Below, one piece after another: positions 1-64,000 of a DNA stretch of 64,000 bases. Source of the DNA: Deltaproteobacteria bacterium (lineage in GTDB: Bacteria > Bdellovibrionota_B > Oligoflexia > Oligoflexales > Bog-1112). Numbering within the stretch: position 1 is the first letter of the stretch; each line of letters begins with the position of its first letter. The stretch is taken from positions 130,819-194,818 of the forward strand of contig CANJLI010000001.1 of the NCBI GenBank assembly GCA_947475005.1, written 5' to 3'. Below the pieces are notes generated by a model that worked only from the letters and a program-made list of their open reading frames with translations, ran no database searches and had not been told where the DNA came from. Position numbers and translations under genes: made by a program.

Positions 1-275
1 CTCTGCTCTTGCCCTTTGTATTTTTTGGCTATCGGGCGATTTAATCCGACAGGAAAGTCGTAGGATACCAAATTATCTAACTTCTGAATAATCAAAAATT
101 CGCTACATCCAAGCTCTTCTTTCATCTCTCGATATAAGGCTTCTTCTTCAGTTTCTCCAATTTCTACACCACCTTGTGGGAATTGCCACATGGCTTCCTC
201 CTTTCGCCTTCCCACCAAGACATGCCCGATTTCATTCAAAAAAACGCCCACTACACAGCTTCTATAGGGTAACAT
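1..275 (-). CDS. rppH: Nudix hydrolase, RppH-like RNA pyrophosphohydrolase (C-terminus cut by left window edge)
   Basis: Manual minus-strand translation from ATG at 273-275: MLPYRSCVVGVFLNEIGHVLVGRRKEEAMWQFPQGGVEIGETEEEALYREMKEELGC... Contains the Nudix box (GGx5Ex7REx2EExG) and the WQFPQGG signature typical of RppH. Absent from the ORF track because it is open at the edge. Confidence 0.8.
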   Translation of the reverse strand, partial: MLPYRSCVVGVFLNEIGHVLVGRRKEEAMWQFPQGGVEIGETEEEALYREMKEELGCSEFLIIQKLDNLVSYDFPVGLNRPIAKKYKGQEQ

Positions 276-302
276 ACCCCCTCCTTCCATAAAAACCGAA
301 CA

Positions 303-1799
303 CTATCCCTCTAAGGAACAAAAGACGCTTCCACTAGCAAGATCTTCTTTAAATGCAGCGTCGGCGGAATCAATGTCCACATAAATTCTTTCGATAAAAA
401 CACGGGTTTCATCTGAAATAATCCTTGAATAGTCCTCAATGGGTAAAACCCTTGGAAATTGGGATGTATCTTTTTTGATCAATCGAATCTCATTTTTACT
501 TTTTTCTCCCGGTTCTCTTTTTTTAAATTTGGTTAAATGAATGCAAAATTTAATATGCTCAAATACAATCTTTCTTTTTTCCAGCTTATTTTTTGCGCTT
601 AAAATTTCCTCTGGATCTGGGTCATGTTGATTGGAGATCTCAAATACTCGTTTCCAGAGTTTTCGGTTAAAGAAAATATTGCCAATCGTCTCGATAATTT
701 TCCCATGTTCAACGTCATCTTTATCTATATTTTTATCTACAAATTCAGACAAAATATGCGCTATATTCAATTCGTCAATTTCAATATATGCACAAACAGA
801 AGCAGGCAAACAAAAATCAGGTATTTTTCGTCTGACCCACCGTAGCATTACATCTACCGCGACCGTAGTTTTATGGGAATACACCTGAAAATACATCGAT
901 TGCCGTGCCCGAAGAAAATCCTCAAAGGCTGCCAATCCAGAATATCGAATTGCCAAATGCAACGAACCTTTTACATGATCATAATACAAAGATAAGGAAT
1001 CTAAAATTCTCTCGATATCAAAAATTCCATATACAACACCCGCCTCTTGAGAGTCTCGCTTTAAATAATCCATTCGATCGACATCCAACTCTCCAGAAAC
1101 CAACTGATGACAAAGAAGGTATAATTTATATCTTTGAAGGGGGGAATCCGCCTTTGGCTGTATGTTTGGATTTATAATTGCCACGACATCTTGTGGATCG
1201 ATATCCGAATGGATATCATCCAAGATCTGGCAAATGATCATGATCGTATAATCCTCATGGGAGGTCTTTTCATCGGAGGTTGCCATCAAAGAAAAATAGT
1301 CTCGGATAAAACAGGGTAGTCTTGGGTTTGCTTGTAGAATAGCCGCATAAGAGGGCAGAAAAATCTCTCCACTGTGGGAAAAAGGGGGATGACCTACATC
1401 ATGAAGCATCGCCGCTAACCGCAAGGATTGATAAACATACTCATCTGCAAAAATGCTTGCTGATTTATCGAACACATCAAATAATGTGCCGTGATTTTCA
1501 GGGCTTACCTTTATTTTCTCCGTGGCAGAAAAATTCTGATATCTTTCACAAACAGCTTGTAAGCGACTTTGATTTTCTTCAATTCGCCTCCAAGCTTTTC
1601 CCGCAATATGCATCACACCAAGGGAGTGTTCAAAACGAGTATGCGTGGCTCCTGGAAAAACAAAGGATAGGAAAGCCGTTTGTTTGATCCTTCTAAGTCG
1701 TTGAAAGGCAGGATGAGATAAAACTTGATCCTCCAAGCTCGAAATGCCAATACTTCCATACATATTCTCTCGTATTTTTCTCACAATCGGCACGGACAT
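303..1799 (-). CDS. HD-domain phosphohydrolase, dNTP triphosphohydrolase-like (SAMHD1/COG1078 type)
   Basis: 498-aa ORF with motifs HTRFEHSLGV, MLHDVGHPPFSH and DVDRMDYLKRDS, characteristic of HD-superfamily dNTPase-like proteins. Confidence 0.75.
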   Translation of the reverse strand: MSVPIVRKIRENMYGSIGISSLEDQVLSHPAFQRLRRIKQTAFLSFVFPGATHTRFEHSLGVMHIAGKAWRRIEENQSRLQAVCERYQNFSATEKIKVSPENHGTLFDVFDKSASIFADEYVYQSLRLAAMLHDVGHPPFSHSGEIFLPSYAAILQANPRLPCFIRDYFSLMATSDEKTSHEDYTIMIICQILDDIHSDIDPQDVVAIINPNIQPKADSPLQRYKLYLLCHQLVSGELDVDRMDYLKRDSQEAGVVYGIFDIERILDSLSLYYDHVKGSLHLAIRYSGLAAFEDFLRARQSMYFQVYSHKTTVAVDVMLRWVRRKIPDFCLPASVCAYIEIDELNIAHILSEFVDKNIDKDDVEHGKIIETIGNIFFNRKLWKRVFEISNQHDPDPEEILSAKNKLEKRKIVFEHIKFCIHLTKFKKREPGEKSKNEIRLIKKDTSQFPRVLPIEDYSRIISDETRVFIERIYVDIDSADAAFKEDLASGSVFCSLEG

Positions 1800-2013
1800 A
1801 TCCTCTCCTTCAATCGGGAATCAAAATGCATCTTTTGAGTATTGTAGTAGTTTCTGCTCATTTTTAGAATAAATCTAATTTTCTCTATATAAATTTATAG
1901 TTTTTTTTCTATAAATTTGGGTAAAGGATTAACTATTTTTTTTATCCTGCCGAGAAGACCTAAGAAGATGGAATCGTGCCGAGACATTCGGCACATCATA
2001 CAACAAAAAGGAG

Positions 2014-2292
2014 ATGAAGATGGTAGCTAGAAAAAGAAAAAAAGTGGCTCGTAAAAAAGCTACGAAGAAAGTAGCTCGTAAAAAAGCTACTAAGAAGGCA
2101 ACGAAGAAAGTAGCTCGTAAAAAAGCTACTAAGAAGGTAACAAAGAAAGTAGCTCGTAAAAAAGCTACTAAGAAGGCAACGAAGAAAGTAGCTCGTAAAA
2201 AAGCTACTAAGAAAAAAGCTACTAAGAAAGTAGCTCGTAAAAAAGCTACTAAGAAAGTAACCCGCAAAAAAGCCACAAGAAAAAGAAAGTAA
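2014..2292 (+). CDS. Lysine/alanine-rich histone H1-like (Hc1/AlgP-like) nucleoid protein
   Basis: 92-aa ORF made almost entirely of KKVARKKATKKATKK repeats. AAAGGAG RBS a few nt upstream of the ATG, AT-rich promoter region upstream, hairpin terminator downstream. Confidence 0.7.
   Translation: MKMVARKRKKVARKKATKKVARKKATKKATKKVARKKATKKVTKKVARKKATKKATKKVARKKATKKKATKKVARKKATKKVTRKKATRKRK
2044..2256 (+). repeat. Intragenic tandem repeat (39-bp unit, 13 aa VARKKATKKATKK) inside the histone-like gene
   Basis: Near-identical units gtagctcgtaaaaaagctactaagaaggcaacgaagaaa at 2071-2109, 2110-2148 and 2149-2187, with partial units on each side. Confidence 0.9.
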
Positions 2293-2301
2293 CTCTAAAC
2301 T

Positions 2302-2320
2302 CCCCCCCACCTCGGGGGGG
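2302..2320 (+). terminator. GC hairpin (C7-ACCTC-G7) directly after the histone-like gene
   Basis: ccccccc acctc ggggggg: 7-bp G/C stem with 5-nt loop, 10 nt after the stop codon. A T-rich tract follows within about 20 nt. Confidence 0.55.
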
Positions 2321-2343
2321 ATGCCCCCTCTTCTCGATTTCCC

Positions 2344-2911
2344 CTTTTCTTTTCTTTTCTTTTCTTTTCTTTTCTTTTCTGTGGAACCAGCTGCGCAGTT
2401 TCCACACCTCCTTGCCTCGCAATGGGAGAGCAGTGGGAGTCCTGTCGGCTACCATGTTAGATGCCAAGGCCGGCGCTCGCTCGGGGCCTCCCACCCTCTC
2501 AAAATCGCAGACAAAGTTTCCGTCATAGAAGCAGTTTCTCGGCTGCGATTTGTGACCCGGGTAGGTCCTCCCAAGCGGCTGCCCTTGGCCCCTCAAATGG
2601 TAACCGAAAGAAATCCCACTGCTCTCCCGTAGCTGCAAAGAGTTGGTAGCAGCGAGAGAACGGAAATGTATTTCCAGGATGACGCGCCAAGGGCAGCCGC
2701 TTGGGAGGACCTACCCGGGTCACAAATCGCAGCCGATGACTCACTGTCCATGACGAGAATACTGTCTGCGATTTTGAGAGGGTGGGAGGCCCCGAGCGAG
2801 CGCCGGCCTTGACGTGTCATTCTGGAAATACATTTCCGTTCTCCCATTGCGAGGCAAGGAGGTGTGGAAACTGCGCAGCTGGTTCCACAAAAGAAAGAAA
2901 GAAAGAAAGAA
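2344..2911. repeat. Foldback (near-perfect palindromic) element, copy A: core 2381-2888 with 48-bp perfect TIRs, flanked by (CTTTT)n and (GAAA)n microsatellites
   Basis: TIR-L 2381-2428 gtggaaccagctgcgcagtttccacacctccttgcctcgcaatgggag is the exact reverse complement of TIR-R 2841-2888. Internal modules C 2463-2512 / C' 2764-2813 and E 2540-2589 / E' 2686-2735 are (near-)perfect reverse complements. No credible ORF. Confidence 0.9.
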
Positions 2912-2915
2912 CTTC

Positions 2916-3851
2916 TCAGTTCACCATTATCTTTACAGGTTCAGTATATTCCCACTGTTCCGAAACCAAAGAGAATGCACCCACTCGAATCCAAACGGGG
3001 CCTTTTTGATCGAGTTTCAAAGTCATTTGTGTACCAACCGTTTGAAAATCTTGCTGAGGATCAAATAAAGTTGGGTTTACAGAATACTGAACCCTATAGA
3101 GACGTATTTTTTCATCCCCACTCCACGAAACGTCGACTCGCTCTCCAGAAATTGCGCCCCCTTCCACAGGAGAAATCAGAGCAATCTTTCGTTTTATTGC
3201 CGCATGAATGACAAAAGAACGAATTTCACTCGATCCAGAAGCAGAGGCGACTTTCCAATAATATTGGCCAGGTAATACAGAGCGAAATTCATATTTTCCA
3301 TCTCGAGTTTGATACTCAATTTCAATATTTTTTTCTACCTTTGGATCTCTAGAAATAACCAACGTCGCAGACCCTTCACTCTTCCAAGTAAAAACAGGAA
3401 ACTGAGCGGTCCCATCATAGGTCCACTCGCTATTGGTTTCAGGCTGTAGCAAAACCAGCTGATTTTCTGCAGAAGACGGCTGTTGTTTTTCTTCAGTGCC
3501 CACAACCGGGTGACTTACATTCACATGTTCATTTGCATGCTCATCTTTTTCTACGGGGAGAGGAGTCTCAATAGGAGGCATAGGGGCAACTGGAGATACA
3601 GGAGGGGGCTCAACTGCATGAGGAGGAGCCTCCTGTGTGACGGGGGGCTCCTTCGGTTCATATAAGGCTTCATGCTGGGCTCCGTCAGGTTCCCCCTGAG
3701 AAAAGAAATAAAAACTGGCTCCAGCTCCAGCTCCAGCGACCACACCGACAAAAATCAACCAAAAGAGCCCTTTCTTTCTTTTTTCTTTTTTGTCTAGTTC
3801 CATTTCAAAATCAAAATTATTTTCATCTGGAGGAAATGGCTCATTACTCAT
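2916..3851 (-). CDS. Membrane-anchored hypothetical protein (N-terminal TM helix, Pro-rich linker, beta-rich C-terminal region)
   Basis: 311-aa ORF. GLFWLIFVGVVAGAGAGASFYFF TM segment followed by a PPVTQEAPPHAVEPPPVSPVAPMPP linker. Co-directional with and just downstream of lpxK. Confidence 0.55.
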   Translation of the reverse strand: MSNEPFPPDENNFDFEMELDKKEKRKKGLFWLIFVGVVAGAGAGASFYFFSQGEPDGAQHEALYEPKEPPVTQEAPPHAVEPPPVSPVAPMPPIETPLPVEKDEHANEHVNVSHPVVGTEEKQQPSSAENQLVLLQPETNSEWTYDGTAQFPVFTWKSEGSATLVISRDPKVEKNIEIEYQTRDGKYEFRSVLPGQYYWKVASASGSSEIRSFVIHAAIKRKIALISPVEGGAISGERVDVSWSGDEKIRLYRVQYSVNPTLFDPQQDFQTVGTQMTLKLDQKGPVWIRVGAFSLVSEQWEYTEPVKIMVN

Positions 3852-3904
3852 CGATAGGTCTCCCTATGGATCAAAATACGGATGGTATAAGTACCCTGTC
3901 CTTA

Positions 3905-4915
3905 TTATAGGGGAGCCGTACGAATAAGACTAGAAACCAATAGCTTACGATCAACATCAACATATAGAGGCACGATATATACAGGAATTGGAAAATTTTC
4001 AAAAATAGCAGGATCTCGATAATAATCTTTCTCAGTTGTAACGACAGCCTCCGCCCCTCCAATTCGATTTTTTAGATCGGCTTGAGTGACAAGCTGATGA
4101 TCAGATACAATATAGGTTTCTTGGATGAAAATACCCATTTTATCCAATCCACTTAAAAACCAGCTCGGATTGGCAATCCCACAAAAAACAAAAACTTTAC
4201 TAGATAATAAAAGAGCTTCCTTTTGATCCAAAGGCAAACAAGGCGGTTTCATATGAAAAAAAGATTTCATTGGAATTTGATGCGTATACAACTTGATTTT
4301 TTTCTCTTCTAATTCGTTCGGCGCATGTTCATCGCACCGTGTCCAAATCACCAGATCCGCTCTTTGGAGGGCCCAAAAGGATTCTCGAAAAATTTGGTTC
4401 TGAGGACGAAAAGAATGGGCATCCAACAAAACAATATCAAGGTCTCGATGGATCTGCACATGCTGAAAGCCATCATCTAAAATCCAATGGGTCACCTTTT
4501 GCTTTGAACTTGTAAGATACCAGCTTGCTGCTTCAAACCGGTCGGGAGACACCACAATGGGCACCGGCCCTAATTTTGCAGATAACATCCGCGCTTCATC
4601 TGGATAGATCGGCGTGGTGATTTTTTTTTGTAGCACCAATCTTCCATACTGAAACACCGCTACACCTGATTTTCCAACTCCACTTCGATACCCCCTCGTT
4701 AAAACAGCAGGAGAGTGTCCTTCGTCGAGTAATAGCTGTGCGATCAATTCCACCAAAGGTGATTTCCCTGTGCCACCAACAGCAATATTCCCAATGGAAA
4801 TACAAGGCGCAGGCAATTTTTTAACCGAAAAAATCCCATACCGATAGAGGCTCCTTTTCAAGAGGGTCGCCAAATTCCAACTGACATTGATACAACGAGT
4901 GAGAAAGTGGTTCAT
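3905..4915 (-). CDS. lpxK: Tetraacyldisaccharide 4'-kinase
   Basis: 336 aa. P-loop context ISIGNIAVGGTGKSPLV typical of LpxK. 4-nt overlap with the msbA stop. Confidence 0.85.
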   Translation of the reverse strand: MNHFLTRCINVSWNLATLLKRSLYRYGIFSVKKLPAPCISIGNIAVGGTGKSPLVELIAQLLLDEGHSPAVLTRGYRSGVGKSGVAVFQYGRLVLQKKITTPIYPDEARMLSAKLGPVPIVVSPDRFEAASWYLTSSKQKVTHWILDDGFQHVQIHRDLDIVLLDAHSFRPQNQIFRESFWALQRADLVIWTRCDEHAPNELEEKKIKLYTHQIPMKSFFHMKPPCLPLDQKEALLLSSKVFVFCGIANPSWFLSGLDKMGIFIQETYIVSDHQLVTQADLKNRIGGAEAVVTTEKDYYRDPAIFENFPIPVYIVPLYVDVDRKLLVSSLIRTAPL

Positions 4916-6708
4916 TTTTTTTCAAAAAACTCGCGGTAAATGGGTTCAAGAAGTAACTTATCATGAGGCCCTTGAAGAAAAACCGTTCCATCTTTAATAA
5001 ACCAAACCTCCTGAAATAAAGGCAAAGTATCAACCCGATGAGTAGCTGCTAGCAGGAATTTTTTTTCCTCTTTTACTTGTTCGATGATCTCGGTCAAAAT
5101 TTCTTTTTCCATGTGGGGATCGATAGAAGCTGTCGCCTCATCCCACAGCATGATTTTCTTATCCTGCAGCAAGGATCTTGCCAAAACCAAACGTTGCTTT
5201 TGCCCACCTGAAATGTTCATATGCAAAGGTTGGATTTCTTCCTCAATTCCCCCTCGCAACTGAGCGATCTCCGCTTCCATGCGCACTTTCTGCAAACCCA
5301 TCTGTATCTCAGCCAGTTCTTTTTTTCCCTGAAATGACATATTTCCATAGCGCAAATTTTCCGCTACCGAATCGTTAAACAAGAAAGGATCTTGAGAAAC
5401 ATAGGTTGTACCTGCAGCAATCGAGACCCATTCACACGGGCTGTCCCATTTCGTCGGTGCAATCAATCCTGCTAATCCTCTCAACAAGGTTGACTTCCCT
5501 CCCCCACTCGATCCGACAAGGGCAACTGCATATCCAGGGGACAATATCAATCGATCCCCACAGATCCCTTTTCCTGCGGCCATCTGAAAAGAAACGGATT
5601 GGATAGAAACTGGCAGGCTAACCTCTGTACCAGAAACAACCTCCTTCTTTTGAACCGGGGGTTCCAGCAAAATTGGCAAACTCCCTTGAAGAGCTCCAAT
5701 GGTTTCCTTGAATCGTCCGAGTTGCTCACCAATATTACGAAGTGGTTTTAAAAAAGCTCCAAGCGCCCCAAAAAACACAAATAAATTAGAGGGATGAAAC
5801 CACTCAATATTGGCGCGTGTAGCCAGCCAAATAATAATAGAAAAAGAAAGAAACCCCATCAGCTCAATGCTGGGAGCAAAAGAAGCCCGAATAAAAATCG
5901 ATTTTTTAACTTCCTGATAATAGGAATCATTAATCTCATAAAATCGTTTGATTTCGAATGATTCCCCCTGTTGAGCCCGAATAAAGGAAAGCCGTTTTCG
6001 CAGTTCCAACAGGTAGTCCGCAATGAAGCCCATCTTCTCTTGGAAAAATTTTGCATATACCGAAATTTTTTCTCCAACTCCTCCAACCCCTTTTGCAATA
6101 AAAGGGCTGATAGCCAGCAACAACACAGCAATGGGCCAATGCACAAAAAAAAGTGTAATCAAACAAGCCAACATGGTGACTGCATCCCGAACACAGGCAT
6201 TCACCACATCCAGCAGCCGATTTTGCAGGTAAATTACATCGTTCATCAACACCGACATCCATTGAGCCGATGTTTTTTCTTTCACCTGTAAATACGGCAT
6301 TTTTACAATGGAACCAAACAATCGGTCTCGATATTTTTTACAAGCGAACAAAGCCAAATCACCCACAGAGATCTGGTAGAAATAGCTGGCAATCCCTCTC
6401 CCCAAGGCAAAGGCCACCAACAGTAGAGGAATGAGTATCGCTAATTTTTCTGCAGCCACTGTAAACTCAGCAAGTGCAGGGGAAAGAAAGAGATTGCTTT
6501 GAGGAAAAAGGTCAAAGAAAGAGATAGAAGACAACTGAGAAGAAAGTAAAATTTCGATAAAAGGACCAGCGAGCACGATAATAAGGCTTTGGGAAATCGA
6601 CAAGATCAACAACGAAAGGAATAAAACAACGACGCTTTTTTTATGCTCACGAAAGGTTTCGAGCAAGAGACCCAACAAAAAATGAGTCGCAGAAATTGAG
6701 TTCTTCAT
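4912..6708 (-). CDS. msbA: Lipid A export ABC transporter, fused permease/ATPase (MsbA-like)
   Basis: N-terminal 6-TM domain plus Walker A GSSGGGKSTL, signature SGGQKQR and Walker B MLWDEATASID. Start moved to ATG 6706-6708 (MKNSIS...), which forms an ATGA overlap with the lpxB stop. Confidence 0.8.
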   Translation of the reverse strand: MKNSISATHFLLGLLLETFREHKKSVVVLFLSLLILSISQSLIIVLAGPFIEILLSSQLSSISFFDLFPQSNLFLSPALAEFTVAAEKLAILIPLLLVAFALGRGIASYFYQISVGDLALFACKKYRDRLFGSIVKMPYLQVKEKTSAQWMSVLMNDVIYLQNRLLDVVNACVRDAVTMLACLITLFFVHWPIAVLLLAISPFIAKGVGGVGEKISVYAKFFQEKMGFIADYLLELRKRLSFIRAQQGESFEIKRFYEINDSYYQEVKKSIFIRASFAPSIELMGFLSFSIIIWLATRANIEWFHPSNLFVFFGALGAFLKPLRNIGEQLGRFKETIGALQGSLPILLEPPVQKKEVVSGTEVSLPVSIQSVSFQMAAGKGICGDRLILSPGYAVALVGSSGGGKSTLLRGLAGLIAPTKWDSPCEWVSIAAGTTYVSQDPFLFNDSVAENLRYGNMSFQGKKELAEIQMGLQKVRMEAEIAQLRGGIEEEIQPLHMNISGGQKQRLVLARSLLQDKKIMLWDEATASIDPHMEKEILTEIIEQVKEEKKFLLAATHRVDTLPLFQEVWFIKDGTVFLQGPHDKLLLEPIYREFFEKK

Positions 6709-7826
6709 AGGGATACATGCTGGAGAATGGTGCGTGCAGCACATGCAGCTGCCTTTGGATGCAAAGAGGCCTGTAGGTGGAGAAATTCTTGCTTCATCGT
6801 TATCCTTTTTTCCAAATCCCCGAGCAACTCTAGAATCTCACTGGCAACGGCACTCGCTTCAAACTCCTGAACAAATTCCCTTACAACTTCTTTCTCGGCC
6901 ACGATGTTAACCAAGCTAATCCAGGGTATTTTTACCTTTCGTTTTGCGATCTGAAAAGTTAAGGCATTCATCCGATAGATGACACACAAAGGGGTACCCA
7001 GTAAGGCACATTCTAGCGTAGCTGTACCTGAACACACAAGGGAAGCATCTGAAATTGCCATAGCCTCCAAGCTATTGCCTTGCAAAAACCTAACATTTTT
7101 AGAGGAAAGCCCCAGGCTACCCTCTACCCATGCAAGAGAGAGATTTTGGGCTACCACCACCAAAAAGTGAATATCCGGCGCCCTGCGCTCCATATCTTCT
7201 ATAATTTCTTTACAAATCACAGCTAGCTGTTCGATCTCTTCCTTGCGACTTCCGAGAAGCAAGGACACTATGACGTCGCTCTCTTGATACCCAAATTCTT
7301 TCTTGTGGGCATGGATCTTTCGTGTTCGATCCAAAATTGGAGAACCTATATAAGCAAAAGGAACCTGATGCTTTGCAAAAAATTGGGTCTCAAAGGGAAA
7401 AATCCCCAGTGTTAGCTCTACATTTTTACGAAGCAGTGCCGCACGATGCTCCCCCCATGCCCATAATTTCGGGGCCACATATTGAAAGACAGGAATGCCT
7501 CGCAATCGAAGCTTTTCAGCTAGCATCAAATGGAATCCAGGAAAATCGATCAAAATTGCCATAGAAGGCTGGAAACGATCTACCCATGCCAAAATTTTTT
7601 GCTCAGCCTCTGAAAGGGTAGATAACCGTTGAAAAACTTCCACAACCCCCATCACTGTCACTGCTTCTTGACTGACCAGGGATACGGCTCCACGCTGCTC
7701 CATAGCAGCCCCACAAATCCCCACAAACTCGAGATCTTTTTCAATCTTCTGCAGTTCATCGATCAATTCAGCACCAAGCAAATCACCAGAAAATTCGCCT
7801 GCACTGATGAAGCAGTACTTCTTCAT
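6705..7826 (-). CDS. lpxB: Lipid-A-disaccharide synthase
   Basis: 373 aa. N-terminal ISAGEFSGDLLGAELI resembles the LpxB AGExSGD motif. Sits in lpxA-lpxB synteny. Confidence 0.85.
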   Translation of the reverse strand: MKKYCFISAGEFSGDLLGAELIDELQKIEKDLEFVGICGAAMEQRGAVSLVSQEAVTVMGVVEVFQRLSTLSEAEQKILAWVDRFQPSMAILIDFPGFHLMLAEKLRLRGIPVFQYVAPKLWAWGEHRAALLRKNVELTLGIFPFETQFFAKHQVPFAYIGSPILDRTRKIHAHKKEFGYQESDVIVSLLLGSRKEEIEQLAVICKEIIEDMERRAPDIHFLVVVAQNLSLAWVEGSLGLSSKNVRFLQGNSLEAMAISDASLVCSGTATLECALLGTPLCVIYRMNALTFQIAKRKVKIPWISLVNIVAEKEVVREFVQEFEASAVASEILELLGDLEKRITMKQEFLHLQASLHPKAAACAARTILQHVSL

Positions 7827-8602
7827 CTACAAATGCCCCGGGTGCTTTTTTGTAAAAATTCAACGAATTTGGATCGGTAAACAGAATCGGGAATCTCAGT
7901 TGTGATACTTTCAATGGCTTGCGTCAGGATTAAATTGGATTGAAAAACCAACTTGTACATTTTGCGAATGTTTTCAAGCTCTGATGAAACAACCCCGCTC
8001 CGCTTCAATCCCACCACATTCAAACCGGTGGCACTAGCATAGTTTCCACTCACCATGCAAAAAGGAGGGATATCTTGGACCACCATGGAGCCACCGCCCA
8101 CCATAGCCATGGTACCGATCTTGGAAAACTGATGCACAGCACTACAGCCTCCAATGATGGCTTTGTCCTCAATTTCCACATGCCCCGCAATTTGTACTGA
8201 ATTGGATAAGATGCAATGATCCCCAATCAAGCAATCATGTGCGATATGGGTAAATGCCATGAAGAGATTGTCAGATCCGATGGATGTCTTTCCCCCTCCA
8301 TCTTCTGTACCCACAGAGATATTGCAATACTCTCTAAAAATATTTCGCTCTCCACAAAACAAATGGGACTCTTCCCCATGGAATTTCTTATCTTGTGGGA
8401 TGACTCCGACAGTGGAGAAAGAAAAAAGATGACTATGAGCACCGATCACCGTACGCCCTTGCACCATGGCATGAGCCGCTACCTCTACGTGATCTCCTAA
8501 ACTAACATGAGGCCCCACCACAGCAAAAGGACCGATTTTTACATCGACGCCCAATTTTGCTGACTTATCAACAATGGCAGTGGGGTGAATTTGTGACGAC
8601 AT
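7823..8602 (-). CDS. lpxA: Acyl-ACP:UDP-N-acetylglucosamine O-acyltransferase
   Basis: 259 aa. Hexapeptide-repeat left-handed beta-helix pattern (IHPTAIVDKSAKLGVDVKIGPFAVVG...). fabZ-lpxA-lpxB order. Confidence 0.85.
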   Translation of the reverse strand: MSSQIHPTAIVDKSAKLGVDVKIGPFAVVGPHVSLGDHVEVAAHAMVQGRTVIGAHSHLFSFSTVGVIPQDKKFHGEESHLFCGERNIFREYCNISVGTEDGGGKTSIGSDNLFMAFTHIAHDCLIGDHCILSNSVQIAGHVEIEDKAIIGGCSAVHQFSKIGTMAMVGGGSMVVQDIPPFCMVSGNYASATGLNVVGLKRSGVVSSELENIRKMYKLVFQSNLILTQAIESITTEIPDSVYRSKFVEFLQKSTRGICR

Positions 8603-8620
8603 ACCCAGACTCCCTTTTCG

Positions 8621-9070
8621 TTATTTTAAATAAGCAGAAAATTCACAAGTGGCTACGACCTGGGCGTCCACAGTTGCAACACCTTTAAACCAAAAAAAAG
8701 GCTCTCTCTTTTTCACGAGTGTGACTTCATATTGCAACACATCCCCAATCTCGACTTTTCTCTTAAATCGAGTATGAGTCACCTCTGTCAACAATGTTTC
8801 TCGTTGATTGTCTTCATTGCTAAAGCTGCCCAAGATCCCAGAGGCTTGCGCCAAACCTTCAATAATTAAGACACCTGGAAAAACAGGGTAATTAGGAAAA
8901 TGCCCCTGTAGAATCAGATCAGAGGCCGATATATTTTTGATCGCAACAATCGACACCCCTTTTTCAATCGAGAGAACCCGATCTACAAATAAAAACGGGT
9001 AGCGATGGGGAATGTATTTTTGAATCTCGTGGATATCCATGATATGCATATCGCTACCCTTCCAGTGCAA
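8621..9070 (-). CDS. fabZ: 3-hydroxyacyl-ACP dehydratase
   Basis: IPHRYPFLFVDRV and LQGHFP..PVFPGVLIIEGLAQ motifs. The true start may be an internal Met (MHIMDI...). Confidence 0.9.
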   Translation of the reverse strand: MHWKGSDMHIMDIHEIQKYIPHRYPFLFVDRVLSIEKGVSIVAIKNISASDLILQGHFPNYPVFPGVLIIEGLAQASGILGSFSNEDNQRETLLTEVTHTRFKRKVEIGDVLQYEVTLVKKREPFFWFKGVATVDAQVVATCEFSAYLK

Positions 9071-9073
9071 GTA

Positions 9074-9721
9074 TTATTTTTTACCAGGTGCAGAGGCTGC
9101 CCTAGGAGCTTCTAAATCTTGGGGCTTGTATACCTGGATCACTTTTTCTGTGATATCAATCGGATCTCTTGCAGAAATCAACCCAGAGCTTCCAGCTTCA
9201 AAAATCAAATCAAAATCTTCTTTTTTCAAAATTTCATTTGAAATTTTACTTGCTGTAATGGCAATTTTTTGAGTTGCCTGCATTTCTTCACTTTTGATTT
9301 GCTGCTTGAATTGATCTTCTGCGCGCATACTCTCATATCTTTTCTGGTCAAATTCTTTGGCTTTTTTGACACGAGCCTCATACTTCTTTTGCTCAAACTC
9401 TTTGTTTTTTTTCATCCGAGCTTCTTCGCTCAACAGGGAAGCGGGGTTGGATAACTCCTTGCCCATTTTCTTTAGCTCATCCGTAAAGAGAGTATCGGGA
9501 TTTTGTAGTTCTTCCTCCATTTTCTTTAATACTTCATGCTGCTTTTTAAACTCGACTTCCTTTTCAGTGACCTTTTTTTCTAGTTTTTGACGAGCCTGCT
9601 TGCCCTCTTCCACGGACAGAATAATCCGCTGTACATCCAAGACACCCACCTTTATGCGAGCGTATGTGACGTGCGAAAACAAAAACAAAAGACTAGCTAG
9701 TATTCCATTTACTTTTTTCAT
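9074..9721 (-). CDS. skp: OmpH/Skp-like periplasmic chaperone
   Basis: 215 aa. Signal peptide, then a long K/E/Q-rich coiled region. Located immediately downstream of bamA, the canonical position. Confidence 0.7.
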   Translation of the reverse strand: MKKVNGILASLLFLFSHVTYARIKVGVLDVQRIILSVEEGKQARQKLEKKVTEKEVEFKKQHEVLKKMEEELQNPDTLFTDELKKMGKELSNPASLLSEEARMKKNKEFEQKKYEARVKKAKEFDQKRYESMRAEDQFKQQIKSEEMQATQKIAITASKISNEILKKEDFDLIFEAGSSGLISARDPIDITEKVIQVYKPQDLEAPRAASAPGKK

Positions 9722-9756
9722 TTTTCTTCCTTTTCTTCCTACCGGAAATATACGGA

Positions 9757-12126
9757 TTAATATCCGATGTTAAATATAAACTGCAAATCCCCAAGAGTTT
9801 TGGTTTCTCTATTATACGGGAAAGCCCACTCAAAGCGAAAGGGTGCAATTGGCGTTACCCAACGAAACCCAAATCCCACATCGAAATCAAATTTAGCAAG
9901 AGAAGGGTTCTCCCCCTCTTCATATACCCGGCCTGCATCGCTGAAAACCACAGCTTTGATACCCGCCTGTGGAATCAAGGGGACGAAGTACTCCAGCTGG
10001 AAATATAGCTCACGATCCCCCCCTGCATTGTAATTATAGGAGGAAGAAAGAGGACCCCTTTGCTTCTTTTCTGAAGGCCCAATGGCACCAAACCCAAACC
10101 CACGCAAATTGTTAAATCCACCCAACCGATATCTCTCTGTAATCGGAATCGCAGTACGTCCCATTTTATGCAACTGGCCAAAAAAGCCATGCAATTTGAA
10201 GTTGGTGCGGAATGTCTCCGAATAATCCACAGGAAGGTAATATTCCCCATCCAGAGATGTTTCCATAAATTGGAAGTCCCCTCCAAGCGTACCCCCTGTA
10301 AAATTATGCCGAAGCTGCACGACATTACCTTCCGTAGGGTCAATATAATTATCTAAATTTTTACGAAACAGCCCGAGAATCAAACTATTTTTAATCCCAA
10401 CCGATCGAAATCCATCAAAAAGGAGAACTTCTTCCTTGTCTTTAATAATAGAGTGACGACCGGTTACCTGGGCTCGAATCAACTCTACAACCTTTCTCCC
10501 TACTGTAACAGATATGGCTTGCTGCGTTTGCGGCACCTCCACCCCTGCGATATAGGAATAGACCCGATCTTGAATGGAATATTCGTAATTGAACCCCAAA
10601 GACCAATCCCCATCATTTAACTTGGGGTTATAAAACCCAGCATCCACTTGATAGTTATCGATACTGGCCCATCGTCCCATTAAACTGGTGGCCCATCCAC
10701 GACCCGATTGGTTTTTGTCCTCATAGCGCCCTTGCCCAAACCAGGAGGCCTTCGTTTCTCCCCCGGGGGAAAAACCCAGTGCCATCTGCATTTGGCCCGT
10801 TGATTTTTCTTTTACTTTTACCTTGAGATGGACCAAATCCTCAATGCCAGCATCTCGCTCTTTTATTACCTGGACTTCCTCAAAGAAGCCGAGTCGATTG
10901 ATATTTTTCTTCGAATCAGACATCTTAGTACCACTGTAAAGTTCACTATCATGCACTTCCAATTCGCGACGAATCACGTTATCGCGTGTTTTGGTATTAC
11001 CAACAATATTCATCTTTCCAAAGTAAATCTTACGGCCTTTGGTGATTTGATACTGCAAGGCTACGGTGGCATTGTCATGATCAAACTCGGTAATGGGATT
11101 CACATCGACATAGGCGTAGCCCAAATCTCCATACTTATCGACCAACATCTCCACGTCTTTGCTGAATTGACCGTAGCGAAATAGTTTCTTTGGCGCCAAA
11201 TTCATTAAATCGAGTAATTCTTTTTCTGTATATAAGTCCGGTTTGTCCACGTCCCCTGAAATTTGAATTGATTTTACAAAATACTGAATTCCCTCTTCAA
11301 CCTGATGAGTAACACGTGCATATCGTCGGTCTTGATCCATCTCCACAATGGGTTTTCCTACCTTTACATCCGCAAACCCATTGTCTTTATAATAGTAGGT
11401 CAAAAACTCAGCATCTCTTGAGATGTTTTCTGCCTTATACAAAGAAGACGAACCAAATGCAGATGTTCGCGTATATGGAGTTGCCGCAAATTTGCTGATC
11501 AACTCTTCATTGGAGAAAAAATGGGTGCCCACAAGAAAAACATCCCCAATTAAAATCTTTCCGTGCTCAAAAATACGATAAGTTAAACCAACCTCCGATT
11601 CTCCCTTTGCCTGCAATTCGTAAGTTGCATCGACAAGATAGAACCCTTTTTCAAAGTACTTCTTTTCGATCATGCGCAAATCATTGGCAATACCACCCTC
11701 ATCCACAATGGTATATAGCTTGGTCTCTAGTTGCTTTCGGATATCCTCCTCAGAAATTTCATGCAGGCCTTCAAAAGTAATTTCCGTGATCGAAGGCTTC
11801 TCTTTTACCTCAATCTCCAAAGCGATTCCTTGACCTTGGTCTCTTTCATACACGTCGACACGAGAAAAATATCCCAAGGCATAAATTTCTCGAATATCTG
11901 TCTGGATCTTGGCCCGATCCAGCACCTCTCCATTTTTGAGGGTAAAAGCAGCAGAAATCGCATCCGATTCCGCCTTTCGATTGCCAATTACAGAAATGGA
12001 CTCGATGATCTTTTCAGGCTCCTTGGCATGGAGTGGAAAGAAAACTGCGAGACCCATATAAAGAGATGCAAAGAAGGAAAAGCAACGCAGTTGTAAACCA
12101 AAAGGTAAGCGGTATATATTTTTCAA
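9757..12126 (-). CDS. bamA: Outer membrane protein assembly factor BamA
   Basis: 789 aa. Signal peptide, POTRA-like N-terminal repeats, C-terminal beta-barrel ending in an aromatic residue (FIFNIGY). bamA-skp synteny. Confidence 0.9.
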   Translation of the reverse strand: MKNIYRLPFGLQLRCFSFFASLYMGLAVFFPLHAKEPEKIIESISVIGNRKAESDAISAAFTLKNGEVLDRAKIQTDIREIYALGYFSRVDVYERDQGQGIALEIEVKEKPSITEITFEGLHEISEEDIRKQLETKLYTIVDEGGIANDLRMIEKKYFEKGFYLVDATYELQAKGESEVGLTYRIFEHGKILIGDVFLVGTHFFSNEELISKFAATPYTRTSAFGSSSLYKAENISRDAEFLTYYYKDNGFADVKVGKPIVEMDQDRRYARVTHQVEEGIQYFVKSIQISGDVDKPDLYTEKELLDLMNLAPKKLFRYGQFSKDVEMLVDKYGDLGYAYVDVNPITEFDHDNATVALQYQITKGRKIYFGKMNIVGNTKTRDNVIRRELEVHDSELYSGTKMSDSKKNINRLGFFEEVQVIKERDAGIEDLVHLKVKVKEKSTGQMQMALGFSPGGETKASWFGQGRYEDKNQSGRGWATSLMGRWASIDNYQVDAGFYNPKLNDGDWSLGFNYEYSIQDRVYSYIAGVEVPQTQQAISVTVGRKVVELIRAQVTGRHSIIKDKEEVLLFDGFRSVGIKNSLILGLFRKNLDNYIDPTEGNVVQLRHNFTGGTLGGDFQFMETSLDGEYYLPVDYSETFRTNFKLHGFFGQLHKMGRTAIPITERYRLGGFNNLRGFGFGAIGPSEKKQRGPLSSSYNYNAGGDRELYFQLEYFVPLIPQAGIKAVVFSDAGRVYEEGENPSLAKFDFDVGFGFRWVTPIAPFRFEWAFPYNRETKTLGDLQFIFNIGY

Positions 12127-12827
12127 AAGATGCCTCGATCTATAACCTGTCCATCATCCATCGTAATCCGATGTGGCAACCGGTTTGCCAACTCCAAATC
12201 ATGCGTCACAAGCAACATGGTCATCTTCAGATCTCTGCAAAGATTCAATAATAAATCTTGAATGTCTCGACTGGTTTTGTTGTCCAAGTTACCGGTAGGC
12301 TCATCTGCTAACAAAATAGGGGGTGACATCAAAAGAGCTCGAGCGATAGCAACCCGTTGCTGCTCTCCCCCCGACAGCTCCCCCGGACGATGTTCGGCTC
12401 GATGAGAAAGCCCCACAGCCTGCAACATTTCAACTGCCCGCTCACGGGCAATCATCGGTGAAAAGCCGGCGATGAGGCCTGGCATCATGACGTTTTCAAT
12501 CGCAGAAAATTCCGGCAAAAGATTGTTCATCTGAAAGATAAAACCAACCGTACTGTTGCGAAAATTGGAGGCAACCTGATCCTCCATATTAGATAGATCC
12601 AGACCATTGAACCGAATGGTACCTGTAGACACACGGTCTAAAGCCCCCACAATGTGCAAAAGCGTACTTTTTCCAGCTCCGGACTTACCCACAATGGCAG
12701 CCACTGAACCCAAAGGAATCGACAGGCTGACATCTCTCAATGCAGAGACAGACTGAGATTCAATAGAATATACTTTACTTACATGCACAAGCTCAATCCC
12801 ACTTGGGATTGTTGTTTCATTTTTCAC
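12123..12827 (-). CDS. lolD: Lipoprotein-releasing system ATP-binding protein
   Basis: Walker [12 protein letters not shown], signature [15 protein letters not shown], Walker [12 protein letters not shown]. Start placed at GTG 12825-12827, giving a GTGA overlap with the lolE stop. The longer ORF in the track overlaps lolE. Confidence 0.8.
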
Positions 12828-14095
12828 ACGTACCTCAAACCAATACCTGGATCCTGCTGAGCTGCCACACGAGCTGGATAAGCAGCTGCCAGCAAACTCA
12901 ATCCCCACGCACACAAACTAATCACTCCGTATTCCACCGGAAGAAACTTCACAGGCAGCTTACGTTGTAAAAAGACACCCACGGGTAAATCAATAAATTG
13001 AAAATAGTAAAGGAGTGTACACAAACCAACCCCCACAACAAGCCCGATTAAAACCCCCACCATTCCAATGGAAAATCCCTGCAACAAAAACAATCGCAAA
13101 ATGTTTTTCTGAGAAAAACCGAGAGAACGGAGTAGAGCGATTTGGTGCCGCTTGTGGTACACCGTCATCATCATTGTGGCACTGATAGAGAAAGCCGCCA
13201 CCAGTACAATCAATAATAAAATGCAGCCCATCGTATACTTCTCTAATTTCAAAGCAAATAAAATTGAGCGATTCACAGTCTGCCACGTTGATATTGTCAA
13301 AGGCGTGCTCGCATGCAAGCGAGCCTCATACCGATCGACCTCCTCCGGATTGGGCAGATTAATGGCAACGCCTGTAACATAGTGCTTTTCATCCAAAGAG
13401 ACATCGTAGTCTGGCATAAACTTACGCCCCGCCTCTAGATTCACCACTCCATATCGTGCGTCATAATTGGATAAATCGCTGGTAAAAATCCCTACCACTT
13501 GAAATTCTAAGGAGAGAGTACCACCAGCCAAGGCGCTCGTCACACGGGTTTGCGGGTTTAAAATCCGAACAGTCTCCCCCACGCTTACGCCCAATTGAAT
13601 GGCCAAGCTCTCCCCCAATAAAATACCGGCAACATCCCCTGTTTTCATCAACAATTCTCGAACAGATCCCGACTGCATGGCAGTAGAAAACCCCCACAAA
13701 GCGCCGCCGCGCTCAGGATCCACTCCAAAAAGAACCATCGATGCAAGATTTTTTCCGTTCTTTACGACAACATCAGCCTTGGTAAAAGGCTCAATCCCTG
13801 CCGCATCCGGCACGATTTTCTCAAAGGCAGATAAGGGGTGCTCATCCAAACTAAATCCGACGGCCGCATTCTCCGCCAAGAGCTCGATATGCGGCAACCC
13901 TCTAAACATTTTGTCTTTTAAATCAGCGGCAAAACCGCCCATGACAGACAAGACGACGACCAACGCCGCAACCCCAATGGCAACTCCCAAGATGGAGATC
14001 CAGGTCATGACAGAAAGACTTCTTCCTTTTTTTGCTACAACTTGGCGCCACGCCAGCCACCAAAGAAACCGCTGGGTCCCATTACGATGCATCAC
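12824..14095 (-). CDS. lolE: Lipoprotein-releasing system permease (LolC/LolE, FtsX-type)
   Basis: 423 aa. MacB/FtsX topology: TM1, large periplasmic domain, 3 C-terminal TMs. Immediately upstream of lolD. Confidence 0.8.
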   Translation of the reverse strand: MMHRNGTQRFLWWLAWRQVVAKKGRSLSVMTWISILGVAIGVAALVVVLSVMGGFAADLKDKMFRGLPHIELLAENAAVGFSLDEHPLSAFEKIVPDAAGIEPFTKADVVVKNGKNLASMVLFGVDPERGGALWGFSTAMQSGSVRELLMKTGDVAGILLGESLAIQLGVSVGETVRILNPQTRVTSALAGGTLSLEFQVVGIFTSDLSNYDARYGVVNLEAGRKFMPDYDVSLDEKHYVTGVAINLPNPEEVDRYEARLHASTPLTISTWQTVNRSILFALKLEKYTMGCILLLIVLVAAFSISATMMMTVYHKRHQIALLRSLGFSQKNILRLFLLQGFSIGMVGVLIGLVVGVGLCTLLYYFQFIDLPVGVFLQRKLPVKFLPVEYGVISLCAWGLSLLAAAYPARVAAQQDPGIGLRYV

Positions 14096-14210
14096 GACTC
14101 CGACGGGGAGATAAGAAGATATGAAAAGCTATGGTAGCCTACTTCAAACCAAAAGTCTTGAGGCTATCTGCACGAAAAGGAGGAACGGGGGAATTTTTGA
14201 ATTTTTCGAT

Positions 14211-15350
14211 CTATTTCAAGGCAACTACTGCCTTTTCTACAATATCCGCCACGTGTTCAGCGTGAGTTTCCGTACTAAATTCCCCAAAACTCACACGGAG
14301 GGAATGAGCTGCAGCCCACGCCTCTACGCCCATTGCAAGCAAAGTGAGGTTAGGAGTTGGCACCCCAGAAGCGCAAGCACTTCCCGCAGAAACACAAATG
14401 CCCGCCTCCTCGAAGGCCGCCAGCAACCGTTCCCGCGGAACCCCACCTACACTAAAAAATGTCACTGTACCGACGGTTCCTGCCACAGGAACATGGAGTA
14501 AAACCTGAGGGAGTTTCCGAAGGCGTTGCTGAAGTTTTTGGTTGGCCTGCTTGGCAGTATCTAACCAGTCCGGATTTTCCTGTACATAGCGAGCACGCAA
14601 ACCAAAAGAGACAATCCCTGCAACATTTTGCGTACCGCTTCGAAGTTTACGCTCTTGCCCCCCGCCCAAGAAAAGAGGCCGTAGAATCCGCCCCTCCTTT
14701 TTAAACAAGCAGCCAATACCCTGCAAGCCCCCAACTTTATGTGCAGAAAAAGAGGCCGAATCCACGGCACTTTTCCCAAGCCCCCGCAGATCCATCTTTC
14801 CAAAAGACTGCACGGCATCCAAGTGAAACCAAAGAGCCGGATTTCGTTTCTTTGCTTCTACTGCAATGGCTTCCCCTTCATTGATCACGCCCGTTTCATT
14901 GTGCGCATGGATCAAAGACACCGCAAAACAATCCTCATCCACCTGTGCCAACAAAGCCTCTGTATCTACCTTTCCATTGGGCAACAGCCCGATGGTCACC
15001 GCCTTGCACAGACCCTGTTGTTGCAAGGCAGCTGCCGTCATGCGCACAGAAGAATGCTCACCAGCAGAAATCAATAACTTCTGCTGAGGAGACTCCAAAG
15101 CCTTACTAGCTAAAGCTTGTAGAATCCAATTGTTCGACTCAGTGGCACACGAGGTGAAATAAATTTCTTTCGCTTGGGCCCCCAAACATTCCGCAACCGC
15201 ACGCCGAGCTTGCTCCACCAACAATCGAGCGCGCCGCCCCAATGGGTGAATGCTAGAGGGATTGCCTTGGCTCGATGCCAGCAGCTCCATCACTTGCATC
15301 AAATGCTCTTTTGAGCACGGATGTGTCGCATTTGCATCTGCATAGATCAT
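14211..15350 (-). CDS. Cysteine desulfurase (class V aminotransferase, NifS/IscS-like)
   Basis: 379 aa. PLP-lysine context FSAHKVGGLQGIG and C-terminal active-site loop SAGSACASG. Confidence 0.85.
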   Translation of the reverse strand: MIYADANATHPCSKEHLMQVMELLASSQGNPSSIHPLGRRARLLVEQARRAVAECLGAQAKEIYFTSCATESNNWILQALASKALESPQQKLLISAGEHSSVRMTAAALQQQGLCKAVTIGLLPNGKVDTEALLAQVDEDCFAVSLIHAHNETGVINEGEAIAVEAKKRNPALWFHLDAVQSFGKMDLRGLGKSAVDSASFSAHKVGGLQGIGCLFKKEGRILRPLFLGGGQERKLRSGTQNVAGIVSFGLRARYVQENPDWLDTAKQANQKLQQRLRKLPQVLLHVPVAGTVGTVTFFSVGGVPRERLLAAFEEAGICVSAGSACASGVPTPNLTLLAMGVEAWAAAHSLRVSFGEFSTETHAEHVADIVEKAVVALK

Positions 15351-16633
15351 GTTTTGATCCGCATAAAAAGATCCCCTAATGTTCGTCGTCTGGCTGCCTT
15401 TAACTGGGCTCGCTTGTAGCGAAAATGAGAGGCCTCCCCCTCCACCAACTGCATAGCAGATTCCTTGTCCATCACTTGAATCTCATAGGGGAAAAAAGCG
15501 CTTTGTTCTTTTTCTCTCCCCACCAAATGCTCACGTCCATATTGTAAGATCCCCTGTAATACAGGCTTCAAATGGGAAGGGCAAGTTGCAAGTATGGTTG
15601 TCAGCCGGTCTAAAAATCGAGAAAAAGAGTCTACACGCTGCACTCGAAGCCGACCCGTCAACTGCAAGGAGCGATAGGAGTCCGAGGAATACGGGTTTTG
15701 CGTATTGTTTTTTAGCTCCACCCGTTCGACTTGGTCGATTCGTGTTTCAAAACTCTCTCGGTCAATCTTATCTTCTACCAACATTTGCTTCAAAACATCA
15801 CTATGAGAGTGGAACAGATCGACATCAATGAGGTTGTTTCGCACCCGAGCAGGATTTACACTCGCAAACGACACCAAATTGAAAGTACGCAGGTATTTCA
15901 GCACAATCATGACATCGCTCACCCGCTTTGTCACAATCCGAAGACCGGTAAGGTCATAGATGGTTTCCGCTACATTTGCTGGTTTGTGCAATAATTTTAG
16001 AATAATAGATTCTCTGGATTTTGCGCTTTTCCAGCGAAATCCTTCGATTTCCAAATACTCAGTCCGAGACCCCAAAAACAACCGATTGTTTTCATCCTTC
16101 CATAAATAAGGGTCGAATCTTGCATGCAATTTCTCGTGAGCCGATTGCAAAATTGACATCCGCTGCAACCCATCAATATGCACGATGGTATGCATCACCC
16201 GCAAAATGGCACAGGCCCAAATTTGGCAAAACTGTGTATGCGTATTTTCTTTTTTTCGATTCTTCGAGGCCCACACCAAGAGCTCCCTACCGTCTTGACA
16301 CAGCAAGATCTCTTTTGGAGGGCAAATGCCCTGCTTCCACTCTGTAGGCATTAAATATTTTTGAATGAAAAAAATGGCTTCGATTAAGATCGCATGGATC
16401 AAACGCTGGTCTTTTTGGTTTTGAGCATCAAACCCATAGGCAAGAATAAACTTCTCTGCATCCTCCAGCCCTTCCACGGATAGTTTTTTCATATCGATGG
16501 CAGAAGCTTTTCCGGTCAATACTTGAATAATGGGCCAGGGGAAGCTCCATTTTCGAAACAAAGCTATTTTTTCTTCTTGTGTAGAATTCATCGTATGTCC
16601 TTCCCGCGCATTCGCCGCATCATACCGATTCAT
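15347..16633 (-). CDS. Divergent RelA/SpoT-homologue (RSH) synthetase-fold protein with ~200-aa N-terminal extension
   Basis: 428 aa. KSRESIILKLLHK-x9-IYDLTGLRIVT, then YRSLQLT and PYEIQVMD...EGEASHFRYKR parallel the synthetase-domain motifs seen in the bona fide Rel of this window (HFYSIYKKM..IHDLFAFRIVV..YQSLHTT..VEIQIRT..AAHWSYKE). 4-nt overlap with the downstream desulfurase. Confidence 0.55.
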   Translation of the reverse strand: MNRYDAANAREGHTMNSTQEEKIALFRKWSFPWPIIQVLTGKASAIDMKKLSVEGLEDAEKFILAYGFDAQNQKDQRLIHAILIEAIFFIQKYLMPTEWKQGICPPKEILLCQDGRELLVWASKNRKKENTHTQFCQIWACAILRVMHTIVHIDGLQRMSILQSAHEKLHARFDPYLWKDENNRLFLGSRTEYLEIEGFRWKSAKSRESIILKLLHKPANVAETIYDLTGLRIVTKRVSDVMIVLKYLRTFNLVSFASVNPARVRNNLIDVDLFHSHSDVLKQMLVEDKIDRESFETRIDQVERVELKNNTQNPYSSDSYRSLQLTGRLRVQRVDSFSRFLDRLTTILATCPSHLKPVLQGILQYGREHLVGREKEQSAFFPYEIQVMDKESAMQLVEGEASHFRYKRAQLKAARRRTLGDLFMRIKT

Positions 16634-16727
16634 TTAGCAATTTCCATGCCTTATTTCTGGAACCTGTGGGGAAACCTCGCTGAAGGATTCCCGGAGCGAA
16701 GTTGAAAAACTTGTGGGGAAACCCGAT

Positions 16728-16766
16728 GCGAGTGTCACCTTTCCGGGCTCTCGTCGGGGACACTCG
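16728..16766. repeat. REP-like hairpin, GGGGACAC family (degenerate copy)
   Basis: cgagtgtcacc ... gggctctcgtcggggacactcg. It shares the string gggctctcgtcggggacactcg with the 29615-29637 locus. Preceded by the direct repeat tgtggggaaacc at 16665 and 16712. Confidence 0.6.
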
Positions 16767-16786
16767 AGCGCTTATGAGACAGCTTC

Positions 16787-17092
16787 TTACGGCATTTCTA
16801 GCGGGGGCAACGCACCCATATACTCCATCGACTCATTGATTTCGTCTTTCCAATTGGTCCGCCTTTGAACCAAAGAGGTGGATGCATCCACCTTGTTGCG
16901 AGTCACAATGGATTCCAATGGATCTCTTCTTTTTGCCCCTACATCTTCTGCGTCGAAATTCAGAGAGGTGGAGGAGGAAGACTTATTGGCTGGCTGAGCA
17001 GGAGCAGTTTTAGGTGGGACTGAGAAAGAAAACTCGGCATATCCAACTGCAATTATTATAAAAAATAGAGCTCGCACATCAAACTCCCACAA
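16787..17092 (-). CDS. Small secreted hypothetical protein
   Basis: 101-aa ORF with an N-terminal hydrophobic signal-like segment (ALFFIIIAVGYAEF). No recognisable domain. Confidence 0.4.
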   Translation of the reverse strand: MWEFDVRALFFIIIAVGYAEFSFSVPPKTAPAQPANKSSSSTSLNFDAEDVGAKRRDPLESIVTRNKVDASTSLVQRRTNWKDEINESMEYMGALPPLEMP

Positions 17093-17210
17093 TTAAGAGA
17101 ATAAACAACACACCTATATCCCCACTATACCATCGAAGAGCCTTCGTTGTCCTTCCCTATGCCCCATGATACAACGGTAGACCAAAGTCACCCTGCAGTA
17201 GAGAACCAAC

Positions 17211-17813
17211 ATGCTTGTGGTCGATGCCCTCTCTCATTCTTTTCAACGTCGCACCCTGTTCCAAGGATTGTCCTTCACCTTGAAACCAGGTCAGTTATTG
17301 CGAATTCAAGGAGCTAACGGCGTGGGCAAAACCACCCTCCTTCGCCTGTTGGCTGGCCTCCACCAACCAAAAAACGGCAATATCGCCATGCCAAACTCTT
17401 GGGAATATCTTCCTGCAGAGGGCAACTGCCTGTTTGGCACCTTAGATGCATGCGCCAACCTTCGATTTTGGAGCAAGCTCCGGGGAGTGACCCTTGAAGA
17501 AGCTGAAATCCGCCAAGCCTTGCTCAGCTGGAAAATACCGGCCGCTCTGCTTGACCTGCAATTTCCCGTGGGCAAGATGTCTACCGGCATGCGCCGACGC
17601 ATCGCGCTATGCCGATTGACCCTCTCCAAAACCCGCTATTGGCTCCTTGATGAGCCCACTTCTGGCCTCGATGCACAAGGGCAAGCGGCATTTTTAGCCC
17701 TCGTAGAAGACCACCTCGCCCATGGGGGTGCCGCCATTCTCGTTAGTCACGATGAGGCCCTCTCTTCGGCCCTGAATCCCACTCATTTGGACCTTGCCCA
17801 TTATGCTGCATAA
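17211..17813 (+). CDS. ccmA: Heme exporter ATP-binding protein CcmA
   Basis: 200 aa. Walker A GANGVGKTTLL, signature MSTGMRRRIAL, Walker B LLDEPTSGLD. First gene of the ccm cluster. Confidence 0.8.
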   Translation: MLVVDALSHSFQRRTLFQGLSFTLKPGQLLRIQGANGVGKTTLLRLLAGLHQPKNGNIAMPNSWEYLPAEGNCLFGTLDACANLRFWSKLRGVTLEEAEIRQALLSWKIPAALLDLQFPVGKMSTGMRRRIALCRLTLSKTRYWLLDEPTSGLDAQGQAAFLALVEDHLAHGGAAILVSHDEALSSALNPTHLDLAHYAA

Positions 17814-18495
17814 ACAGATTTGGATGTTGGTACGCCACGGATTGAAACTGGATTGGGCCTCCAAAGAGCGCCTGATCTCGCCGCTCTTGTTTTCCCTGGT
17901 GATGCTCACCGTCTTCACCTTCACAGCGGGGCAAATCCCTGCGCTTTATGCCAAACCTGTCTTCGTCTCTCAGACTTTTTTGGTGCTAGTCTTTGCCCTT
18001 CAAAATGCTTTTTCTCGTATCTTGGATCCCGAACAAAAGGACCAAGTAGCGGAGCTCATGCGCACCTACCCCCTCTCCATGGGAGCCTGGTATACGGCGA
18101 AATTTTTGCTGGCCGTCCTCCATGGGATCTGGATCTTGCTCCCGTCCCTCTTGGTGTCAGCCTTGTTCTACGGGGAATACGATGTAGGCTTCGCCTTCTA
18201 CTTGGGATTTTTTGGGATCTTGCTGCTCTGCCTCTTGGGCCTCGCCTCCGTGGGGACACTCGCCACTGCCATGACCCTGCAAGCCACAGGCAAAGACCTC
18301 GTACAACCCCTTCTCTACTTTACCCTCGCAATTCCTCTTCTCCTCGCAGGCAGCCAAGCCTCTTTGCAGCTCCTGCAGGGGCAAAATCTTGAAGATTTTC
18401 ACCACTGGATATATCTTCTCGTAGGTTTTGATACCATGTTCCTTACCGCTGGGGTGTTATTCTTCGGTATTGTGATGTCGGATTCTTCTTCATAG
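17803..18495 (+). CDS. ccmB: Heme exporter membrane protein CcmB
   Basis: About 230-aa polytopic membrane protein between ccmA and ccmC. ATG at 17803 overlaps the ccmA stop region. Confidence 0.75.
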   Translation: MLHKQIWMLVRHGLKLDWASKERLISPLLFSLVMLTVFTFTAGQIPALYAKPVFVSQTFLVLVFALQNAFSRILDPEQKDQVAELMRTYPLSMGAWYTAKFLLAVLHGIWILLPSLLVSALFYGEYDVGFAFYLGFFGILLLCLLGLASVGTLATAMTLQATGKDLVQPLLYFTLAIPLLLAGSQASLQLLQGQNLEDFHHWIYLLVGFDTMFLTAGVLFFGIVMSDSSS

Positions 18496-18507
18496 AAAGG
18501 CAACAGG

Positions 18508-19200
18508 TTGCACTGCATATCCAACCGATTTTTAGGTCTCTTTTTACTAAGCTGCGTACTGGCTACCTGGGGCTATGGGTTATTTGTAGCACCGAGTGAA
18601 TTCTATCAAGGGGAGGTCTACCGCATCCTCTATGTGCATGTACCTTGCGCACTCTCTGCTTTCCTCTCTGCACTTTGCTTATGCATCTGTAGCCTACGAG
18701 TGCTTACACAGAAACATGCAGCTAGCCTCTGGACCGCACGAGCCTGTGCCGAAGTGGGGCTTTTGTATACACTGCTTACTCTGATCACAGGATCGATCTG
18801 GGGATATCCAACCTGGGGGGTCTGGTGGACCTGGGATGCACGCTTGACCACGACCTTGCTCCTCTCTTTTCTCTACGGATGTTACCTGTTGCTATGGCAC
18901 ACCCTCGACTCCTATTCCTTACGTGCCAAGGTTTGCTCAGTATTTGGCATCCTGATCTTTATCGATGTACCCATCATCTACAAGAGTGTCACCTGGTGGA
19001 GGACCTTGCATCAACCCCCAAGTCTACTCTCCCCCAATGCACCCATGTCGAGTGAGATCTTGTATCCTTTGATCGCCTCAGTCCTTGTGATGCTTGGATT
19101 TGCTTGCTGGCTCATCGCTCTGCGCAGCGAAAATGTGCGCATGCAGAATGAAATCGAGGAAGCCCTTTCTCACACCGCTCATGCAAGGACCCCCTCATGA
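18508..19200 (+). CDS. ccmC: Heme exporter protein CcmC
   Basis: Trp-rich heme-handling motif WGYPTWGVWWTWDARLT. 230 aa, multi-TM. TTG start as given by the ORF track. Confidence 0.85.
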   Translation: MHCISNRFLGLFLLSCVLATWGYGLFVAPSEFYQGEVYRILYVHVPCALSAFLSALCLCICSLRVLTQKHAASLWTARACAEVGLLYTLLTLITGSIWGYPTWGVWWTWDARLTTTLLLSFLYGCYLLLWHTLDSYSLRAKVCSVFGILIFIDVPIIYKSVTWWRTLHQPPSLLSPNAPMSSEILYPLIASVLVMLGFACWLIALRSENVRMQNEIEEALSHTAHARTPS

Positions 19201-19340
19201 ATCCCTATCCTTTTATTTATACGTCATTTGGCATCGTAGGCATTGCCATCATCGGATACATGGCACTTCAATTGCGTCAGCAGGCCCAGAGCCGACGCCT
19301 CCTCACTCTTGTTAAACAAGGAACTACCCATGCCACGTAA
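19197..19340 (+). CDS. ccmD: Heme exporter protein CcmD (small single-TM protein)
   Basis: Below the ORF-track size cut-off. Manual translation: MNPYPFIYTSFGIVGIAIIGYMALQLRQQAQSRRLLTLVKQGTTHAT (47 aa). ATGA overlap with the ccmC stop, and position between ccmC and ccmE. Confidence 0.65.
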   Translation: MNPYPFIYTSFGIVGIAIIGYMALQLRQQAQSRRLLTLVKQGTTHAT

Positions 19341-19770
19341 ATGGATCTTCGGCCTACTCATTATCGGCGCTTGTATCGTGGGAATCTCGGTCATTACCAT
19401 GCGACAATATTCCGTCTACTTTTACACGCCCCAAGAGGCCAAGGCCCAAGCCATGGAGTTGAGCCAAAAAGAAATCAAGGTCGGAGGAATGGTCAAACCC
19501 GACTCCCTTCATTGGAACGCAACAGCCCTCTCTCTGTCCTTTATCCTCACCGACTTGCAAGCCACCGAGATCGAAGTCCAGTACCATGGAAGCCCCCCCG
19601 ATTTGCTCAAGGAAAACGCAGGCGTTGTGGCACAGGGGCGCATTATGCAAACCGGGCTCTTATTCGATGCAGTAAAACTCATGGTGAAGCACTCGGAGGA
19701 ATATAAAGTCCCCAAAGATCAACATGCTATAAATCCCGAGCTGCTTAAACAATCCATGTTTAAAGAATAG
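19330..19770 (+). CDS. ccmE: Cytochrome c-type biogenesis heme chaperone CcmE
   Basis: MPRKWIFGLLIIGACIVG membrane anchor, OB-fold region IKVGGMVKPDS and C-terminal heme-binding HxxxY (KHSEEY). Start moved to the ATG at 19330. Confidence 0.8.
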   Translation: MPRKWIFGLLIIGACIVGISVITMRQYSVYFYTPQEAKAQAMELSQKEIKVGGMVKPDSLHWNATALSLSFILTDLQATEIEVQYHGSPPDLLKENAGVVAQGRIMQTGLLFDAVKLMVKHSEEYKVPKDQHAINPELLKQSMFKE

Positions 19771-19776
19771 GTTGTT

Positions 19777-20355
19777 GTGATGGAAAAAAAACATACCCGC
19801 AACGTCGTCGTACTCCTCTTGTGCTTTACCGGGTTGTTCTTCATTTTGGCAAAAGGCCTGGTCCTCGATCCCAACCAAAAACCCACAGCCCACGTCCACC
19901 AACCCGCCACCGGCTTCACCCTCGATTGGATCCAAGGGCAAGACGAAGTAGGCGCAAACGGAGCACCCCTCACCCTTTCTCTTTTTCGGGGCAAGTGGGT
20001 GGTACTAAATTTTTGGGCCAGCTGGTGCAGCAGTTGCGGCGCAGAAGCCAAGGAGTTGGAAGCTTTCTGGAAGAAATACAAGGACCAAGACATTATCGTC
20101 CTTGGGGTCGCCGTCCATGATCAGTTAGCTGCCGCAAAAAAATTTGCCGCCTATTTTGGGAAAACCTACCCCTTAGGCCTCGATGTGAGTGGAAAAGTAA
20201 GTTTGGATTACGGAGTCTCTGGCGTCCCAGAAACTTTTCTGATTGATAAGGACGGTGTTATCCAAGAAAGGATCGTGGGCCCTGTCACCCTTTCTGTGTT
20301 AGAACAAAAACTCCATCTACAGGAGAGTAACCCTCATGCAACATCAGCGCCCTAA
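19777..20355 (+). CDS. ccmG: Thiol:disulfide oxidoreductase, CcmG/DsbE/TlpA family
   Basis: 192 aa. N-terminal anchor, thioredoxin motif NFWASWCSSCG and GVPETFLIDKDG. Confidence 0.75.
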   Translation: MMEKKHTRNVVVLLLCFTGLFFILAKGLVLDPNQKPTAHVHQPATGFTLDWIQGQDEVGANGAPLTLSLFRGKWVVLNFWASWCSSCGAEAKELEAFWKKYKDQDIIVLGVAVHDQLAAAKKFAAYFGKTYPLGLDVSGKVSLDYGVSGVPETFLIDKDGVIQERIVGPVTLSVLEQKLHLQESNPHATSAP

Positions 20356-20515
20356 AAAGTCTTTTGATCTGCCCGGAGATTTAAAAATCGAGAGTTTCTC
20401 AGATCTTATGGGATTTCTCGTCGTCTTGCCCTTCGTCGCCTTGGTGATGCCCTTTCTCGGGGCTGCCTATACATTGGGCTTTCTGATGGACATTACAGGA
20501 TGGCTTGATACGTGA
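20336..20515 (+). CDS. Small hydrophobic hypothetical protein (59 aa)
   Basis: Manual translation: MQHQRPKKSFDLPGDLKIESFSDLMGFLVVLPFVALVMPFLGAAYTLGFLMDITGWLDT. AGGAG lies 7-8 nt upstream. Overlaps the end of ccmG. Below the ORF-track cut-off. Confidence 0.4.
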   Translation: MQHQRPKKSFDLPGDLKIESFSDLMGFLVVLPFVALVMPFLGAAYTLGFLMDITGWLDT

Positions 20516-20538
20516 GTGGCATTTATCTTTTTTGATTA

Positions 20539-20661
20539 GAGATTGGGTCCACCTACCTTTTTAGGGGCCTTCACCTTTAGATTGGAGATTGGGTCCACCT
20601 ACCTTTTTAGGGGCCTTCACCTGTGGTGAAGGCCCCTAAAAAGGTAGGTGGACCCAATCTC
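20539..20661. repeat. 37-bp unit present three times (two direct, one inverted). Copies 2 and 3 form a perfect 37-bp hairpin with a 3-nt loop.
   Basis: gagattgggtccacctacctttttaggggccttcacc occurs at 20539-20575 and 20585-20621. Its exact reverse complement is at 20625-20661. Confidence 0.95.
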
Positions 20662-20665
20662 ACCG

Positions 20666-20713
20666 CGAGTGTCCCCGAATCTTGCTCTGGGGACACTCGG
20701 GCGGGGTGTCCCC
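20666..20713. repeat. REP-like element, GGGGACAC family (two overlapping hairpins)
   Basis: cgagtgtcccc (20666-76), gaatcttgctct, ggggacactcg (20689-99), ggc, ggggtgtcccc (20703-13). Confidence 0.75.
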
Positions 20714-20748
20714 ACTACGCATTGAAACCAATATAAACTGCTGCTACA

Positions 20749-21657
20749 ATGAGACCATTCTCATTCAATAAAGTGGAGTTTCTTTTGTATCTTCTTTGGA
20801 TGCCATTTATTTGCCTATTTTCAAATCTTGCTTTTGCGGAGCCTGCTGCCAAGGTGCAGGTTCTCAATGCAAAGCAAGAGACCTTACAGGATACCTACCA
20901 GTATCCGGTTTCGGTAGAAGCCAAACAAGACAGCGAAATTCATGCAGAAATTGCAGGAATTGTAAAAGAGGTCAAGGTCCAGATCGGCTCGACGGTCCAA
21001 GTCAACCAACCGGTTTTGATCCTGCAACATAGCAAAGTGGAATATTCCCAAGCCCCCTTTGCAGTGAAAAGCCCAATAGCAGGACAAGTTGCCTCCATCG
21101 ATAAAAAGCAAGGGGGACGTGTCGAGATTGGCGATCTACTCGTGCATATCGTGAACCGAGAGCACTTGATCCTCAAATTTGAAATTCCAGAGACAGAGGT
21201 ACACACACTCACCCTCGGTGCAGTGGGCTCTCTATTCTTTCGATCCTTTGAAGGCGCTCTCTCTGAGGTACGCTTGCAGGGAATCGCGCCTCGCATCGAT
21301 CCCCTTACGGGAACTGCAACGGCAGAGCTGCAATGGGATACCTCCAAGTGGACCCCTGAAACTAAGAAAAAAGTGTCCCAACTCTATCCAGGCATGCTGG
21401 GACATGTCACGTTCTCTCTGCATCCCAGAGAAGCAATTCTGATCCCCAAACGAGCGGTGACCCTTGAAAATGGGGACTCCACAGTCAGATTGGTACGCGA
21501 CAACAAAGTAAGTAAGAAAAAGATCAAGATGGGAAAAGAAATCGCAGAGCAGGTAGAAGTCGCAGAGGGGATCGCAGTGGGAGATTCCGTCATCATTCAA
21601 AGCTCTCAATACCTGCAAGAGAATGAATCTGTAGAAATTGAAAAAGAAGCCAAATGA
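20749..21657 (+). CDS. RND efflux periplasmic adaptor (HlyD/MFP family)
   Basis: 302 aa. Signal/anchor, biotinyl-lipoyl-like hairpin (IAGIVKEVKVQIGSTVQVNQPVLIL ... SPIAGQVASI). 4-nt overlap with the downstream RND pump. Confidence 0.75.
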   Translation: MRPFSFNKVEFLLYLLWMPFICLFSNLAFAEPAAKVQVLNAKQETLQDTYQYPVSVEAKQDSEIHAEIAGIVKEVKVQIGSTVQVNQPVLILQHSKVEYSQAPFAVKSPIAGQVASIDKKQGGRVEIGDLLVHIVNREHLILKFEIPETEVHTLTLGAVGSLFFRSFEGALSEVRLQGIAPRIDPLTGTATAELQWDTSKWTPETKKKVSQLYPGMLGHVTFSLHPREAILIPKRAVTLENGDSTVRLVRDNKVSKKKIKMGKEIAEQVEVAEGIAVGDSVIIQSSQYLQENESVEIEKEAK

Positions 21658-24600
21658 ATCTCCAAACCATCTACGCATCTCCCACCCGTGTGTACCTGTG
21701 CTTTTTTCTGCTCGGTATTGTGGGCATTCTCTGCTACCAAACCTTACCCCTTTCGTTATTTCCCAATTCCACACGACCAGAAATCGGAACAGGCATGCCC
21801 TATGGGGATCTTACCCGAGACGGATTTCTCACAACCTATGGCAAAGAAATTGAAAGCAAGCTACAAGCCATCCAAACGAAGGGATGTACCACCGACCGCG
21901 TGGAAGCCACGTATAGCCATAAAAGTGTTCACTATAGCATTCGATTTGCCTGGGGAGATGACGGAGCCACATGCTTAAAAGAAGCCAAACAGCTCATCGA
22001 TACCTATAAGTCCCAATGGCCTCAGGATATTCAACAACGCACGTATATATGGCAAAACTCCAGTGGAACTGGATTTTTCCTCGCCAGTCTTCACAGTGAC
22101 TCCCGCTCGGATGAAGCCATCTACACTGCACTGATGCCTCTGCTGCGCCCCCAATTTGCCAGCATTCGAGAAACAGATAAAGTCGAAGACGCTGACCCAA
22201 CTCCCAAACAAATTACCCTTGAGCTGTCCCCTCTCAAAATGGCAGCTTTCAAACTACGCCCCCAAGATATTATTACAAAAGTACAAGCCGCCATGGCCCA
22301 CCACAATGCGGGCGTGCTCAGCGCCGGTGAATATCAAATCTCCATTGAAGCAGGGACACATTTTGCAGATCCAAAAGAACTTGGAGATTTGATTCTCTCA
22401 AAAACACCGGAAAAAACCATCTATCTAAGCGAAATTGCAATCATCAAAGTAGAGCCTTCTTCCAAAGGAAGAGAGCTCATGACCTTGAATGGATCCTCTG
22501 CATTGATCATCTATGCAAAGCCTTCTCCCGGAAAAAATATCCGAGATATGAGCCAGAAAATCATTGCCGCATTTGACAAAACGTTGAAAAACAATCCTCA
22601 GTTTTCCGACATCCACTATACGGTGATGGTCAACCCCGGGGCCTTTGTAGACCAATCCATCTCCAATGTGTTAAAAGAAGTAGGGATTTGCTCCCTTCTG
22701 GCTGTTCTCATTTTATTTTTCTTCATCGGCACATGGGCAGGTACTGCACCAGCTTTGCTTGAAATCCCCCTCAGCTTGCTCCTCTCTTTTATCTTGATGA
22801 AGTGGATGAATGTCCATATCAACATGATCTCTCTCGGGGGTCTTGCTCTTTCTGTTGGGATGAATGTAGATGCCTCGATTGTAGTGATCGACTCCATTAT
22901 CAAACGATTTGATCGCCTCAAAAATACGCCAATCTCTAAATCTGTCATTGTAGCTGCAGTCACAGAGGCTGTACAAGAAGTCTATCTGCCGGTCGTCCTC
23001 TCCACCATAACCTCCCTCATTGTGTTCATCCCTCTTTCCTTTACCTCAGATCTTACAGAAGCGATTCTGGGTGATTTGGCAAAAGCTGTGATTTTCTCCC
23101 ACGGCATTTCCCTCTTTATTGCATTGCTTTTGGTCCCCAGTATTCGTGTGCACATGGCTTGTAAATTCGGCATCCGCACGGAAAATCATGCCATGCCGTG
23201 GGTCGACCGATTCCTGGAAAAAATATACAGAAGCTATGAGAAAAGCTTGGCCTGGTTGTTAGACCGACAAAATCCTCAACTGGGTTTGTATAGCATTTCT
23301 GCAATTGCCTTGGTTGCCGTACTCGCCCTGATTCCGCCTCAATTAAAAAGAGAAATCATCGGGGTACCGGAAACTGCGATCATTATAACGGATATTATGG
23401 TCTATCAGGCAGCTAGCCAGGCACAAACCCAAGCCTATGCAGCCAAATTTGAACGAGAGCTACGGGAAAAATTTGGCAACAAACTTTCTTTTACTTTTGC
23501 CAATACGCATCAAAAAGATCGAGCCTATTTTTTCATTGGCCTTCGCAACAAGTCAGAAGGTGCTTCCATGATGGAAGCCCTACAAAATATGACCAAGCAA
23601 AATGTGGATGCAAAATTTGAATTCTTTCCGTTTAACCCCGCTGAACTTCCGTTGCCACGTCCGAATGACTGGGAAGTTTCTTTCCATGGAGCTAAAACCG
23701 AAGATATACAAGCTATGCAGGAGTCTTTCCGAGTGGCTCTCCTAGATCGAGGCCTATTCTCTACCTGGCAACCTGATAGTCCTTCTGCCTTTCCCAATCA
23801 AATTCAACTCATCCCCCTTCCAGAGCGATGGGCACCGATTCAAGCCAAATCCGCTGAATTGTCTCTATCTGACCTCGGACAACTGATTTCCATTGGAACA
23901 GATTCCATTGAGATCCAAAAGTTTGCGCTGCAAGACAAGCACCTCCCCATTTTGGCCACCTACCCACTTGGCACCATTAGCTCCTTGGCTGATATTGAAT
24001 CAATGCCCATTTTTGTAGGCGAAAAAGTGATCCCCTTACGAGCTCTTGTACAAGTCAAAAAAGAAACCACCCGCTCCAATCTGTATCGCATCAACGGAGA
24101 AGATTCCTTCCTCACCTCCGGTTCATTCTCAGAAGGAGAAAAGAAAAAGGAGAACCAGATACGTTCCGACTTCAACCAGTTTCTACAAGAATTTAAAAAG
24201 ACACATGCAACCGATGGCGTGACCATTACCCAAGAAGAAACGCAAAAGGAGATGCAACAAGCCCTTCGAGAGTTGTTGCTGGCTACTGCCATTTCTGTCG
24301 GCTTGATCTTTTTGGTGTTGTATCTTCAATTCTCCAGCTTGGTGCATACCCTCATCATTATGTTGGCCATTCCATTGGGGCTGTTGGGCGTGTTTCCTTC
24401 GCTCTACATATTTAACTCCACTCTTAGTGTCAATTCGGCTCTGGGGATCATCTTGCTCATCGGGATCACAGTGGCAAATTCCATTATGTTGGTGGAGAAA
24501 ATCCTACATCTGCATCGAGGGGGGATTCCTCCGAGAGAAGCGATTCTGGAAACCGCTCAAAAACGAATTCGTCCGATCTTGATGACCTCTCTCATTACCA

Positions 24601-24758
24601 TCCTCGGGATGCTGCCCATTGCCATCGGCGCGGGAGATGGAGGCAAGATCTTGCAGCCCCTTGGGATTGCAGTTTGCGGTGGACTGTGGGTCTCCTTGTT
24701 GTTTACCTTGTACCTAGTCCCCACTCTTGAATATGCGTATCTACGACGCAAGCACTGA
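21654..24758 (+). CDS. RND family inner-membrane efflux transporter (AcrB/HAE type)
   Basis: 1034 aa. Duplicated 6-TM plus large periplasmic loop architecture. Conserved TM4-like region GLALSVGMNVDASIVVIDS. Confidence 0.85.
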   Translation: MNLQTIYASPTRVYLCFFLLGIVGILCYQTLPLSLFPNSTRPEIGTGMPYGDLTRDGFLTTYGKEIESKLQAIQTKGCTTDRVEATYSHKSVHYSIRFAWGDDGATCLKEAKQLIDTYKSQWPQDIQQRTYIWQNSSGTGFFLASLHSDSRSDEAIYTALMPLLRPQFASIRETDKVEDADPTPKQITLELSPLKMAAFKLRPQDIITKVQAAMAHHNAGVLSAGEYQISIEAGTHFADPKELGDLILSKTPEKTIYLSEIAIIKVEPSSKGRELMTLNGSSALIIYAKPSPGKNIRDMSQKIIAAFDKTLKNNPQFSDIHYTVMVNPGAFVDQSISNVLKEVGICSLLAVLILFFFIGTWAGTAPALLEIPLSLLLSFILMKWMNVHINMISLGGLALSVGMNVDASIVVIDSIIKRFDRLKNTPISKSVIVAAVTEAVQEVYLPVVLSTITSLIVFIPLSFTSDLTEAILGDLAKAVIFSHGISLFIALLLVPSIRVHMACKFGIRTENHAMPWVDRFLEKIYRSYEKSLAWLLDRQNPQLGLYSISAIALVAVLALIPPQLKREIIGVPETAIIITDIMVYQAASQAQTQAYAAKFERELREKFGNKLSFTFANTHQKDRAYFFIGLRNKSEGASMMEALQNMTKQNVDAKFEFFPFNPAELPLPRPNDWEVSFHGAKTEDIQAMQESFRVALLDRGLFSTWQPDSPSAFPNQIQLIPLPERWAPIQAKSAELSLSDLGQLISIGTDSIEIQKFALQDKHLPILATYPLGTISSLADIESMPIFVGEKVIPLRALVQVKKETTRSNLYRINGEDSFLTSGSFSEGEKKKENQIRSDFNQFLQEFKKTHATDGVTITQEETQKEMQQALRELLLATAISVGLIFLVLYLQFSSLVHTLIIMLAIPLGLLGVFPSLYIFNSTLSVNSALGIILLIGITVANSIMLVEKILHLHRGGIPPREAILETAQKRIRPILMTSLITILGMLPIAIGAGDGGKILQPLGIAVCGGLWVSLLFTLYLVPTLEYAYLRRKH

Positions 24759-24765
24759 GACTGTT

Positions 24766-25992
24766 ATGAAAAAAACCATCTATCGATATTGTCTACTTCT
24801 TGCAATTTCTCCGTGTGCTTACAGCATCACCTTGCAGCAGGCGCAAGAGGCTGCTCTCGCCTCGAATGCAAAGCTGAAAAGTGCCGATAGCCTCTATGAA
24901 GCTGCGGAGAAAGAAAAACAAGCGAATCGGGCTGCCTTATTCCCTAAGCTTTCTGTTCAATATGAAAAAGTAAAAAACCAAGGCTCGGACAGCACGAGTG
25001 CGCAACAAAACTCCATGGTTGAAGTGCGAGCAGACATCAAAAATCCTTTTTCTCACCATGCCCTCCAAGGGGCACAGGATTTGGAGCAAAAAGATATTCA
25101 ACTTTCTAAAGAGGAGCAAAGAAACCAAATCCTACATAAGACCCGATTGGCATATTTTAAAGTGGGGTTGATTGATCTCCAACTCAATTATGCAAAAAAT
25201 ACTTTGCAATCTCGAAAAAAAGAACTCGACATCGTGAAGAGAAAAAGTGAAGGAAACCTGCTATCGTCCAATGACAAAGAACGGGTAGAGCGAGAGTTTA
25301 ACAAACAGAAGCAAAAGATAGATATCCTTGAGCTGAAGGTAGCTGCACAGTATGAAGTGATCGAACAGTACATTCAATATAAAGTAGACAGAAATACCCT
25401 GGAAACTCCATTTCCGACTACCTTTACGTTACCTGATCTCCCTCCCCAACAGAGAGGGGTTCCTATTTCTGCAAAGAAGATCGAAGTAGAACGCGAAAAG
25501 GGTCAAAATTTACTGTATCAAGAACGCATGAAGTGGACCCCCGATTTTTTTGGTTCTTATCAGAAGGGAAGAAGAGAAGGGGAGCTAGATACCGAAGCCT
25601 TCCTCCTGGGCTTTACGTGGAATGTATCTGCAGCACCGTATTTTAAACAAAGAGCCATTTCCTTTCGCATCCAATCTGCGGAGTTCTTATATGCCCAAGA
25701 AGTGCAGGATCAGAAAGATTTGGTTACCAAGGCATTTCAAGAGCTGAAAGAAACACTGGCTACCCTCAAAAGTCAGAAAGATATCATCTCATCCAGTGAA
25801 AAAATTGTGAAAGAAAGCCTTCGCCAGCATGACCTAGGCGGCATTCCCCTGCGAACCTATCAAGAAGACTTCGAAACCTGGACCCATGATTCGGAGCGTG
25901 AACTGGAGCTTCGCTACCAAGCGGTGGAAAAGTTAGCAGAGCTTTCGCTTCTCACAGAAGATGAACATCTGTTCTATAAAGGGCTGAAGTAA
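24766..25992 (+). CDS. Outer membrane efflux protein (TolC/OMF family)
   Basis: About 408 aa from MKKTIYRYCLLL (signal peptide). Coiled-coil-rich repeats. Third gene of the RND operon. Start moved to the ATG at 24766. Confidence 0.7.
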   Translation: MKKTIYRYCLLLAISPCAYSITLQQAQEAALASNAKLKSADSLYEAAEKEKQANRAALFPKLSVQYEKVKNQGSDSTSAQQNSMVEVRADIKNPFSHHALQGAQDLEQKDIQLSKEEQRNQILHKTRLAYFKVGLIDLQLNYAKNTLQSRKKELDIVKRKSEGNLLSSNDKERVEREFNKQKQKIDILELKVAAQYEVIEQYIQYKVDRNTLETPFPTTFTLPDLPPQQRGVPISAKKIEVEREKGQNLLYQERMKWTPDFFGSYQKGRREGELDTEAFLLGFTWNVSAAPYFKQRAISFRIQSAEFLYAQEVQDQKDLVTKAFQELKETLATLKSQKDIISSSEKIVKESLRQHDLGGIPLRTYQEDFETWTHDSERELELRYQAVEKLAELSLLTEDEHLFYKGLK

Positions 25993-26630
25993 TTTTCTTT
26001 TTCTTTTTCTTTTTCTTTTTCTTTTTCTTTTTCTTTTCTGGAAACCAGCTGCGCAGTTTTCCAGACCTTCCTTGCCTCGCAAGGGGAAATCGAGGATGTA
26101 TTTCCAGAACGACACGTCAAGGCCGGCGCTCGCTCGGGGCCTCCCACCCTCTCTCAATCGCAGAGCTAATCCTCGTCAGAGAATCTAGAACGTCCGCTGC
26201 GCTTTCGACCCGGGCAGGTCCCCCCAAGCGGCTGCCCTTGACGCGTCGTTCTGGAAACACATCTCCGATCTCTCGCTGCTACCAGATCTTTGCAGCTACG
26301 GGAGAGAGTGATTGGATTCCTTTCAGTTACCATTTGAGGGGCCAAGGGCAGCCGCTTGGGAGGACCTACCCGGGTCACAAATCGCAGCCTGGTTTTTACT
26401 GTCCATGACTAGAATACTATCTGCGATTTTGAGAGGGTGGGAGGCCCCGAGCGAGCGCCGGCCTTGGCATCTAACATGGTAACGGAACGGAATCCTATCT
26501 CTCTCCCATCGCGAGGCAAGGAGGTGTGGAAACTGCGCAGCTGGTTCCACAAAGAAAAGAAAAGAAAAGAAGAAAAGAAGAAAAGAAGAAAAGAAGAAAA
26601 GAAGAAAAGAAGAAAAGAAGAAAAGAAGAA
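25993..26630. repeat. Foldback element, copy B: core 26040-26550, flanked by (CTTTTT)n and (GAAAA)n(GAAGAAAA)n microsatellites
   Basis: TIR-R 26503-26550 differs from copy A TIR-R at a single position. The E'-D'-C' half (26341-26467) is near-identical to copy A 2686-2812. The left half is a degenerate complement. Begins 1 nt after the tolC-like stop and ends 1 nt before the rlmM-like stop. Confidence 0.9.
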
Positions 26631-26631
26631 A

Positions 26632-27567
26632 TTATTTTACAGGACGTGTCCACACCCATGTAAGCTCATGCTTGTTCTGACTGAGATGTCCAAGCCACCC
26701 ACCGGGAATCGCGAGAAAAGAATCGATGATTCCGTAATGCTCGCGTCCTTGGAACTTTAGCGTACAGACCGCATGCTGAATCGAAGAAGGCAAGACACTG
26801 GTACTCACCCACTCGTAGAGTTTTTCTGGATAACAAATCACATCACAGAACAACCAACTGGCCTCTGGGTACGCAGATAGATCCACGCGAAAGGCATCGG
26901 CTTCTACAAACTCCACTTCAGAGGCTTGCATAAGATCCTCCCGCAAAGGACTTCGATCAAAGGCTTTCACAGAGGCACCCAGTCGCTGCAGCACCCAGGT
27001 CCATCCTCCAGGAGACGCACCAAGATCGAGACAAACCTCTCCCTTCTGTGGGGCAACCCCAAGTCGAGTGAAGGCCTCCCAAAGTTTCAAATAGGCTCTG
27101 TTCGGAGGACCCAATCGGTCCTCTACAAATTCCCACTCTCCATTCGGTCGAGGACTCGTACACTGAGGCGACGCAAGCACACGATGATCATCGAGCAGTC
27201 TCCACGATCCCAACGGGGGATAGGTGGTAGGCTTTCCCGTAAACACGATGGGCTTGGCTCCAACATGGGGCAATGCTTTTTGGATATACGAAGCCCGACT
27301 TGATCCTGCTGGAAGGTAGGGCCACCAGCTGCGTTGCAAGGAAGTTAACGCCTTGGCACACTCTAAGATGGACTCAAACTGGATCTCATAGAGTTCGGAC
27401 CACTGATTGGCAGCCCAACGCGCAAGGAATGCATCCTCGATCTTGCCCCAAAACAGACGGTCCTGACGGGTGTACACCCGCCCTGCGAGTCGCTCTTCAA
27501 AGAGAGCTTCCAACCCGAGGGGAGCAAGATACGCAATTTGATTGTGGAGACGTTGAAGTTGGTACAA
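26632..27567 (-). CDS. SAM-dependent rRNA 2'-O-ribose methyltransferase, RlmM/FtsJ-like
   Basis: 311 aa. CLDLGASPGGWTWVL SAM-binding motif, then FCDVICYPEK and CTLKFQG, resembling the RlmM C-terminal catalytic domain. Confidence 0.6.
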   Translation of the reverse strand: MYQLQRLHNQIAYLAPLGLEALFEERLAGRVYTRQDRLFWGKIEDAFLARWAANQWSELYEIQFESILECAKALTSLQRSWWPYLPAGSSRASYIQKALPHVGAKPIVFTGKPTTYPPLGSWRLLDDHRVLASPQCTSPRPNGEWEFVEDRLGPPNRAYLKLWEAFTRLGVAPQKGEVCLDLGASPGGWTWVLQRLGASVKAFDRSPLREDLMQASEVEFVEADAFRVDLSAYPEASWLFCDVICYPEKLYEWVSTSVLPSSIQHAVCTLKFQGREHYGIIDSFLAIPGGWLGHLSQNKHELTWVWTRPVK

Positions 27568-27577
27568 GAGAAGTTAC

Positions 27578-28333
27578 CTATTGAGTCGGACCATGTTGCG
27601 ACGCCCACGTGCTTAAGGCAATGCCTGCAGCTACGCTTACATTCAAACTCGCTACTGCAGCAGTACCCGGAATGCACAACCGCTTCGACAGGAGCGCTTC
27701 TACCGGTTTTGAAAGCCCTGTAACTTCATGCCCCAGCACCATCACTACTTTTTCAGGCAGCTTCGTCTTATACATAGACTCGGAGGCATGGCTTGAAAAG
27801 CCCACAATCGACCAGCCCATCTTCTGCATTTCCTGCAAAAACAGAGCCTTCTTCTCCACCGCAACTAGCTGAAGGGACTCGGTACCACCCTCGCTCAAGC
27901 GTATCCAAGAAGCCGACAGGCGAGGCAACTCTCCTACCTGCCCGATGAGATACGTAGCCCCAAAATGGGCCATGCTTCGAGAAATGGCACCCAAATTATG
28001 AGGATTTCCCACTCCATCGGCAAAAATAATTGGGCCCTTTGCAGGGCTTTTCTTCATCTGTTGCAAGAAGGCTTCCCCACTCAACGGCTCTGGAAACCGA
28101 GCAAGCAAGGCGAAGCCCTCATGATGCACAGACCCGGTAACCTTCTCCAAGGCCTCTGGTTCTACGATGTGGTAGGCTTTCTTCTGTGCGGCACAGGCAC
28201 GCAAAATATCTTTGCATTCTGGCATCTTAGACTGTGTACAATAAGCTCGGACCACCGATTCAGGGCGCGCCTTCCACAGGGCCAAGCAGGAACGCATCCC
28301 GTAAATTAAGAGCTCAAATGATGCTGTAGACAT
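27578..28333 (-). CDS. SpoU/TrmH-family RNA 2'-O-methyltransferase (RlmB-like)
   Basis: 251 aa. SPOUT motifs GVGNPHNLGAISRSMAHFG, VLGHEVTGLS and IPGTAAVASLNVSVAAGIAL. Confidence 0.75.
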   Translation of the reverse strand: MSTASFELLIYGMRSCLALWKARPESVVRAYCTQSKMPECKDILRACAAQKKAYHIVEPEALEKVTGSVHHEGFALLARFPEPLSGEAFLQQMKKSPAKGPIIFADGVGNPHNLGAISRSMAHFGATYLIGQVGELPRLSASWIRLSEGGTESLQLVAVEKKALFLQEMQKMGWSIVGFSSHASESMYKTKLPEKVVMVLGHEVTGLSKPVEALLSKRLCIPGTAAVASLNVSVAAGIALSTWASQHGPTQ

Positions 28334-28406
28334 AGGGTCCTCAACTGAGTGGTATTGCTTTTATCTTAACCCAAATCGAGGGCCACGAGGCATCTCTTTA
28401 GGGATA

Positions 28407-29594
28407 ATGGGTATAGCAGAAAATCGCCCTTTTTTCCTACCCAATACTTTGATACTCTCACGGCTCTTGCATCCCTTGCACACGAACGATTGGATCCTAA
28501 CTTTGCCCACTGATAAACCCAAAGTCGAACCGGCCTACAAAAGTAAAATCGAACCAGCTGTAACTAGCTGGTATCAAACCCTATTAAGCCTCGATAAGAA
28601 GCTTCGTAAAAACCCGGTACGCACCAAGGTGTTGCGACAGTGGATGGCATTCTACGGGAATGAAATCAAAGACTTGCGACTCATCTATACCAAGGGCAGG
28701 GACCAGCTGGATTTTTCCCTGCTTCAGCATGCCAGAACCGCATTTGCCTACATGCTTGGGTTCCATCTCCCTAACTTTGCTCGGGTCTACCGACTCATCG
28801 AGCGAGTAGAGCGTACCTATGGTCTTCAAGCCTACCTCGAGAAACAGACCTGTCACCTCTACGACATCGGATGCGGAACGGGGGCCTTTGCCCACGCTTT
28901 CTTAACAATTTTTCCTCTGAAAAAAGCTCGAGTCAGTTTGCTAGATCCCAATCGACACCTGCTCAAACTGGCCATGGATGTAATGAAGTCCACGGGAGCG
29001 GAGAGCAAAGCCATTCAATGCAAAGCCCATGAGCTCCGCATGCCGCAAGGCTCCGAGGAGACCTCCCTCTTCTTGTTTGGCAACGTCCTCAATCAGATTC
29101 AAAATCCCGAGAAGCGCTACACCGCATTCATCGACCAGCTCCTGATGCAAGTCAAACGCAACGCCATGGTATTCATCATCGAACCGGCAACAGAAGATTC
29201 TGCCATCGCCATGATGCGCCTGCGTGATCAACTCGTAGGCGGAGGCTTTGTACCGCTATACCCATGCCCTCACTCCATGCCATGCCCCCTGCTTGGAACA
29301 CGAGATCGTTGCTACAGCGACTTTCCGTTGCTTGCGATTCCAGAGATGAAGTGGCTGGATGAACAAACCGGCGTGAAGCGACACGTGTTCTCTGCGGCCG
29401 CCTATTGCTTTGCCTCTCCCTCTGTGGCCCAAGCCTTACAAGTAGTCCCTGCAATTCCTGTGCTCGTTGGAAAACCGATCGTGCAAGACAAAAAAGTGGG
29501 CATGCTCTGCACCCCTGCAGGTACTATCGAAAGAAAACCACTCAGTGGCTCCAAGAAAATGCGCGGAGAGAAGACAATTCTCATCGAAGTATAG
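28407..29594 (+). CDS. SAM-dependent methyltransferase, Rsm22-like
   Basis: 395 aa. LYDIGCGTGAFAHAF motif I, plus the Cys cluster CPHSMPCPL...RDRCY typical of the Rsm22 family. Confidence 0.55.
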   Translation: MGIAENRPFFLPNTLILSRLLHPLHTNDWILTLPTDKPKVEPAYKSKIEPAVTSWYQTLLSLDKKLRKNPVRTKVLRQWMAFYGNEIKDLRLIYTKGRDQLDFSLLQHARTAFAYMLGFHLPNFARVYRLIERVERTYGLQAYLEKQTCHLYDIGCGTGAFAHAFLTIFPLKKARVSLLDPNRHLLKLAMDVMKSTGAESKAIQCKAHELRMPQGSEETSLFLFGNVLNQIQNPEKRYTAFIDQLLMQVKRNAMVFIIEPATEDSAIAMMRLRDQLVGGGFVPLYPCPHSMPCPLLGTRDRCYSDFPLLAIPEMKWLDEQTGVKRHVFSAAAYCFASPSVAQALQVVPAIPVLVGKPIVQDKKVGMLCTPAGTIERKPLSGSKKMRGEKTILIEV

Positions 29595-29626
29595 TTGAGA
29601 AAGGGGATACTCCACGGGCTCTCGTC

Positions 29627-29651
29627 GGGGACACTCGCATCGGGTGTCCCC
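29627..29651. repeat. REP-like hairpin, GGGGACAC family
   Basis: ggggacac tcgcatcgg gtgtcccc: 8-bp stem and 9-nt loop, preceded by gggctctcgtc, which is shared with the 16.7-kb locus. Confidence 0.8.
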
Positions 29652-29680
29652 TCTGGAGGCTTCAGACAACTTCTTATAAT

Positions 29681-30298
29681 TTACTTATGGCAGCCTTCTA
29701 CAATTCCTCTGATAAATCCATCTTTAGACCGAGTATACTCTCCCCTCGCCTTGCCCTCTTTCCATAGAGCCATCTTCAACGCCTGATATTTTTCAACCAA
29801 GCTTTGATCCGCACGTAGTGCATCCCGAAATATCAGGAAACGATTGATGTGAGGATGCCCAGAACAAAAGACGTGCAGATGAACAAAATCCGTTGTCTCT
29901 TCGTTGTCATAGAAGGAGAAGAAATGACGATTTGGATCTGCCTCCGCTTGATTGATACGACTGACGGCATCGCCCTTATAGGTGAAGCCCAGCTTTTCAA
30001 ACCAAGGAATCGAGGCTTCGAGTTCAGATCGATTTTCAAATATTGCCAATACATCTAAAATCAGTTTTGAAGAAAGACCCGGAATGCTTGTACTCCCCAC
30101 ATGTTCAATCCGAAAGAGGAGCTCTGCAGGAAGAAAACTTTCTATTTTGTTTTTTACCCATTCAAAAGCGGCCTGCCACTCCGACTGATAGGGCTTGATA
30201 TCCACTGATTTACGCTTCATTCCTAGATGAAGCGAGGATAAATGCGCAGTAATTTCCTCTTTTGATTTTCTTCTGACTTCCTCTGTATTTAGTCCCAT
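29681..30298 (-). CDS. GrpB-family (UPF0157) nucleotidyltransferase-fold protein
   Basis: 205 aa. RIEHVGSTSIPGLSSKLILDVL matches the GrpB signature. Confidence 0.7.
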   Translation of the reverse strand: MGLNTEEVRRKSKEEITAHLSSLHLGMKRKSVDIKPYQSEWQAAFEWVKNKIESFLPAELLFRIEHVGSTSIPGLSSKLILDVLAIFENRSELEASIPWFEKLGFTYKGDAVSRINQAEADPNRHFFSFYDNEETTDFVHLHVFCSGHPHINRFLIFRDALRADQSLVEKYQALKMALWKEGKARGEYTRSKDGFIRGIVEGCHK

Positions 30299-30319
30299 CT
30301 CTTATTTCCGTTCTCGTAT

Positions 30320-30372
30320 GATTTAGCAAGATTGGGGACACCCGCATCGGGTGTCCCCAATCTTGCTAAATC
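30320..30372. terminator. Perfect 22-bp-stem palindrome of the GGGGACAC REP family. Probable bidirectional terminator downstream of the MFS gene.
   Basis: gatttagcaagattggggacac ccgcatcgg gtgtccccaatcttgctaaatc. The loop is almost identical to that of the 29.6-kb copy, and the aatcttgct arm is shared with the 20.68-kb copy. Confidence 0.7.
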
Positions 30373-30385
30373 CCATTTATTACAA

Positions 30386-31603
30386 TTATTCACAAAAATC
30401 CATATTTTTATGATAGGTCTCTGGCAAGAAAATCAAAGCAATAAAAGAAATTGAAAGACATAGAAAGCCAAGAAGAGCAGCTGCAGAAAGAATGCCAATA
30501 TACGGTTTTAGATATTGAAATAATAAGGTGATGGGCACCACCATACCTCGCACAAAATTGGGCACCGTGGTCGCAACGGTAGCTCGAAAGTTGGTGCCAA
30601 ACTCCTCTGCTGCAATGGTGACAAATACAGCCCAATATCCACTGGAAAATCCAAGAGCGATGCACAATCCGTAATAAGAAGAAACTTGAATCCCGTAAGA
30701 GATAAATAGAATACTCACCATCACAGTGGTTAAAAGTAGAAATAGAAGCATGGCTTTTTTACGAGACTGCCAAATCTGACTGATCCAACCACTTGCAAAG
30801 TCTCCAAAAATAAGTCCGAGGTAGCAAAACAAAATCGCTTTTCCGGGCGCAATCTCTCCTTGCACCTGCAAGGCTCTCGCAATTTCTGGAGAGAACGTAA
30901 TAAGAATCCCCACTACGTACCACAAGGGAACACCGATCAAGATGCAGACGAGATACCGCTTCAATCTTGCCCGTGTGGCAAAAAGATCAAAGAAATTGCT
31001 GCGTGTAAAATTGTGCGTTTGAAGTTTCTGGTACAAAGCAGACTCATGCACACCAAGTCGAAGCGCTAGGAGACATAGACCCAGCGCACCTCCCACAAAA
31101 AAATTCGTGCGCCATGGGAAATACTCTGCAAGGAGCCCAGCAAAGACAGCCCCTGAAACCCCCACCGTGGCCACGATCATGGTGGCATATCCTCGTGATT
31201 TTTGGGGGATGCTTTCTGTCACAAGCGTAATACCGGCCCCCAACTCACCTGCTAATCCGATGCCCGCAATAAAACGCCAGACAGCATAGGCTCCTACACT
31301 TTCCACAAATCCATTGGCGATGTTAGCAAGGGAGTACAGCAAGATCGAACCAAACAAAACGGAAAGCCGCCCTTTTTTATCTCCCAAGACACCCCAAAAA
31401 ATCCCACCGACGAGCATGCCTGACATTTGCATATTGAGAAGAAAGACACCTTTATCCATCAGGTCTGTGCCTGATAACCCCAAGTCTTGCAAACTACTGA
31501 TACGTACGACGCTGAATAATACGAGATCGTAGATATCTACAAAATACCCAAGCGCTGCAACAAGGACGAGTAAAGCTTGGCCCCTCAGATTTGGCATGTA
31601 CAA
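30386..31603 (-). CDS. Major facilitator superfamily transporter
   Basis: 405 aa, 12 predicted TM segments. MFS loop motif GVLGDKKGRLSVL between TM2 and TM3. Confidence 0.8.
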   Translation of the reverse strand: MYMPNLRGQALLVLVAALGYFVDIYDLVLFSVVRISSLQDLGLSGTDLMDKGVFLLNMQMSGMLVGGIFWGVLGDKKGRLSVLFGSILLYSLANIANGFVESVGAYAVWRFIAGIGLAGELGAGITLVTESIPQKSRGYATMIVATVGVSGAVFAGLLAEYFPWRTNFFVGGALGLCLLALRLGVHESALYQKLQTHNFTRSNFFDLFATRARLKRYLVCILIGVPLWYVVGILITFSPEIARALQVQGEIAPGKAILFCYLGLIFGDFASGWISQIWQSRKKAMLLFLLLTTVMVSILFISYGIQVSSYYGLCIALGFSSGYWAVFVTIAAEEFGTNFRATVATTVPNFVRGMVVPITLLFQYLKPYIGILSAAALLGFLCLSISFIALIFLPETYHKNMDFCE

Positions 31604-31683
31604 CCCCCGTAATTATGGATATATTTTTTCGAGTGTAGCATGTGTGAACAAGAAAAAAATGGGGTTTTAAAATAAAAGATCGA

Positions 31684-32478
31684 TTGCAGAAATATGAAAT
31701 CGAACACACACTCCTTTTCCATCTTCACCAGGAAATTCATATTTTAGTACGGTTGGTAACGACTGCATTGCTTTTTGAAAAAGAGCCTTCCATTTTTTTT
31801 GAAGAAAAAATTAGACACGTGGTTGAAAATCTTCTTTCTACTTTACTCCCTCTCTACGAAGAAAACCCCAACCAAAAAATTGAGGCGATCATAAATTCCC
31901 TACTTCAAGACATTCAAGACCTCGGCCCTATTTTTCATTCGGACATTGAAGCTGCACTCGACAACGATCCTGCGACAAATGATGTATTAGAAATTGTTCT
32001 TTGCTATCCAGGTTGCAAAGCGGTTCGGTATTATCGAATTGCACATATCTTTTACCGACATAAAATCCCACTATTGCCCCGCATGATTGCTGAACTTTCC
32101 CATGAGATCACCGGCATTGACATTCATCCCGGCGCCAAAATCTCAACGCATTTTTTTATTGATCATGGAACCGGTGTTGTAATAGGTGAGACTGCGGTGA
32201 TTGGGAGTCGAGTTACCCTCTATCAAGGGGTTACACTCGGCGCCAAACGCATTCCACGCGATTCGACAGGTGCGATTATTCATGGGCAAATACGGCACCC
32301 CACGATCGAAGATGGTGTGACTATTTATTCGGGGGCCACGATTCTTGGACCCATTTGCATCGGTAAACAATCGATTATTGGCGGTAACGTTTGGTTGACG
32401 GAGGATGTACCTGCCTATAGCCGCGTGACCCAACAACGCTACCACGCTTCTTCTTTCTCTCACGGAGATGGGATTTAA
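31684..32478 (+). CDS. cysE: Serine O-acetyltransferase
   Basis: [31 protein letters not shown] hexapeptide core. Adjacent to cysK. The N-terminal boundary (TTG) is uncertain. Confidence 0.8.
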
Positions 32479-32515
32479 TCTTCTTTTCAAAAACAGAATA
32501 CAAGGAGACTTTTTT

Positions 32516-33463
32516 ATGCTCGAACGACGCCAGCGCCCTAAGATTTCCAACAGCATTCTGGATACCATCGGCAACACCCCTCTCGTTCGTCTAACGAAGA
32601 TGGGTCGAGAATATCCGGTAGATATTCTCTTGAAGTTAGAATTTTTCAACCCTCTATCCAGCGTGAAAGATCGAATCGGACTTGCCATGATCGAAACCGC
32701 TGAAAACGAGGGGATCCTTACACCAGGGACAACGATCGTTGAGCCGACAAGTGGCAATACAGGGATTGCTTTGGCCTTTGTTGCGGCGCAAAAGGGGTAC
32801 CCTTTGATCCTCACCATGCCCGAAACCATGAGTATGGAGCGACGCAAGATGCTGAAGGCCCTAGGGGCTCAGCTGGTACTGACACCAGGTGACAAGGGTA
32901 TGAAGGGTGCCATTGCGAAGGCCGAAGAAATTAAAGCGGAGCACCCAGAATACTTCATGCCACAGCAATTCAAAAATCAGGCCAATGTACAGGTACACCA
33001 AGAAACCACAGCTCTTGAGATTTGGGACGATACCGATGGCAACGTAGACATGATCATTGCAGGCGTTGGCACAGGGGGATCGATCATCGGTACTGCCAGC
33101 GTCATCAAACAGCTCAAGCCAAGCTTTAAGGCAATTGCCGTCGAACCGAAAGATTCTCCCGTATTGTCGGGTGGCGCACCGGGGGCTCACAAAATTCAAG
33201 GGTTAGGTGCAGGATTTATACCTGAAATTATTGATGCCACACTGATTGATGAAATCATCCAAGTGTCCAACGAAGAATCAGGATACTGGGCACGCCGCCT
33301 TGCCAAAGAAGAGGGTATTTTTGCAGGGATCTCTTCCGGAGCCGCACTGGCTGCAGCTTTTCACGTAGCCAAACGAGCCGAAAACGAAGGCAAGCAAATT
33401 GTAGTCATGATTCCAAGCACAGGGGAACGATATCTCTCTACTTGGCTGTATGAGGAGGCTTGA
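32516..33463 (+). CDS. cysK: Cysteine synthase A (O-acetylserine sulfhydrylase)
   Basis: [19 protein letters not shown] (PLP lysine) and [12 protein letters not shown] motifs. AAGGAGA RBS upstream of the ATG at 32516. Confidence 0.9.
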
Positions 33464-33471
33464 ATCATCGA

Positions 33472-33558
33472 TCCTCAATAATTTCCATCTGCACACTGCG
33501 CTTTTCAACCCCTCCCAAAAAATGCCCAGCTGTAGCCATATAATTTTGGCGAGGGCCC
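33472..33558 (-). pseudogene. Orphan 3'-end fragment homologous to the C-terminus of the 34346-35341 gene
   Basis: 87 bp align without gaps to 34368-34454 with 13 mismatches counted by eye. In-frame translation ...NYMATAGHFLGGVEKRSVQMEIIEDR* versus ...NYTATAGHFLGEVEKRSAQTEIIEEIQSVLR* for the intact gene. Confidence 0.75.
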
Positions 33559-33671
33559 TACCATCTTTTGTCAATCACCAGATGTCATTATGACAAAAGG
33601 GAACCATTTATTATTGTTGGCCTTATATATTGCCATGGTAGAATCCATAGTATATACAATAGGAACAAAAA

Positions 33672-33938
33672 ATGCAATTTCAACTTACAAATACAGATGG
33701 AAAAATCGAAAAAATCCTGAAGGAAAGAGGCGTTAATCTTCTAGATATTAAGGAAAAATTAGACCAGGGAGATTGGCTGGCTGTATATAAACACCCCTCT
33801 CGAGACGAACAAATCATTTACGTTGTGGAAATAGATCATTATTGTTGGCTTGTTCCTGTTGTAAAGGAAGATCTTACAATCAAGACTGCTTTTCCATCTA
33901 GAAAAATGACAAAGAAATATGTAGGAAACAGACCATGA
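33672..33938 (+). CDS. Type II toxin, BrnT-like (small RNase-type toxin family)
   Basis: 88 aa. ATGA-overlapped with a BrnA/RHH-type antitoxin gene. AT-rich cassette. The family assignment of the toxin itself is tentative. Confidence 0.55.
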   Translation: MQFQLTNTDGKIEKILKERGVNLLDIKEKLDQGDWLAVYKHPSRDEQIIYVVEIDHYCWLVPVVKEDLTIKTAFPSRKMTKKYVGNRP

Positions 33939-34279
33939 AAAAGAAAAAAATGAACACCTCAATTCTCGTTGAGGGGGATGAAATAGCAAAATCATTTGAA
34001 AAAAACCATGAGGCTTGGGAGAGCGTTTCTCAAGAAGAACAAGATGAACTTAGAAAACGCCTTCGGCCTTCACGAGAAAAAAGAATTTCAATTCGAATTT
34101 CTACTGAGGTGCTACATAAAATTCAAGAAATCGCAGATGCAGAAGGTATGCCGTACCAAACCCTTATTAACAGCCACCTTCATAAGCTAGCTACAGCGAA
34201 ATCTGACTTTGATGCATTAGAAAAAAAAGTAAAATTCTTATCGGAAGAAATCACAGAAATAAAAAGGAAGATTGCCTAG
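33935..34279 (+). CDS. BrnA-like antitoxin (CopG/RHH DNA-binding)
   Basis: 114 aa. C-terminal RISIRISTEVLHKIQEIADAEGMPYQTLINSHLHKLA matches the BrnA/COG3514-type ribbon-helix-helix signature. Confidence 0.7.
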   Translation: MKKKKMNTSILVEGDEIAKSFEKNHEAWESVSQEEQDELRKRLRPSREKRISIRISTEVLHKIQEIADAEGMPYQTLINSHLHKLATAKSDFDALEKKVKFLSEEITEIKRKIA

Positions 34280-34345
34280 TAACGGGTGGATGATTTCCTC
34301 TGTTCGTCATCCCTCGCTGTAGCGAAGGATCTCCCAACGTGGAGA

Positions 34346-35341
34346 TCATCGCAATACAGACTGGATCTCCTCGATAATCTCCGTCTGTGCACTGCGCTTT
34401 TCCACCTCTCCCAAAAAATGCCCAGCTGTAGCCGTGTAATTTCGGTGTGTGCCCTCAATGTAGGCCACTTGTGCCCAAGTAGGGAGATTGATAAAAACAA
34501 AAGCCAAGTAAGAGATATCGGCCTCCATTAGCTTTGCCAACACTTTCTTAGCTCCTTCGGACAATGCAGTGGTACGAGAGACTGCATAGTAGAACAGGAT
34601 ATCCACTTGAGAACCTACGATGGGCATCGGATGGGTTACCAAATGTTCAAAAATCCGAGAGCAAGTCAACAAATCCACATGCACCAAATTGAGCTGACGC
34701 AATTCCTCAGGAGAAGCCAATGCGAGATAGCTCAAAAAATCCTCTGCTGCACGACTTGGCATCAGCGTAGCCATGGCCTCTGCAAAGGCTGGGTGATGCA
34801 CGGTAAACAGCCCCTTCTTTACAATCGTGTACGCAGTAACAAGCCGATTGCTTGCTACCGCTTGTGCCATCTCTGGAAATAGATCATCGGACAAAGTGTC
34901 CTCTTTCAAATCTTCTGTCAGCCTACGATCGATTTCCTTTGCCATCAAATCTCCCGGCAACGATGCTGCCAAACGCCAGGCCAGCCGTTGTGCATGGGGG
35001 CGCTCACTTCGCACCAAAATCGCAAAGAGCTTATGCGGCTCTGCATGATTGAGGCTTTGATACAATCGCATCGCATTCACCAAACTATTAGCGGGCCACA
35101 GCAAAAAATTCTTTCCAATCAAATGAAACAATTCATTTCCAGCTTGGGTTTTCTCTTTTCGCTTCTGCAGCAAACGCCTTACATGCTCCAAGGTTTCATC
35201 CCCAAAGGTAATCGCAGCTTCCAATGCTTCCGCTCGGGGCATGGCAGAGGTGATGACGGGTGGTTTTTTCTCTTCGGATTGAAAAGAAACACACTGGGTC
35301 AAAAAAGCCGACATAATTGCAACTGCGAAAACTCTTTTCAT
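34346..35341 (-). CDS. Hypothetical lipoprotein (alpha-helical)
   Basis: 331 aa. Signal peptide with lipobox-like LTQC. 4-nt overlap with the upstream 139-aa gene. Confidence 0.5.
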   Translation of the reverse strand: MKRVFAVAIMSAFLTQCVSFQSEEKKPPVITSAMPRAEALEAAITFGDETLEHVRRLLQKRKEKTQAGNELFHLIGKNFLLWPANSLVNAMRLYQSLNHAEPHKLFAILVRSERPHAQRLAWRLAASLPGDLMAKEIDRRLTEDLKEDTLSDDLFPEMAQAVASNRLVTAYTIVKKGLFTVHHPAFAEAMATLMPSRAAEDFLSYLALASPEELRQLNLVHVDLLTCSRIFEHLVTHPMPIVGSQVDILFYYAVSRTTALSEGAKKVLAKLMEADISYLAFVFINLPTWAQVAYIEGTHRNYTATAGHFLGEVEKRSAQTEIIEEIQSVLR

Positions 35342-35757
35342 GTTTCATCCAATCGAAAATAAAGAGGGAGTTCTTTTTCTATTTGTTGAATCAGCGCTGC
35401 AGGTGCTGCTGGTACTGTGCATAGTCGCAAATGGCAAATTCGATTTTCACCCAATTGGCTAAACCGCACGGTTGAAATCCCTAGTTGCTGATGCAGATGA
35501 AACAAGGCAGTTCCATCGAGCACACACAAGGCTTCGTGTCTGCTGCTTGGCACAGCCCCTTCAACGGGAATCGCGAAAGCAGCTGCAAATCGAAGCACGT
35601 AGCGAGTGGGCCGATCCACCCGGCGCAACATAGCATCCGGGGCACGTACACACCAGCGAACAAATCGAAGCTGGTTTTGGGTATACAACAATATCGCAAT
35701 CAGGAAGACGAAAGCGCCCCCCGCGAAAGAATGAACAATCAGGGTAAGAAGATCCAA
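35338..35757 (-). CDS. Hypothetical membrane protein
   Basis: 139 aa. One N-terminal TM (FAGGAFVFLIAILLY). Lies between the hydroxylase and lipoprotein genes on the same strand. Confidence 0.4.
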   Translation of the reverse strand: MDLLTLIVHSFAGGAFVFLIAILLYTQNQLRFVRWCVRAPDAMLRRVDRPTRYVLRFAAAFAIPVEGAVPSSRHEALCVLDGTALFHLHQQLGISTVRFSQLGENRICHLRLCTVPAAPAALIQQIEKELPLYFRLDET

Positions 35758-35764
35758 TCGTGCC

Positions 35765-37516
35765 TCAATCTGGCTGGGTTAGCATCCGCAAACTTTGCTG
35801 GATGAAAGAAGACAACTCGGGGCAACGATCACTTGCAGCCTCTACACAGCGACGCAACTCCGCTGTCTCGGATGCCCGACAATAACGCGCTGCCAATTCC
35901 AACACTTCAAGGTGCAACAACCATTCCTCTGGATACGCCTGCAACGCACTCGCACCTATGCCAAGGATCTGCTGCGCTGTCAACGAATCCGGAGTCTGGC
36001 GACAATTGCGTATCTGCTGGTAGAGAGCAAACATGCGCAGCTCGCTTTCCGTATAAGGAAGCGCACGCCCTGGGGAGGAACTCGCAGCCCCAAGAGCAAA
36101 GCCCCCATACGCGCCCCAATCTGCAGGACCCCCGTATACGCTCTGCGCGGTAGTACCCACCAGCATATCAAAGTCACCCCAATCCGGATGAAACAGACAG
36201 TCCCCGTTCCATACTACCTCAGCCTCCCGCCACGATAGCAAGAGGAGGGCCCCCGCCTGACTCCGCACCCAGTGATGCAGCACACCAGCCACACGTACAC
36301 CGGAGGCAAAGACCAGCGCGCAACGCTTGCCTTGATGCAATTCCAAGGCAGAGAGATCGGCATCCGTAAGGCGATGGGGCTCTTTGCTCGTTCCTTTCCA
36401 CGCCCCCAGCGGCGAGCTAAATCCATCGGGATGCTGCGCGCGCCCCTGACCCGGGAGTTCTTTCTCACCCTCACAGATTTGCACGGCACCTCGCCAGCGG
36501 GCATAAGCGGCTTGCCCCTCATGCTGGCGGTAAGATTCCAAGATCCCCGAGACTGCAACTCCAGACTCCCAGAGCGCCGTGGTCACCGCCTGGCTTTTCT
36601 GTGCGGTAGCCAGGCCATATTCTCCACCCCGGCGAAAGGACAGAGTGGCTTCAAGCTCTAGCAATACCTCGAGCAGGTGGGCAAAATCCCTGGCCACAAA
36701 AAGCTGGGGCTGAGGCTCTGTGATGTCATACCCCTGCTCGATACAAGCGAGAGAGAGTGGCATCTTTCGCACACTCACCCCCAAACAGGACTTTGCTTCT
36801 GCGAGAGAGGACAGGAGCCCTGCGCCAAAAATCTTGGGGGCTTTGAGGGAGCCCACGAGCCCATACTCTGCAGTCCACCAATTCATTCTCGCAACCTTGG
36901 CAGCTTCTGAGACCCAGGAAACCTTACTGTTTGCCTCTTCGAGTTCCGCTTGGGCTTGGGCAATTTCTGCGGGGCTGCAATCGGGACTCTCTTTGGTATC
37001 CGATAATTTACGGATGGCTTCATAGACCTGCACATCCTCTGCGGAAAAAATCGCCTTTTTTGCAAGGGTGGCATAGCGAGTCAAGTACCGAGCGTATTCT
37101 GCATCTGCCAAGATCGGCGCATGACCCGCAGCCTCGTGCACAATATCAGGAGCCGGCGTATACGACACGTGAGCTAATGTGCGCATATCCGCAGCGATGG
37201 GCAGAATTTTGCGCGCCTGAAAGTCCAAGAATGCGAGTGGGGGAATAAATCCACGCACACACACCGCACCCCACCCGAACTCGGAAAGCACCCGATCGAT
37301 CTCTTCGATACGAGGGATTTCTTGGATAGGGATCCCAGTTTTTTGCAGCCCTTCCAAATACACGGAATGAGCAGATTTTGAAAACAGGGCTCTGGCATTG
37401 CGCATAATAAAACGCCAGGTGGCTTGTTCCACAGGGGTATATCGCTCGTAGACTTGTTCCACGACGTAAGGCTGTAAATGGGGCGGAATCTCTGTACGAG
37501 TATGATGGATTGACAT
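35765..37516 (-). CDS. Biopterin-dependent aromatic amino acid hydroxylase family protein with ~300-aa C-terminal extension
   Basis: 583 aa. Iron-binding motif context PAPDIVHEAAGHAPILAD in the N-terminal half. The C-terminal half has no recognisable motif. Confidence 0.6.
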   Translation of the reverse strand: MSIHHTRTEIPPHLQPYVVEQVYERYTPVEQATWRFIMRNARALFSKSAHSVYLEGLQKTGIPIQEIPRIEEIDRVLSEFGWGAVCVRGFIPPLAFLDFQARKILPIAADMRTLAHVSYTPAPDIVHEAAGHAPILADAEYARYLTRYATLAKKAIFSAEDVQVYEAIRKLSDTKESPDCSPAEIAQAQAELEEANSKVSWVSEAAKVARMNWWTAEYGLVGSLKAPKIFGAGLLSSLAEAKSCLGVSVRKMPLSLACIEQGYDITEPQPQLFVARDFAHLLEVLLELEATLSFRRGGEYGLATAQKSQAVTTALWESGVAVSGILESYRQHEGQAAYARWRGAVQICEGEKELPGQGRAQHPDGFSSPLGAWKGTSKEPHRLTDADLSALELHQGKRCALVFASGVRVAGVLHHWVRSQAGALLLLSWREAEVVWNGDCLFHPDWGDFDMLVGTTAQSVYGGPADWGAYGGFALGAASSSPGRALPYTESELRMFALYQQIRNCRQTPDSLTAQQILGIGASALQAYPEEWLLHLEVLELAARYCRASETAELRRCVEAASDRCPELSSFIQQSLRMLTQPD

Positions 37517-37517
37517 C

Positions 37518-39191
37518 TCACTCCCTTTTGCGACGAAAATAAGCAGCCACCAACACCGGGCTAAAAAGCATAAGGACTAACAAGCCGGAGTTCCTCTCTC
37601 CAACCTGAAAACCAGACAGACCGATCATACCGCATCCACGTTGCACTCGTTCTGGCAATGGTTCATACGCTCTTTCCGCGGATACGTCTTCTCCTTTCAA
37701 GAACTGTACAACATCTAGTTTGCCATGGCCAAGCAGAGGACGCTTCTCCCCATCCACCTCCACCAGGTAGGCATCCGCATTAATTCCATCTTCTGCTGCA
37801 GGGTCATAGAGGGAAGAATTGGCGGATTGAAGCAGAGCTTGGCGGCGCTTGGCGGCGGAAAACTCCGGGTACAGTGCAGCATGAAACCCCAAAACCCCTG
37901 CGACAAAGGGAGCTGCCATGGAGGTGCCCTGACTCAAGCCCAGCCCAGAACCAGGAATTAAGGAAAGAATCAGCCCCTGGGGTTCTCCCTCATCTCCTCC
38001 CGGTGCTGCAATATCCACCCAAGAACCAAAGTTGGCATAGGCAGCTTTTTGGCCCGCCCTCGTCAGTGCGGTTACTGCGATCACCTGTGAAAAGGCCGCG
38101 GGAAACATTCGCTCTTCCGTATCCTCATTACCAGCTGCGGCAACGAGCAGGGTGCCTTGCTCGTAGAGTCTCTCAATATAAAATTCCACAATGCGAGAAC
38201 GGTGTTTTTTTCCGAAGGAGGCGTTGATTGCTGAAACAAGGCCTGGAAATTTTTCGTTGATTTTAGATATATAGATCAGGGCTTTTAAGAAGGACTCATC
38301 CGTAACCTGAGCACGCCCTCCATGGCTATCCATGACCTTCACCGGCAACACGCGACATACGGGGCACACACCCGCCCCTCCCAGCTGCACATCCCCTGCC
38401 ACAAGCCCTGCCACGCTGGTACCATGGAAACAGTCTCCGCTAGGACCCTCTGGTCCGGTTGGACACGACTCTCCATGACCAAAAGTTTGAAAGGGGAAAA
38501 TATCACCTGAGCCAAGAAAACCAGGTTCATTTATACCGGTGTTGCAGCCCCATTTGTCATCTTTACAACCGAATGCACCAGGCGTGGGGTTTTGCCAAAT
38601 TTTATCGTGTAAAAATGCTACATGGTGAATGTCGACACCACTATCAAAGACTGCCACAACACTCTCTACCGAGACCAGAGAAGTGCGCCCTTTGAGCCAC
38701 TCCATGGCCTCTGGCAATCGAATGCTTTGATTCCACCAAGGTGGGCTCTCCTGGTACAAAAGCGAGAGCCCACCCCAATCTACCGGTTGAGGCTTTGATT
38801 CAAATAATTGATAGGTTTCATTGGGCTCGATAAAAAGAACCTGCTTGGCGCCTCGTAGCGAACCCAGAAAGGTGGATAATGCCGTATGGTTTTTGGCCTC
38901 AAAACTAAAAATCCCTAGTTGGGTCAGCGGGTTGCCATTTCCTCTAGATTTGGGAAAGAGAATCGGGTTTTGTGTCGAAATTTGGATTTTATCCAAAAAA
39001 GAGGCGGATATTTCTGTACCCAAAAAAGCAGGGGGGGAGCCATGGCTCATATCGATACCCACAAGCACACTTTTGCCTGTAAAGCCCGCTAGGGAATGAA
39101 ATAATTCCTCATCTGCAGGCCCACACCCTAGCCAAATGCGCGCAATCAGTGTATAAAAAAGGCCCTTTACAAGCAGTCTCTGCATAACCAC
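37518..39191 (-). CDS. Subtilisin-like serine protease (peptidase S8) with C-terminal Cys-TM-basic sorting-like tail
   Basis: Catalytic triad contexts VAVFDSGVD, HGTSVAGLVAG and GTSMAAPFVAG. C-terminus is GCGMIGLSGF...LLVLMLFSPVLVAAYFRRKRE. Confidence 0.8.
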   Translation of the reverse strand: MVMQRLLVKGLFYTLIARIWLGCGPADEELFHSLAGFTGKSVLVGIDMSHGSPPAFLGTEISASFLDKIQISTQNPILFPKSRGNGNPLTQLGIFSFEAKNHTALSTFLGSLRGAKQVLFIEPNETYQLFESKPQPVDWGGLSLLYQESPPWWNQSIRLPEAMEWLKGRTSLVSVESVVAVFDSGVDIHHVAFLHDKIWQNPTPGAFGCKDDKWGCNTGINEPGFLGSGDIFPFQTFGHGESCPTGPEGPSGDCFHGTSVAGLVAGDVQLGGAGVCPVCRVLPVKVMDSHGGRAQVTDESFLKALIYISKINEKFPGLVSAINASFGKKHRSRIVEFYIERLYEQGTLLVAAAGNEDTEERMFPAAFSQVIAVTALTRAGQKAAYANFGSWVDIAAPGGDEGEPQGLILSLIPGSGLGLSQGTSMAAPFVAGVLGFHAALYPEFSAAKRRQALLQSANSSLYDPAAEDGINADAYLVEVDGEKRPLLGHGKLDVVQFLKGEDVSAERAYEPLPERVQRGCGMIGLSGFQVGERNSGLLVLMLFSPVLVAAYFRRKRE

Positions 39192-39289
39192 CTGCGATTT
39201 GGCTTGAGATTTTCGGTCTATCTACCGATGGATACTAGACTTTCATGGTTATGCCAGCTTACAGTTGGAAATAAAACTGAGACGGATCT

Positions 39290-40030
39290 ATGGCTCAAAA
39301 AACTACAATCCAGTTGGAATCTAATCTTGTGAGCCCTTCTTATACAAAAGGTCACCCTGAGATTTACGTTGTCTCAGCTCCATCGGGGACAGGGAAAACC
39401 ACGCTCAATCGACGATTGATTGCGGAGCATCCTCAGATTCAATTGACAGTGAGCCACACGACACGCAAGCAACGAGCGGGGGAAAAAAACGGGGACCACT
39501 ATTGGTTTGTTTCCCCTGAAGCCTTTCAGGCATTGCTTGCAAAGAATGCGATGCTGGAACATGCCAATGTACATGGGGCCTACTATGGGACCAGCTTGCA
39601 TGAAATCGAACGAATTCAGGCTCAAAACTGTGCTGTATTGTTGGAGATCGATGTGCAAGGCTGGCAGCAAGTACGATCCAAAATCCCAAGCGCAACTGCG
39701 CTGTTAATTATTCCTCCTTCCATGCACGTACTCTGGCAACGTTTGTCAGAGAGAAAAACAGATACCCCGGAACAAACCTGGAAACGGTTTCAAAACGCAC
39801 GCGCTGAAATCCAGGAGTGTGAATATTTTCAGTATTTTATTGTGAATGATTCCTTAGAAATCGCCTACCAGGAACTCGAAGGACTCCTGGTAAAAAAGGC
39901 GCCTCCGGCTCTTTCTCATGCACAAGGACTTGCACATTGTAGGAAATTATTGCAAGAGTTTGATTCAGCCCCCGAGATCCAGCAATTAAAGGTACAGTAT
40001 GGCGCACCTTCTACAGCCCTCCCCCGCTGA
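39290..40030 (+). CDS. gmk: Guanylate kinase (with ~50-aa C-terminal extension)
   Basis: VVSAPSGTGKTTL P-loop, TTR...E..G.HYWFVS motif. 246 aa versus about 200 typical. Confidence 0.85.
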   Translation: MAQKTTIQLESNLVSPSYTKGHPEIYVVSAPSGTGKTTLNRRLIAEHPQIQLTVSHTTRKQRAGEKNGDHYWFVSPEAFQALLAKNAMLEHANVHGAYYGTSLHEIERIQAQNCAVLLEIDVQGWQQVRSKIPSATALLIIPPSMHVLWQRLSERKTDTPEQTWKRFQNARAEIQECEYFQYFIVNDSLEIAYQELEGLLVKKAPPALSHAQGLAHCRKLLQEFDSAPEIQQLKVQYGAPSTALPR

Positions 40031-42209
40031 GGAATTTGACAAGCTGCTCGCCCAAGTGAAGGCGTACCTGCCTGATCCAGCGATGCTGGACTCTATTCAA
40101 AAAGCCTACGAATTTGCCGCTGAAAAACACGCAAACCAAAAACGAGTCTCTGGAGAACCCTACATTCTCCATCCTATTGCAGTGGCTCAAATCCTTACTG
40201 AATTCAAAGTAGATGCACCGACCCTACTGGCAGCAATCCTCCACGACATCGTGGAAGATACGGATGTACCCATTGAGACCATCGAAAAGATGTTTGGCAA
40301 AACAGTAGCTACGCTGGTAGGGGGACTCACAAAAATAGCCAAAATCCAGTTTAGTTCGAGCCAACACCGCATGGCCGAGAACTTTCGGAAAATGGTCCTG
40401 GCAATGGCCAAAGATCTGCGTGTTATTTTGATCAAACTCGCCGATCGGCTTCATAATATGCGCACATTGGGCTCTTTGTCTCCGGAGAAGCGCAGACGTA
40501 TTGCTGAAGAAACGCTCGAGATTTATGCCCCACTTGCAAACCGATTGGGGATTTACGGATTCAAAAGTGAGCTGGAAGATCTCTGCCTCAAAGAAACCAA
40601 AAATCAAATCTATCGTGAACTTTCCAAAAAAGTTGCGGCTAAAAAGCAAGAACGAGAAAACGAAATCCTGGCAATCAAAACGATTCTTCAGGAAGAGTTG
40701 CAAAAATACCCATTTGAAACTGTCTCTGTCTATGGGCGACCGAAGCACTTTTATTCAATCTATAAGAAAATGGTGGACCGACAGCTTGCCTTTGAGGACA
40801 TTCATGACCTCTTTGCCTTTCGCATTGTAGTGGGCTCTGTCAAGGAGTGCTACGAAGCTCTAGGCGTCCTCCATGCCATATGGAAACCCATGCCAGGGCG
40901 CTTCAAAGACTATATTGCCATGCCAAAGGCAAACTTGTACCAGTCTCTCCACACGACGATTGTGCGCCCCAATGGCACCCCTGTAGAGATCCAGATCCGC
41001 ACCAAGGAAATGCACCATATCTGCGAGTATGGGGTTGCCGCGCACTGGAGTTATAAAGAAAGAAGTGCAACGCCACATACAGCTACAGATTTGGAAAAAT
41101 TCTCGTGGCTGCGTCATATGATGGAACTGCAGCACGACGTACAGGACCCGAACGAATTTCTGGCTGCAGTAAAGCTAGACCTTTTTGAAGAGGAAATTTT
41201 TGTATTCACCCCGAAGGGTGATGTGGTCCAATTGCCCAAAGGGGCTACTGCGTTGGATTTTGCTTTTGCTGTGCATACCGATGTGGGACTCCATACGGTA
41301 GCTACAAAGGTAAATGGGCGCATTTTACCCCTGCGAGGCAAGCTGTCCAACGGAGATATTGTCGAGGTACTCACTGCCACCACACAAACGCCAAGCAAAG
41401 ACTGGCTTAGTTTTGTCATCTCTTCAAAGGCTCGCAACAAAATCCGATCTCACCTGCGCAGTGAGCAGAGGGAGAAAAGCTTACAGATGGGGCGTGATCT
41501 ACTCCTCCATGAGCTGGAAAAACGGCATCTCGTCTACGACACCTTGTTAAAAAATGGACAGTTTGAGAAGCTGATCAAAACCGCAAAAGAAAGCTCTCCC
41601 GACGAGCTCTTTATTGCCATCGGATATGGGCAAGTCAACGCGAAGGACCTCCTTGCGAAGGTATTGCCTTCTCAGGACGAGCCAGCGCGACTGCGTCCTT
41701 CTCAGCTGGAGTCGACACCTTCCACTCATCATGTCACCAAGCCGCCCAAAAATTCTCCTTCTAGCGTTCTCGTTTCGGGACTCGAGAATATTTTAGTCAC
41801 CTTTGGGCGATGCTGTTCTCCGCTTCCTGGGGAGCCCATCATTGGCTTCATCACCCGAGGGCGTGGGGTATCGATTCATCGCAACACTTGTCCGCGCGCC
41901 TTAGACCTCGATCCCGTGCGACGCATCGATGTGCAGTGGGCCGATCCTGCTCTTTCAAAAGAAAAACACAACGCCTACCTACGGGTGGTAACCCAAGACC
42001 GCCAAGGGATTTTGGCAGAAATTACCCTTGCAATTTCCGGGTGCGGGGCTAACATCAAAAAAGCTCAAGTCCGAGTATCACCCAATATGATGGGCATCCT
42101 CGATTTTGAGCTCGATATTCATAATTTAGAACAACTCCACCGTGTCATCGCTAAGATCGAAGCCGTACCCAATGTCGTCTTTGTCGAGCGCAAAACGGGT
42201 GGTGTTTGA
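39999..42209 (+). CDS. rel: Bifunctional (p)ppGpp synthetase/hydrolase, long RSH
   Basis: 736 aa. HD hydrolase motifs (HPIAVA..ILHDIVEDT), synthetase motifs (GRPKHFYSIYKKM, YQSLHTT, EIQIRT), then TGS and ACT-like C-terminal regions. Confidence 0.9.
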   Translation: MAHLLQPSPAEEFDKLLAQVKAYLPDPAMLDSIQKAYEFAAEKHANQKRVSGEPYILHPIAVAQILTEFKVDAPTLLAAILHDIVEDTDVPIETIEKMFGKTVATLVGGLTKIAKIQFSSSQHRMAENFRKMVLAMAKDLRVILIKLADRLHNMRTLGSLSPEKRRRIAEETLEIYAPLANRLGIYGFKSELEDLCLKETKNQIYRELSKKVAAKKQERENEILAIKTILQEELQKYPFETVSVYGRPKHFYSIYKKMVDRQLAFEDIHDLFAFRIVVGSVKECYEALGVLHAIWKPMPGRFKDYIAMPKANLYQSLHTTIVRPNGTPVEIQIRTKEMHHICEYGVAAHWSYKERSATPHTATDLEKFSWLRHMMELQHDVQDPNEFLAAVKLDLFEEEIFVFTPKGDVVQLPKGATALDFAFAVHTDVGLHTVATKVNGRILPLRGKLSNGDIVEVLTATTQTPSKDWLSFVISSKARNKIRSHLRSEQREKSLQMGRDLLLHELEKRHLVYDTLLKNGQFEKLIKTAKESSPDELFIAIGYGQVNAKDLLAKVLPSQDEPARLRPSQLESTPSTHHVTKPPKNSPSSVLVSGLENILVTFGRCCSPLPGEPIIGFITRGRGVSIHRNTCPRALDLDPVRRIDVQWADPALSKEKHNAYLRVVTQDRQGILAEITLAISGCGANIKKAQVRVSPNMMGILDFELDIHNLEQLHRVIAKIEAVPNVVFVERKTGGV

Positions 42210-42224
42210 CAAAAGGGATTCAGC

Positions 42225-43232
42225 TTGAAAGAAGTTATAAAGAAGGCATTAAACGGCCCACTTGGAAAAGCCTTCGATTTCCTAGTAAGCCTGGGGATTT
42301 ATCCAGCTGCCTTACTTTTAAAACTTGTCCGAGCCATAGGTGTTCAAAGATTACCACAAAGCAAAAAAGCTTTGTTCAACGTAGGTCTTTTTCCTATAGC
42401 CGCCCACTATTATGAGCCTATCTTCGGCTTAACCACAGAGCAACATACAAAAATCTCCAACAAACGTTCACTGCCTGGTATAGACTGGAATCTAGATGAA
42501 CAAATTACTCTTTTACAAACAATGCAATTCGCAACTAGTTTGAATCAATTGCCTTATAAAAAAACCGATCCTCTCTTGTTTCATTTAAATAATGGATCTT
42601 TCGAATCCGGCGATGCTGAATATTGGTATCAAATTATCCGCGTAAAAAAACCAAAAAGAATTTTTGAAATTGGTTCTGGAAATTCTACTTTGATGGCACG
42701 GCAAGCGATTCGAGACATCAAAGCAGAAGATCCATCCTATCAATGCAAGCATATATGTATAGAGCCATATGAAATGCCATGGCTTGAAAAAACAGGCGCT
42801 GAAATCATGCGCAATAAAGTAGAGGATCTTGAGGTCTCTTTTTTTTCAGAGCTTAAGCAAGATGACATCCTCTTTATAGATTCTAGTCACATGATTCGAC
42901 CCGGCGGAGATGTTCTCTTTGAATATTTAGAAATACTCCCTACCCTCGCGCCCGGTGTGATCGTGCATATACATGATATTTTTTCTCCTCATGACTATTT
43001 AAAAGAATGGCTTGTAGATAAAGTCCTATTTTGGAATGAGCAATATTTACTAGAGGCTTTTTTATGTAATAATTCTGAGTGGAAAATTATTGGAGCTTTG
43101 AATTTTTTGCACCACTCTTATTACGATAAACTAAAAGAAGTATCCCCCTATCTTACAAAAGATAGAGAACCTGGCTCATTTTATTTACAAAAAAGGGGGG
43201 CTCCTACTATACAAATACACGACGACTTGTAA
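42225..43232 (+). CDS. Class I SAM-dependent methyltransferase-like protein (Methyltransf_24-like)
   Basis: 335 aa. IFEIGSGNSTLMARQA and LFIDSSHM motifs. TTG start as in the ORF track. First gene of the AT-rich island. Confidence 0.5.
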   Translation: MKEVIKKALNGPLGKAFDFLVSLGIYPAALLLKLVRAIGVQRLPQSKKALFNVGLFPIAAHYYEPIFGLTTEQHTKISNKRSLPGIDWNLDEQITLLQTMQFATSLNQLPYKKTDPLLFHLNNGSFESGDAEYWYQIIRVKKPKRIFEIGSGNSTLMARQAIRDIKAEDPSYQCKHICIEPYEMPWLEKTGAEIMRNKVEDLEVSFFSELKQDDILFIDSSHMIRPGGDVLFEYLEILPTLAPGVIVHIHDIFSPHDYLKEWLVDKVLFWNEQYLLEAFLCNNSEWKIIGALNFLHHSYYDKLKEVSPYLTKDREPGSFYLQKRGAPTIQIHDDL

Positions 43233-43310
43233 CGTCAACTCCCCCTCTCAAGAGCAACCTTGGCAGTCTTTGGAGAAAAGAGGGGGCAGTAAAATAGATA
43301 GGCTATACAG

Positions 43311-44060
43311 ATGACTAAAATCTCCATAATTACAATATTTAAGAATGAAGAAAAAAACCTTGCAGCCACGTTAAACAGTCTGTTAATTCAAACCGTTACA
43401 AATTTTGAATGTATTTTAATCAATGGGAACTCAAAAGATTCTTCTTTGCAAATTATAGAAGAATGCATAGGCTCTGACTCTCGTTTTCATGTCTATAATG
43501 AAGAGAGCCAAGGAATTTCAAATGCCTTCAATCAGGCTATACGGCTTGCAAAATCACCTTTTTTATTATTTTTAAATGGTGGAGATTGCCTCTCTCGTCC
43601 AGATGCTTTGTCTATTCTATACAACTTATCAAAACTATATCCTAATTCCATTGTTTCATGTCATAGCGAATATATAACAGAATCCGGAGAAAAAACAAAA
43701 AAATACTACCCCCCCTCTCCGTTCCAAGTAAAAAATCTTGAGTGGTATTGTGCAATTTCGCACCAAGCTACTTTAATCCCTCTTTCTTTTTTCAACCTAT
43801 ATGGAGGATATATCCCCTCATTTCAAATTGCCATGGATTATGAACTATGGCTCAGAGCCGCACACTTAAAATACCCGATAGTTGCTTCGAATGAAGTAAT
43901 TGCTTATCATCGCGAAGGTGGAGCAAGTTTTAAAAATATCAATCGAGGAAGAAAAGAACAAGTGTGCACCAGGCTCCTTCATCTGCCAACATGGAGATGG
44001 AGCCTCTTAAAAGATGTGATCCAACTCGGACTGACTATGCTGCCTAGTAGGATCTATTAA
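43311..44060 (+). CDS. Glycosyltransferase family 2
   Basis: 249 aa. KISIITIFKNEEKNL N-terminus and NGGD acceptor/DxD-like region. Confidence 0.75.
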   Translation: MTKISIITIFKNEEKNLAATLNSLLIQTVTNFECILINGNSKDSSLQIIEECIGSDSRFHVYNEESQGISNAFNQAIRLAKSPFLLFLNGGDCLSRPDALSILYNLSKLYPNSIVSCHSEYITESGEKTKKYYPPSPFQVKNLEWYCAISHQATLIPLSFFNLYGGYIPSFQIAMDYELWLRAAHLKYPIVASNEVIAYHREGGASFKNINRGRKEQVCTRLLHLPTWRWSLLKDVIQLGLTMLPSRIY

Positions 44061-45154
44061 TGGCTGTTGAACTCGTAATATTGGAAGACTCAAGCCAAGC
44101 AATCTTTGGTGGTGGACAAAGAATTACACTGGAGATGATAAACTGTATACAAACAGAATGTTCTTTTGTGCTCATCGATACTTGTGATAGCCCTTGGCAC
44201 AAAAAAATTATAGGTGAAGACGCATCTGTTATCTCCCTACATTTAGGCAAATACTTCACAAATCCAATTTTATTTAATTTCTTTTTCTTTTTTCTTAGCA
44301 CTTGGAAAGTAATATGTTTAAAGCCCACTTATCTATATATAACAACTAGAAAAAATTTAATCCCTGCTTTATTCATAAAATGTATTCGCCCTAACACAAC
44401 GATTATCTACCACTATCACCTATTAACTGGAGATTCATGGTTTTGGTCCCTATATGATACGCTAGTTGCTGGGATTTCTACTCATTTAATTTTTACTAGC
44501 CAGTATACGTTATCTATATACAAAGAAAAAAGATGGAGATTGATAAAGTATATAGAGAACAGATGTCTAATAGCGCCAATACCACCATCAAAGTGGGCTG
44601 ACTCCCACTTCACCAACCTTAAAATACCTATTAATCCAATTGTTATTGGATTTGTAGGGAAAATAACAGAAAAAAAGGGGGTTTTATTATTTATTGAAGC
44701 TTTAAAAAAATTACCACTTGAGTTAAATTGGCAGGGGATAATAGCCGGGAGCGGTCCATTAAGCGATGTAATAAAAGAAGAGTGCTCCAAAAAGTACTGG
44801 AATGGAAGAATCCAATATCTAGGCCCAATAGAGACTAATGCGGATTTTTATGCAACATTATCAATTCTGACTATACCAACCTTTACGGATACAGAAAGTT
44901 TAGGATTAAGCGCTTTAGAAGGGATTCAAGCAGGCATCCCCACGTTAGTCGCAGACAAAGGAAATTTACATTTTTTCATCTTAGATGGCCTCGCCTACCC
45001 TCTTACAAAACCAAACCCTACATACATTGCTAAAGAAATATATAAATTATATGAAATGTTAAAAAAATCCCAAAAAAGAGAACCGCACAAATCAATCAAA
45101 AATGACAGAGAAAACTACAAAAAATTCTTTCTCCAAATTTTTAAAAAAGGTTAA
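44060..45154 (+). CDS. Glycosyltransferase family 4 (GT-B)
   Basis: 364 aa. C-terminal TESLGLSALEGIQAGIPTLVADKG (E-x7-E type motif). Confidence 0.7.
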   Translation: MAVELVILEDSSQAIFGGGQRITLEMINCIQTECSFVLIDTCDSPWHKKIIGEDASVISLHLGKYFTNPILFNFFFFFLSTWKVICLKPTYLYITTRKNLIPALFIKCIRPNTTIIYHYHLLTGDSWFWSLYDTLVAGISTHLIFTSQYTLSIYKEKRWRLIKYIENRCLIAPIPPSKWADSHFTNLKIPINPIVIGFVGKITEKKGVLLFIEALKKLPLELNWQGIIAGSGPLSDVIKEECSKKYWNGRIQYLGPIETNADFYATLSILTIPTFTDTESLGLSALEGIQAGIPTLVADKGNLHFFILDGLAYPLTKPNPTYIAKEIYKLYEMLKKSQKREPHKSIKNDRENYKKFFLQIFKKG

Positions 45155-45162
45155 TCAGAACT

Positions 45163-46374
45163 GTGCAAAATCCATTTTTTCTATTCAACAAAAAAGAACT
45201 CTGTGTAGCTCTTTTCTTTTTTGCCGTAAGTTTGGAACGATACAAATTTTTAGCATCAGGGATCAAGACGGTCCATATATTCTATTTATTAGTGGTTCTT
45301 CTATACCCTCTCTCTAAAATAAATGCGATAAAATTTAATCTACTTGAAGCTATCACTCTCATGCTCTATTTTTTTAGCCTTTGGTTTAGCTTGCTTGTCT
45401 CTACAAATATTTCTAAATCTTTTCTCTGGTCTATACATCTTTCCTTGATTTTAAGTGTTCCATTTTTATTAGGAAATTTATTCCGGCCGACACTACACGA
45501 AATAATAAAGGGAACCTGTATAGGTGCCGTCCCAGCAGCTTGTATTGGAATATTCCAAATTATCTATTACATAATTTATCCTGAAGCGATGGGTTATAAT
45601 AAATTTCCGCGAATCTATGGGTCAGCGTATGAATCTGGAAATTATGCTCATATTCTGTTTTTTGGATGTATACCACTACTCTTATGTTTTTTTAACTTGT
45701 ATAAAAAAGAAGGTAAAGGAAATAAACTAATCTTAGGTTTTTCAATCCTTAACACTACCATGCTTATTCTTAGTACAGGTCGAACAGGCTGGCTCTGTTT
45801 TTTTACATTCATATTTCTATGCGCCACTTATCAACCCTCTATAAAAAAAATAAAAACATTTCTGTCTTTTCTTACTTTTTTATTTGTTTTCCCTCTTGTA
45901 AATTCTTCTTTTAGAGAGCTTTTTCTAGATTATTTCAATCGCAACCTTTCGGATGACCCCAGAATAGAAGGTATGAAAATAGGCTGGCAAATTGCTATGA
46001 ATAATCCTTTTTTTGGCGTTGGACTTGGGGGATTTGGGGCTGCAGTAAAAAAAGACGCCCCTATATATTGGAACACAATAAGGGATACACTCATTGAGTC
46101 AAAAAAGGCAACCCTTGAATGGGAGCTAACCCCATTTAACTCATTAATAGAGCATATAGACAATTTTGGTTTCTTTGGTCTATCTTGGTTAATTCTTGGC
46201 TACATTTGCCTTTTGCGCAGTTGTCGTAATTCAGATAAAATAATTTATTTGTTTATTTTACTATCAGGAATAGCAGGAACTTTTCCAAACCAAAGTTTAT
46301 TTCGATCTTATGTTGTCTTTATACCACTTTTATACTACGGCTCTATGGTTCGAAATAGGAGTATTCCAGCATGA
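45163..46374 (+). CDS. O-antigen polymerase/ligase-like polytopic membrane protein (Wzy_C domain-like)
   Basis: 403 aa, about 10 TMs. STGRTGWLCFF region and a periplasmic loop with GVGLGGFG. Confidence 0.55.
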   Translation: MQNPFFLFNKKELCVALFFFAVSLERYKFLASGIKTVHIFYLLVVLLYPLSKINAIKFNLLEAITLMLYFFSLWFSLLVSTNISKSFLWSIHLSLILSVPFLLGNLFRPTLHEIIKGTCIGAVPAACIGIFQIIYYIIYPEAMGYNKFPRIYGSAYESGNYAHILFFGCIPLLLCFFNLYKKEGKGNKLILGFSILNTTMLILSTGRTGWLCFFTFIFLCATYQPSIKKIKTFLSFLTFLFVFPLVNSSFRELFLDYFNRNLSDDPRIEGMKIGWQIAMNNPFFGVGLGGFGAAVKKDAPIYWNTIRDTLIESKKATLEWELTPFNSLIEHIDNFGFFGLSWLILGYICLLRSCRNSDKIIYLFILLSGIAGTFPNQSLFRSYVVFIPLLYYGSMVRNRSIPA

Positions 46375-47531
46375 GTTTACAGAAAAGAAATAAAAAAAAC
46401 TCCCTGCTCATGCTTGTCTCTAGCTATCCCCCAGCCAAAGGGGGGGTTCAAATTGTTGCGCAACAATATGCTCAATTATATAAGGAACTCGGCTATTGTG
46501 TACAAATCATTACAACTGATGCACGACAAACTCAGAGGAAAAAAGAAAGAATTGGAGCATTTGGAGAAAAAATCACTTCGTTTAGAGTGGATTTAAATAT
46601 TCAATCTGTTCCATTCTCTTGGGGGTTCTTTATGGAAACCCTTAAAATAGCCTCAAAACTAGAGAAAAACTTTCACCTACTCATTCACCACCCCGCCCCC
46701 CAAGACTCTTTACTGTCCATCATTCTTTTTTTATTGTTTAGATGTAAACTCCGAATTGTTTTTCACGCTGAAATCGTGAATAAAAACAAGATATTGACTT
46801 TTTTTTCTGAACCATTTGTCAAATTATCTCTTTTCCTTGCACATCAAATCATTTTTACAACAAAAAAAATGAAAGATTTATGCCAAGATCGATATAAAGT
46901 AAATGGGAAATCCTTTGTAATTTCAATAGCTAACACATCTACCATAGAAGAGAAAATCCTCCCCAAAAAAAGAGTCCTCAACAAAGCTCTGCAACTAATT
47001 TTTATTGGCCGATTAGTCCCCTACAAGGGGCTCTCTTTCTTAATAGAATCTCTTTCTGGCATAGATGGTGTATATTTAAATATCGTCGGAGATGGGAAAA
47101 ATAAAACCGAAATAGAGGCTCTTATTCATAAATTTAACCTGTCAAAAAAAATAACCCTATACGGAAATTTATGTGACAAAGAAAAACATTATCTTTTAAA
47201 AGAAGCTGATGTTTTTATATTTCCAAGTATTACAAAGGCGGAAGCTTTCGGGATTGCTCAAATTGAAGCTATGCAGTTTGGATTGCCAGTTATTAATACC
47301 AATATTCCATCAGGAGTCCCCGAAGTTTCTAAACATGGCGTATCAGGATTGACAGTATCACCGCGCAACACGAACGAGCTAAAAGAATCTATCGTCAGGC
47401 TAAGAGATGATCCTATTCTTTATCAAAAGTTATCTAAAGGAGCTATATCTAGATCTAAAGATTTTCACTTAGATATAATCCGAGCTCAATTTAAAACAAT
47501 TACACCAGAAAAGATTGAAACATGGAACTAA
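46371..47531 (+). CDS. Glycosyltransferase family 4 (GT-B)
   Basis: 386 aa. FPSITKAEAFGIAQIEAMQFGLPVINTNIPSGVPEV motif. Confidence 0.75.
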   Translation: MSLQKRNKKNSLLMLVSSYPPAKGGVQIVAQQYAQLYKELGYCVQIITTDARQTQRKKERIGAFGEKITSFRVDLNIQSVPFSWGFFMETLKIASKLEKNFHLLIHHPAPQDSLLSIILFLLFRCKLRIVFHAEIVNKNKILTFFSEPFVKLSLFLAHQIIFTTKKMKDLCQDRYKVNGKSFVISIANTSTIEEKILPKKRVLNKALQLIFIGRLVPYKGLSFLIESLSGIDGVYLNIVGDGKNKTEIEALIHKFNLSKKITLYGNLCDKEKHYLLKEADVFIFPSITKAEAFGIAQIEAMQFGLPVINTNIPSGVPEVSKHGVSGLTVSPRNTNELKESIVRLRDDPILYQKLSKGAISRSKDFHLDIIRAQFKTITPEKIETWN

Positions 47532-48682
47532 ATGAATCAACTACGAAATTGACGAATTCACAATCATTACTAGGGATTGTCACAAAAAATTGGAAAATAT
47601 TTTCTTTATTTTCTATACTCGGTGGTATTTCAGGATTTTTTTATGTAAAATCCATACAATTTTTTCACCATAAGCTCGTATTCCAAACAATCAAATTTGA
47701 GCAAACTTTAGAAACCCCAGAAAAGATAAACTCACAGTTAAAACTGCTTTTTAATAATGAAAGCATGTGTAAAAAATTCAGCGAATCATATGTAAAAAAA
47801 TTACAAGAATCTGGTCTTGTGGATGGCATAAGGTTTATAAGTTTTATATCATCCACAGATGCTTCAAAAACTTTAACAAATTATTTATTAAACAAAAACT
47901 CATCAGAAATCGCTCAAAAAAGCCCTCTCTCTATAGAAAGTGATAATAACGGAAATTATATTTTTTCTTTCTCCTCAACCATCCTGCAAAAGGAAGAACT
48001 GATAAAAATTGCAACCATTTTTATCGAGCCGTTCAATTCAACCATCTATGAATTTAATAAATTTATAAATAAAAGATTAGCTATTATAGCTTCGAATAAA
48101 GTAAAAAACCTTCAAACTATACTTAACTCTATTCATTATGAAGACAAGAAAATAGCAGATGAAAAAGTCGAGAATCAATTCAATATTTTAAATATTTATA
48201 AAAAAATTCAGCTCCTAAATAATTTCAAGTCCTTCAATCAAAAAAACGAGAGGAAACAGCCAAATTTTCTTACTTTATTGACTGATTTTGATGACATTCA
48301 ACTTCAAATTCTTCTTGAAAAGGTAGTTCAAACATCCAATAATGATGCTTTTATTAAAAAATTCTTATCCGCATTAAATATAAGGAAATTAATCCAAGAA
48401 AGAGAGAAAAGTAATTTTAAAGAAAAAAACACACGAAGAGAGAAATTTGAATCTATGGTGTCGGATATTATTTCTCCAACTTATAAAGAAGAATATGAAT
48501 TACCCCAAATAATCACTTTAAACAGTGGTACCCCTATATTAAGTGCTGATATTGGCACATCAAACATAAAAATTTCCTATGCCTCTCTATTCGGATCTTC
48601 AATTGCTATGCTTCTTTGTTTTTTTCTTCTCATTCTTAAAAGGATTGATCTCTCTTCTTTAAGAAAAGGCATGGGGTTATAA
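47522..48682 (+). CDS. Possible polysaccharide co-polymerase / chain-length determinant (Wzz-like topology)
   Basis: 386 aa. One TM near each terminus, separated by a long hydrophilic coiled region. Sits between GT and flippase genes. No sequence motif recognised. Confidence 0.35.
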   Translation: MELNESTTKLTNSQSLLGIVTKNWKIFSLFSILGGISGFFYVKSIQFFHHKLVFQTIKFEQTLETPEKINSQLKLLFNNESMCKKFSESYVKKLQESGLVDGIRFISFISSTDASKTLTNYLLNKNSSEIAQKSPLSIESDNNGNYIFSFSSTILQKEELIKIATIFIEPFNSTIYEFNKFINKRLAIIASNKVKNLQTILNSIHYEDKKIADEKVENQFNILNIYKKIQLLNNFKSFNQKNERKQPNFLTLLTDFDDIQLQILLEKVVQTSNNDAFIKKFLSALNIRKLIQEREKSNFKEKNTRREKFESMVSDIISPTYKEEYELPQIITLNSGTPILSADIGTSNIKISYASLFGSSIAMLLCFFLLILKRIDLSSLRKGMGL

Positions 48683-48718
48683 CATTCTGTTAAATTAACT
48701 ACTGAAATACATAAAAAT

Positions 48719-50047
48719 ATGCTTTTATTAAAAATAATTTCAAATTTTGTTCAAACTACATTTAGAAATCGACCTCATAACCAACTGATGTTAACCAACA
48801 TTAGTTGGTTATCTCTTGATTACATAATTAGAATTGGAGTTGGTTTTTTTGTAAGTGTCTGGGTTACTAAATATCTTGGGGCGGAACAATATGGGAAATT
48901 TAGCTATGCCTCAGCAATCGTTACTATTTTTACAGCATTTGCTACCTGTGGTTTAGATAGTATCCTGATACGAAATCTCATAAATAACCCCATGGATGCA
49001 GATCGATTACTCGGGACTGCATATGTTTTAAAAATTTTAGCGGGATTACTTGCCTCGGTTATGGCGACACTTTCAATACTTATACTTCGCCCTACAGACA
49101 CGGCACAACATTGGCTTGTTGGAATTATGGCGATCGGGATCGTATTTCAATCCACCGATGTCATCTCATTTTGGTTTCAATCCAAAGTTCTATCTAAATT
49201 CACGGTCATTGTGAAAAACACATCTTTTCTTCTTATGAGCGGAGTTAAAATTATACTAATTTTAACTCAATCCACCCTTTTTTATTTCGCCTTGTGTGTA
49301 ACAATAGAATTTTTTATTGTCTCAATTGGATTTATTATTATCTATCATATAGATGGAAACTCCATGAAAACGTGGCATTTCAGCTTGCAAGAAAGTTTTA
49401 AACTTCTACAGGACAGCTGGCCACTGATTTTTTCTGGGATCATAATTGTCATTTATATGCGAATTGATCAAATTATGCTTGGTGAGATGATTAGCGATAA
49501 AGAAGTAGGAATATATACAACTGCTATACGAATAGCAGAAGTCTTATATTTTATACCGATGGTTACAGTCCCTACTTTTTTTCCAAGTATTATCAATGCA
49601 AAAAAAGAAGGTGATGTCTTTTTCTATAAAAAACTCCAGCAACTATACAATTTAATGGCATTTTTAGGATATGCAGTTGCCATTCCAATAACATTTCTTG
49701 GACCATATATAATTGAATTCTTATTCGGCCATGAATATAGTAGAGCTGGGCCGATGTTAGCTGTTTTTATTTGGGCTGGTATCTTTACCAATTTAGGCGT
49801 TGCACGAAGTACTTTTCTTACTGCAATGAATTTTAATAAATTTCACCTTGTTGCCATTTCATCTGGTGGTATTGTAAATATCGCACTAAATTGTGTTCTC
49901 ATCCCTCGCTATGGAGGAATGGGAGCTGTAATAGCCTCTTGTGTTGCCTATTGGCTTGCTGCTCATGGATCATGCTTTTTTTATAAACCACTTTATAAAA
50001 CTGGTGGAATGCTAACAAAAGCAATGCTATATCCAAAATTTTGGTAA
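48719..50047 (+). CDS. wzx: Polysaccharide flippase (Wzx, MOP superfamily)
   Basis: 442 aa, about 12-14 TMs. Typical size and context. Confidence 0.65.
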   Translation: MLLLKIISNFVQTTFRNRPHNQLMLTNISWLSLDYIIRIGVGFFVSVWVTKYLGAEQYGKFSYASAIVTIFTAFATCGLDSILIRNLINNPMDADRLLGTAYVLKILAGLLASVMATLSILILRPTDTAQHWLVGIMAIGIVFQSTDVISFWFQSKVLSKFTVIVKNTSFLLMSGVKIILILTQSTLFYFALCVTIEFFIVSIGFIIIYHIDGNSMKTWHFSLQESFKLLQDSWPLIFSGIIIVIYMRIDQIMLGEMISDKEVGIYTTAIRIAEVLYFIPMVTVPTFFPSIINAKKEGDVFFYKKLQQLYNLMAFLGYAVAIPITFLGPYIIEFLFGHEYSRAGPMLAVFIWAGIFTNLGVARSTFLTAMNFNKFHLVAISSGGIVNIALNCVLIPRYGGMGAVIASCVAYWLAAHGSCFFYKPLYKTGGMLTKAMLYPKFW

Positions 50048-50053
50048 TTATTC

Positions 50054-51076
50054 TCACTTTGAAATGAGCTGTCTGTATTTTTCAGCTTCCCAATCTATCA
50101 GCTCAGAAATTTGTTGCTTATCCAAGCTATGAAGTAGGACATCCTGGGGTTGGCGTATAAGCACTTCGTAATAGCATTGAAGTTGCAGCTGTTTAGCTAC
50201 GCTAAATTCTGGTTTTGAATATACACCTATTTCCTTCAAAAATACCAACTCAGGAGAGTTCCCTTTTTCTATATCTTCAATTAATAATGAAACTGAATCA
50301 TAACAGATCGGTTCTGGACCTAAAAAGACAACATGGTCAGGATATAAGCCCCAATCAGTCCGTAATCGTTTGAATAGGTGACTGAAAGCCAAATTATGGA
50401 TACCAGGAATGGGCACAGGAATATAGGATTTCCCATTTGTTATGAGTATAGGAGCAGGGTTTTCATTAATGAACGCACCGAGAAACGGTTGTAATTTCAG
50501 CATAGATAATAATTGAGTAAGAAATTTTTCAATCTCTTTAATATCAGAACCTCCGATTACAATTCCATGATTTTGAAGCAGTAAAATTTTTGTATCAGGA
50601 GCTTTGGATATTTTTTCTGCAACTGCCTTGGCTAATGCTTCCCCAGGTTTTTGATAGCTCACCATTTCCCAAGAAATGTCTGCGGTTATTTTGTTTTTTA
50701 TCTGTTGTTCACAGTCAGCTCGGACCAAATACGAAAGAGGTTCAATAGCGTGAATGTGTAAAACAATTTTATGTGGCATTAGTGCGTGAAGTATTGTTTC
50801 GATAGAGGGTCTTAGTAATGATTTCCTTTTTAACTTTGGTGTGACAGAGTAATTTCCTTTTCTTACTTCTCTCTGTAAATCAAATAGGTCCACAGCGGTA
50901 AATATATCTTTTTCTTTTGCATTCGCGAGCCATGTCCCGGAAGCTTTTATCCAAAGTATTTCATCATCTTTCCAAGAAATATTTCCTCCAGCACCTTGCA
51001 CTAGCATGGGATTTGCACCAATATGAGCACAATAGTCAACTATAGATTCTCTACTTATAGTTTTTTTCAAAGTCAA
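50054..51076 (-). CDS. Class II aldolase/adducin-fold protein
   Basis: 340 aa. GAGGNISWK motif (as in the N-terminal domain of rhamnulose-1-P aldolase/dehydrogenase fusions) and metal-His context LHIHAIEP. Confidence 0.5.
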   Translation of the reverse strand: MTLKKTISRESIVDYCAHIGANPMLVQGAGGNISWKDDEILWIKASGTWLANAKEKDIFTAVDLFDLQREVRKGNYSVTPKLKRKSLLRPSIETILHALMPHKIVLHIHAIEPLSYLVRADCEQQIKNKITADISWEMVSYQKPGEALAKAVAEKISKAPDTKILLLQNHGIVIGGSDIKEIEKFLTQLLSMLKLQPFLGAFINENPAPILITNGKSYIPVPIPGIHNLAFSHLFKRLRTDWGLYPDHVVFLGPEPICYDSVSLLIEDIEKGNSPELVFLKEIGVYSKPEFSVAKQLQLQCYYEVLIRQPQDVLLHSLDKQQISELIDWEAEKYRQLISK

Positions 51077-51831
51077 CGAGTCTCCCCCAGCCTGGAAATA
51101 AATTTACGTAATTGTCCAAACTCTTGAAAAAATCCATCGGGAATAGCGAGGCCGGTACCAACTTCAGTTCCTTGGTGTATTTTTTGTAGAGTTACGGCAT
51201 TTATTTTTTCCCGAGCTCCCTGAATGTCATTGATAGGATTATCGCCAATCATCCAAACGCAGGCCCCTTTGGGCTTCATTTTTTCTAAAGCGATTTGAAA
51301 AGGGGCTGCATGCGGCTTGTCAAATCCTGCTTCTTCACTTGTTACAATATAATCAAAGTAATGATCTAAACCAAAATAAACTACCTTTCGAAATTGAATT
51401 TTTGCAGTCAAATCTGTGACAATTGCAGTCGGTATGCCTAAAATACGAAGGTCATCTAGCAATTCTTTTACGCCTTCAAATAAGATCGCATGACTCAAAA
51501 AACTTCGCCAATACGTTTGCTCAAAGTCTAGCGCCAGAAGAACTTGCGAACCAAGTCCCATAATTTCTAACATCTTTTGTAAATATAAAAGCCGGCTATG
51601 AGAGGAGGCTGTATTTTTTAGTCTGGCTTTTACCTGACGTCTAGCTTCGTCAAATGCGAAATCAAAATCTTGAGGGCGAATGGAAAATCTGTTGACCACC
51701 TTGTTTTTTACAGCCTGTTGAGCAGCAGTATGGGCAGGATCATACGGGTACAACGTATTATCTGTATCAAATAAAATTGCATCTGGTAGACGATCAAATC
51801 GATGTGGGTTAATAATATTCATTTTAGACAA
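51073..51831 (-). CDS. HAD-superfamily hydrolase/phosphatase
   Basis: 252 aa. Motif I ILFDTDNTLY, motif III/IV ...MIGDNPINDIQGA. Confidence 0.75.
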   Translation of the reverse strand: MSKMNIINPHRFDRLPDAILFDTDNTLYPYDPAHTAAQQAVKNKVVNRFSIRPQDFDFAFDEARRQVKARLKNTASSHSRLLYLQKMLEIMGLGSQVLLALDFEQTYWRSFLSHAILFEGVKELLDDLRILGIPTAIVTDLTAKIQFRKVVYFGLDHYFDYIVTSEEAGFDKPHAAPFQIALEKMKPKGACVWMIGDNPINDIQGAREKINAVTLQKIHQGTEVGTGLAIPDGFFQEFGQLRKFISRLGETR

Positions 51832-53884
51832 GCCGTTTTGTTAAGGTCTGGTTAATCTGTGTGAGAGTAATTAATTGCATAATTCCCACAATTCCATCCT
51901 GCCATTTTGGTAAAATACCGAGAAACGGAAGAATACGTGGACAGAGAATTTTGGCGGCTATAGCAATATCTTCTGCAGAAGTATCGCCTTCTATGGTCAG
52001 AATTACCTCTGTGCTTACATGATCATGTTTATCATCAAGATCAACATGGAGACCACATACCCCAATTAGTACACGCAAGAGTAAAAATTCGTTCAAACCA
52101 TGTCGTGTGCGAGCAATCAGTTTAAATCGAAAATTTTTCATATCTGTAGGAACAGGTATGGCGATAGGGTGTAGAGGTTGTAGAGATAAAATCAAATCAG
52201 CATGCTCTGCTTGGGGACGAATAAAACGAGCTGAATCAAGTTCTCGTCTATCAAATGAAGATAAAACGTCTTCAACTGTTTTCCCTCTTTGATGTACATC
52301 GCGTTGTATCTTGAAAAGACGGCGTAAATTTTCATCGATATCTAAATAAATGCTTAAATGATAAGAATTTCGAAGGATTGGCAGATAAAGAGCATGCAAG
52401 CCGCTTGATATAATGAAATCATTACTTTTTATGATGAACGGTTTACTCATTTTTCCAGTTGCGTGATCGTAATGTCGAGATTGAATATTTTTTCTATCGA
52501 CCAGAGAAAGCAAATCAATGGCAAATCCCTCCAGATCATTTGCCATTGGATTTAAATGGGTCATCACTTGCCACATTGGCTTTTGCCGGTCCCATAAGTG
52601 ATAATCATCTCCGGATAAAGTAGTTACAGATTGGTTGCCAAATAAGCCTGTTAGTGCATCAGAAAAAGTATCTTTTCCTGCACCAGAGTCTCCTGCAATG
52701 CCTATTACAAATGGGTTGCGGCTTAGTCTGAAGTAATCATTTCGGCTTACCGTCTCCCGCCATATGCGCATGCCTAAAATGAGGCCGGTAGCTACCATGC
52801 CTGTATGTAGTAGGGTGGCTATATGAGTATTTAGCTCCTTAGAAAAATAGGAAAGTGAATTTATATTGAAATGACCAAAGCTTAAAATTTCAAGCAAAGG
52901 CGTTGTTAGTAGGCTGCTTACTACATAAAAACATGAAAAAATTCCTGTTAAGACAATTGAAAGTCGCCCACTCATGGCTTGATAGGTTACTAAAAAGGGG
53001 ATGGTCCATATGAACCAGCCTGGTGAAGCAGGCATCATGAGCACGATTAAAAGAAAAATTATCCCTAGAATCGCATGGAATAAGTCATAATTGAGACGGC
53101 GGATTCGCCAAACAATATACAGCATGACAAAGTAGATGAGGGGGATCACATAAAGTGCAACATTGTTACCAAGATTAAGAGTCAAATTATATATTTTTCC
53201 CATTTCTGGATTGCTAACCAACATGTGCAATCCACCCGCAGAAAAAAAGAAAGGTAGGCCAAGCGTAGCTCCGCCAATCAAAAAACCTCTTAAAAATTGA
53301 GCTAAAAATTGCTTCAAAGAATGATTGTTAAAAAGATAGATTAAAAAAAATGGTAATGCCAATACCATACTGAGTTTGGCTGAAATTGCGGCAGCACAGG
53401 CGATGCCTGCATATTTAAACCGAAATTGTTGGGTGAAATATAAAGATAGAGTTAGAAATAGAACCGGGATCAAATCATTTAATCCCAATCCATAAGTGGC
53501 AAGTATTACGATTGGAGATAACCAATACACACCGATAAGCAAAGGGTCTCTACCGGGTAAAAACTGTCGCAATCCAACCAGAAGTGCAAAATCAGCAGTC
53601 AATAAGGTGAGCTCATAGCTGTATCGAGATGAAATTCCAAAAAGTTTGGCGATAAGGGTCAGGGGCAAAAAAGAAAACCACATCGCGTAGCCGTAGGGGA
53701 ATGCAACAGCAGCGCCGCCTCTATTGATCCAAGTCGTCCATGGATCAAAAGTGATTTGAGCCGTACTTGCATGCAGGAAGGGCACATACCAGTTGTTTAC
53801 AGCATGAAAACCAGGAGTAAACATCAGAGCGAGACGAATTGCTAATCCTATCCAAAAAAGAGGATGAGAACATAGTTTTATCAT
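51824..53884 (-). CDS. Fusion protein: N-terminal polytopic membrane domain (~390 aa) plus phosphoribulokinase/uridine-kinase-family P-loop kinase domain plus C-terminal domain
   Basis: 686 aa. VIGIAGDSGAGKDTF Walker A, then SGLHALYL, LSIYLDIDENLRRLFKIQRDVHQRGKT, closely following PRK/Udk family motifs. The N-terminus has more than 10 hydrophobic segments. Confidence 0.65.
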   Translation of the reverse strand: MIKLCSHPLFWIGLAIRLALMFTPGFHAVNNWYVPFLHASTAQITFDPWTTWINRGGAAVAFPYGYAMWFSFLPLTLIAKLFGISSRYSYELTLLTADFALLVGLRQFLPGRDPLLIGVYWLSPIVILATYGLGLNDLIPVLFLTLSLYFTQQFRFKYAGIACAAAISAKLSMVLALPFFLIYLFNNHSLKQFLAQFLRGFLIGGATLGLPFFFSAGGLHMLVSNPEMGKIYNLTLNLGNNVALYVIPLIYFVMLYIVWRIRRLNYDLFHAILGIIFLLIVLMMPASPGWFIWTIPFLVTYQAMSGRLSIVLTGIFSCFYVVSSLLTTPLLEILSFGHFNINSLSYFSKELNTHIATLLHTGMVATGLILGMRIWRETVSRNDYFRLSRNPFVIGIAGDSGAGKDTFSDALTGLFGNQSVTTLSGDDYHLWDRQKPMWQVMTHLNPMANDLEGFAIDLLSLVDRKNIQSRHYDHATGKMSKPFIIKSNDFIISSGLHALYLPILRNSYHLSIYLDIDENLRRLFKIQRDVHQRGKTVEDVLSSFDRRELDSARFIRPQAEHADLILSLQPLHPIAIPVPTDMKNFRFKLIARTRHGLNEFLLLRVLIGVCGLHVDLDDKHDHVSTEVILTIEGDTSAEDIAIAAKILCPRILPFLGILPKWQDGIVGIMQLITLTQINQTLTKRLV

Positions 53885-53899
53885 AAATTCCTAGTGATG

Positions 53900-54490
53900 T
53901 TATTTTTCCCATAAATCTGGGCGCTTGGTGCATACAGCCTCGGCTTGAATACCAATATCTTTTAATAGCTGTTTCATTTTTGGAATTTCAGTCTCTGCAT
54001 TGCGCCCCTGTAATTCTGGAGAGACAAGACAAAGCTTAAATTTCGCTTCTTGGAGTTGTCTTGCGTGTTCAAAGCTGAGAGGAAAGCGAGTAAAGCAATC
54101 CACCCAAATCCAACATACTTTTCCAGCTAAGCTCAAAGCTGTTTCGACTGACTCAAATTCAGATACTCGCACAGCAGATCGACCTTCTCCAGCTTGGAAA
54201 TATTTCATAAGAAAAGGAAAGGATTGATCCAGAAAAAAATAATCTTTGATGCCATGCTGTTCCATTAAGGTAATGAGTCTGGGTTCAAGGCCTTCTTCTT
54301 TTACATTAAGGATTAATGTACCATGCTTATAAAATTGAAGCCAATTGATAAAGGACTCCCCCTGTACGAAGGGATCGTGATGAAGGATTAGTTCAGAACC
54401 ATGGCTGCGAATATCAATTTCAACCCCATAAGAATGAGATACAGACTGAAGTTCAGAAACGGTATTTATACGATGTTTGATAATGATCAT
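53900..54490 (-). CDS. Glycerophosphodiester phosphodiesterase-like (GDPD/PLC-like TIM barrel) protein
   Basis: 196 aa. IIKHRINT ... GVEIDIRSHGSELILHHDPF resembles the GDPD HR...E.D...HD pattern. Confidence 0.45.
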   Translation of the reverse strand: MIIIKHRINTVSELQSVSHSYGVEIDIRSHGSELILHHDPFVQGESFINWLQFYKHGTLILNVKEEGLEPRLITLMEQHGIKDYFFLDQSFPFLMKYFQAGEGRSAVRVSEFESVETALSLAGKVCWIWVDCFTRFPLSFEHARQLQEAKFKLCLVSPELQGRNAETEIPKMKQLLKDIGIQAEAVCTKRPDLWEK

Positions 54491-56184
54491 TTAGTGCACT
54501 CTTCAAGTGCTTGAATTTCAAATATTTTGTATTTTTTTGAATTAAAACGAGGTCGACACTCTTTGAAAGAGTCCGCATGGTTTTGTTCAATAACAACCCA
54601 GTTTATTTTGTAACTTTTAGAAATTTCCACAAAGTTTTTTGGATTTAATGATTGATAATAATTCGCTTGTTTTTCTCCAATCCAACTACCCGCATTGTCT
54701 TTTATAGTAGCAGTATCTCCGCTGACAAGTTTTTTTCTTTTGCTATATTCATCAAAAAAATCTTCTGAAAATGGAAACCCATTTCCAAAAAAGACTGATC
54801 TTCCAGTTATTAGCGGAACAAAAACCCTCGTATCATCTACTGGTAGTATAAAAACATCTGCCTTACCAGAGGTGTTTTTTATAAATTCAAAGAACGGCTT
54901 ATCTTTTTCAATTATAAAATCAAAATTAGGTGGTTTTGACGCAAATAAAATTGCTAAAATCACCAAAAAAACGCCGCCACTTACTATTAAATATTTATTA
55001 AAAATAGTTGTTTTAAAGAGAACACTTTCAATTTTTTTAAAAAAATCTAATTTAGATAGTATTATCAAAATTGAAAGGAGAAAGAAAATAAATAATAGCC
55101 AAGGGCCGAATAGTGTAAAGCGGGACGGCCCTAATATAGCGATTAATTTGACAGGCCAAATCTCAATAAAAATATATTGAGCTAAGACAGATACACCATA
55201 CGCCACGGTTGCAGCTACTGAATTTTTATAAGCCTCGCAGTTTAATTTGTATAAAATAAAAGAGGTGATGATTAACCCGGATTGAACAATAAAAAATGAA
55301 ATAAACCATGGGAATCGGCTTAAAGAACCAAAATAAGTTGGTAAAAAATGTGAAGGGTGTGCCTCAATCACATAAATTTTGATAAATTCTTGAGCAGATA
55401 ATCCTACTCCTGCATCAAATATTATTTTGATACATAATGCAGAAAGCAGGCTAGGCAATAACCCAAATATGAGTAAAGACCGATTCTCTTTAATCGCATA
55501 ATATACTTTGCTATGCAAAATATATGCGAAAATTGATGTCAAAATGCAGGCAGCAGGGTGAATAATTCCCCCAAGAAATATAAGTAGAAAACCAATTGAA
55601 TGCTTCTCAAAAAAGAGGACACAAAAACCAAGTAGTGTTAAAGTGATAGATAGATTATGTGGCGTTGCCTCGAAATATAAAGGGCTCCACCACGCAACGC
55701 TTAATACTGCCCCCAATCTCCCTTGAAGGAGGAAGATTATGATTGGGGCAAAAATACACGCGAGAAGAAAAACAGCTTCTCTAGTTGTACTACTAGATTT
55801 TAAATATCTTTCTGATTGTACTCGAATTGATATTGCTATTGTAAAAGTCAATAAAAATGGAAACAAAACCAACAGAAAAGCTTTAATAACTCCAAGACCG
55901 CCTCCAAGCCCATTGGCAGAAAACTTTGTTACTATCCACAACAAATAGGTGAATGGGAACCTTGGATTTACTGTAGAGCTCGCATTGGTGAAAAAATCAG
56001 TAGAAAGACAGGTGCTGTCAAGCAAGCGACATATAGCGGGTAGATTATCCACAGCAGGCCAAGTGAGTGGAGTTGTGCCAAAATATAATAGATACATCCA
56101 TAATGCAGAAATGAGAGACACAGATAGTAAGAATTTTAAAGAATTTGAGGAGATTTTTTTTAAAAAATTTTTTTCCATTCTCAA
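54487..56184 (-). CDS. Polytopic membrane protein with C-terminal soluble domain (possible GT-C-type transferase or polymerase, family unknown)
   Basis: 565 aa. More than 12 hydrophobic segments, then a hydrophilic tail of about 150 aa. Overlapping stops/starts with its neighbours. Confidence 0.4.
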   Translation of the reverse strand: MRMEKNFLKKISSNSLKFLLSVSLISALWMYLLYFGTTPLTWPAVDNLPAICRLLDSTCLSTDFFTNASSTVNPRFPFTYLLWIVTKFSANGLGGGLGVIKAFLLVLFPFLLTFTIAISIRVQSERYLKSSSTTREAVFLLACIFAPIIIFLLQGRLGAVLSVAWWSPLYFEATPHNLSITLTLLGFCVLFFEKHSIGFLLIFLGGIIHPAACILTSIFAYILHSKVYYAIKENRSLLIFGLLPSLLSALCIKIIFDAGVGLSAQEFIKIYVIEAHPSHFLPTYFGSLSRFPWFISFFIVQSGLIITSFILYKLNCEAYKNSVAATVAYGVSVLAQYIFIEIWPVKLIAILGPSRFTLFGPWLLFIFFLLSILIILSKLDFFKKIESVLFKTTIFNKYLIVSGGVFLVILAILFASKPPNFDFIIEKDKPFFEFIKNTSGKADVFILPVDDTRVFVPLITGRSVFFGNGFPFSEDFFDEYSKRKKLVSGDTATIKDNAGSWIGEKQANYYQSLNPKNFVEISKSYKINWVVIEQNHADSFKECRPRFNSKKYKIFEIQALEECTK

Positions 56185-56186
56185 GA

Positions 56187-56894
56187 TTATTTCATTCCTT
56201 TTTTGATTCTTGATTTTAATTGAAAACTGAAGTCAAAGGTTCGCATAATAAACTTGCGCTTTTCATTCCAATTTACATTCCATCTCGAAATCCCGTGGAC
56301 GCGCTTCCCAAATAAAACTGGATATCGATATACAGGAATTTTAGAGTTTCGAGCTTGGAAATAAGCATACAGATCAAGAGAAAAATCATGCGGGGCATCC
56401 TGCCAGGCTTCAAAAAAAGAACGAGGAAATAGGGTAGGCTGCGCATTGATATCCCACATTCTTTTTCCAAGCAACACAGATTCAAAGACACTCATGCCTA
56501 TAGTAAAAATAGTGTCTGTAAAAGGTCGTCCATAACGACAGCCTTTTACAAAAACATTGGGGCCATATTTATCAAACAGTTTTAATCCATGGAGTACATC
56601 CTGTGGATCGGTTTGCATGTCTGCATGGGTCCAACCCAGAATTTCACCTTTTGCTGCCTGAAGGCCGCTAATAATCCCAAATCCATATCCTTTATTTTTT
56701 TCTACTCGAACGCTTCGACAGCCAGGATATTTTGGGAGAAGATTTAAAAGAACTTTCGGGCTGTTGTCGATCGAGCCGTTATCTACCAGAATGATTTCTA
56801 CATCGGGATAACGAATTACTTCTTTGCATCGCTCTAACAATAGTGGAATAGTATCCGCCTCATTGTAGCAAGGAATAATAAGAGAAAACCGCAT
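56187..56894 (-). CDS. Glycosyltransferase family 2
   Basis: 235 aa. FSLIIPCYNEADTIPLLL, VDNGSIDNS, WTHADMQ. Confidence 0.75.
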   Translation of the reverse strand: MRFSLIIPCYNEADTIPLLLERCKEVIRYPDVEIILVDNGSIDNSPKVLLNLLPKYPGCRSVRVEKNKGYGFGIISGLQAAKGEILGWTHADMQTDPQDVLHGLKLFDKYGPNVFVKGCRYGRPFTDTIFTIGMSVFESVLLGKRMWDINAQPTLFPRSFFEAWQDAPHDFSLDLYAYFQARNSKIPVYRYPVLFGKRVHGISRWNVNWNEKRKFIMRTFDFSFQLKSRIKKGMK

Positions 56895-57011
56895 ATTTTA
56901 GCCTAATTTTCTGATTGTAACAAATCTACCTACGGCAAATATATTGAAAGGTAAAAAAATTTATTTTTTATAAATTTCCTGTCTACAATTTTTTATCTAC
57001 AACGAATTTCC

Positions 57012-58625
57012 CTAGAGCATTTTTTTTTGAACCCGACTATCTAATTCCAATCGGTATGGATGCCCACTCCATTTATGAAAACATGCCTGCCAATATTCAA
57101 ACGTACGTAAATCATTGGGTGTGCCCCAAGATAAAAAACTATCCACCTCGAACAAATGGCAGCGAAGTCCAAGGGCGAGGGCATCATTAATACAGGAGTC
57201 AATATAATACTCACCATTGACTCGCCCGTCTCTAGCAATAAGATGAGCAACAACCTGATGGAAATCCTCGGCGCGACGGAATGTAAAAGTTCCGATAACA
57301 ATAGGATCAGTTGTGGGAGATTCTAGAGGTGTTTTTACAGAAATTCTGCGAATGCGACCCTCTTTTGCATCGATCCATCCAAACATTTGAGGATGACGTA
57401 CTGCATTGGCATGACCTCGAACGCCCCAAACAATCACATCTATATCTGGGTTATCGATCAACCGCTGGAAAGCTTTGGCATCATAGAGAGCTCCATTGTC
57501 ACAAGCACCAAAGGTAATGGGTCCTTCAGTATACCCAATCATTTGTTCCAACGCTTCTAATCCGATGAGTGCCGTACACGCCTGACCCTTCGTAACTGCT
57601 GGGATGGTTTTGATTATGGCTGCTGGATAAATATTTTTAAGTTCATCTGTAATTTCTTGATATCCTGGCATATCACTTCTTAAAACGAAAGCATGATGAA
57701 CCGCTACCGGCAGATCATGCGTGGCTTGAGTCACCATGGGCTTTCCTGAGACAGGAATTAGCGGTTTTGTTATTCGATATCCTTCATTCACAAATCTTTG
57801 CCCCAATCCTGCCATGGGAATTACCAGAGCCCCTTTTGAAGGAATAACTTCAGTTTCTGCTACGAGCAAATGCTGAAAAGCTTCAGACCAACCTTTATAT
57901 TCAGCCACATCTTCAGGAGTACCCCACTGCATGAAATGTTGCAGAGGATAAACAGCGACTGGCTCTTTTTTTGCGAGCAGGGGTTTATAAGCAAGACTGA
58001 CATAATATTCACCGCCCACATTTAGCCCTTGATCCATCGTGACCTGAAAGGCCTCACTCATGATTTTTCCTGAGGCGAAGTAGTATGTCCCGCTAGAGGC
58101 ATATTCCTCCATGCGATTATCTGTATAAGGTTGTTTTTCTTGGATGTCTAGAAGCAACCCGTTTGATTCACGCATGTAGGCATAGTTGGTGCTGCCAAGC
58201 GTATGAGGATGAAACCCTTTATATGCAGGAATTGCACCCATGCATGCATTTTTGGCAACAAATGCCTTAAAATCTTCCCAGTCCCAATCGCACGTAAAGT
58301 CGCAGTAGTTGACCACCACTGGCTTATTGAAATTAATCAAATGCTCCACTTTTCGCACGGCATGAATTGGGCCTAACTTATGAGGCGGGATACCGACGAT
58401 TCGGCCTGTTGGGCAGAGGGCTTGAAGGATTGTTTTCATGCCATAGCGAGGAGTATCTAAGTGGTTTTGGTTACAAATGAAAATGAAATCCAATTCGCCC
58501 GGAAACATGTCAATAACATGCGCGATAATCGGCTTCCCGTCTATTTCGATGAGTGGCTTGGGTACTGTGTACCCCGCCCGGCGGAAACGCTCGCCGAAGC
58601 CCGACATCGGAATAACAATCTGCAT
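57012..58625 (-). CDS. Tandem-duplicated sugar-phosphate nucleotidyltransferase-fold protein
   Basis: 537 aa. Two NTP-transferase N-termini: MQIVIPMSGFGERFRRAGYTVPKPLIEIDGKPII (res 1-34) and LVIPMAGLGQRFVNEGYRITKPLIPVSGKPMV (around res 270). Confidence 0.65.
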   Translation of the reverse strand: MQIVIPMSGFGERFRRAGYTVPKPLIEIDGKPIIAHVIDMFPGELDFIFICNQNHLDTPRYGMKTILQALCPTGRIVGIPPHKLGPIHAVRKVEHLINFNKPVVVNYCDFTCDWDWEDFKAFVAKNACMGAIPAYKGFHPHTLGSTNYAYMRESNGLLLDIQEKQPYTDNRMEEYASSGTYYFASGKIMSEAFQVTMDQGLNVGGEYYVSLAYKPLLAKKEPVAVYPLQHFMQWGTPEDVAEYKGWSEAFQHLLVAETEVIPSKGALVIPMAGLGQRFVNEGYRITKPLIPVSGKPMVTQATHDLPVAVHHAFVLRSDMPGYQEITDELKNIYPAAIIKTIPAVTKGQACTALIGLEALEQMIGYTEGPITFGACDNGALYDAKAFQRLIDNPDIDVIVWGVRGHANAVRHPQMFGWIDAKEGRIRRISVKTPLESPTTDPIVIGTFTFRRAEDFHQVVAHLIARDGRVNGEYYIDSCINDALALGLRCHLFEVDSFLSWGTPNDLRTFEYWQACFHKWSGHPYRLELDSRVQKKML

Positions 58626-58709
58626 ATAATATCCCTAGATCTGGTAGATCTGTCAAATGTACTAAAATCTAAAACTAGCCCCGTCATTTCCTTTCAGGGA
58701 ACGAGAGGG

Positions 58710-59441
58710 CTAGTTTTTAACAAACAAAATATCGCATTGCAATATTCGCCCCGTTTCTGGCGAACAAAAAGCTGGGTATAAAGCAAATACAGAGAATCCT
58801 TCATTCTCTAACCGCGCCACAATATCTTTCCATAATTTTGTCCCCTCGTATAAGGGTTCTAAAGATACCTCTAATTGTATCGCTCGAGCTAAGCGCATAA
58901 TTTTTTGTGCGCCATCTAAAACTTCCCATTCAAATCCTTGGGTATCAATCTTGATAAAAATATTTTTAAACTCCTGCGCTGCCTCTAGAGCAACCGAATC
59001 AAGAGTTTCTATTCGAACCCGCTCTGTGGCTATATAGGCGGAAGTTGGAGCAGATTCGACATGTAATTTCATTATCGATAAAATGGAACTGCTCACAGAA
59101 TTGGCTGAAATATTAATATCAACAAAACCCTTATAGGATCCAATGGCACATTTATCATATATCGTCCAAAGAGAGTCATTTTTCGAATTTTCAAGCAAAG
59201 AATCATATGCCGCAGAAAGTGGTTCATATGAGATTATTTTCCCCTTATAACCATTCTCTCTTATCCCCCGCGAAAACTGCCCTATATTTGCTCCAACATC
59301 TAAAATCAAATCAATCTCATATTTACATATAAATTTTTCTAACATGGCACATGGCGAATGTTCGGGAACAAAAGTTTGTAAAACAAACCCCTTTTTTTTT
59401 AAAATCCATTTAATCCATTTTTTCATACTCGATAGCATCAT
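58710..59441 (-). CDS. FkbM-family methyltransferase
   Basis: 243 aa. ILDVGANIGQFS motif. Contains an A10 tract in codons 14-17. Confidence 0.7.
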   Translation of the reverse strand: MMLSSMKKWIKWILKKKGFVLQTFVPEHSPCAMLEKFICKYEIDLILDVGANIGQFSRGIRENGYKGKIISYEPLSAAYDSLLENSKNDSLWTIYDKCAIGSYKGFVDINISANSVSSSILSIMKLHVESAPTSAYIATERVRIETLDSVALEAAQEFKNIFIKIDTQGFEWEVLDGAQKIMRLARAIQLEVSLEPLYEGTKLWKDIVARLENEGFSVFALYPAFCSPETGRILQCDILFVKN

Positions 59442-59749
59442 AAAAACAGTCCCTCTTCCGAAGATTCCCAGCTAAGAAACACCCTCAACCTGGTATCTGT
59501 CGGATAATAACATGGCATCATCTGCACTTCTAGTTTATAGATAAAAATAGGTCAAATTTAAGAGCCGTCGTCAGTCAATTTAAAATTGATAAAAAAGTAG
59601 TTACTTTTGTTCTCGCATAACAAAAGAGAGTTTATACCCCCTGCATTTTTTCTTTACCCAGACCCTAAAGGACCGAGCTTGATCGTACAGCTTGCCTTGA
59701 GCATCTCTTTATGGCGACTATTATATCTGCTACTTTTGAGAGAAATACC

Positions 59750-61342
59750 ATGTATTACATTATTGGTTCTGGGCCTGCTGGAGTTTCTTGTGCTCTTGGT
59801 CTTTTAGAGAATGGCTGCGATGTTACTCTAATTGATGCAGGCAATAATTTAGAATTTGATCGACAATTTCTGATTGAGGAAATGGCCACACTTGAGCCAG
59901 AGGAGTGGCCCACCTCTCTTAAGAGAGACCAAAGACAACATCAAACAGCCCGACTTTCTGGGGTTGATCTAAAATTAGCATATGGATCCTCGTATCCTTA
60001 CGATATCCCTAAAAATTGGGAGAAAAAGCCAATCACAATAACTAAGGACTCCGGACTGCTACCGTCATACTGTAAAGGTGGATTTAGTTCCGTTTGGGGC
60101 GCTTCCATACTGCCTTACACAGCTGCAGATACAAAAGAGTGGCCATTTCCTATTTCTGAACTGTCCCCACACTATAAGGCGATATTAGATTGGATCAGCT
60201 TTTCAGCCTGCAAGGATGCACTTGAAGACAAATTTCCTTTATTTTCAACTAACTACAAAAACATAGGGCTTAGCCGGCAGGCTGAAAATATTTATACACA
60301 AATGGGAAAAAACCGCGCCGCATTACAAGAAGCCGGCATTTTTTTTGGCCAATCTCGCCTTGCTCTGCAGCAATTCGAACAAAATTGTCGAAACTGTGGG
60401 TCTTGTATGCATGGGTGTCCATATGGAATTATTTATTCATCCATGAGTAGCATAAAAAATTTGTTAAAAAGATTTTCAAATTTTGACTATTGCCCCGGCT
60501 GGATAGTTGAAACTCTCAAGGAGAGTGGAAATAAAGTCACCATCAATTTTGCAAATGCGGGACCATCCGTTCCAAGCTCTGTTCAAGCTTCTAAAGTTTT
60601 CATCGCTGCGGGTGTAATTCCTACAGCTCACCTAATTCTACAATCTCTAGGATTAGAAAATCACACAATTAAAATTTTAGACAGTCAATATTTCTTAATG
60701 CCTATATTACAAAAGGCTCGCTATAAGAATATAAGCAACGATCGATTAAATACATTATCTCAAATTTTTATTGAGATCTTTGACTCAGAAATCTCACAGA
60801 ATGGCATTCATCTTCAGTTATATTCTTATAACGACCTATATTGGCACCCTTTTTCCAAATTTGGCGCCCTATCTCCACTAATTTGTTCTTTTGCCAAACC
60901 TTGGGTAGAGCGATTAAATGTTATTCAGGGGTACCTCCACTCAAGTGACTCAGGGTACTTAAATCTTACCCTAAAAAAAGACTCTTGTTCAAAACAATAT
61001 TTCTATTTAGAAGGTATCCAGAACAAAAAAAGCAAAATTTTTATTAAAAAGATTCAAATTAAGTTAAAAAGAGAAGAAAAAAAATTTGGATTTTCCCCCA
61101 TGACACCTTCGAAAATTCTAACATCAATTGGGTTGCCTGGACGTGGCTTCCATGCTGGAGGAAGTTTTCCAATGTCTAACGATCCTAAATTATTAGAATG
61201 TGGACGAGATGGAAGATTAAATGGGTTTCGAAATGTTCATTTAGTAGATGCCTCAATTTTACCGTCCATTCCATCCACAACCATTACTTTGAGTGTAATG
61301 GCAAATGCCCATCGAATTGCAACAGAGGTTGCTCATTCATGA
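59750..61342 (+). CDS. FAD-dependent GMC-type oxidoreductase
   Basis: MYYIIGSGPAGVSCALGLLENGCDVTLIDAG Rossmann motif. CRNCGSCMHGCPYG Cys cluster common in GMC family members. Start moved to the ATG at 59750. Confidence 0.65.
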   Translation: MYYIIGSGPAGVSCALGLLENGCDVTLIDAGNNLEFDRQFLIEEMATLEPEEWPTSLKRDQRQHQTARLSGVDLKLAYGSSYPYDIPKNWEKKPITITKDSGLLPSYCKGGFSSVWGASILPYTAADTKEWPFPISELSPHYKAILDWISFSACKDALEDKFPLFSTNYKNIGLSRQAENIYTQMGKNRAALQEAGIFFGQSRLALQQFEQNCRNCGSCMHGCPYGIIYSSMSSIKNLLKRFSNFDYCPGWIVETLKESGNKVTINFANAGPSVPSSVQASKVFIAAGVIPTAHLILQSLGLENHTIKILDSQYFLMPILQKARYKNISNDRLNTLSQIFIEIFDSEISQNGIHLQLYSYNDLYWHPFSKFGALSPLICSFAKPWVERLNVIQGYLHSSDSGYLNLTLKKDSCSKQYFYLEGIQNKKSKIFIKKIQIKLKREEKKFGFSPMTPSKILTSIGLPGRGFHAGGSFPMSNDPKLLECGRDGRLNGFRNVHLVDASILPSIPSTTITLSVMANAHRIATEVAHS

Positions 61343-62181
61343 AAAAATTTATTTGTGCAATCACAGGGACAAATGGTTATCTAGGGTCGAAAATTCAGAA
61401 TTTTTTAGAGAAAAATGGGTGTAAGGTTTTTAGCCTCAACCGTCGAGATAAAAGAAATCCATTTATCCTTGGAGAAACCAACATAGATAAAAAATGGTTT
61501 TCTGATAATAAAATTGAAGTTCTTATTCACTGTGCCTATGATTTTAGCGTAATAGACTGGAATTGTATTCATACTCGTAATGTAGTAGGCTCTATTTCAT
61601 TACTGAACACCGCTGCAGAATCAGGTGTTAAAAAACTTATTTTTATATCCAGCATGAGCGCTTATGAGGGGTGTCATTCACTATATGGTCAGGCAAAATT
61701 AGAAGTTGAAAAAAAAGTACTGGAATTAAAAGGGTGGGTCTTACGCCCCGGTCTTATTGTTGGAAAACAAGCGGCTGGGATTGTCGGAAGTATGCAAAAG
61801 CTAATTAAACTAACCCCAATAATACCCTTGATTGGTTCGGGAAACCAAATTCTTTACCTCTCCCATGAAAATGATTTAATTGCTTCTATATATCAAACAG
61901 TCAAATCAAGTGAAGAAGCCCCATTTTTTTCTATTACGACAGCAAATGCGACCCCCCGAACTTTTAAAGAAATCTTGATCATGTTGGCACAACAACATGG
62001 TCGATCTCCTATATTGATACCCTTGCCTTGGAGAGCGGTATGGTTTTTATTTAAAATTATGGAAATATTTAAGTTTTCGCTTAGTTTTCGAAGCGATAGT
62101 ATTATAAGCTTAATGTATCAGAACCCATCGCCTGATTTTTCTAAGGAAATTGTTTTTTTTCGGGATTGTAAAAAATTATAA
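61339..62181 (+). CDS. NAD-dependent epimerase/dehydratase (extended SDR)
   Basis: MKKFICAITGTNGYLGSKI (TGxxGxxG) and YGQAK (YxxxK). ATGA overlap with the oxidoreductase stop. Confidence 0.7.
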   Translation: MKKFICAITGTNGYLGSKIQNFLEKNGCKVFSLNRRDKRNPFILGETNIDKKWFSDNKIEVLIHCAYDFSVIDWNCIHTRNVVGSISLLNTAAESGVKKLIFISSMSAYEGCHSLYGQAKLEVEKKVLELKGWVLRPGLIVGKQAAGIVGSMQKLIKLTPIIPLIGSGNQILYLSHENDLIASIYQTVKSSEEAPFFSITTANATPRTFKEILIMLAQQHGRSPILIPLPWRAVWFLFKIMEIFKFSLSFRSDSIISLMYQNPSPDFSKEIVFFRDCKKL

Positions 62182-62195
62182 CTTTACAATCGCTT

Positions 62196-63344
62196 CTATT
62201 TCGTCGCTATTTTTTGCATTTCTACAAAAAGTGCAGAAAATGCAAGTTGCGCTCCTAAAATTACCATAAAACACGCAAGCAACAAATACCGCAGTAAAAT
62301 AGAAGCATTCATGGGGCCAAAGTCTTTTTCAATCCATTGCAGCAATGAAAAAAGGCCGATCAAAAAACCACCTATAATTAGAATCACAGCTGTTAGCAAA
62401 AACCTTTCGAAAGTATAAATCTTTTTTATTGCCTCATCTACAAATGAACGTTGATAAAATATCCCATTTTCTGAGGCATATGATTTTGTAATTAAAGTAA
62501 ATGTAAGAGCCTGCATTCCCATGCAGAGAAAAGAAAAAGAAGCTAATAGAGATCCTAAATCTAAGCTAATATTACCCAAAAATAGAGGGCCCCTTAACAG
62601 CAAACAAGAAAAAAGCATCCCCAATAAACAGAATATAAATCCAGGATATGAAAAAGACCATGCAGGGGCATGGAGAAACATAAGAACAAGATGTTTCCAT
62701 CCATCTTTCCATGGTCGAAGATGAGAAGATTTCCCCCTGCCATCAGGATACAAGACGATAGGGACTTCCGTAATTTTTAATTTCGACAGCTTTGCTTTTA
62801 TTAACATTTCTGAAGCAAATTCCATTCCATCTGAAAGCAATGATAGCTGAGAATAAGCTTCTTTTCTAAATCCACGCAGCCCACAATGAAAATCACGGCA
62901 GGGAATATCAAATAGCATCCTCCCAATCCAGGTTAAAATCGGATTTCCAATATACCTATTTTTCCAAGGCATCGCCCCAGGCTGAATCCCTCCCTGAAAT
63001 CGATTACCAATGACAAAATCATAGCCTTCGATAAGTTTAAAAAATATGCCTGACACTTCTAAGAAATTATAAGAATCATCAGAATCACCCATAATAATAT
63101 ATTTTCCACGCGCTGCATGAATCGCCCCTTTAAGTGCAGCACCATAACCTTTTTTAGAAATATGAATGATACTTGCGCCTAAAGATTCCGCAATTTTAAT
63201 TGAATTATCATTCGATCCATTATCCCCAACGATAATTTCTCCAATTATTTTATTTTTTTTAAAAAATTCATTTGCTTTTTCTATACAAATGCCAATTGTT
63301 TTTTCTTCGTTAAGACAAGGCATAACAATAGAGAGCTGTATCAT
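62196..63344 (-). CDS. GT2 glycosyltransferase with C-terminal TM helices (polyprenyl-phosphate sugar synthase type, ArnC/GtrB-like)
   Basis: 382 aa. LSIVMPCLNEEKTI, VGDNGSNDNS, MGDSDDSY, then about 4 TM segments. Confidence 0.7.
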   Translation of the reverse strand: MIQLSIVMPCLNEEKTIGICIEKANEFFKKNKIIGEIIVGDNGSNDNSIKIAESLGASIIHISKKGYGAALKGAIHAARGKYIIMGDSDDSYNFLEVSGIFFKLIEGYDFVIGNRFQGGIQPGAMPWKNRYIGNPILTWIGRMLFDIPCRDFHCGLRGFRKEAYSQLSLLSDGMEFASEMLIKAKLSKLKITEVPIVLYPDGRGKSSHLRPWKDGWKHLVLMFLHAPAWSFSYPGFIFCLLGMLFSCLLLRGPLFLGNISLDLGSLLASFSFLCMGMQALTFTLITKSYASENGIFYQRSFVDEAIKKIYTFERFLLTAVILIIGGFLIGLFSLLQWIEKDFGPMNASILLRYLLLACFMVILGAQLAFSALFVEMQKIATK

Positions 63345-63384
63345 GTAATAAATTCTTTAAGCCAAATGGTTTTTAATTTTCAAT

Positions 63385-64000
63385 TCATTTTTTTATTGAG
63401 GATGCTTTTAGAGGAAAAAAACATTCATATCTTAATGGGTAGAGAATAAAGAAAAAGAGAAAACACCAGTAGCTTATTTGATGACTATATGTGCTTAAAA
63501 AATGAACGGCCATATTCCAAATATGAGGAAGAGGAAGGTTATCTTGAAGCTTTACTAAAAAAGAGAACGGCGTATTCAAATTGCTCCACGGAAGATTTGC
63601 TTGTGGAGCAATTTGCTCTAAAAAACAGAAGACTCCACCAATGGATAATAAAAAATTACCAGGTGGACGACTATAGTTAATAATTGCAATAGCAAAAATT
63701 GGCAAAATAGGTAGAAAATATCGGCCAGCTGGACACCAACCTGCTTCTGAAAAAGAAGTTGCGCAAATAACACCAATATAAAACAAGCTACCAAGCACAA
63801 TGATTCGATTTGATCTAAACAAAATTGGGGAGAAACTTTTTATAATAAATGGCCAACTCCAAAAAATGCCCCCCGCAAGTCCAATAAAAAACAAAGGGAA
63901 TTCATATGGAATAGAAGAAATATTAAACAAATTGGAACTAAGACCAGCTTTATAATTTGCAGAATAGGAAAAATGCCCCCAGCTATAAAGATTATAAAAA
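63385..64000 (-). CDS. Polytopic membrane protein, N-terminus beyond right window edge (possibly GT-C/ArnT-like partner of the adjacent GT2)
   Basis: The reading frame stays open from 63385 to the window end (manual check upstream of the TTG at 63930). Strongly hydrophobic. Functional call is from context only. Confidence 0.4.
   Translation of the reverse strand, partial: FYNLYSWGHFSYSANYKAGLSSNLFNISSIPYEFPLFFIGLAGGIFWSWPFIIKSFSPILFRSNRIIVLGSLFYIGVICATSFSEAGWCPAGRYFLPILPIFAIAIINYSRPPGNFLLSIGGVFCFLEQIAPQANLPWSNLNTPFSFLVKLQDNLPLPHIWNMAVHFLSTYSHQISYWCFLFFFILYPLRYECFFPLKASSIKK

Follow-up and report, generated by a model that had tools for sequence, protein, structure and literature searches.

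Two copies, A and B, of a palindromic element were found within the window (the whole 64-kb stretch of DNA analyzed here). The element is multicopy, insertion-polymorphic, non-coding and selected for local hairpins, and we consider it somewhat better than even (a probability of roughly 55%) that copies A and B belong to an undescribed family of non-autonomous, modular, interspersed palindromic elements. Members of this family range from 105 to 640 bp. The ends carry H, a 27-nt hairpin with a nearly invariant tip and a covarying stem (29 distinct instances). The interior holds zero, one or two copies of Z, an imperfect hairpin of ~200 nt with a sequence-conserved core and covarying stems.

Organization of Copies A and B

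Copy A and its two microsatellite flanks (2344-2911) occupy the whole space between two convergent ORFs. The left border is formed by a Lys/Ala-rich 92-aa ORF (stop at 2292) followed by a C7/G7 hairpin (2302-2320), and the right border by the stop (2916) of a convergent 311-aa ORF. The features of copy A are as follows:

2344-2380, + strand: left T-rich tract, a perfect (CTTTT)7.4 microsatellite (TRF)
2380-2406, + strand: left terminal hairpin H, whose stem (TGTGGAA/TTCCACA) encloses the fixed tip CCAGCTGCGCAGT (from sequence and stem covariation)
2407-2416, + strand: a motif, CCTCCTTGCC, conserved beside H and pairing with a' at 2853-2862
2419-2633, + strand: Z module 1, sense on the + strand (inverted repeat; on its own the half forms H and a long hairpin), with outer arms 2419-2464 and 2590-2633, cores U_c 2465-2513 and U_e 2539-2589, and an apical loop at about 2514-2538 that includes CGTCATAGA
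2634-2648, no strand assigned: central spacer, which forms a small GCTGC/GCAGC hairpin with adjoining bases
2649-2850, - strand: Z module 2, sense on the - strand (inverted repeat; fold of the reverse-complemented half), with outer arm 2649-2685, U_e 2686-2736, loop 2737-2762, U_c 2763-2811 and outer arm 2812-2850
2853-2862, + strand: a' motif, GGCAAGGAGG, the reverse complement of 2407-2416
2863-2889, - strand: right terminal hairpin H' (from sequence)
2890-2911, + strand: right A-rich tract, a perfect (AAAG)5.5 microsatellite (TRF)

The inverted arms that had been described in the original prediction were recovered, mostly with slightly longer limits. The outer arms, given as exact over 48/48 positions (2381-2428 and 2841-2888), are exact reverse complements over 50/50 (2380-2429 and 2840-2889), and the innermost arms, given as exact over 50/50 (E, 2540-2589, and E', 2686-2735), extend to 51/51 (2539-2589 and 2686-2736). 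The middle arms, described as near-exact (C, 2463-2512, and C', 2764-2813), contain one mismatch, at 2464, and are exact over 49/49 positions (2465-2513 and 2763-2811). C and E' had also been recognized as alike, and this is correct, as both start with GCCAAGG and end with AAATCGCAG, with ~60% identity between. Likewise, the proposal that copy A consists of related ~50-nt units in alternating orientation is supported.

The segments between the arms required reinterpretation. Segments B, F and G had been thought to be partly complementary to one another; instead, B (2419-2474) is complementary to 2578-2633 (79%) and F (2802-2850) to 2649-2697 (84%). The contrast that had been drawn between perfect arms and diverged connectors does not hold either, as the connectors are the outer arms of two ~200-nt Z hairpins, and the conserved pairing lies within each half (C:E) rather than between C and C' or E and E'. 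The resulting module string, a-b-c-d-e-b'-m-f'-e'-d'-c'-f-a', can adopt either of two competing structures: a long foldback built from a:a', c:c' and e:e', or a three-way junction in which a:a' closes two hairpins of ~200 nt (b c d e b' and f' e' d' c' f). The core of Z module 2 is identical to that of Z module 1, and it is because both modules have the same core type that copy A resembles a perfect 510-bp foldback. The folding energies of its two strands were -401.6 and -416.4 kcal/mol versus about -186 +/- 7 kcal/mol for dinucleotide shuffles (z = -28.5 and -32.9), with none of 100 shuffles folding equally well.

Additional copies, the search for which had been recommended, do exist: diverged ones in other genomes (see below) and an inverted second copy at 26.0-26.6 kb of the window. 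The features of this copy B are:

25993-26037, + strand: left T-rich tract, (TTTTCT)7.5, which starts directly past the stop codon of an OEP/TolC-like gene (TRF)
26038-26551, - strand: body of the element, inverted relative to copy A, with H 26038-26064, a 26066-26076, two Z modules, a' 26515-26524 and H' 26525-26551
26552-26631, + strand: right A-rich tract, (AAGAAAAG)9.8, which ends at the stop codon of an FtsJ-type methyltransferase gene (TRF)

With its tracts, copy B therefore extends from stop codon to stop codon of these two convergent genes. It has 85.7% identity to copy A in reverse orientation and 75% in forward orientation, and its left half is decayed. The four arrays at copies A and B are the top-scoring microsatellites (unit <=8 nt) within the window, in which the density of the element is 2 per 64 kb. 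A histone H1-like ORF and an lpx cluster were also noted in the window. These had at first suggested a Chlamydiae-like genome, a reading rejected in view of the HD-domain homologues described below; the organism is of the Oligoflexales/Bdellovibrionota type. The window matches a 180-kb ENA contig and an NCBI MAG. This lineage is represented in ENA ERZ27277814 / NCBI GCA_947467855.1, and its species is carried by several samples (ERZ27263765, ERZ27263779, SRR6754094 and ERR3761218).

Insertion Sites

Comparison with the nearest relative found revealed that copies A and B arrived by insertion beside stop codons, after the split from that nearest sampled relative. The relative is represented in Logan runs SRR22045393/4, with flanking markers at 74% and 84% protein identity, and an HD-domain protein beside the element has homologues from Oligoflexales/Bdellovibrionota MAGs. 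Gene order at both sites is the same in the relative. At site A, however, there are 70 bp between the genes in the relative (locus L006) versus 623 bp in the window, and at site B 5 bp (L041/L042) versus 639 bp. The inserted DNA takes in the T-rich and A-rich tracts, and the T-rich tract is missing from the empty site in L006. At site B, the stop of the methyltransferase gene in the window comes 11 codons before that in the relative. No copy of the element was observed in the relative's sampled contigs (L006, L041 and L042; about 20 kb). These two empty sites, together with the diverged copies elsewhere, support the earlier reading of a mobile element.

No target-site duplication was apparent, in that no consistent direct repeat flanks 10 complete elements, just the inverted T-rich/A-rich tracts. 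Copy B has a possible target duplication (AATT), perhaps coincidental, and no other site has one. The earlier statement that the element exactly fills a gap between convergent genes is accurate for copy A and does not extend to the family. Convergent genes flank both window copies and the copy at L014, and the other copies were found between convergent, tandem or apparently divergent ORFs, usually 25-110 nt from them. In both clean single-Z elements, Z is antisense to the flanking ORFs.

Copies in Other Genomes and Metagenomes

The family was scanned for with its terminal motif, gap allowed (ACCAGCTGCGCAGTT-N8-14-CCTTGCC). In genomes this gave 18 loci, including 2 probable chance matches, and by MAG the loci were distributed as 11 in CANIBL01, 5 in JAGNWK01 (Oligoflexales) and 1 in JACPKR01. 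The scan of metagenomes gave 12 loci, at least one of which (L031) is probably a chance match, and that of viral contigs gave no match. Diverged copies are thus present in two to three further Oligoflexales-type MAGs and in freshwater metagenomes. The conserved U_c block is lineage-specific: exact scans with a 28-mer and a 24-mer of U_c had 0 matches in 185,579 representative genomes, JGI metagenomes and IMG/VR, and relatives were retrieved solely by the gapped terminal motif, not by the internal block. As far as seen, the family is restricted to uncultured Oligoflexales (Bdellovibrionota-like) that form a small clade.

The copies varied in the number of modules they contain. Two-Z forms of ~500 bp were observed at L014, L017, L018 and L027 in addition to window copies A and B, and all six of these full copies share the module order U_c(+), loop, U_e(-), centre, U_e(+), loop, U_c(-). 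Forms with one Z were found at L016 (300 bp) and L026 (343 bp), a Z with its core deleted at L024, and truncated forms in CANIBL01. A mini form of ~105 bp at the metagenome locus L032 is no more than an inverted pair of ends. Many ends occur solo or as tandem half-ends, with H singlets at L012, L017, the JAGNWK01 loci and JGI loci. Short-read MAGs and metagenomes are the source of all related sequences, and the sample is biased, with copy numbers to be read as minimum values. In the CANIBL01 sample, one or two Z modules are present in at least 9 elements (truncated and contig-end-cut copies counted), and there are 22 H ends. Four CANIBL01 copies are full-length (~500 bp) and diverged. The window's own species has at least 3 copies, two in the window and a third in its NCBI MAG.

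Hairpins at the Element Ends

Each end has the same plan: a T-rich tract, H (NNGGAA-CCAGCTGCGCAGT-TTCCN'N') and then ACC(CC)TCCTTGCC. A T-rich tract lies ahead of the terminal hairpin in every related copy; tracts are about 5-45 nt in length, and up to 80 nt at the right end of copy B. The immediate flanks of H are TT(A/T)(C/T)T on the 5' side and ACC(CC)T on the 3' side. Beside H, the a motif CCTCCTTGCC is present in 33/35 ends listed (the exceptions being L012 685 and L017 459), and it forms part of the terminal motif used to scan for the family. In all complete copies the H+a ends are inverted relative to each other.

The stem of H is where the ends vary. Across the 29 instances, both sides have changed in 5/11 stem pairs, with 25 double-changed cells, and one pair occurs as GC 17 times, UA 5 times, CG 4 times and AU once. 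The covariation score was reached by 0/500 shuffles and slid controls collapsed, in a sample of few independent lineages. Compensatory variants were also noted in two pairs within the "tip" of H. The two ends of a single element may differ in their stems while sharing the tip, as at L032 (GAGAGAAA versus TTAGGGAA), L018, L016 and window copy B. Unlike stems with the same tip in one element indicate that selection acts on each local hairpin and not on the identity of the terminal repeats. As judged from these sequences, this points to H being recognized in the single-stranded state.

Z Modules

When an element has two Z modules, these are in opposite orientation, and each strand consequently reads identically from its own end. 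The polarity of Z relative to H is also fixed: read inward, U_e is always 3' of U_c. Every single half that was folded formed H plus one long hairpin. For the full-length copies in CANIBL01, the minimum-free-energy fold was the three-way junction in 3/4 (L014, L018 and L027) and one long hairpin in the fourth, L017.

An alignment of 14 halves gave a consensus for the Z core, with pairing between the C and the E that belong to one half. Compensatory changes were present at 13/34 core pairs and at 7/8 pairs of the 8-bp helix 3, and 0/500 shuffles did as well, although these statistics reflect few independent events, as there are about three Z core types. Helix 3 differs between the three types, being CAGACAGAA/TTCTGTCTG, GATCGG/CCGATC or the window type. 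In CANIBL01 the two halves of an element differ in core type, whereas in the window both halves have the same core. The G.T pair of CGGC/GCTG is present in 7/7 type-1 copies.

Conservation is unevenly distributed along Z. Core identity among most copies of one genome is 95-100% (79-83% for the CANIBL01 type-2 copies), outer-arm identity within a genome is 47-85% (66-85% outside type 2), and apical loops have 52-62% identity. Several conserved motifs are unpaired, namely CCCACCTCTCAAAATCGCAG, CTGCGATTTGTGACCCG and the apical CGTCAxGGAC. The Z cores, unpaired positions included, are close to invariant in three core types and in two species. Such conservation exceeds what a decaying selfish element would need and hints at a function for the cargo. 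A strand test showed no excess of G.U over A.C (77 versus 73 wobble pairs over 15 arms, sense versus antisense), and the antisense fold was slightly more stable than the sense fold in 13/15 arms. With no such asymmetry, the strand test gives no choice between RNA and single-stranded DNA.

Coding Content and Searches for Known Elements

The element has no credible ORF, as had been proposed: its concatenated three-frame translation had 0 matches against 5.8 billion proteins. The original prediction had also recognized no described family in it, and we concur, as searches of plasmids, phages (BLAST) and viral contigs with the element found no similarity, and no Rfam family reached its gathering threshold, either anywhere in the window or on the element at 14 related loci. 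Below threshold, the best Rfam E-values (0.06-0.14) were to unrelated families. Promoter and terminator consensus scans found no such site in either window element.

The earlier claim that the window has no transposase, integrase or reverse transcriptase (RT) was sustained for the ORFs scanned. Pfam searches found no transposase, integrase, recombinase or RT among the non-overlapping ORFs of >=150 aa in the window (those scanned or with precomputed hits, ORFs overlapped by a longer ORF being left out); these ORFs encode housekeeping genes and a polysaccharide cluster. Neither a transposase nor a RAYT-like gene was found beside the related copies, and no RAYT (Y1 HUH transposase) gene was found in the 8-kb stretches around the matches. 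ExbD and FliM are encoded next to solo hairpins, as are proteins that had no Pfam hit; none matched a transposase family. A parent or autonomous IS, with a gene between the same ends, was found neither in the window nor in 30 related loci.

The ideas of a DnaA-box or parS-like site in H, of an IHF site in Z, and of a protelomerase target, a retron-like ncRNA or an AAV-ITR-like flip/flop were considered and dropped, as they lacked a supporting sequence feature or gene.

Comparison with Known Repeat Families

In design, the closest families by analogy are the REPINs and BIMEs. Alternating mosaics of two palindromic units (PUs) and linkers, the BIMEs were described from extragenic regions of enterobacteria by Gilson, Bachellier, Hofnung and co-workers. 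The element is similar in having two related unit types (U_c and U_e) that alternate, specific linker motifs, an extragenic location and a length of several hundred bp. However, it has no sequence similarity to enterobacterial PUs, so the resemblance is of design only; its units are ~48 nt and pair imperfectly into a 200-nt hairpin, and dedicated terminal hairpins bound the element.

REP sequences and REPINs are associated with RAYT transposases (Bertels & Rainey, PMC3116915, PMC3337134; Di Nocera et al., PMC3733652). REPINs are inverted pairs of a small hairpin unit without target duplication (PMC3337134, PMC3116915), and the described REP superfamilies are defined by a tag, GTAG or CGTC, that is unpaired and sits at one palindrome end (PMC3733652). 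The element likewise has a short conserved extragenic hairpin that occurs as singlets and as inverted pairs folding into a larger hairpin, it is intergenic, often at 3' ends, and it lacks a target duplication. H falls within the 20-40 nt of an extragenic repeated REP/REPIN palindrome, and the ~105-bp form at L032 looks like a REPIN. In contrast to REP sequences, H has no GTAG/CGTC tag (CGTC occurs in the Z apical loop only), the element has long T-rich/A-rich tracts at its ends, and the copy density of the family is apparently low. REPINs are also without the one or two 200-nt modules with conserved cores.

Among prokaryotic MITEs, transcribed Correia hairpins are RNase III substrates and ERIC affects mRNA decay (PMC10969869). 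The element shares with Correia/NEMIS and ERIC its small size, multiple copies, non-coding character, terminal inverted repeats, insertion polymorphism and the long hairpins it would form if transcribed. It is larger (~510-640 bp) and more structured than these, with nested modules and selection on local end hairpins, and it has no TA or regular target duplication, with no parent IS identified among the loci covered. As for MITEs in general, terminal inverted repeats, small size, multiple copies and the lack of a transposase are all present, while a duplication of fixed length is not.

The palindrome-associated PATEs, which are derived from IS200/IS605 and linked to the single-strand "peel and paste" mechanism, have subterminal hairpins and no target duplication; IS200/IS605 itself is active on one strand only, with ends that do not form inverted repeats. 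Our element likewise has sequence-specific features in its subterminal hairpins and lacks a target duplication, and the T-rich tetranucleotide (TTAC/TTAT/TTTC) directly 5' of its hairpin is reminiscent of the TTAC-type target of IS608. The element differs in being two-fold symmetric, and TnpA/TnpB were not found. With neither a GTAG/CGTC tag nor the target duplication of a MITE, the element is filed in no named family; it is a previously undescribed variant of a general kind, the bacterial interspersed palindromic repeat.

Proposed Mode of Spread and Alternative Explanations

By analogy with these systems, the element may be mobilized in trans via folded H, following the logic of REP/REPIN-RAYT (HUH tyrosine transposases) and IS200/IS605. 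An enzyme encoded elsewhere in the genome would recognize the ends as folded single strands rather than as double-stranded inverted repeats. This enzyme is hypothetical, as no transposase or RAYT-like gene was found in the window or beside related copies. The missing target duplication, although negative evidence only, fits REP-like elements. The T-rich/A-rich flanks may ease melting of the ends, and could have grown later into microsatellites by slippage. After insertion the element would be mostly passive. A read-through transcript from either neighbor gene would contain the U-tract, H, CCUCCUUGCC and the sense Z, and so form very stable hairpins. By analogy with Correia and ERIC (PMC10969869), such hairpins could block 3' exonucleases or draw double-strand RNases, without intrinsic termination. 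The bidirectional intrinsic terminator suggested in the original prediction is itself unlikely. This is because on both strands a T tract comes before the hairpin and an A tract after it, the reverse of the order in such a terminator.

A different reading is that Z, perhaps with H, is a functional structured RNA, either stand-alone (~200 nt) or a cis-acting module of 3' or 5' UTRs, for which the element is a vehicle or, with its tandem-inverted layout, gives each convergent transcript one sense copy. The conserved core beside covarying stems, the conserved unpaired motifs, the fixed polarity of Z relative to H and the G.T pair kept in all seven type-1 copies are all as such an RNA would have them. 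However, we regard it as a possible but unlikely explanation, since the arms have no excess of G.U and are slightly more stable as antisense, no promoter-like or terminator-like site or Rfam match occurs at the element, and Z lies antisense to the flanking ORFs in both clean single-Z elements. The perfect 50-bp duplexes of copy A would be unusual among stable bacterial RNAs, and the multicopy insertion behavior also speaks against it. We think it rather doubtful that the element is a conventional MITE, that is, an IS deletion derivative whose ends are read by a DDE transposase as double-stranded DNA, despite its being small, non-coding, multicopy and insertion-polymorphic with a variable interior and having long terminal inverted repeats that start TG...CA (TGTGG/TGGGG). 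There is no consistent target-site duplication and the 30 related loci include no parent element with a gene between such ends. Solo ends and tandem half-ends are common, and stems differ between ends with each hairpin kept, which indicates selection on folding and not on repeat identity.

A host-selected structural element, such as a cruciform/H-DNA insulator or a barrier to convergent transcription at gene ends that is retained for its effect on supercoiling or read-through, would account for GC-rich palindromes between easily melted homopurine/homopyrimidine tracts, for the convergent setting of both window copies and L014, and for structure equally conserved on both strands. Nevertheless, we consider this explanation very unlikely: the empty sites of the nearest relative indicate that the element is not needed there, other copies are at tandem or divergent ORFs, the polarity of U-tract, hairpin and A-tract is opposite to that of an intrinsic terminator, and a purely structural role would leave the conserved unpaired core sequence unexplained. 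That the palindrome is a chimera produced by a short-read assembler, as the original prediction had cautioned, is extremely improbable. Most independent contigs do end at or inside the element, the NCBI MAG contig L002 is chimeric and switches to another copy half-way, and copies A and B are both spanned by one assembly only, a 180-kb ENA contig. However, the name of the spanning contig (k141_7940576) indicates k = 141, which exceeds the length of the perfect arms (about 50 nt). In addition, an ordered architecture of asymmetric modules that pair with the center recurs, in the same module order, in diverged copies from the MAGs and metagenomes of other projects, which makes an artefact unlikely.

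Significance

A more speculative proposal, which we view as distinctly improbable, is that Z represents a new class of structured nucleic acid of ~200 nt, RNA or folded single-stranded DNA, whose invariant core is read by a dedicated protein. If so, Z might, to name two examples, act with a recombinase or nuclease encoded in trans as its guide or scaffold RNA, or serve as a signal for strand-specific priming or recombination. Z would then have been spread by a hairpin-ended carrier, the two-fold design of which puts one sense copy on the exposed or transcribed strand. The element resembles selfish repeats of the REPIN/BIME/MITE type more than it does a new kind of system, and if it is merely a selfish repeat it would be an ordinary, though elegant, further example of these.

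In practical terms, the element has a cost, as it breaks short-read assemblies and has made at least one contig of a public MAG chimeric. The microsatellites that flank it, having four unit lengths at four ends, are natural strain markers. New to the record is a highly structured repeat family from barely studied uncultured Oligoflexales, which are relatives of predatory bacteria. The anatomy of the family is unusual for a bacterial repeat, with end hairpins that have a fixed tip and a free stem and one or two 200-nt cargo hairpins with near-invariant cores, and this makes it a good candidate for the discovery of a new hairpin-recognizing enzyme or of a structured RNA or single-stranded DNA motif.

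Variant and Partial Units at Related Loci

Additional variations on the element were observed at related loci (L-numbers) in other genomes and metagenomes. These involve the 27-nt terminal hairpin (H), its adjoining conserved motif (a, reverse complement a') and the Z module, an imperfect hairpin of ~200 nt inside the element:

L022 2664-2770 and 3880-3988 (MAG JACPKR01), variant unit of ~110 nt
L025 1930-2010, L029 4586-4680 and L040 6800-6881, and upstream of H in L012, L014, L018 and L019, tandem partial duplications of H
L024 6206-6408, core-less Z module

The L022 units, composed of an a'-like strand and a G7/C6 hairpin together with H and a, are able to fold into a small three-way junction. 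Mutually inverted, they flank the gene for a 308-aa secreted protein on both sides, and the second was placed mid-way in an 18-bp palindrome. The partial duplications were of two kinds, with either the 5' half of H (TTT..GGGGAACCAnC) in tandem or the 3' half of H together with the a motif (TTCCCCAAACCCCTCCTTGCCATG, three times). L029 and L033, which represent the same locus, differ by one such unit. These duplications look like the products of slippage or footprints at element ends. The Z module in L024 has retained its outer arms and lost the conserved core between them (ACACGGCC-ACCCTTCTATCTGGCTGCCCGTGT).

In L025, from the Oligoflexales MAG JAGNWK01, Rfam group II intron D1-D4 matches (125 and 51 bits) were found at 5441-5746, about 3.4 kb away from a solo H. 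There is no apparent link between these matches and the hairpin repeat.

The repeat family of copy A has also caused a chimera in one publicly available MAG:

L002 6937-7467 (NCBI GCA_947467855.1, contig CANIJO010000028.1), chimeric path

This same-species contig runs into copy A and, within the core common to the copies, passes over to a third one with an inverted central segment, after which it breaks off.

Other Features of the Window

Repeats additional to copies A and B, the two modular palindromic elements, were:

20530-20702, small palindromic repeat, unlike copies A and B, in the gap separating a thioredoxin-fold gene from an HlyD-type gene
33472-33559 and 34368-34455, 88-nt direct repeat (85% identity)

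The former comprises a 46-nt unit twice in tandem, then a perfect inverted 37-nt copy, with an additional hairpin (13-bp stem) at about 20668-20702. One copy of the direct repeat directly follows a PALP-family gene; the other lies within a 331-aa ORF that runs in the opposite direction and had no Pfam match.

From 42200 to 64000, G+C content falls from about 45-55% to 30-40%, and the ORFs encode glycosyltransferases, a Wzy-type ligase/polymerase, a flippase, FkbM methyltransferases and sugar-nucleotide enzymes. The region looks like a polysaccharide/O-antigen-type cluster, possibly one acquired horizontally.

Genes Adjoining Copies A and B

2014-2292, + strand, Lys/Ala-rich ORF (92 aa) made up of 39-nt (13-codon) tandem repeats, beside copy A
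26632-26660, 3' end of an FtsJ-type methyltransferase gene, beside copy B

The Lys/Ala-rich ORF resembles histone H1/Hc-type proteins and had no Pfam match. It is probably a real gene, because an 88-aa counterpart occupies the same place in L006, an insert-free contig of the nearest relative. The methyltransferase adjoining copy B ends in ...TWVWTRPVK, whereas that of the insert-free relative (L041 1800-1870) runs 11 codons longer. Insertion of copy B may have replaced the 3' end of the methyltransferase gene and provided a new stop codon.

Follow-up and report, generated by a model that had tools for sequence, protein, structure and literature searches.

REPs are found mainly downstream of genes, in the gaps between unidirectional or convergent ORFs, and a retention bias is known for them (PMC3733652). 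REPINs combine conserved ends with variable spacers that carry compensatory changes, and they fold into hairpins (PMC3116915). Among the bacterial MITEs, those compared here are Correia/NEMIS, ERIC, RUP, BOX and the Coxiella QMITEs (PMC10969869, PMC3184786). The ends of IS200/IS605-type elements and of PATEs undergo single-strand transposition guided by subterminal hairpins (PMC6006769). The repeat described here lies in a 64,000-nt stretch of a contig from a Deltaproteobacteria bacterium of the Oligoflexales, hereafter the window. It is a non-coding palindromic repeat of about 0.6 kb, present in at least two copies, those of the window being termed copy A and copy B in the order of their coordinates.

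Copy B fills the entire gap, from 25993 to 26631, between a TolC-like and an RlmM-like gene (Table 1). The TAA stop of the TolC-like gene ends at 25992 and the pyrimidine tract of the element begins at the next base; at the other side, the stop of the RlmM-like gene occupies 26632-26634, immediately past the end of the purine tract. The initial annotation had described the copy as flush with both stop codons, and the contact is real, but it is the microsatellite tails that establish it and not the core at 26040-26550. This core of 511 nt has a GC content of 57% vs 43% for the window, and its central spacer F and the neighbouring bases of the X arms contain GTAGC/GCTAC motifs. Among named sequences, the RlmM-like protein is closest to proteins of MAGs assigned to Oligoflexales and Bdellovibrionota, with which it shares about 50% identity.

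Table 1. Position of the two copies, their parts and the genes flanking copy B (window coordinates; CM, covariance model)
Feature	Position	Strand	Evidence and remarks
Copy A pyrimidine tail, including (CTTTT)7	2336..2381	+	TRF, composition
Copy A core	2382..2887	+	Pattern search, alignment, folding, CM
Copy A first TIR	2382..2429		
Copy A X1 unit	2430..2633		
Copy A spacer F	2634..2648		
Copy A X2 unit	2649..2839	- sense	
Copy A second TIR	2840..2887		
Copy A purine tail (AAAG)n	2888..2911	+	Composition
TolC-like outer-membrane channel gene	24766..25992	+	ORF list, NCBIfam TolC matches, same call in contigs L003/L033
Copy B pyrimidine tail (TTTTCT)7.5, no G, no A	25993..26039	+	TRF, composition; repeat perfect at 25993-26037
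Copy B TIR, diverged arm (A')	26040..26089	+	Pattern search, module mapping; 78% identity to copy A arm
Copy B X2-type hairpin unit	26090..26279	+ sense	Four-half alignment, alifold/pair counts, CM 140 bits
X2	26090..26117		
C	26118..26166		
E	26167..26195		
D	26196..26248		
X2'	26249..26279		
Copy B central spacer F, doublet axis	26280..26294	.	Alignment, module mapping, sequence
Copy B X1-type hairpin unit	26295..26501	- sense	Four-half alignment, pair counts, CM 158 bits
X1'	26295..26338		
D	26339..26388		
E	26389..26418		
C	26419..26466		
X1	26467..26501		
Copy B TIR, well-kept arm	26502..26550	+	Pattern search, alignment, mapping; 47/48 identical to copy A
Copy B purine tail (AAGAAAAG)~10, no C, no T	26551..26631	+	TRF, composition; repeat spans 26552-26631
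RlmM-like FtsJ-type rRNA methyltransferase gene	26632..27567	-	ORF list, homology matches

Four matches to the terminal motif TGGAACCAGCTGCGCAGTTTCCA are present in the window, where none would be expected, and they bound a second element, copy A, in agreement with the earlier statement that the foldback element is repeated. With its tails copy A extends from 2336 to 2911, between a gene for a 92-aa Lys/Ala-rich histone-H1-like protein (+ strand) and an uncharacterised 311-aa gene (- strand), which converge on it and are unrelated to the genes flanking copy B. This copy had also been reported as flush with its neighbours; in fact, 43 nt plus a terminator hairpin separate it from one stop codon and 4 nt from the other. 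Copy A on the + strand aligns end to end with the - strand of copy B at 84-86% identity vs 75% with the + strand, and copy B is thus the reverse complement of the whole copy A element, in keeping with the module order given in the initial annotation. The opposite interior order described there is uninformative: the two loci are unrelated and the TIRs of copy A are 48/48 identical/complementary, so that a flip of the whole element accounts for the order and no interior inversion is needed. In copy B one TIR arm has diverged.

The repeat units differ in all four tails (5, 4, 6 and 8 nt). CTTCTC brackets copy A at 2330-2335 and 2912-2917, which is weak as a target-site duplication in such a pyrimidine-rich context, and no target-site duplication was found at the edges of copy B. 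A TA duplication of the IS630-like type was considered and rejected, since it would fit copy B only if the insertion had made the stop codons, and copy A does not fit.

Alignment of the four half-elements reveals one plan in all of them: TIR A (48 nt), X, C, E, D and X'. Each element contains two hairpin units, about 190-210 nt long and inverted with respect to each other, on either side of a short spacer. It has 48-nt TIRs at its ends and reads pyrimidine tail, TIR, two inverted hairpin units around F, second TIR and purine tail. One half of each element bears an X stem of type 1 (B/B' in the initial annotation) and the other half a stem of type 2 (G/G'). Each half alone folds into an X:X' stem, imperfect C:D core helices and a loop E in which CGTCA is present, the unit hairpin containing several helices and internal loops. 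The two units together can form a rod of about 500 nt, which is the predicted thermodynamic optimum: for copy A, -396 kcal/mol vs -308 kcal/mol for the two-unit fold as RNA, and -237 vs -168 as DNA. The core of copy B has an RNA MFE of -322 to -332 kcal/mol as a near-continuous rod, z being -21 to -22 relative to dinucleotide-shuffled sequences, and folding of the elements lies far above chance in general (z = -21 to -34). In the rod, C and D of one half pair with C' and D' of the other, and X1 remains unpaired opposite X2'. Complementarity between the X arms is explained by the unit hairpin alone and not by the rod.

Compensatory changes maintain the unit hairpin. In the X stem, X1 and X2 differ at both bases in 16 of the 26 pairs, and 88.5% of the cells are paired over the four halves. 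Over the whole structure the four halves give 93.9% paired cells, vs 36-49% after a shift of the partners by 1-3 columns, and none of 500 shuffles reached the observed pairing score. Two further units, making six in total, were taken from contigs of other samples, L034 and L038. In the part of L034 that is alien to the window copies, the middle of C and D is rewritten and 9 of the 14 helix pairs are doubly changed, yet they are still Watson-Crick; if bases were independent, we estimate that nine pairs would be kept by chance with a probability of about 0.375^9, or about 1e-4. A constraint acting on the rod only would not couple C to D inside one half, and it is for this reason that the L034 variant is informative. 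With all six units, the L034 variant included, 96% of the cells in the whole structure are paired (34-49% in the slid controls; 0/500 shuffles match). The feet of the helices are invariant in the six units, CAAGG-CCGGC with GCTG-CCTTG and AATCGCAG with CTGCGATT, and G:U pairs are kept in the sense strand of the unit, as in columns 60/169 of all six sequences. Compensation alone is no proof of a DNA-level substrate, since selection on RNA structure or template switching at quasi-palindromes would also yield it.

The strong covariation in the X:X' and C:D helices, the G:U pairs conserved on the sense strand of the unit and the directional scores of the C-E-D covariance model (140-158 bits sense, 16-31 bits antisense) are what would be seen if the repeat were a family of large structured ncRNA genes, with the hairpin unit as a functional RNA under RNA-level selection. 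We regard this as improbable on several grounds. Searches against Rfam gave no match at gathering score in the whole window, and only sub-threshold chance matches for copy A at a permissive E-value. No promoter-like site was found inside or beside either copy. With one unit per strand, every transcript would hold one sense and one antisense unit. Finally, the element is absent from the orthologous sites and from all the loci of relatives searched with the model, and its multi-copy, mosaic modules are typical of mobile DNA.

The two copies have not diverged uniformly. Between copy A (+) and copy B (-), identity in the first half is 0.98 in A, 0.74 in X1, 0.98 in C, 0.50 in E, 1.00 in D and 0.82 in X1'; it is 0.87 in F and, along the second half, 0.87 in X2, 0.87 in D', 0.52 in E', 0.92 in C', 0.82 in X2' and 0.78 in A'. 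Heterogeneity over the 13 modules is significant (chi-square p = 6e-12), and the differences in A, C and D taken together amount to 2/146 nt in the X1 half and 22/153 in the X2 half (Fisher p = 2e-5). The single difference formerly counted in the 48-nt right TIR was recovered, whereas module E', which had been called almost identical between copies, reaches no more than 75%, and about 50% when the homologous modules are aligned. Module-specific conservation, as first proposed, is supported, and selection or templated correction is needed to produce it; selection for a host function is not implied by it, as the selection need not serve the host, and selection for mobility-competent masters or hairpin-templated correction would give the same pattern.

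The mismatches that the initial annotation had ascribed to accumulation in the left half of copy B include the stretch quoted there, which is present, but much of this divergence is common to the alien part of L038. The alien unit of that contig has most of the odd states of the copy B left half (TCTCTCAATCG in core C, GCGCTTT-CGA in core D) and matches it at 28/31 positions of the E loop. The left half of copy B is thus largely an inherited subtype with few private substitutions, and its divergence is not solely the result of decay in place. The whole pattern matches that expected if the copies derived from different active masters, with the parts needed for propagation fixed, the stems compensated and the loops drifting, and REPINs behave alike in this respect (PMC3116915). 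The E module of the copy B X1 unit resembles E of the copy A X2 unit (24/32 identities, 75%, against 18/33, 55%); a swap of E modules between halves was considered and discarded as an explanation.

The source species is found in contigs from about a dozen sequencing samples, and several of these contigs end inside the element (L004, L006, L019, L021, L034-L036 and L038). Contig L036 has one extra TTTTCT unit, and the tails presumably change length by slippage. Over 2.9 kb, contig L019 departs from the window only by seven substitutions clustered in the E loop, at 2515-2536, and L035 has 11 substitutions clustered in one X1 arm. The modules that are hypervariable among strains, E and X, are those that diverged between the copies. 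Contigs L034 and L038, the latter from an NCBI MAG, change at the conserved D core into other variants of the family, and these switches may be either true recombinants or assembly chimeras. In either case, more than two variants of the element exist. Complete copies number two, the other variants (L034, L035, L038 and L019) being known from contigs of other samples whose ends are possibly chimeric.

That metagenome contigs often break or turn chimeric at the element might suggest an assembly artefact, or a chance palindrome. The probability of this is practically negligible, as independent assemblies recover the same sequence, the element being found whole or from both sides in ENA MEGAHIT contigs, in Logan and in MAG GCA_947467855.1; besides, the four matches of the TIR pattern against none expected and fold z-scores below -21 are not those of a chance palindrome.

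The initial annotation had also raised an inversion between the TIRs. A site-specific invertible DNA switch, in which the segment enclosed by the TIRs or by the inner inverted repeats would change orientation, could use the long inverted repeats present in the elements (A/A' 48 nt, C/C' about 65 nt, D/D' about 57 nt), and the opposite + strand order of the copies, the sequence change at the D core in some contigs and the E module of the copy B X1 unit, whose resemblance to that of the copy A X2 unit hints at an exchange between halves, could be read in the same manner. Nevertheless, such a switch is very improbable. Opposite order at unrelated loci is mere orientation of insertion, and the eight contigs in which a flanking gene leads into the element, which stem from at least five samples, all keep the orientation of the window (the count refers to contigs, not reads). 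The sequence that follows the switch in L034 and L038 is that of new variants and not of the same copy inverted; an origin of L038 by inversion of the interior between D and D' was rejected because the sequence after D belongs to another variant instead of being copy A X1 in reverse complement. An inversion between C and C' or D and D' would moreover unpair X from X', and all complete units keep matched X arms. Finally, the window contains no recombinase gene and the element no promoter-like site.

Related genomes provide empty sites for both copies. In a relative with 84% protein identity (L012/L013), the gene order is the same and the rlmM-like and tolC-like genes lie 5 nt apart; an ancestral spacer of 5 nt suffices to explain why copy B lies flush against both stop codons. 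At the site of copy A, relatives (L026, L028-L032) have a spacer of 70-78 nt with a small terminator-like hairpin. No trace of the element was detected in these loci by BLAST or with the covariance model. Judged by these sites, the element is an insertion relative to the related genomes. The exact target site is not recoverable from the empty sites, as the relatives are too diverged for base-by-base alignment.

Both copies sit between convergent 3' ends, as was first claimed, and the chance probability that both would be at convergent junctions, among about 50 junctions, is about 0.014. The preference for such sites deduced in the initial annotation concerns two copies, at two of the six convergent junctions in the window. 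This number does not separate targeting from retention, and a retention bias explains the placement equally.

The same placement is what a host cis-acting 3' element would show, that is, a bidirectional transcription barrier or a protector of mRNA 3' ends between convergent genes. Past each stop codon, the transcript would contain a G-free, C-containing pyrimidine tract resembling a Rho-loading site, followed by a very stable hairpin that could cause pausing or block exonucleases. Both copies lie exactly at convergent 3' ends, and copy B is the sole intergenic DNA between genes whose orthologues lie 5 nt apart in a relative. On both strands the tails read as a pyrimidine tract 5' of the hairpin, with no G on the transcript side in copy B and one or two in copy A, and the stability of the fold is extreme. 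In addition, terminator activity or mRNA stabilisation has been described for REPs and MITEs (PMC3733652, PMC10969869). On the other hand, the relatives do without the element at both loci, as do the other four convergent junctions of the window, and copy A already lies downstream of a terminator-like hairpin. An intrinsic (Rho-independent) terminator was discarded: on both strands the order is U-rich tract, hairpin and then purine tract, and a terminator scan found none inside the element. The conserved doublet architecture and the TIRs would also be left unexplained. We consider it rather unlikely that such a host function is the reason for the element, although a barrier role could coexist with a selfish origin.

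Searches outside the two loci returned little. The invariant 20-mer of core C gave single 21-nt chance matches in the GTDB genomes and in the JGI metagenomes, but no match in IMG/VR, and the 18-mer of core D single chance matches in IMG/VR. Neither PLSDB plasmids nor GenBank phages contain a match to the element by blastn. The reading frames of the element are not conserved, and a six-frame query yielded no protein homologue among 5.8 billion. No extra copy lies in the 10 kb past each end of the window, and the C-E-D covariance model, run over 260 kb including relatives, matches known copies only. Copies thus number two per 84 kb, plus at least two to three further variants at contig ends. The genes found in the window are all housekeeping (lipid A, BAM, Lol, ccm, RND efflux, methyltransferases and polysaccharide synthesis), with no transposase or recombinase gene in the 64 kb or in a further 20 kb of the same contig, and no RAYT (Y1/HUH) gene in these roughly 84 kb. 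An autonomous IS with matching ends was not found, the core having been compared with GTDB, JGI, IMG/VR, plasmids and phages and the TIR with the window. Since the core is absent from those databases, neither an autonomous partner nor a wider family is known.

We propose, with a probability of about 0.6, that the repeat is a lineage-specific, non-coding and non-autonomous mobile element of REPIN/MITE-like type, which has spread or been duplicated in the genome and is retained at 3' ends. In the model, the long-hairpin doublet together with its TIRs and tails would be the replicative unit, and both tails, pyrimidine and purine, would belong to the inserted DNA. The unit hairpins would be exposed as ssDNA at replication or as a cruciform, and the folded units would be the substrate of a trans-acting enzyme encoded elsewhere, for which an HUH/RAYT-like structure-specific transposase is the obvious candidate. 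Such an enzyme would account for the compensatory maintenance of the structure and for the unchanged sequence of the invariant helix feet (CAAGGCCGGC / GCTGCCCTTG and AATCGCAG / CTGCGATT) and of the TIRs. Copies would persist where they are harmless, in the 3' space between convergent genes, insertions elsewhere being harmful. Once in place, the element would probably also act, secondarily, as a block to read-through from one convergent gene into the other. A more far-reaching version of this proposal, in which the repeat represents an undescribed class of mobile DNA, appears doubtful. It would comprise a hairpin doublet of 0.5-0.64 kb copied by a structure-specific ssDNA enzyme, with units of about 200 nt kept by compensation, self-grown tails, switching between the rod and the two-hairpin or cruciform forms, and a bidirectional Rho-type barrier.

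Should the mobile-element reading be true, REPIN-like replicators would not be limited to REP hairpins of 20-40 nt and Proteobacteria-type RAYT systems, and an uncultured Bdellovibrionota-like lineage would have one that is far larger and hierarchically palindromic. The repeat is also a clean natural instance of a DNA element with strong covariation, and as such a warning to screens for RNA structure, which could misread it as a structured RNA. In addition, the element breaks metagenome assemblies and may yield chimeric contigs in public MAGs. The arrangement of G-poor pyrimidine tails and a giant hairpin after stop codons suggests a model in which a barrier between convergent genes may be selfish DNA that the host tolerates or has co-opted. 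No new principle emerges from the analysis, but the structure is distinctive and well supported, and the lineage that has it is unstudied.

Of the known systems, the element shares with REPINs and REP-BIMEs the two palindromic units inverted around a spacer, the doublet of which can fold into a larger hairpin, and the alternation of conserved with variable parts in which pairing is kept by compensation (16 + 9 doubly changed pairs). Like REPINs, it is extragenic, non-coding and lineage-specific, and located downstream of genes, a site that for REPINs is often between convergent ORFs. GTAGC at the inner foot of both units, across spacer F and the neighbouring parts of the X arms, and CGTCA in loop E may at most recall the unpaired GTAG or CGTC tag of REPs, as their position and polarity are not clearly REP-like. 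The size is different: REP units have 20-40 nt and the units described here about 190-210 nt, and the whole element, at 0.5-0.64 kb, is roughly five times as large as a REPIN of about 70-110 nt. Also unlike those of REPINs, the two units of the element differ in stem type (X1 or X2) and are enclosed by 48-nt TIRs and by pyrimidine/purine microsatellite tails; no RAYT gene was found in the surrounding 84 kb or so, and the copy number is apparently low. With MITEs it has in common the TIRs, the lack of coding capacity, a length below 1 kb, intergenic location, stable folds, presence or absence between related genomes and, as in BOX, a modular mosaic make-up. It departs from them in the absence of a demonstrable target-site duplication and of a parent IS with matching ends, in a GC content above that of its surroundings and in its interior, which is not a deleted transposase gene but a conserved pair of covarying hairpin units. 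As in IS200/IS605 elements and PATEs, conserved DNA hairpins rather than long identity define the element, and no target-site duplication is expected; in those systems, however, the hairpins are short and subterminal and the ends asymmetric, whereas the present element is symmetric, with hairpins of about 200 nt, and has no Y1 transposase or TnpB gene nearby. Given that its units exceed the size of REPs and that it has neither a demonstrable target-site duplication nor a known parent IS, we assign it to neither the REPIN nor the MITE family. What is unusual about it is the length and covariation of its hairpin units, the presence of two stem types in each element and the pyrimidine/purine microsatellite tails.

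Within the empty copy A site of three contigs from relatives, which keep the gene order and lack the element (Table), an inverted repeat, ATTTCCCCCTTA ... TAAGGGGGAAAT, is conserved; it has the appearance of a bidirectional terminator. The minus-strand sequence adjoining the tail of copy A in the window, GGGGAAAT, is similar to the right arm of this repeat, so that insertion of copy A may have split or replaced the terminator-like hairpin.

Beside copy A lies a gene for a histone-H1-like protein of 92 aa, rich in Lys, Ala and Arg and without match in Pfam or NCBIfam. Tandem repeats of 27 and 39 nt make up nearly all of its coding sequence; an 88-aa gene takes its place in the relatives, and in some samples the gene is another break point of contigs.

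Several contigs from other samples read into the elements from the flanking genes. L019, which carries a strain variant of copy A, matches the window exactly across 2.9 kb save for seven substitutions, all grouped within the 22-nt E loop, a distribution suggestive of patch gene conversion or template switching. In the copy B variant L035, from another sample, 11 substitutions are grouped within a single arm of the X1 stem, and the sequence to either side of them is identical; the contig ends before the partner arm. The public contigs L038 and L034, one of them from NCBI MAG GCA_947467855.1, change to a different family member at the conserved D core; these switches are either recombinant alleles or repeat-induced chimeric assemblies.

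Features and their coordinates (window positions unless a contig is named)
Feature	Position	Strand	Assignment
Empty copy A site	L026:1057-1126; L028:10955-11032; L030:5626-5700
Histone-H1-like gene	2014-2292
E-loop substitutions	L019:364-385 (= 2515-2536)
X1-arm substitutions	L035:4522-4565 (= ~26300-26340)
Family-member switches	L038:4158-4467; L034:4469-4700
Tandem and inverted repeat	20530-20661
AT-rich island	33463-34346
Small ORF in island	33672-33938	+	no family match
Small ORF in island	33935-34279	+	CopG/BrnA-type antitoxin (Pfam)
88-nt direct repeat	33472-33559; 34368-34455
Gene duplicated at 3' end	34346-35341	-
GTAGC and GCTAC	26280-26300; 2630-2657

Elsewhere, a thioredoxin-like gene of the ccm cluster and an HlyD-like gene flank a tandem pair of a 46-nt unit (96%), which is followed by an inverted, perfectly complementary copy of the unit's 37-nt core, GAGATTGGGTCCACCTACCTTTTTAGGGGCCTTCACC; none of the retrieved loci was found to carry this repeat. 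Another convergent junction is occupied by an AT-rich island of ~0.9 kb, which holds two small ORFs and looks like a toxin-antitoxin cassette. A direct repeat of 88 nt (85%), a duplication of the 3' end of a neighbouring gene, brackets the island.

GTAGC and GCTAC occur in spacer F, the short central axis between the two hairpin units, together with adjacent X-arm bases (GTAGCTAC, in two variants), at the inner foot of both units; CGTCA is retained in the E loops. The two REP superfamilies have GTAG and CGTC as their tags (PMC3733652); the match may be a coincidence.

What the first reader, a model, noticed from the sequence alone, without database searches (positions are those of the whole stretch)
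50054..58625. Seven-gene overlapping operon combining pentulose-phosphate-type enzymes with membrane transferases: candidate pathway for an unusual phospho-sugar or polyol decoration
On the minus strand, with stop/start overlaps or 2-15 nt gaps: tandem nucleotidyltransferase (57012-58625), GT2, a 565-aa polytopic protein, a GDPD-like phosphodiesterase-fold protein, a membrane-fused PRK/uridine-kinase-like kinase, a HAD phosphatase and a class II aldolase-fold protein. The class II aldolase fold includes L-ribulose-5-P 4-epimerase and methylthioribulose-1-P dehydratase. PRK-family kinases act on ribulose-5-P or nucleosides. HAD enzymes dephosphorylate sugar phosphates. Together with nucleotidyltransferases and a GDPD-like protein (phosphodiester chemistry), the set looks like synthesis, activation and phosphodiester-linked transfer of a small sugar or polyol phosphate onto a glycan. 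That would be teichoic-acid-like or phospho-substituent chemistry in a diderm organism. I cannot match this gene combination to a characterised pathway.
Basis: inference. Interest (0 to 1): 0.65.

Follow-up and report, generated by a model that had tools for sequence, protein, structure and literature searches.

The report
Mobile pentulose-type glycan decoration gene module
The seven genes are real and form a widespread, uncharacterised, horizontally mobile module that most likely makes an unusual five-carbon keto-sugar from ribulose 5-phosphate, loads it on a lipid carrier and attaches it to a cell-surface polysaccharide outside the cytoplasm.

Summary
The operon is confirmed. Six of its seven genes are a fixed set: tandem nucleotidyltransferase, GT2, GDPD-fold protein, membrane-fused PRK, HAD and class II aldolase-fold protein. 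All six were found in 43 of 51 genome loci fetched with the kinase fusion alone, from several classes of Proteobacteria and three other groups, 39-41 in the same order at 45-80% identity.

- The membrane half of the kinase is a GT-C glycosyltransferase, nearly always fused to the PRK.
- The GT2 is closest to polyprenyl-phosphate glycosyltransferases (DPMS/ArnC/GtrB).
- Most relatives have a GtrA gene between nucleotidyltransferase and GT2. The window has none.
- The 565-aa protein is the hypervariable partner, in the role GtrC plays in Gtr systems.
- The module is mobile: IS26-bracketed on an E. coli plasmid, and between repressor and tail genes in a viral contig.

The PRK keeps all Ru5P-binding and catalytic residues. 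The HAD's best family is the haloarchaeal RuBP 5-phosphatase.

Best reading: Ru5P -> RuBP -> Ru1P -> a pentulose derivative, then nucleotide activation, Und-P loading and periplasmic GT-C transfer. This is a Gtr/Arn-like system with a new precursor pathway, not teichoic-acid-like phosphodiester chemistry. The sugar's identity (xylulose or ribulose) is inferred. No paper describing the module was found.

The parts
57012..58625 (-). Tandem nucleotidyltransferase (537 aa), with two homologous NTP-transferase halves. Both halves keep the IPMxGxGxRF...KPLI signature.
   Evidence: Pfam NTP_transferase on the N-terminal half. NCBIfam rmlA_long on residues 268-494. Internal BLASTP between the halves gives E 6e-22. 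58-80% identical in 44 related loci.
56187..56894 (-). GT2 glycosyltransferase (235 aa) closest to the polyprenyl-phosphate glycosyltransferases. Predicted to load the sugar on undecaprenyl phosphate.
   Evidence: Pfam Glycos_transf_2. The best solved relatives over the whole catalytic domain are Dol-P-Man synthase 5mlz, ArnC (9hwj, 9bhc, 8vxh) and GtrB 5ekp. The motif HADMQTDP aligns to their DADLQ(H/N)PP.
54487..56178 (-). Variable polytopic membrane protein (563-565 aa). About 12 hydrophobic segments (a simple hydropathy count) plus a ~150-aa C-terminal soluble domain. Presumed acceptor-specific transferase, in the role GtrC plays in Gtr systems. Its fold was not tested.
   Evidence: No Pfam, NCBIfam or PDB sequence match. 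Only 38 clusters in the protein database. The two homologues looked up also sit directly after ald in the same module. Other loci have an unrelated polytopic protein of 540-650 aa in the same place, in at least 6 families. Asp46 in the first loop is conserved in three relatives and about 90% conserved in the deeper family alignment.
53900..54490 (-). Minimal GDPD/PI-PLC-fold TIM-barrel enzyme (196 aa) with no signal peptide. Predicted cytoplasmic phosphodiester-processing step.
   Evidence: AF2 model pLDDT 87. The best PDB fold matches are GDPD 7e0v/7e2a (TM 0.67) and 3i10. H6, N9, E24, D26, R28, H38, D39, K64 and E66 are invariant, and R7 nearly so. 7294 clusters in the protein database, one named PI-PLC/GDPD family by NCBI.
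52730..53884 (-). N-terminal GT-C-fold glycosyltransferase domain of the 686-aa fusion (about residues 1-385).
   Evidence: Confident AF2 model for residues 1-320. Foldseek hits are PIG-M 9wno (TMt 0.62), ALG6 6snh, PimE 9dm7 and ArnT 5f15. There is a weak Pfam ALG3 hit. In a search of 50%-identity representatives the full-length hits are nearly all 650-720 aa, so the domain occurs fused to PRK.
51824..52729 (-). C-terminal phosphoribulokinase domain of the fusion (about residues 386-686). Predicted reaction: Ru5P + ATP -> RuBP.
   Evidence: Pfam PRK E 2e-33, and NCBIfam PRK07429 at 190 bits. PDB PRKs score 132 bits against 52 for uridine kinases. The residues equivalent to CrPRK R64, Y103, H105, R159, D160 and R164 are R433, Y472, H474, R528, D529 and R533. 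They keep identical spacing and are invariant in the family.
51073..51822 (-). HAD-IA phosphatase (249 aa). Predicted reaction: RuBP -> ribulose 1-phosphate.
   Evidence: Pfam HAD. The best NCBIfam family by far is the haloarchaeal RuBP 5-phosphatase NF053830 (E 8e-49, 166 bits; the next family scores 96 bits), but this is below its 330-bit cutoff. The DxDxT motif D22-T-D24-N-T26 is visible in the sequence. It is the most conserved gene of the module in most loci (72-81% in most; 42-67% in the most divergent).
50054..51076 (-). Zn-dependent class II aldolase-fold enzyme (340 aa) with a conserved C-terminal extension. Predicted to act on ribulose 1-phosphate, as an epimerase or other enediolate chemistry.
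   Evidence: Pfam Aldolase_II. It is closest to the aldolase domain of bifunctional aldolase/SDR proteins at 70 bits, with only weak hits to FucA, MtnB and Ru1P aldolase. GGN-S, KASG, SIE93, H107xH109, NH170G, PD247 and E332/R335 are invariant.
58710..59441 (-). FkbM-family methyltransferase, 84 nt upstream on the same strand. Possible accessory that methylates the sugar.
   Evidence: Pfam Methyltransf_21 and TIGR01444. Unrelated methyltransferases are inserted inside the module in other loci: a class I SAM type in L007, L012, L034 and L037, and a TylF type in L043, L049 and L060.

Best explanation
The operon is the local copy of a conserved, horizontally mobile module for decorating a surface glycan through a lipid carrier, on the plan of the Gtr and Arn systems but with its own precursor pathway.

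Cytoplasmic steps (inferred):
1. The PRK domain phosphorylates ribulose 5-phosphate to ribulose 1,5-bisphosphate.
2. The HAD phosphatase removes the 5-phosphate, giving ribulose 1-phosphate.
3. The Zn class II aldolase-fold enzyme remodels it through an enediolate. A retro-aldol/aldol C4 epimerisation to L-xylulose 1-phosphate, or a C3 epimerisation to D-xylulose 1-phosphate, is the most economical reading.
4. The tandem nucleotidyltransferase and the GDPD-fold enzyme convert this into a nucleotide-linked glycosyl donor.
5. The DPMS/ArnC/GtrB-like GT2 transfers the sugar to undecaprenyl phosphate.

After flipping (by GtrA in most relatives; unknown here), the GT-C domain fused to the kinase and/or the variable 565-aa polytopic protein transfer the sugar to the polysaccharide made by the adjacent Wzx/Wzy cluster.

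What is shown: gene set, order, conservation, mobility, folds and active-site residues. What is inferred: every substrate, the order of steps 3-4, and which membrane protein touches the final acceptor.
For: Conservation:
- 43 of 51 loci found with the fusion alone have all six core genes, 39-41 in the same order, across Beta-, Gamma- and Alphaproteobacteria, Geobacter, Planctomycetia and Myxococcales.
- More distant copies on Azospirillum and Hirschia plasmids keep every part.

Carrier logic:
- The GT2 is closest to DPMS, ArnC and GtrB.
- A GtrA gene lies between ntp2 and gt2 in 38 of 43 complete loci.
- The kinase's membrane half has a GT-C fold.
- A hypervariable polytopic gene is attached in nearly every locus.

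Precursor logic:
- The PRK is far closer to true PRKs than to uridine kinases, and all Ru5P-binding and catalytic residues are invariant.
- The HAD's best family is the enzyme shown to convert RuBP strictly to Ru1P, which in haloarchaea is also encoded next to a class II aldolase (PMC9700705).
- The aldolase-fold protein keeps its metal and phosphate-binding residues.
- Both nucleotidyltransferase halves keep the NTP signature.
- The GDPD-fold protein keeps a His/Arg/Glu/Asp/His set.

Context:
- The module adjoins Wzx/Wzy genes in the window and wzm/wzt genes in Solimicrobium and Azospirillum.
- It stands alone in Y. enterocolitica.
- It is IS26-bracketed on an E. coli plasmid.
- In a viral contig it lies between a CI-like repressor and baseplate and tail-fibre genes, the usual place for seroconversion cargo.

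Open niche: xylulofuranose occurs in O antigens of E. coli O95 and O97 and of Y. enterocolitica O:10. No genes for its activated precursor are known (PMC7685785; PMC11380512). The module is present in Y. enterocolitica, Y. proxima and Y. bercovieri, with one part also in Y. intermedia.
Against: - No substrate was tested.
- The HAD scores 166 bits against a 330-bit cutoff for RuBP phosphatase, and the aldolase-fold protein is not specifically related to Ru1P aldolase (22 bits).
- A 1-phosphate on a 2-ketose is not anomeric. A GT2-compatible donor therefore needs extra chemistry with no direct precedent. The proposed role of the GDPD-fold enzyme and the second nucleotidyltransferase half fills that gap by inference only.
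- The window has no GtrA gene in 64 kb.
- The fold of the 565-aa protein is unknown.
- There are two membrane candidates, and no way here to say which one modifies the glycan.
- Only 2 of 5426 complete E. coli genomes carry the module. If O95 or O97 strains are in that collection and lack it, the module is not their source of xylulose. Their serotypes were not checked.
- No strain with a known glycan structure could be tied to the module.
Confidence: 0.55

Rival explanations
1. The module makes a nucleotide-activated pentulose or pentitol 1-phosphate (analogous to CDP-ribitol) and attaches it to the glycan through a phosphodiester, giving teichoic-acid-like chemistry. The GDPD-fold protein or a membrane protein would act as the phosphotransferase.
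For: - Ru1P carries its phosphate on a primary carbon, as ribitol-5-P and MEP do, and enzymes of the same nucleotidyltransferase fold activate those. The N-terminal half has weak IspD hits.
- A GDPD/PI-PLC-fold enzyme handles phosphodiesters.
- There are two nucleotidyltransferase halves.
Against: - No reductase was found in the window's operon.
- No gene of the operon matches a TagF/TarL-, LicD-, CDP-alcohol-phosphotransferase- or EptA/LtaS-type enzyme.
- The GT2 belongs with the polyprenyl-phosphate glycosyltransferases and travels with GtrA and GT-C proteins. That is the glycosidic carrier route.
- The GDPD-fold protein has no signal peptide or membrane segment, so it cannot act on the periplasmic glycan.
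Confidence: 0.15
2. PRK, HAD and the aldolase form a short cleavage route, Ru5P -> RuBP -> Ru1P -> DHAP + glycolaldehyde, as in the haloarchaeal non-carboxylating pentose bisphosphate pathway. The module would use a two- or three-carbon product, or the trio would only regulate or detoxify, while the transferred sugar is made from something else.
For: The same pair, a RuBP phosphatase-type HAD next to a class II aldolase, works this way in haloarchaea (PMC9700705). The aldolase-fold protein keeps the full aldolase metal site.
Against: - DHAP is an abundant metabolite (general knowledge), so a dedicated route to it is not needed. No enzyme that would use glycolaldehyde (reductase, aminotransferase or dehydrogenase) was seen in the core set.
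- The trio is inseparable from the nucleotidyltransferase, GT2 and GT-C genes in 43 of 51 loci, and the kinase is physically fused to the GT-C domain.
- The aldolase belongs to a different, longer subfamily than the haloarchaeal enzyme.
Confidence: 0.08
3. The transferred residue is an aldopentose, or another sugar unrelated to pentuloses. The PRK-like and HAD domains would act on different substrates, for example a lipid- or nucleotide-linked sugar 5-phosphate, as in the decaprenyl-phosphoribose route of mycobacteria.
For: - Kinase and phosphatase steps on carrier-linked pentoses have precedent in the mycobacterial DPPR -> DPR route (established knowledge).
- Fusion of the kinase to a membrane protein would suit a lipid-linked substrate.
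- The HAD is below its family's cutoff.
Against: - Every residue that binds the Ru5P phosphate and sugar in true PRKs is invariant, with identical spacing.
- No gene of the operon matches the UbiA-type phosphoribosyltransferase or the DprE1/E2-type epimerase families.
Confidence: 0.12

Closest known systems
GtrA/GtrB/GtrC O-antigen glucosylation systems of Shigella and Salmonella temperate phages
   Same: - A GT2 that loads a sugar on undecaprenyl phosphate.
- A GtrA-family small membrane protein, present in most relatives.
- A hypervariable polytopic partner.
- A self-contained, mobile unit, found here on an IS26 plasmid and at a prophage cargo position.
   Different: - Four extra cytoplasmic enzymes (tandem nucleotidyltransferase, GDPD-fold, HAD, aldolase-fold).
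- A second, conserved GT-C domain fused to a phosphoribulokinase.
- The donor is not a housekeeping UDP-glucose but a sugar the module makes itself.
- The window copy lacks gtrA.
Arn (PmrHFIJKLM) pathway for undecaprenyl-phosphate-L-Ara4N and ArnT
   Same: A dedicated sugar-synthesis branch, an ArnC-type GT2, flipping, and periplasmic transfer by a GT-C enzyme. ArnC is among the best solved relatives of the GT2, and ArnT is among the fold hits of the GT-C domain.
   Different: The precursor enzymes are entirely different. There is no dehydrogenase, decarboxylase, aminotransferase or formyltransferase. The acceptor is probably a polysaccharide rather than lipid A. The variable partner changes between hosts.
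Non-carboxylating pentose bisphosphate pathway of haloarchaea (RuBP phosphatase + Ru1P aldolase; PMC9700705)
   Same: A HAD phosphatase whose closest family is this RuBP 5-phosphatase, encoded next to a class II aldolase-fold enzyme. RuBP and Ru1P are intermediates outside the Calvin cycle.
   Different: - RuBP would come from a PRK, not from ribose-1,5-bisphosphate isomerase.
- The context is biosynthetic, not catabolic.
- The aldolase-fold protein is of another, longer subfamily.
- Both enzymes score below the curated cutoffs (166 vs 330 bits and 22 vs 300 bits).
Mycobacterial polyprenyl-phosphate sugar systems (PpgS/Rv3779; decaprenyl-phosphoribose/arabinose with GT-C arabinosyltransferases; PimE)
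   Same: A polyprenyl-P GT2 (PpgS is among the NCBIfam hits) feeding GT-C transferases. PimE is a fold hit of the GT-C domain. There is also the theme of a pentose phosphate that is dephosphorylated on the way to the carrier.
   Different: No UbiA-type transferase and no DprE1/E2. The host is a diderm. No GT-C::kinase fusion is known in those systems.
CDP-ribitol / CDP-glycerol teichoic-acid-type pathways (TarI/TarJ, TagD/TagF, LicD)
   Same: They start from ribulose 5-phosphate and use a nucleotidyltransferase of the same fold.
   Different: No reductase and no polyol-phosphate transferase. The module carries GT2, GtrA and GT-C machinery instead.

Membership tests
Gtr-type three-component glycan modification system | GtrA-family small membrane protein (flippase) | tested here: not met
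   No GtrA homologue anywhere in the 64-kb window (tblastn), and the ntp2-gt2 gap is only 117 nt. It is present (PF04138) in 38 of 43 complete related loci.
Gtr-type three-component glycan modification system | GtrB-like GT2 that makes polyprenyl-phosphate sugar | tested here: met
   The best solved relatives are DPMS, ArnC and GtrB over residues 1-201, with the DADLQxPP-like motif aligned. Activity was not tested.
Gtr-type three-component glycan modification system | Acceptor-specific polytopic transferase (GtrC role) | tested here: inconclusive
   A hypervariable polytopic gene of 540-650 aa is attached to the module in nearly all loci. The window's p565 has no detectable family or solved relative, and its structure was not predicted.
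GT-C glycosyltransferases | GT-C membrane fold | tested here: met
   This applies to residues 1-385 of the fusion. The AF2 model is confident for residues 1-320. Foldseek hits are PIG-M, ALG6, PimE, ArnT and ALG9, probability 1.00, TMt up to 0.62.
Phosphoribulokinase (PF00485; class II PRK) | P-loop plus the Ru5P-binding and catalytic residues (CrPRK R64, Y103, H105, R159, D160, R164) | tested here: met
   GDSGAGK is present. R433, Y472, H474, R528, D529 and R533 are aligned, identically spaced and invariant in 25 family members. The Pfam threshold is passed. The NCBIfam PRK07429 score is 190 bits, below its 236-bit cutoff.
Phosphoribulokinase (PF00485; class II PRK) | Ru5P kinase activity | not testable with these tools
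   Needs an enzyme assay.
RuBP 5-phosphatase (NCBIfam NF053830) | Score at or above the curated equivalog cutoff | tested here: not met
   166 bits against a cutoff of 330. It is still the best family by 70 bits. The HAD DxDxT motif is present.
Class II aldolase / epimerase / dehydratase superfamily (PF00596) | Pfam threshold, and the metal-binding His triad plus catalytic Glu | tested here: met
   64.9 bits against a cutoff of 22.2. E93, H107, H109 and H170 are invariant in 12 diverse members. No equivalog cutoff (FucA, MtnB, AraD, Ru1P aldolase) is reached, so the reaction type is open.
Glycerophosphodiester phosphodiesterase / PI-PLC-like superfamily | Sequence-profile membership (Pfam GDPD) | tested here: not met
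   No Pfam or NCBIfam hit.
Glycerophosphodiester phosphodiesterase / PI-PLC-like superfamily | TIM-barrel fold with the catalytic His/Arg/Glu/Asp/His set | tested here: met
   The top Foldseek hits are GDPDs (7e0v, 7e2a, 3i10), TM 0.67. H6, E24, D26, H38 and E66 are invariant and R7 is nearly invariant. Matching these residues to the GDPD catalytic set is by inspection and recall, not by superposition.
Teichoic-acid-type polyol-phosphate pathway | Ketose-phosphate reductase and a polyol-phosphate transferase (TagF/TarL, LicD or CDP-alcohol type) | tested here: not met
   None of the operon's proteins matches such families in Pfam or NCBIfam, and none was seen in the conserved set of related loci.

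The most novel reading that the evidence does not exclude
The module is the missing route by which bacteria activate ketofuranoses such as xylulofuranose for glycosyl transfer. Because no kinase phosphorylates the tertiary anomeric C2 hydroxyl, the cell would do the following:
1. Install a 1-phosphate with a PRK.
2. Remove the 5-phosphate.
3. Epimerise the sugar.
4. Activate the 1-phosphate with the first nucleotidyltransferase half.
5. Let the GDPD-fold enzyme form and open a 1,2-cyclic phosphate, so that the phosphate ends up on the anomeric carbon.
6. Make the true NDP-ketofuranose with the second nucleotidyltransferase half.

This would explain the xylulose side branches of Yersinia enterocolitica O:10 and O:5,27 and of E. 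coli O97. It would also give RuBP a biosynthetic role in heterotrophs.
Probability: 0.15. Interest if true: 0.85.

Novelty: new variant of a known kind. Interest (0 to 1): 0.7.

Why it matters
- **An abundant, unstudied module.** The GDPD-fold protein family alone has more than 7000 clusters at 90% identity. The module reaches Yersinia enterocolitica, Erwinia, Pseudomonas, Legionella relatives, an E. coli IS26 plasmid and a prophage-like contig. No paper describing it was found.
- **Surface-antigen change.** If it works as proposed, it is a portable way to change a surface antigen, and so phage and antibody recognition.
- **New biochemistry.** It shows that phosphoribulokinase and RuBP are used outside carbon fixation. 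It also offers a concrete, testable candidate for how pentulofuranose residues of O antigens are activated, a question a 2019 review left open.
- **An unusual architecture.** I know of no previous description of a GT-C::PRK fusion, and the literature searches found none.

Tried and rejected
**Literature.** Searches for the gene combination and for nucleotide-activated xylulose or ribulose found nothing relevant. A Coxiella preprint that mentions xylulose concerns catabolism only.

**The 565-aa protein.**
- Pfam at E up to 1 on p565 and nine other variable partners gave no hits.
- A 25-member profile of the p565 family against PDB sequences found only a chance-level hit (E 1.5). Pfam gave only weak DUF6798 hits in 6 of 25 members.
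- hhalign between six families of variable partners and the GT-C domain gave no convincing relation, except F563-F651 at 77% probability.

**The window itself.**
- No Rfam family in the window.
- Promoter-like and terminator-like sites are no more frequent than in shuffled sequence.
- No GtrA remnant in the 117-nt gap or anywhere in the window.

**Phage and serotype links.**
- No full-length match to the fusion in cultured-phage records. The only hits cover its kinase part at 28-30% identity.
- I could not link the module to a serotyped strain. The Y. enterocolitica O:10 paper deposits only the O-antigen cluster, and the serotypes of the two E. coli carriers could not be read with the available calls.

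**Readings rejected.**
- Methionine-salvage-like (MtnK/MtnB/MtnC): the HAD shows no enolase-phosphatase hit and the kinase is a PRK.
- Decaprenyl-phosphoribose-like route: no UbiA or DprE homologues.

**Weak result.** The AF2 model of the PRK half came out with low confidence, so the kinase argument rests on sequence, not on the model.

Full report
**1. The observation**

ORF listing shows seven consecutive minus-strand ORFs at 50054-58625. Gene calls on identical public metagenome contigs agree, with slightly shorter starts for the HAD (249 aa) and the 565-aa protein (563 aa). Junctions are overlaps or gaps of 1-15 nt. The exception is a 117-nt AT-rich gap between the nucleotidyltransferase and the GT2. 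An eighth minus-strand gene, an FkbM methyltransferase, lies 84 nt upstream.

Family assignments:
- Pfam confirms Aldolase_II, HAD, PRK, Glycos_transf_2 and NTP_transferase.
- The two halves of the 537-aa protein are homologous over their whole length (E 6e-22). Both keep the IPMxGxGxRF...KPLI signature.
- The 196-aa protein has no profile hit. Its AlphaFold model (pLDDT 87) matches GDPD structures best (7e0v, TM 0.67). H6, E24, D26 and H38 are invariant in the family and R7 nearly so.

The window comes from an uncultured freshwater organism. The whole polysaccharide region has lower G+C than the rest of the window.

**2. Conservation**

A scan of one genome per species with the kinase fusion returned 51 loci. 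They come from Beta-, Gamma- and Alphaproteobacteria, Geobacter, Planctomycetia and Myxococcales, and include Yersinia proxima, Erwinia mallotivora and E. psidii, Pseudomonas entomophila and Legionella relatives.

- 43 loci carry all six core genes, and 39-41 have them in the same order. Most of the eight incomplete loci are cut by contig ends.
- Typical identities to the window (most loci) are about 58-80% for the nucleotidyltransferase, 55-71% for the GT2, 58-70% for the GDPD-fold protein, 41-69% for the fusion and 72-81% for the HAD. The aldolase-fold protein is the least conserved at 37-49%. The most divergent loci fall lower.
- More distant copies on Azospirillum and Hirschia plasmids still have every part.
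- The GDPD-fold family has 7294 clusters at 90% identity.
- The GT-C domain alone finds 776 representatives at 50% identity. Nearly all full-length ones are 650-720 aa, so the domain nearly always occurs fused to the kinase.

**3. What the relatives add**

- Between the nucleotidyltransferase and the GT2, 38 of 43 complete loci carry a GtrA-family gene. The window has none anywhere. Spirobacillus, Rugamonas and a few others also lack it.
- Nearly every locus has a polytopic protein of 540-650 aa next to the module, usually directly after the aldolase gene. These proteins fall into at least six families with no detectable mutual similarity.
- The window's 565-aa protein belongs to a small family of 38 clusters, with no Pfam or PDB relative. 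The two members I looked up also sit in the module.
- This pattern of a conserved core plus a hypervariable membrane partner is that of gtrAB plus gtrC.
- Some loci add a methyltransferase inside the module, once fused to GtrA. The window has an FkbM enzyme upstream.

**4. Mobility**

- On E. coli plasmid NZ_CP145712.1 the eight genes lie between two IS26 copies. Only 2 of 5426 complete E. coli genomes have the module.
- In Y. enterocolitica it stands alone between hut genes and unrelated genes, away from any O-antigen cluster.
- In Spirobacillus it adjoins transposases.
- In a 71-kb IMG/VR contig it lies between a CI-like repressor and baseplate and tail-fibre genes, where temperate phages carry seroconversion cargo. 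The left flank is identical to a Pseudomonas genome locus.

**5. The parts**

- **GT2.** The best solved relatives over the full catalytic domain are Dol-P-Man synthase, ArnC and GtrB. HADMQTDP aligns to their DADLQxPP.
- **Fusion, N-terminal half.** It is modelled confidently and hits GT-C enzymes (PIG-M, ALG6, PimE, ArnT).
- **Fusion, C-terminal half.** It scores 132 bits against PRK structures and 52 against uridine kinases. The residues reported to bind the Ru5P phosphate, and the catalytic Asp of plant-type PRK, are R64, Y103, H105, R159, D160 and R164 (bioRxiv 10.1101/422709). They correspond to R433, Y472, H474, R528, D529 and R533. The spacing is identical and they are invariant in the family.
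- **HAD.** Its best NCBIfam family by 70 bits is the haloarchaeal RuBP 5-phosphatase, although below that model's cutoff. That enzyme is strictly specific for RuBP, makes Ru1P, and is encoded beside a class II aldolase (PMC9700705).
- **Aldolase-fold protein.** It keeps the phosphate-binding and Zn-binding residues and has a conserved C-terminal extension. It is closest to the aldolase domain of bifunctional aldolase/SDR proteins.

**6. Mechanism**

Shown: the folds, the motifs, the fixed gene set and the carrier-type machinery.

Inferred: Ru5P -> RuBP -> Ru1P; an enediolate-based remodelling of Ru1P; nucleotide activation; loading on Und-P; flipping; periplasmic GT-C transfer to the product of the adjacent Wzx/Wzy cluster.

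A C4 epimerisation would give L-xylulose 1-phosphate, by the retro-aldol/aldol logic of AraD. A C3 epimerisation would give the D form.

One chemical problem remains. A 1-phosphate on a 2-ketose is not anomeric. The two nucleotidyltransferase halves and the GDPD-fold enzyme may solve this by moving the phosphate through a 1,2-cyclic intermediate. Alternatively, one half may activate the anomeric hydroxyl directly, as CMP-Kdo synthetase does. Neither option is tested.

Which of the two membrane proteins touches the final acceptor is also open. The conserved GT-C domain implies a conserved acceptor, and the variable partner a host-specific one.

**7. Comparison with what is known**

The system works like Gtr and Arn. 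It is not a plain member of either: the window lacks GtrA, and the precursor enzymes and the GT-C::PRK fusion have no counterpart. It shares two enzyme types with the haloarchaeal pentose bisphosphate pathway but sits in a biosynthetic setting. The teichoic-acid analogy fails on the reductase and the phosphotransferase.

Xylulofuranose occurs in O antigens of E. coli O95 and O97 and of Y. enterocolitica O:10. A review states that genes for its activated form have not been found (PMC7685785; PMC11380512). The module occurs in Y. enterocolitica, Y. proxima and Y. bercovieri, with one part also in Y. intermedia. I could not connect it to a serotyped strain, so this remains a lead.

**8. Verdict**

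This is a new variant of a known kind of system. It is widespread, mobile and uncharacterised, with an unusual fusion and a plausible link to an open question in O-antigen biosynthesis.

Noticed in passing
L057 (IMG/VR UViG_3300034110_001068) 3160-21807; L042: The module lies between a CI-like repressor and P2/Mu-type baseplate and tail-fibre genes in a 71-kb viral contig. Its left flank is 100% identical, at protein level, to a Pseudomonas sp. Choline-02u-1 locus. This suggests phage-borne seroconversion cargo.
   Followed up: partly
L052 (E. coli plasmid NZ_CP145712.1) 4986-17325: The eight-gene module, plus a truncated AIDA-repeat (autotransporter-type) gene, is bracketed by two IS26 copies on a 33-kb plasmid from human stool. 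A second E. coli strain, from a bullfrog, has the same region.
   Followed up: partly
window 59711-63930: Next to the operon there are four further genes: a GMC/FAD oxidoreductase-like gene and an SDR gene on the + strand (overlapping by 145 nt as called), a second polyprenyl-phosphate glycosyltransferase (AglJ/DPM-like, four C-terminal membrane segments) on the - strand, and a hydrophobic ORF with no family. This may be a second lipid-carrier modification system.
   Followed up: partly
L037 7488-8693; L007, L012, L034; L043, L049, L060: Methyltransferase genes of two unrelated types (class I SAM, TylF) are inserted between gtrA and gt2 in several loci. In L037 the methyltransferase is fused to GtrA, which hints at methylation of the carrier-linked sugar.
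   Followed up: partly
L032 9267-12037; L011 11148-14673; L002 13850-17322: One alphaproteobacterial locus lacks the GDPD-fold gene. L011 has two tandem variable partners of one family, and L002 has two of different families.
   Followed up: no
window 42000-64000: G+C falls from about 0.45-0.55 to 0.32-0.41 across the whole polysaccharide region, including the operon. This is typical of horizontally exchanged surface-glycan loci.
   Followed up: no
window 51824-52729 (PRK half of the fusion): AlphaFold gave low confidence (many blocks with pLDDT below 60) for the kinase half, despite clear sequence homology to solved PRKs. The membrane half was confident.
   Followed up: no
window 47522-48682 and 42225-43232: Two ORFs in or next to the adjacent Wzx/Wzy cluster (386 aa and 335 aa) have no NCBIfam hit. 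The 386-aa one also has no Pfam hit.
   Followed up: no
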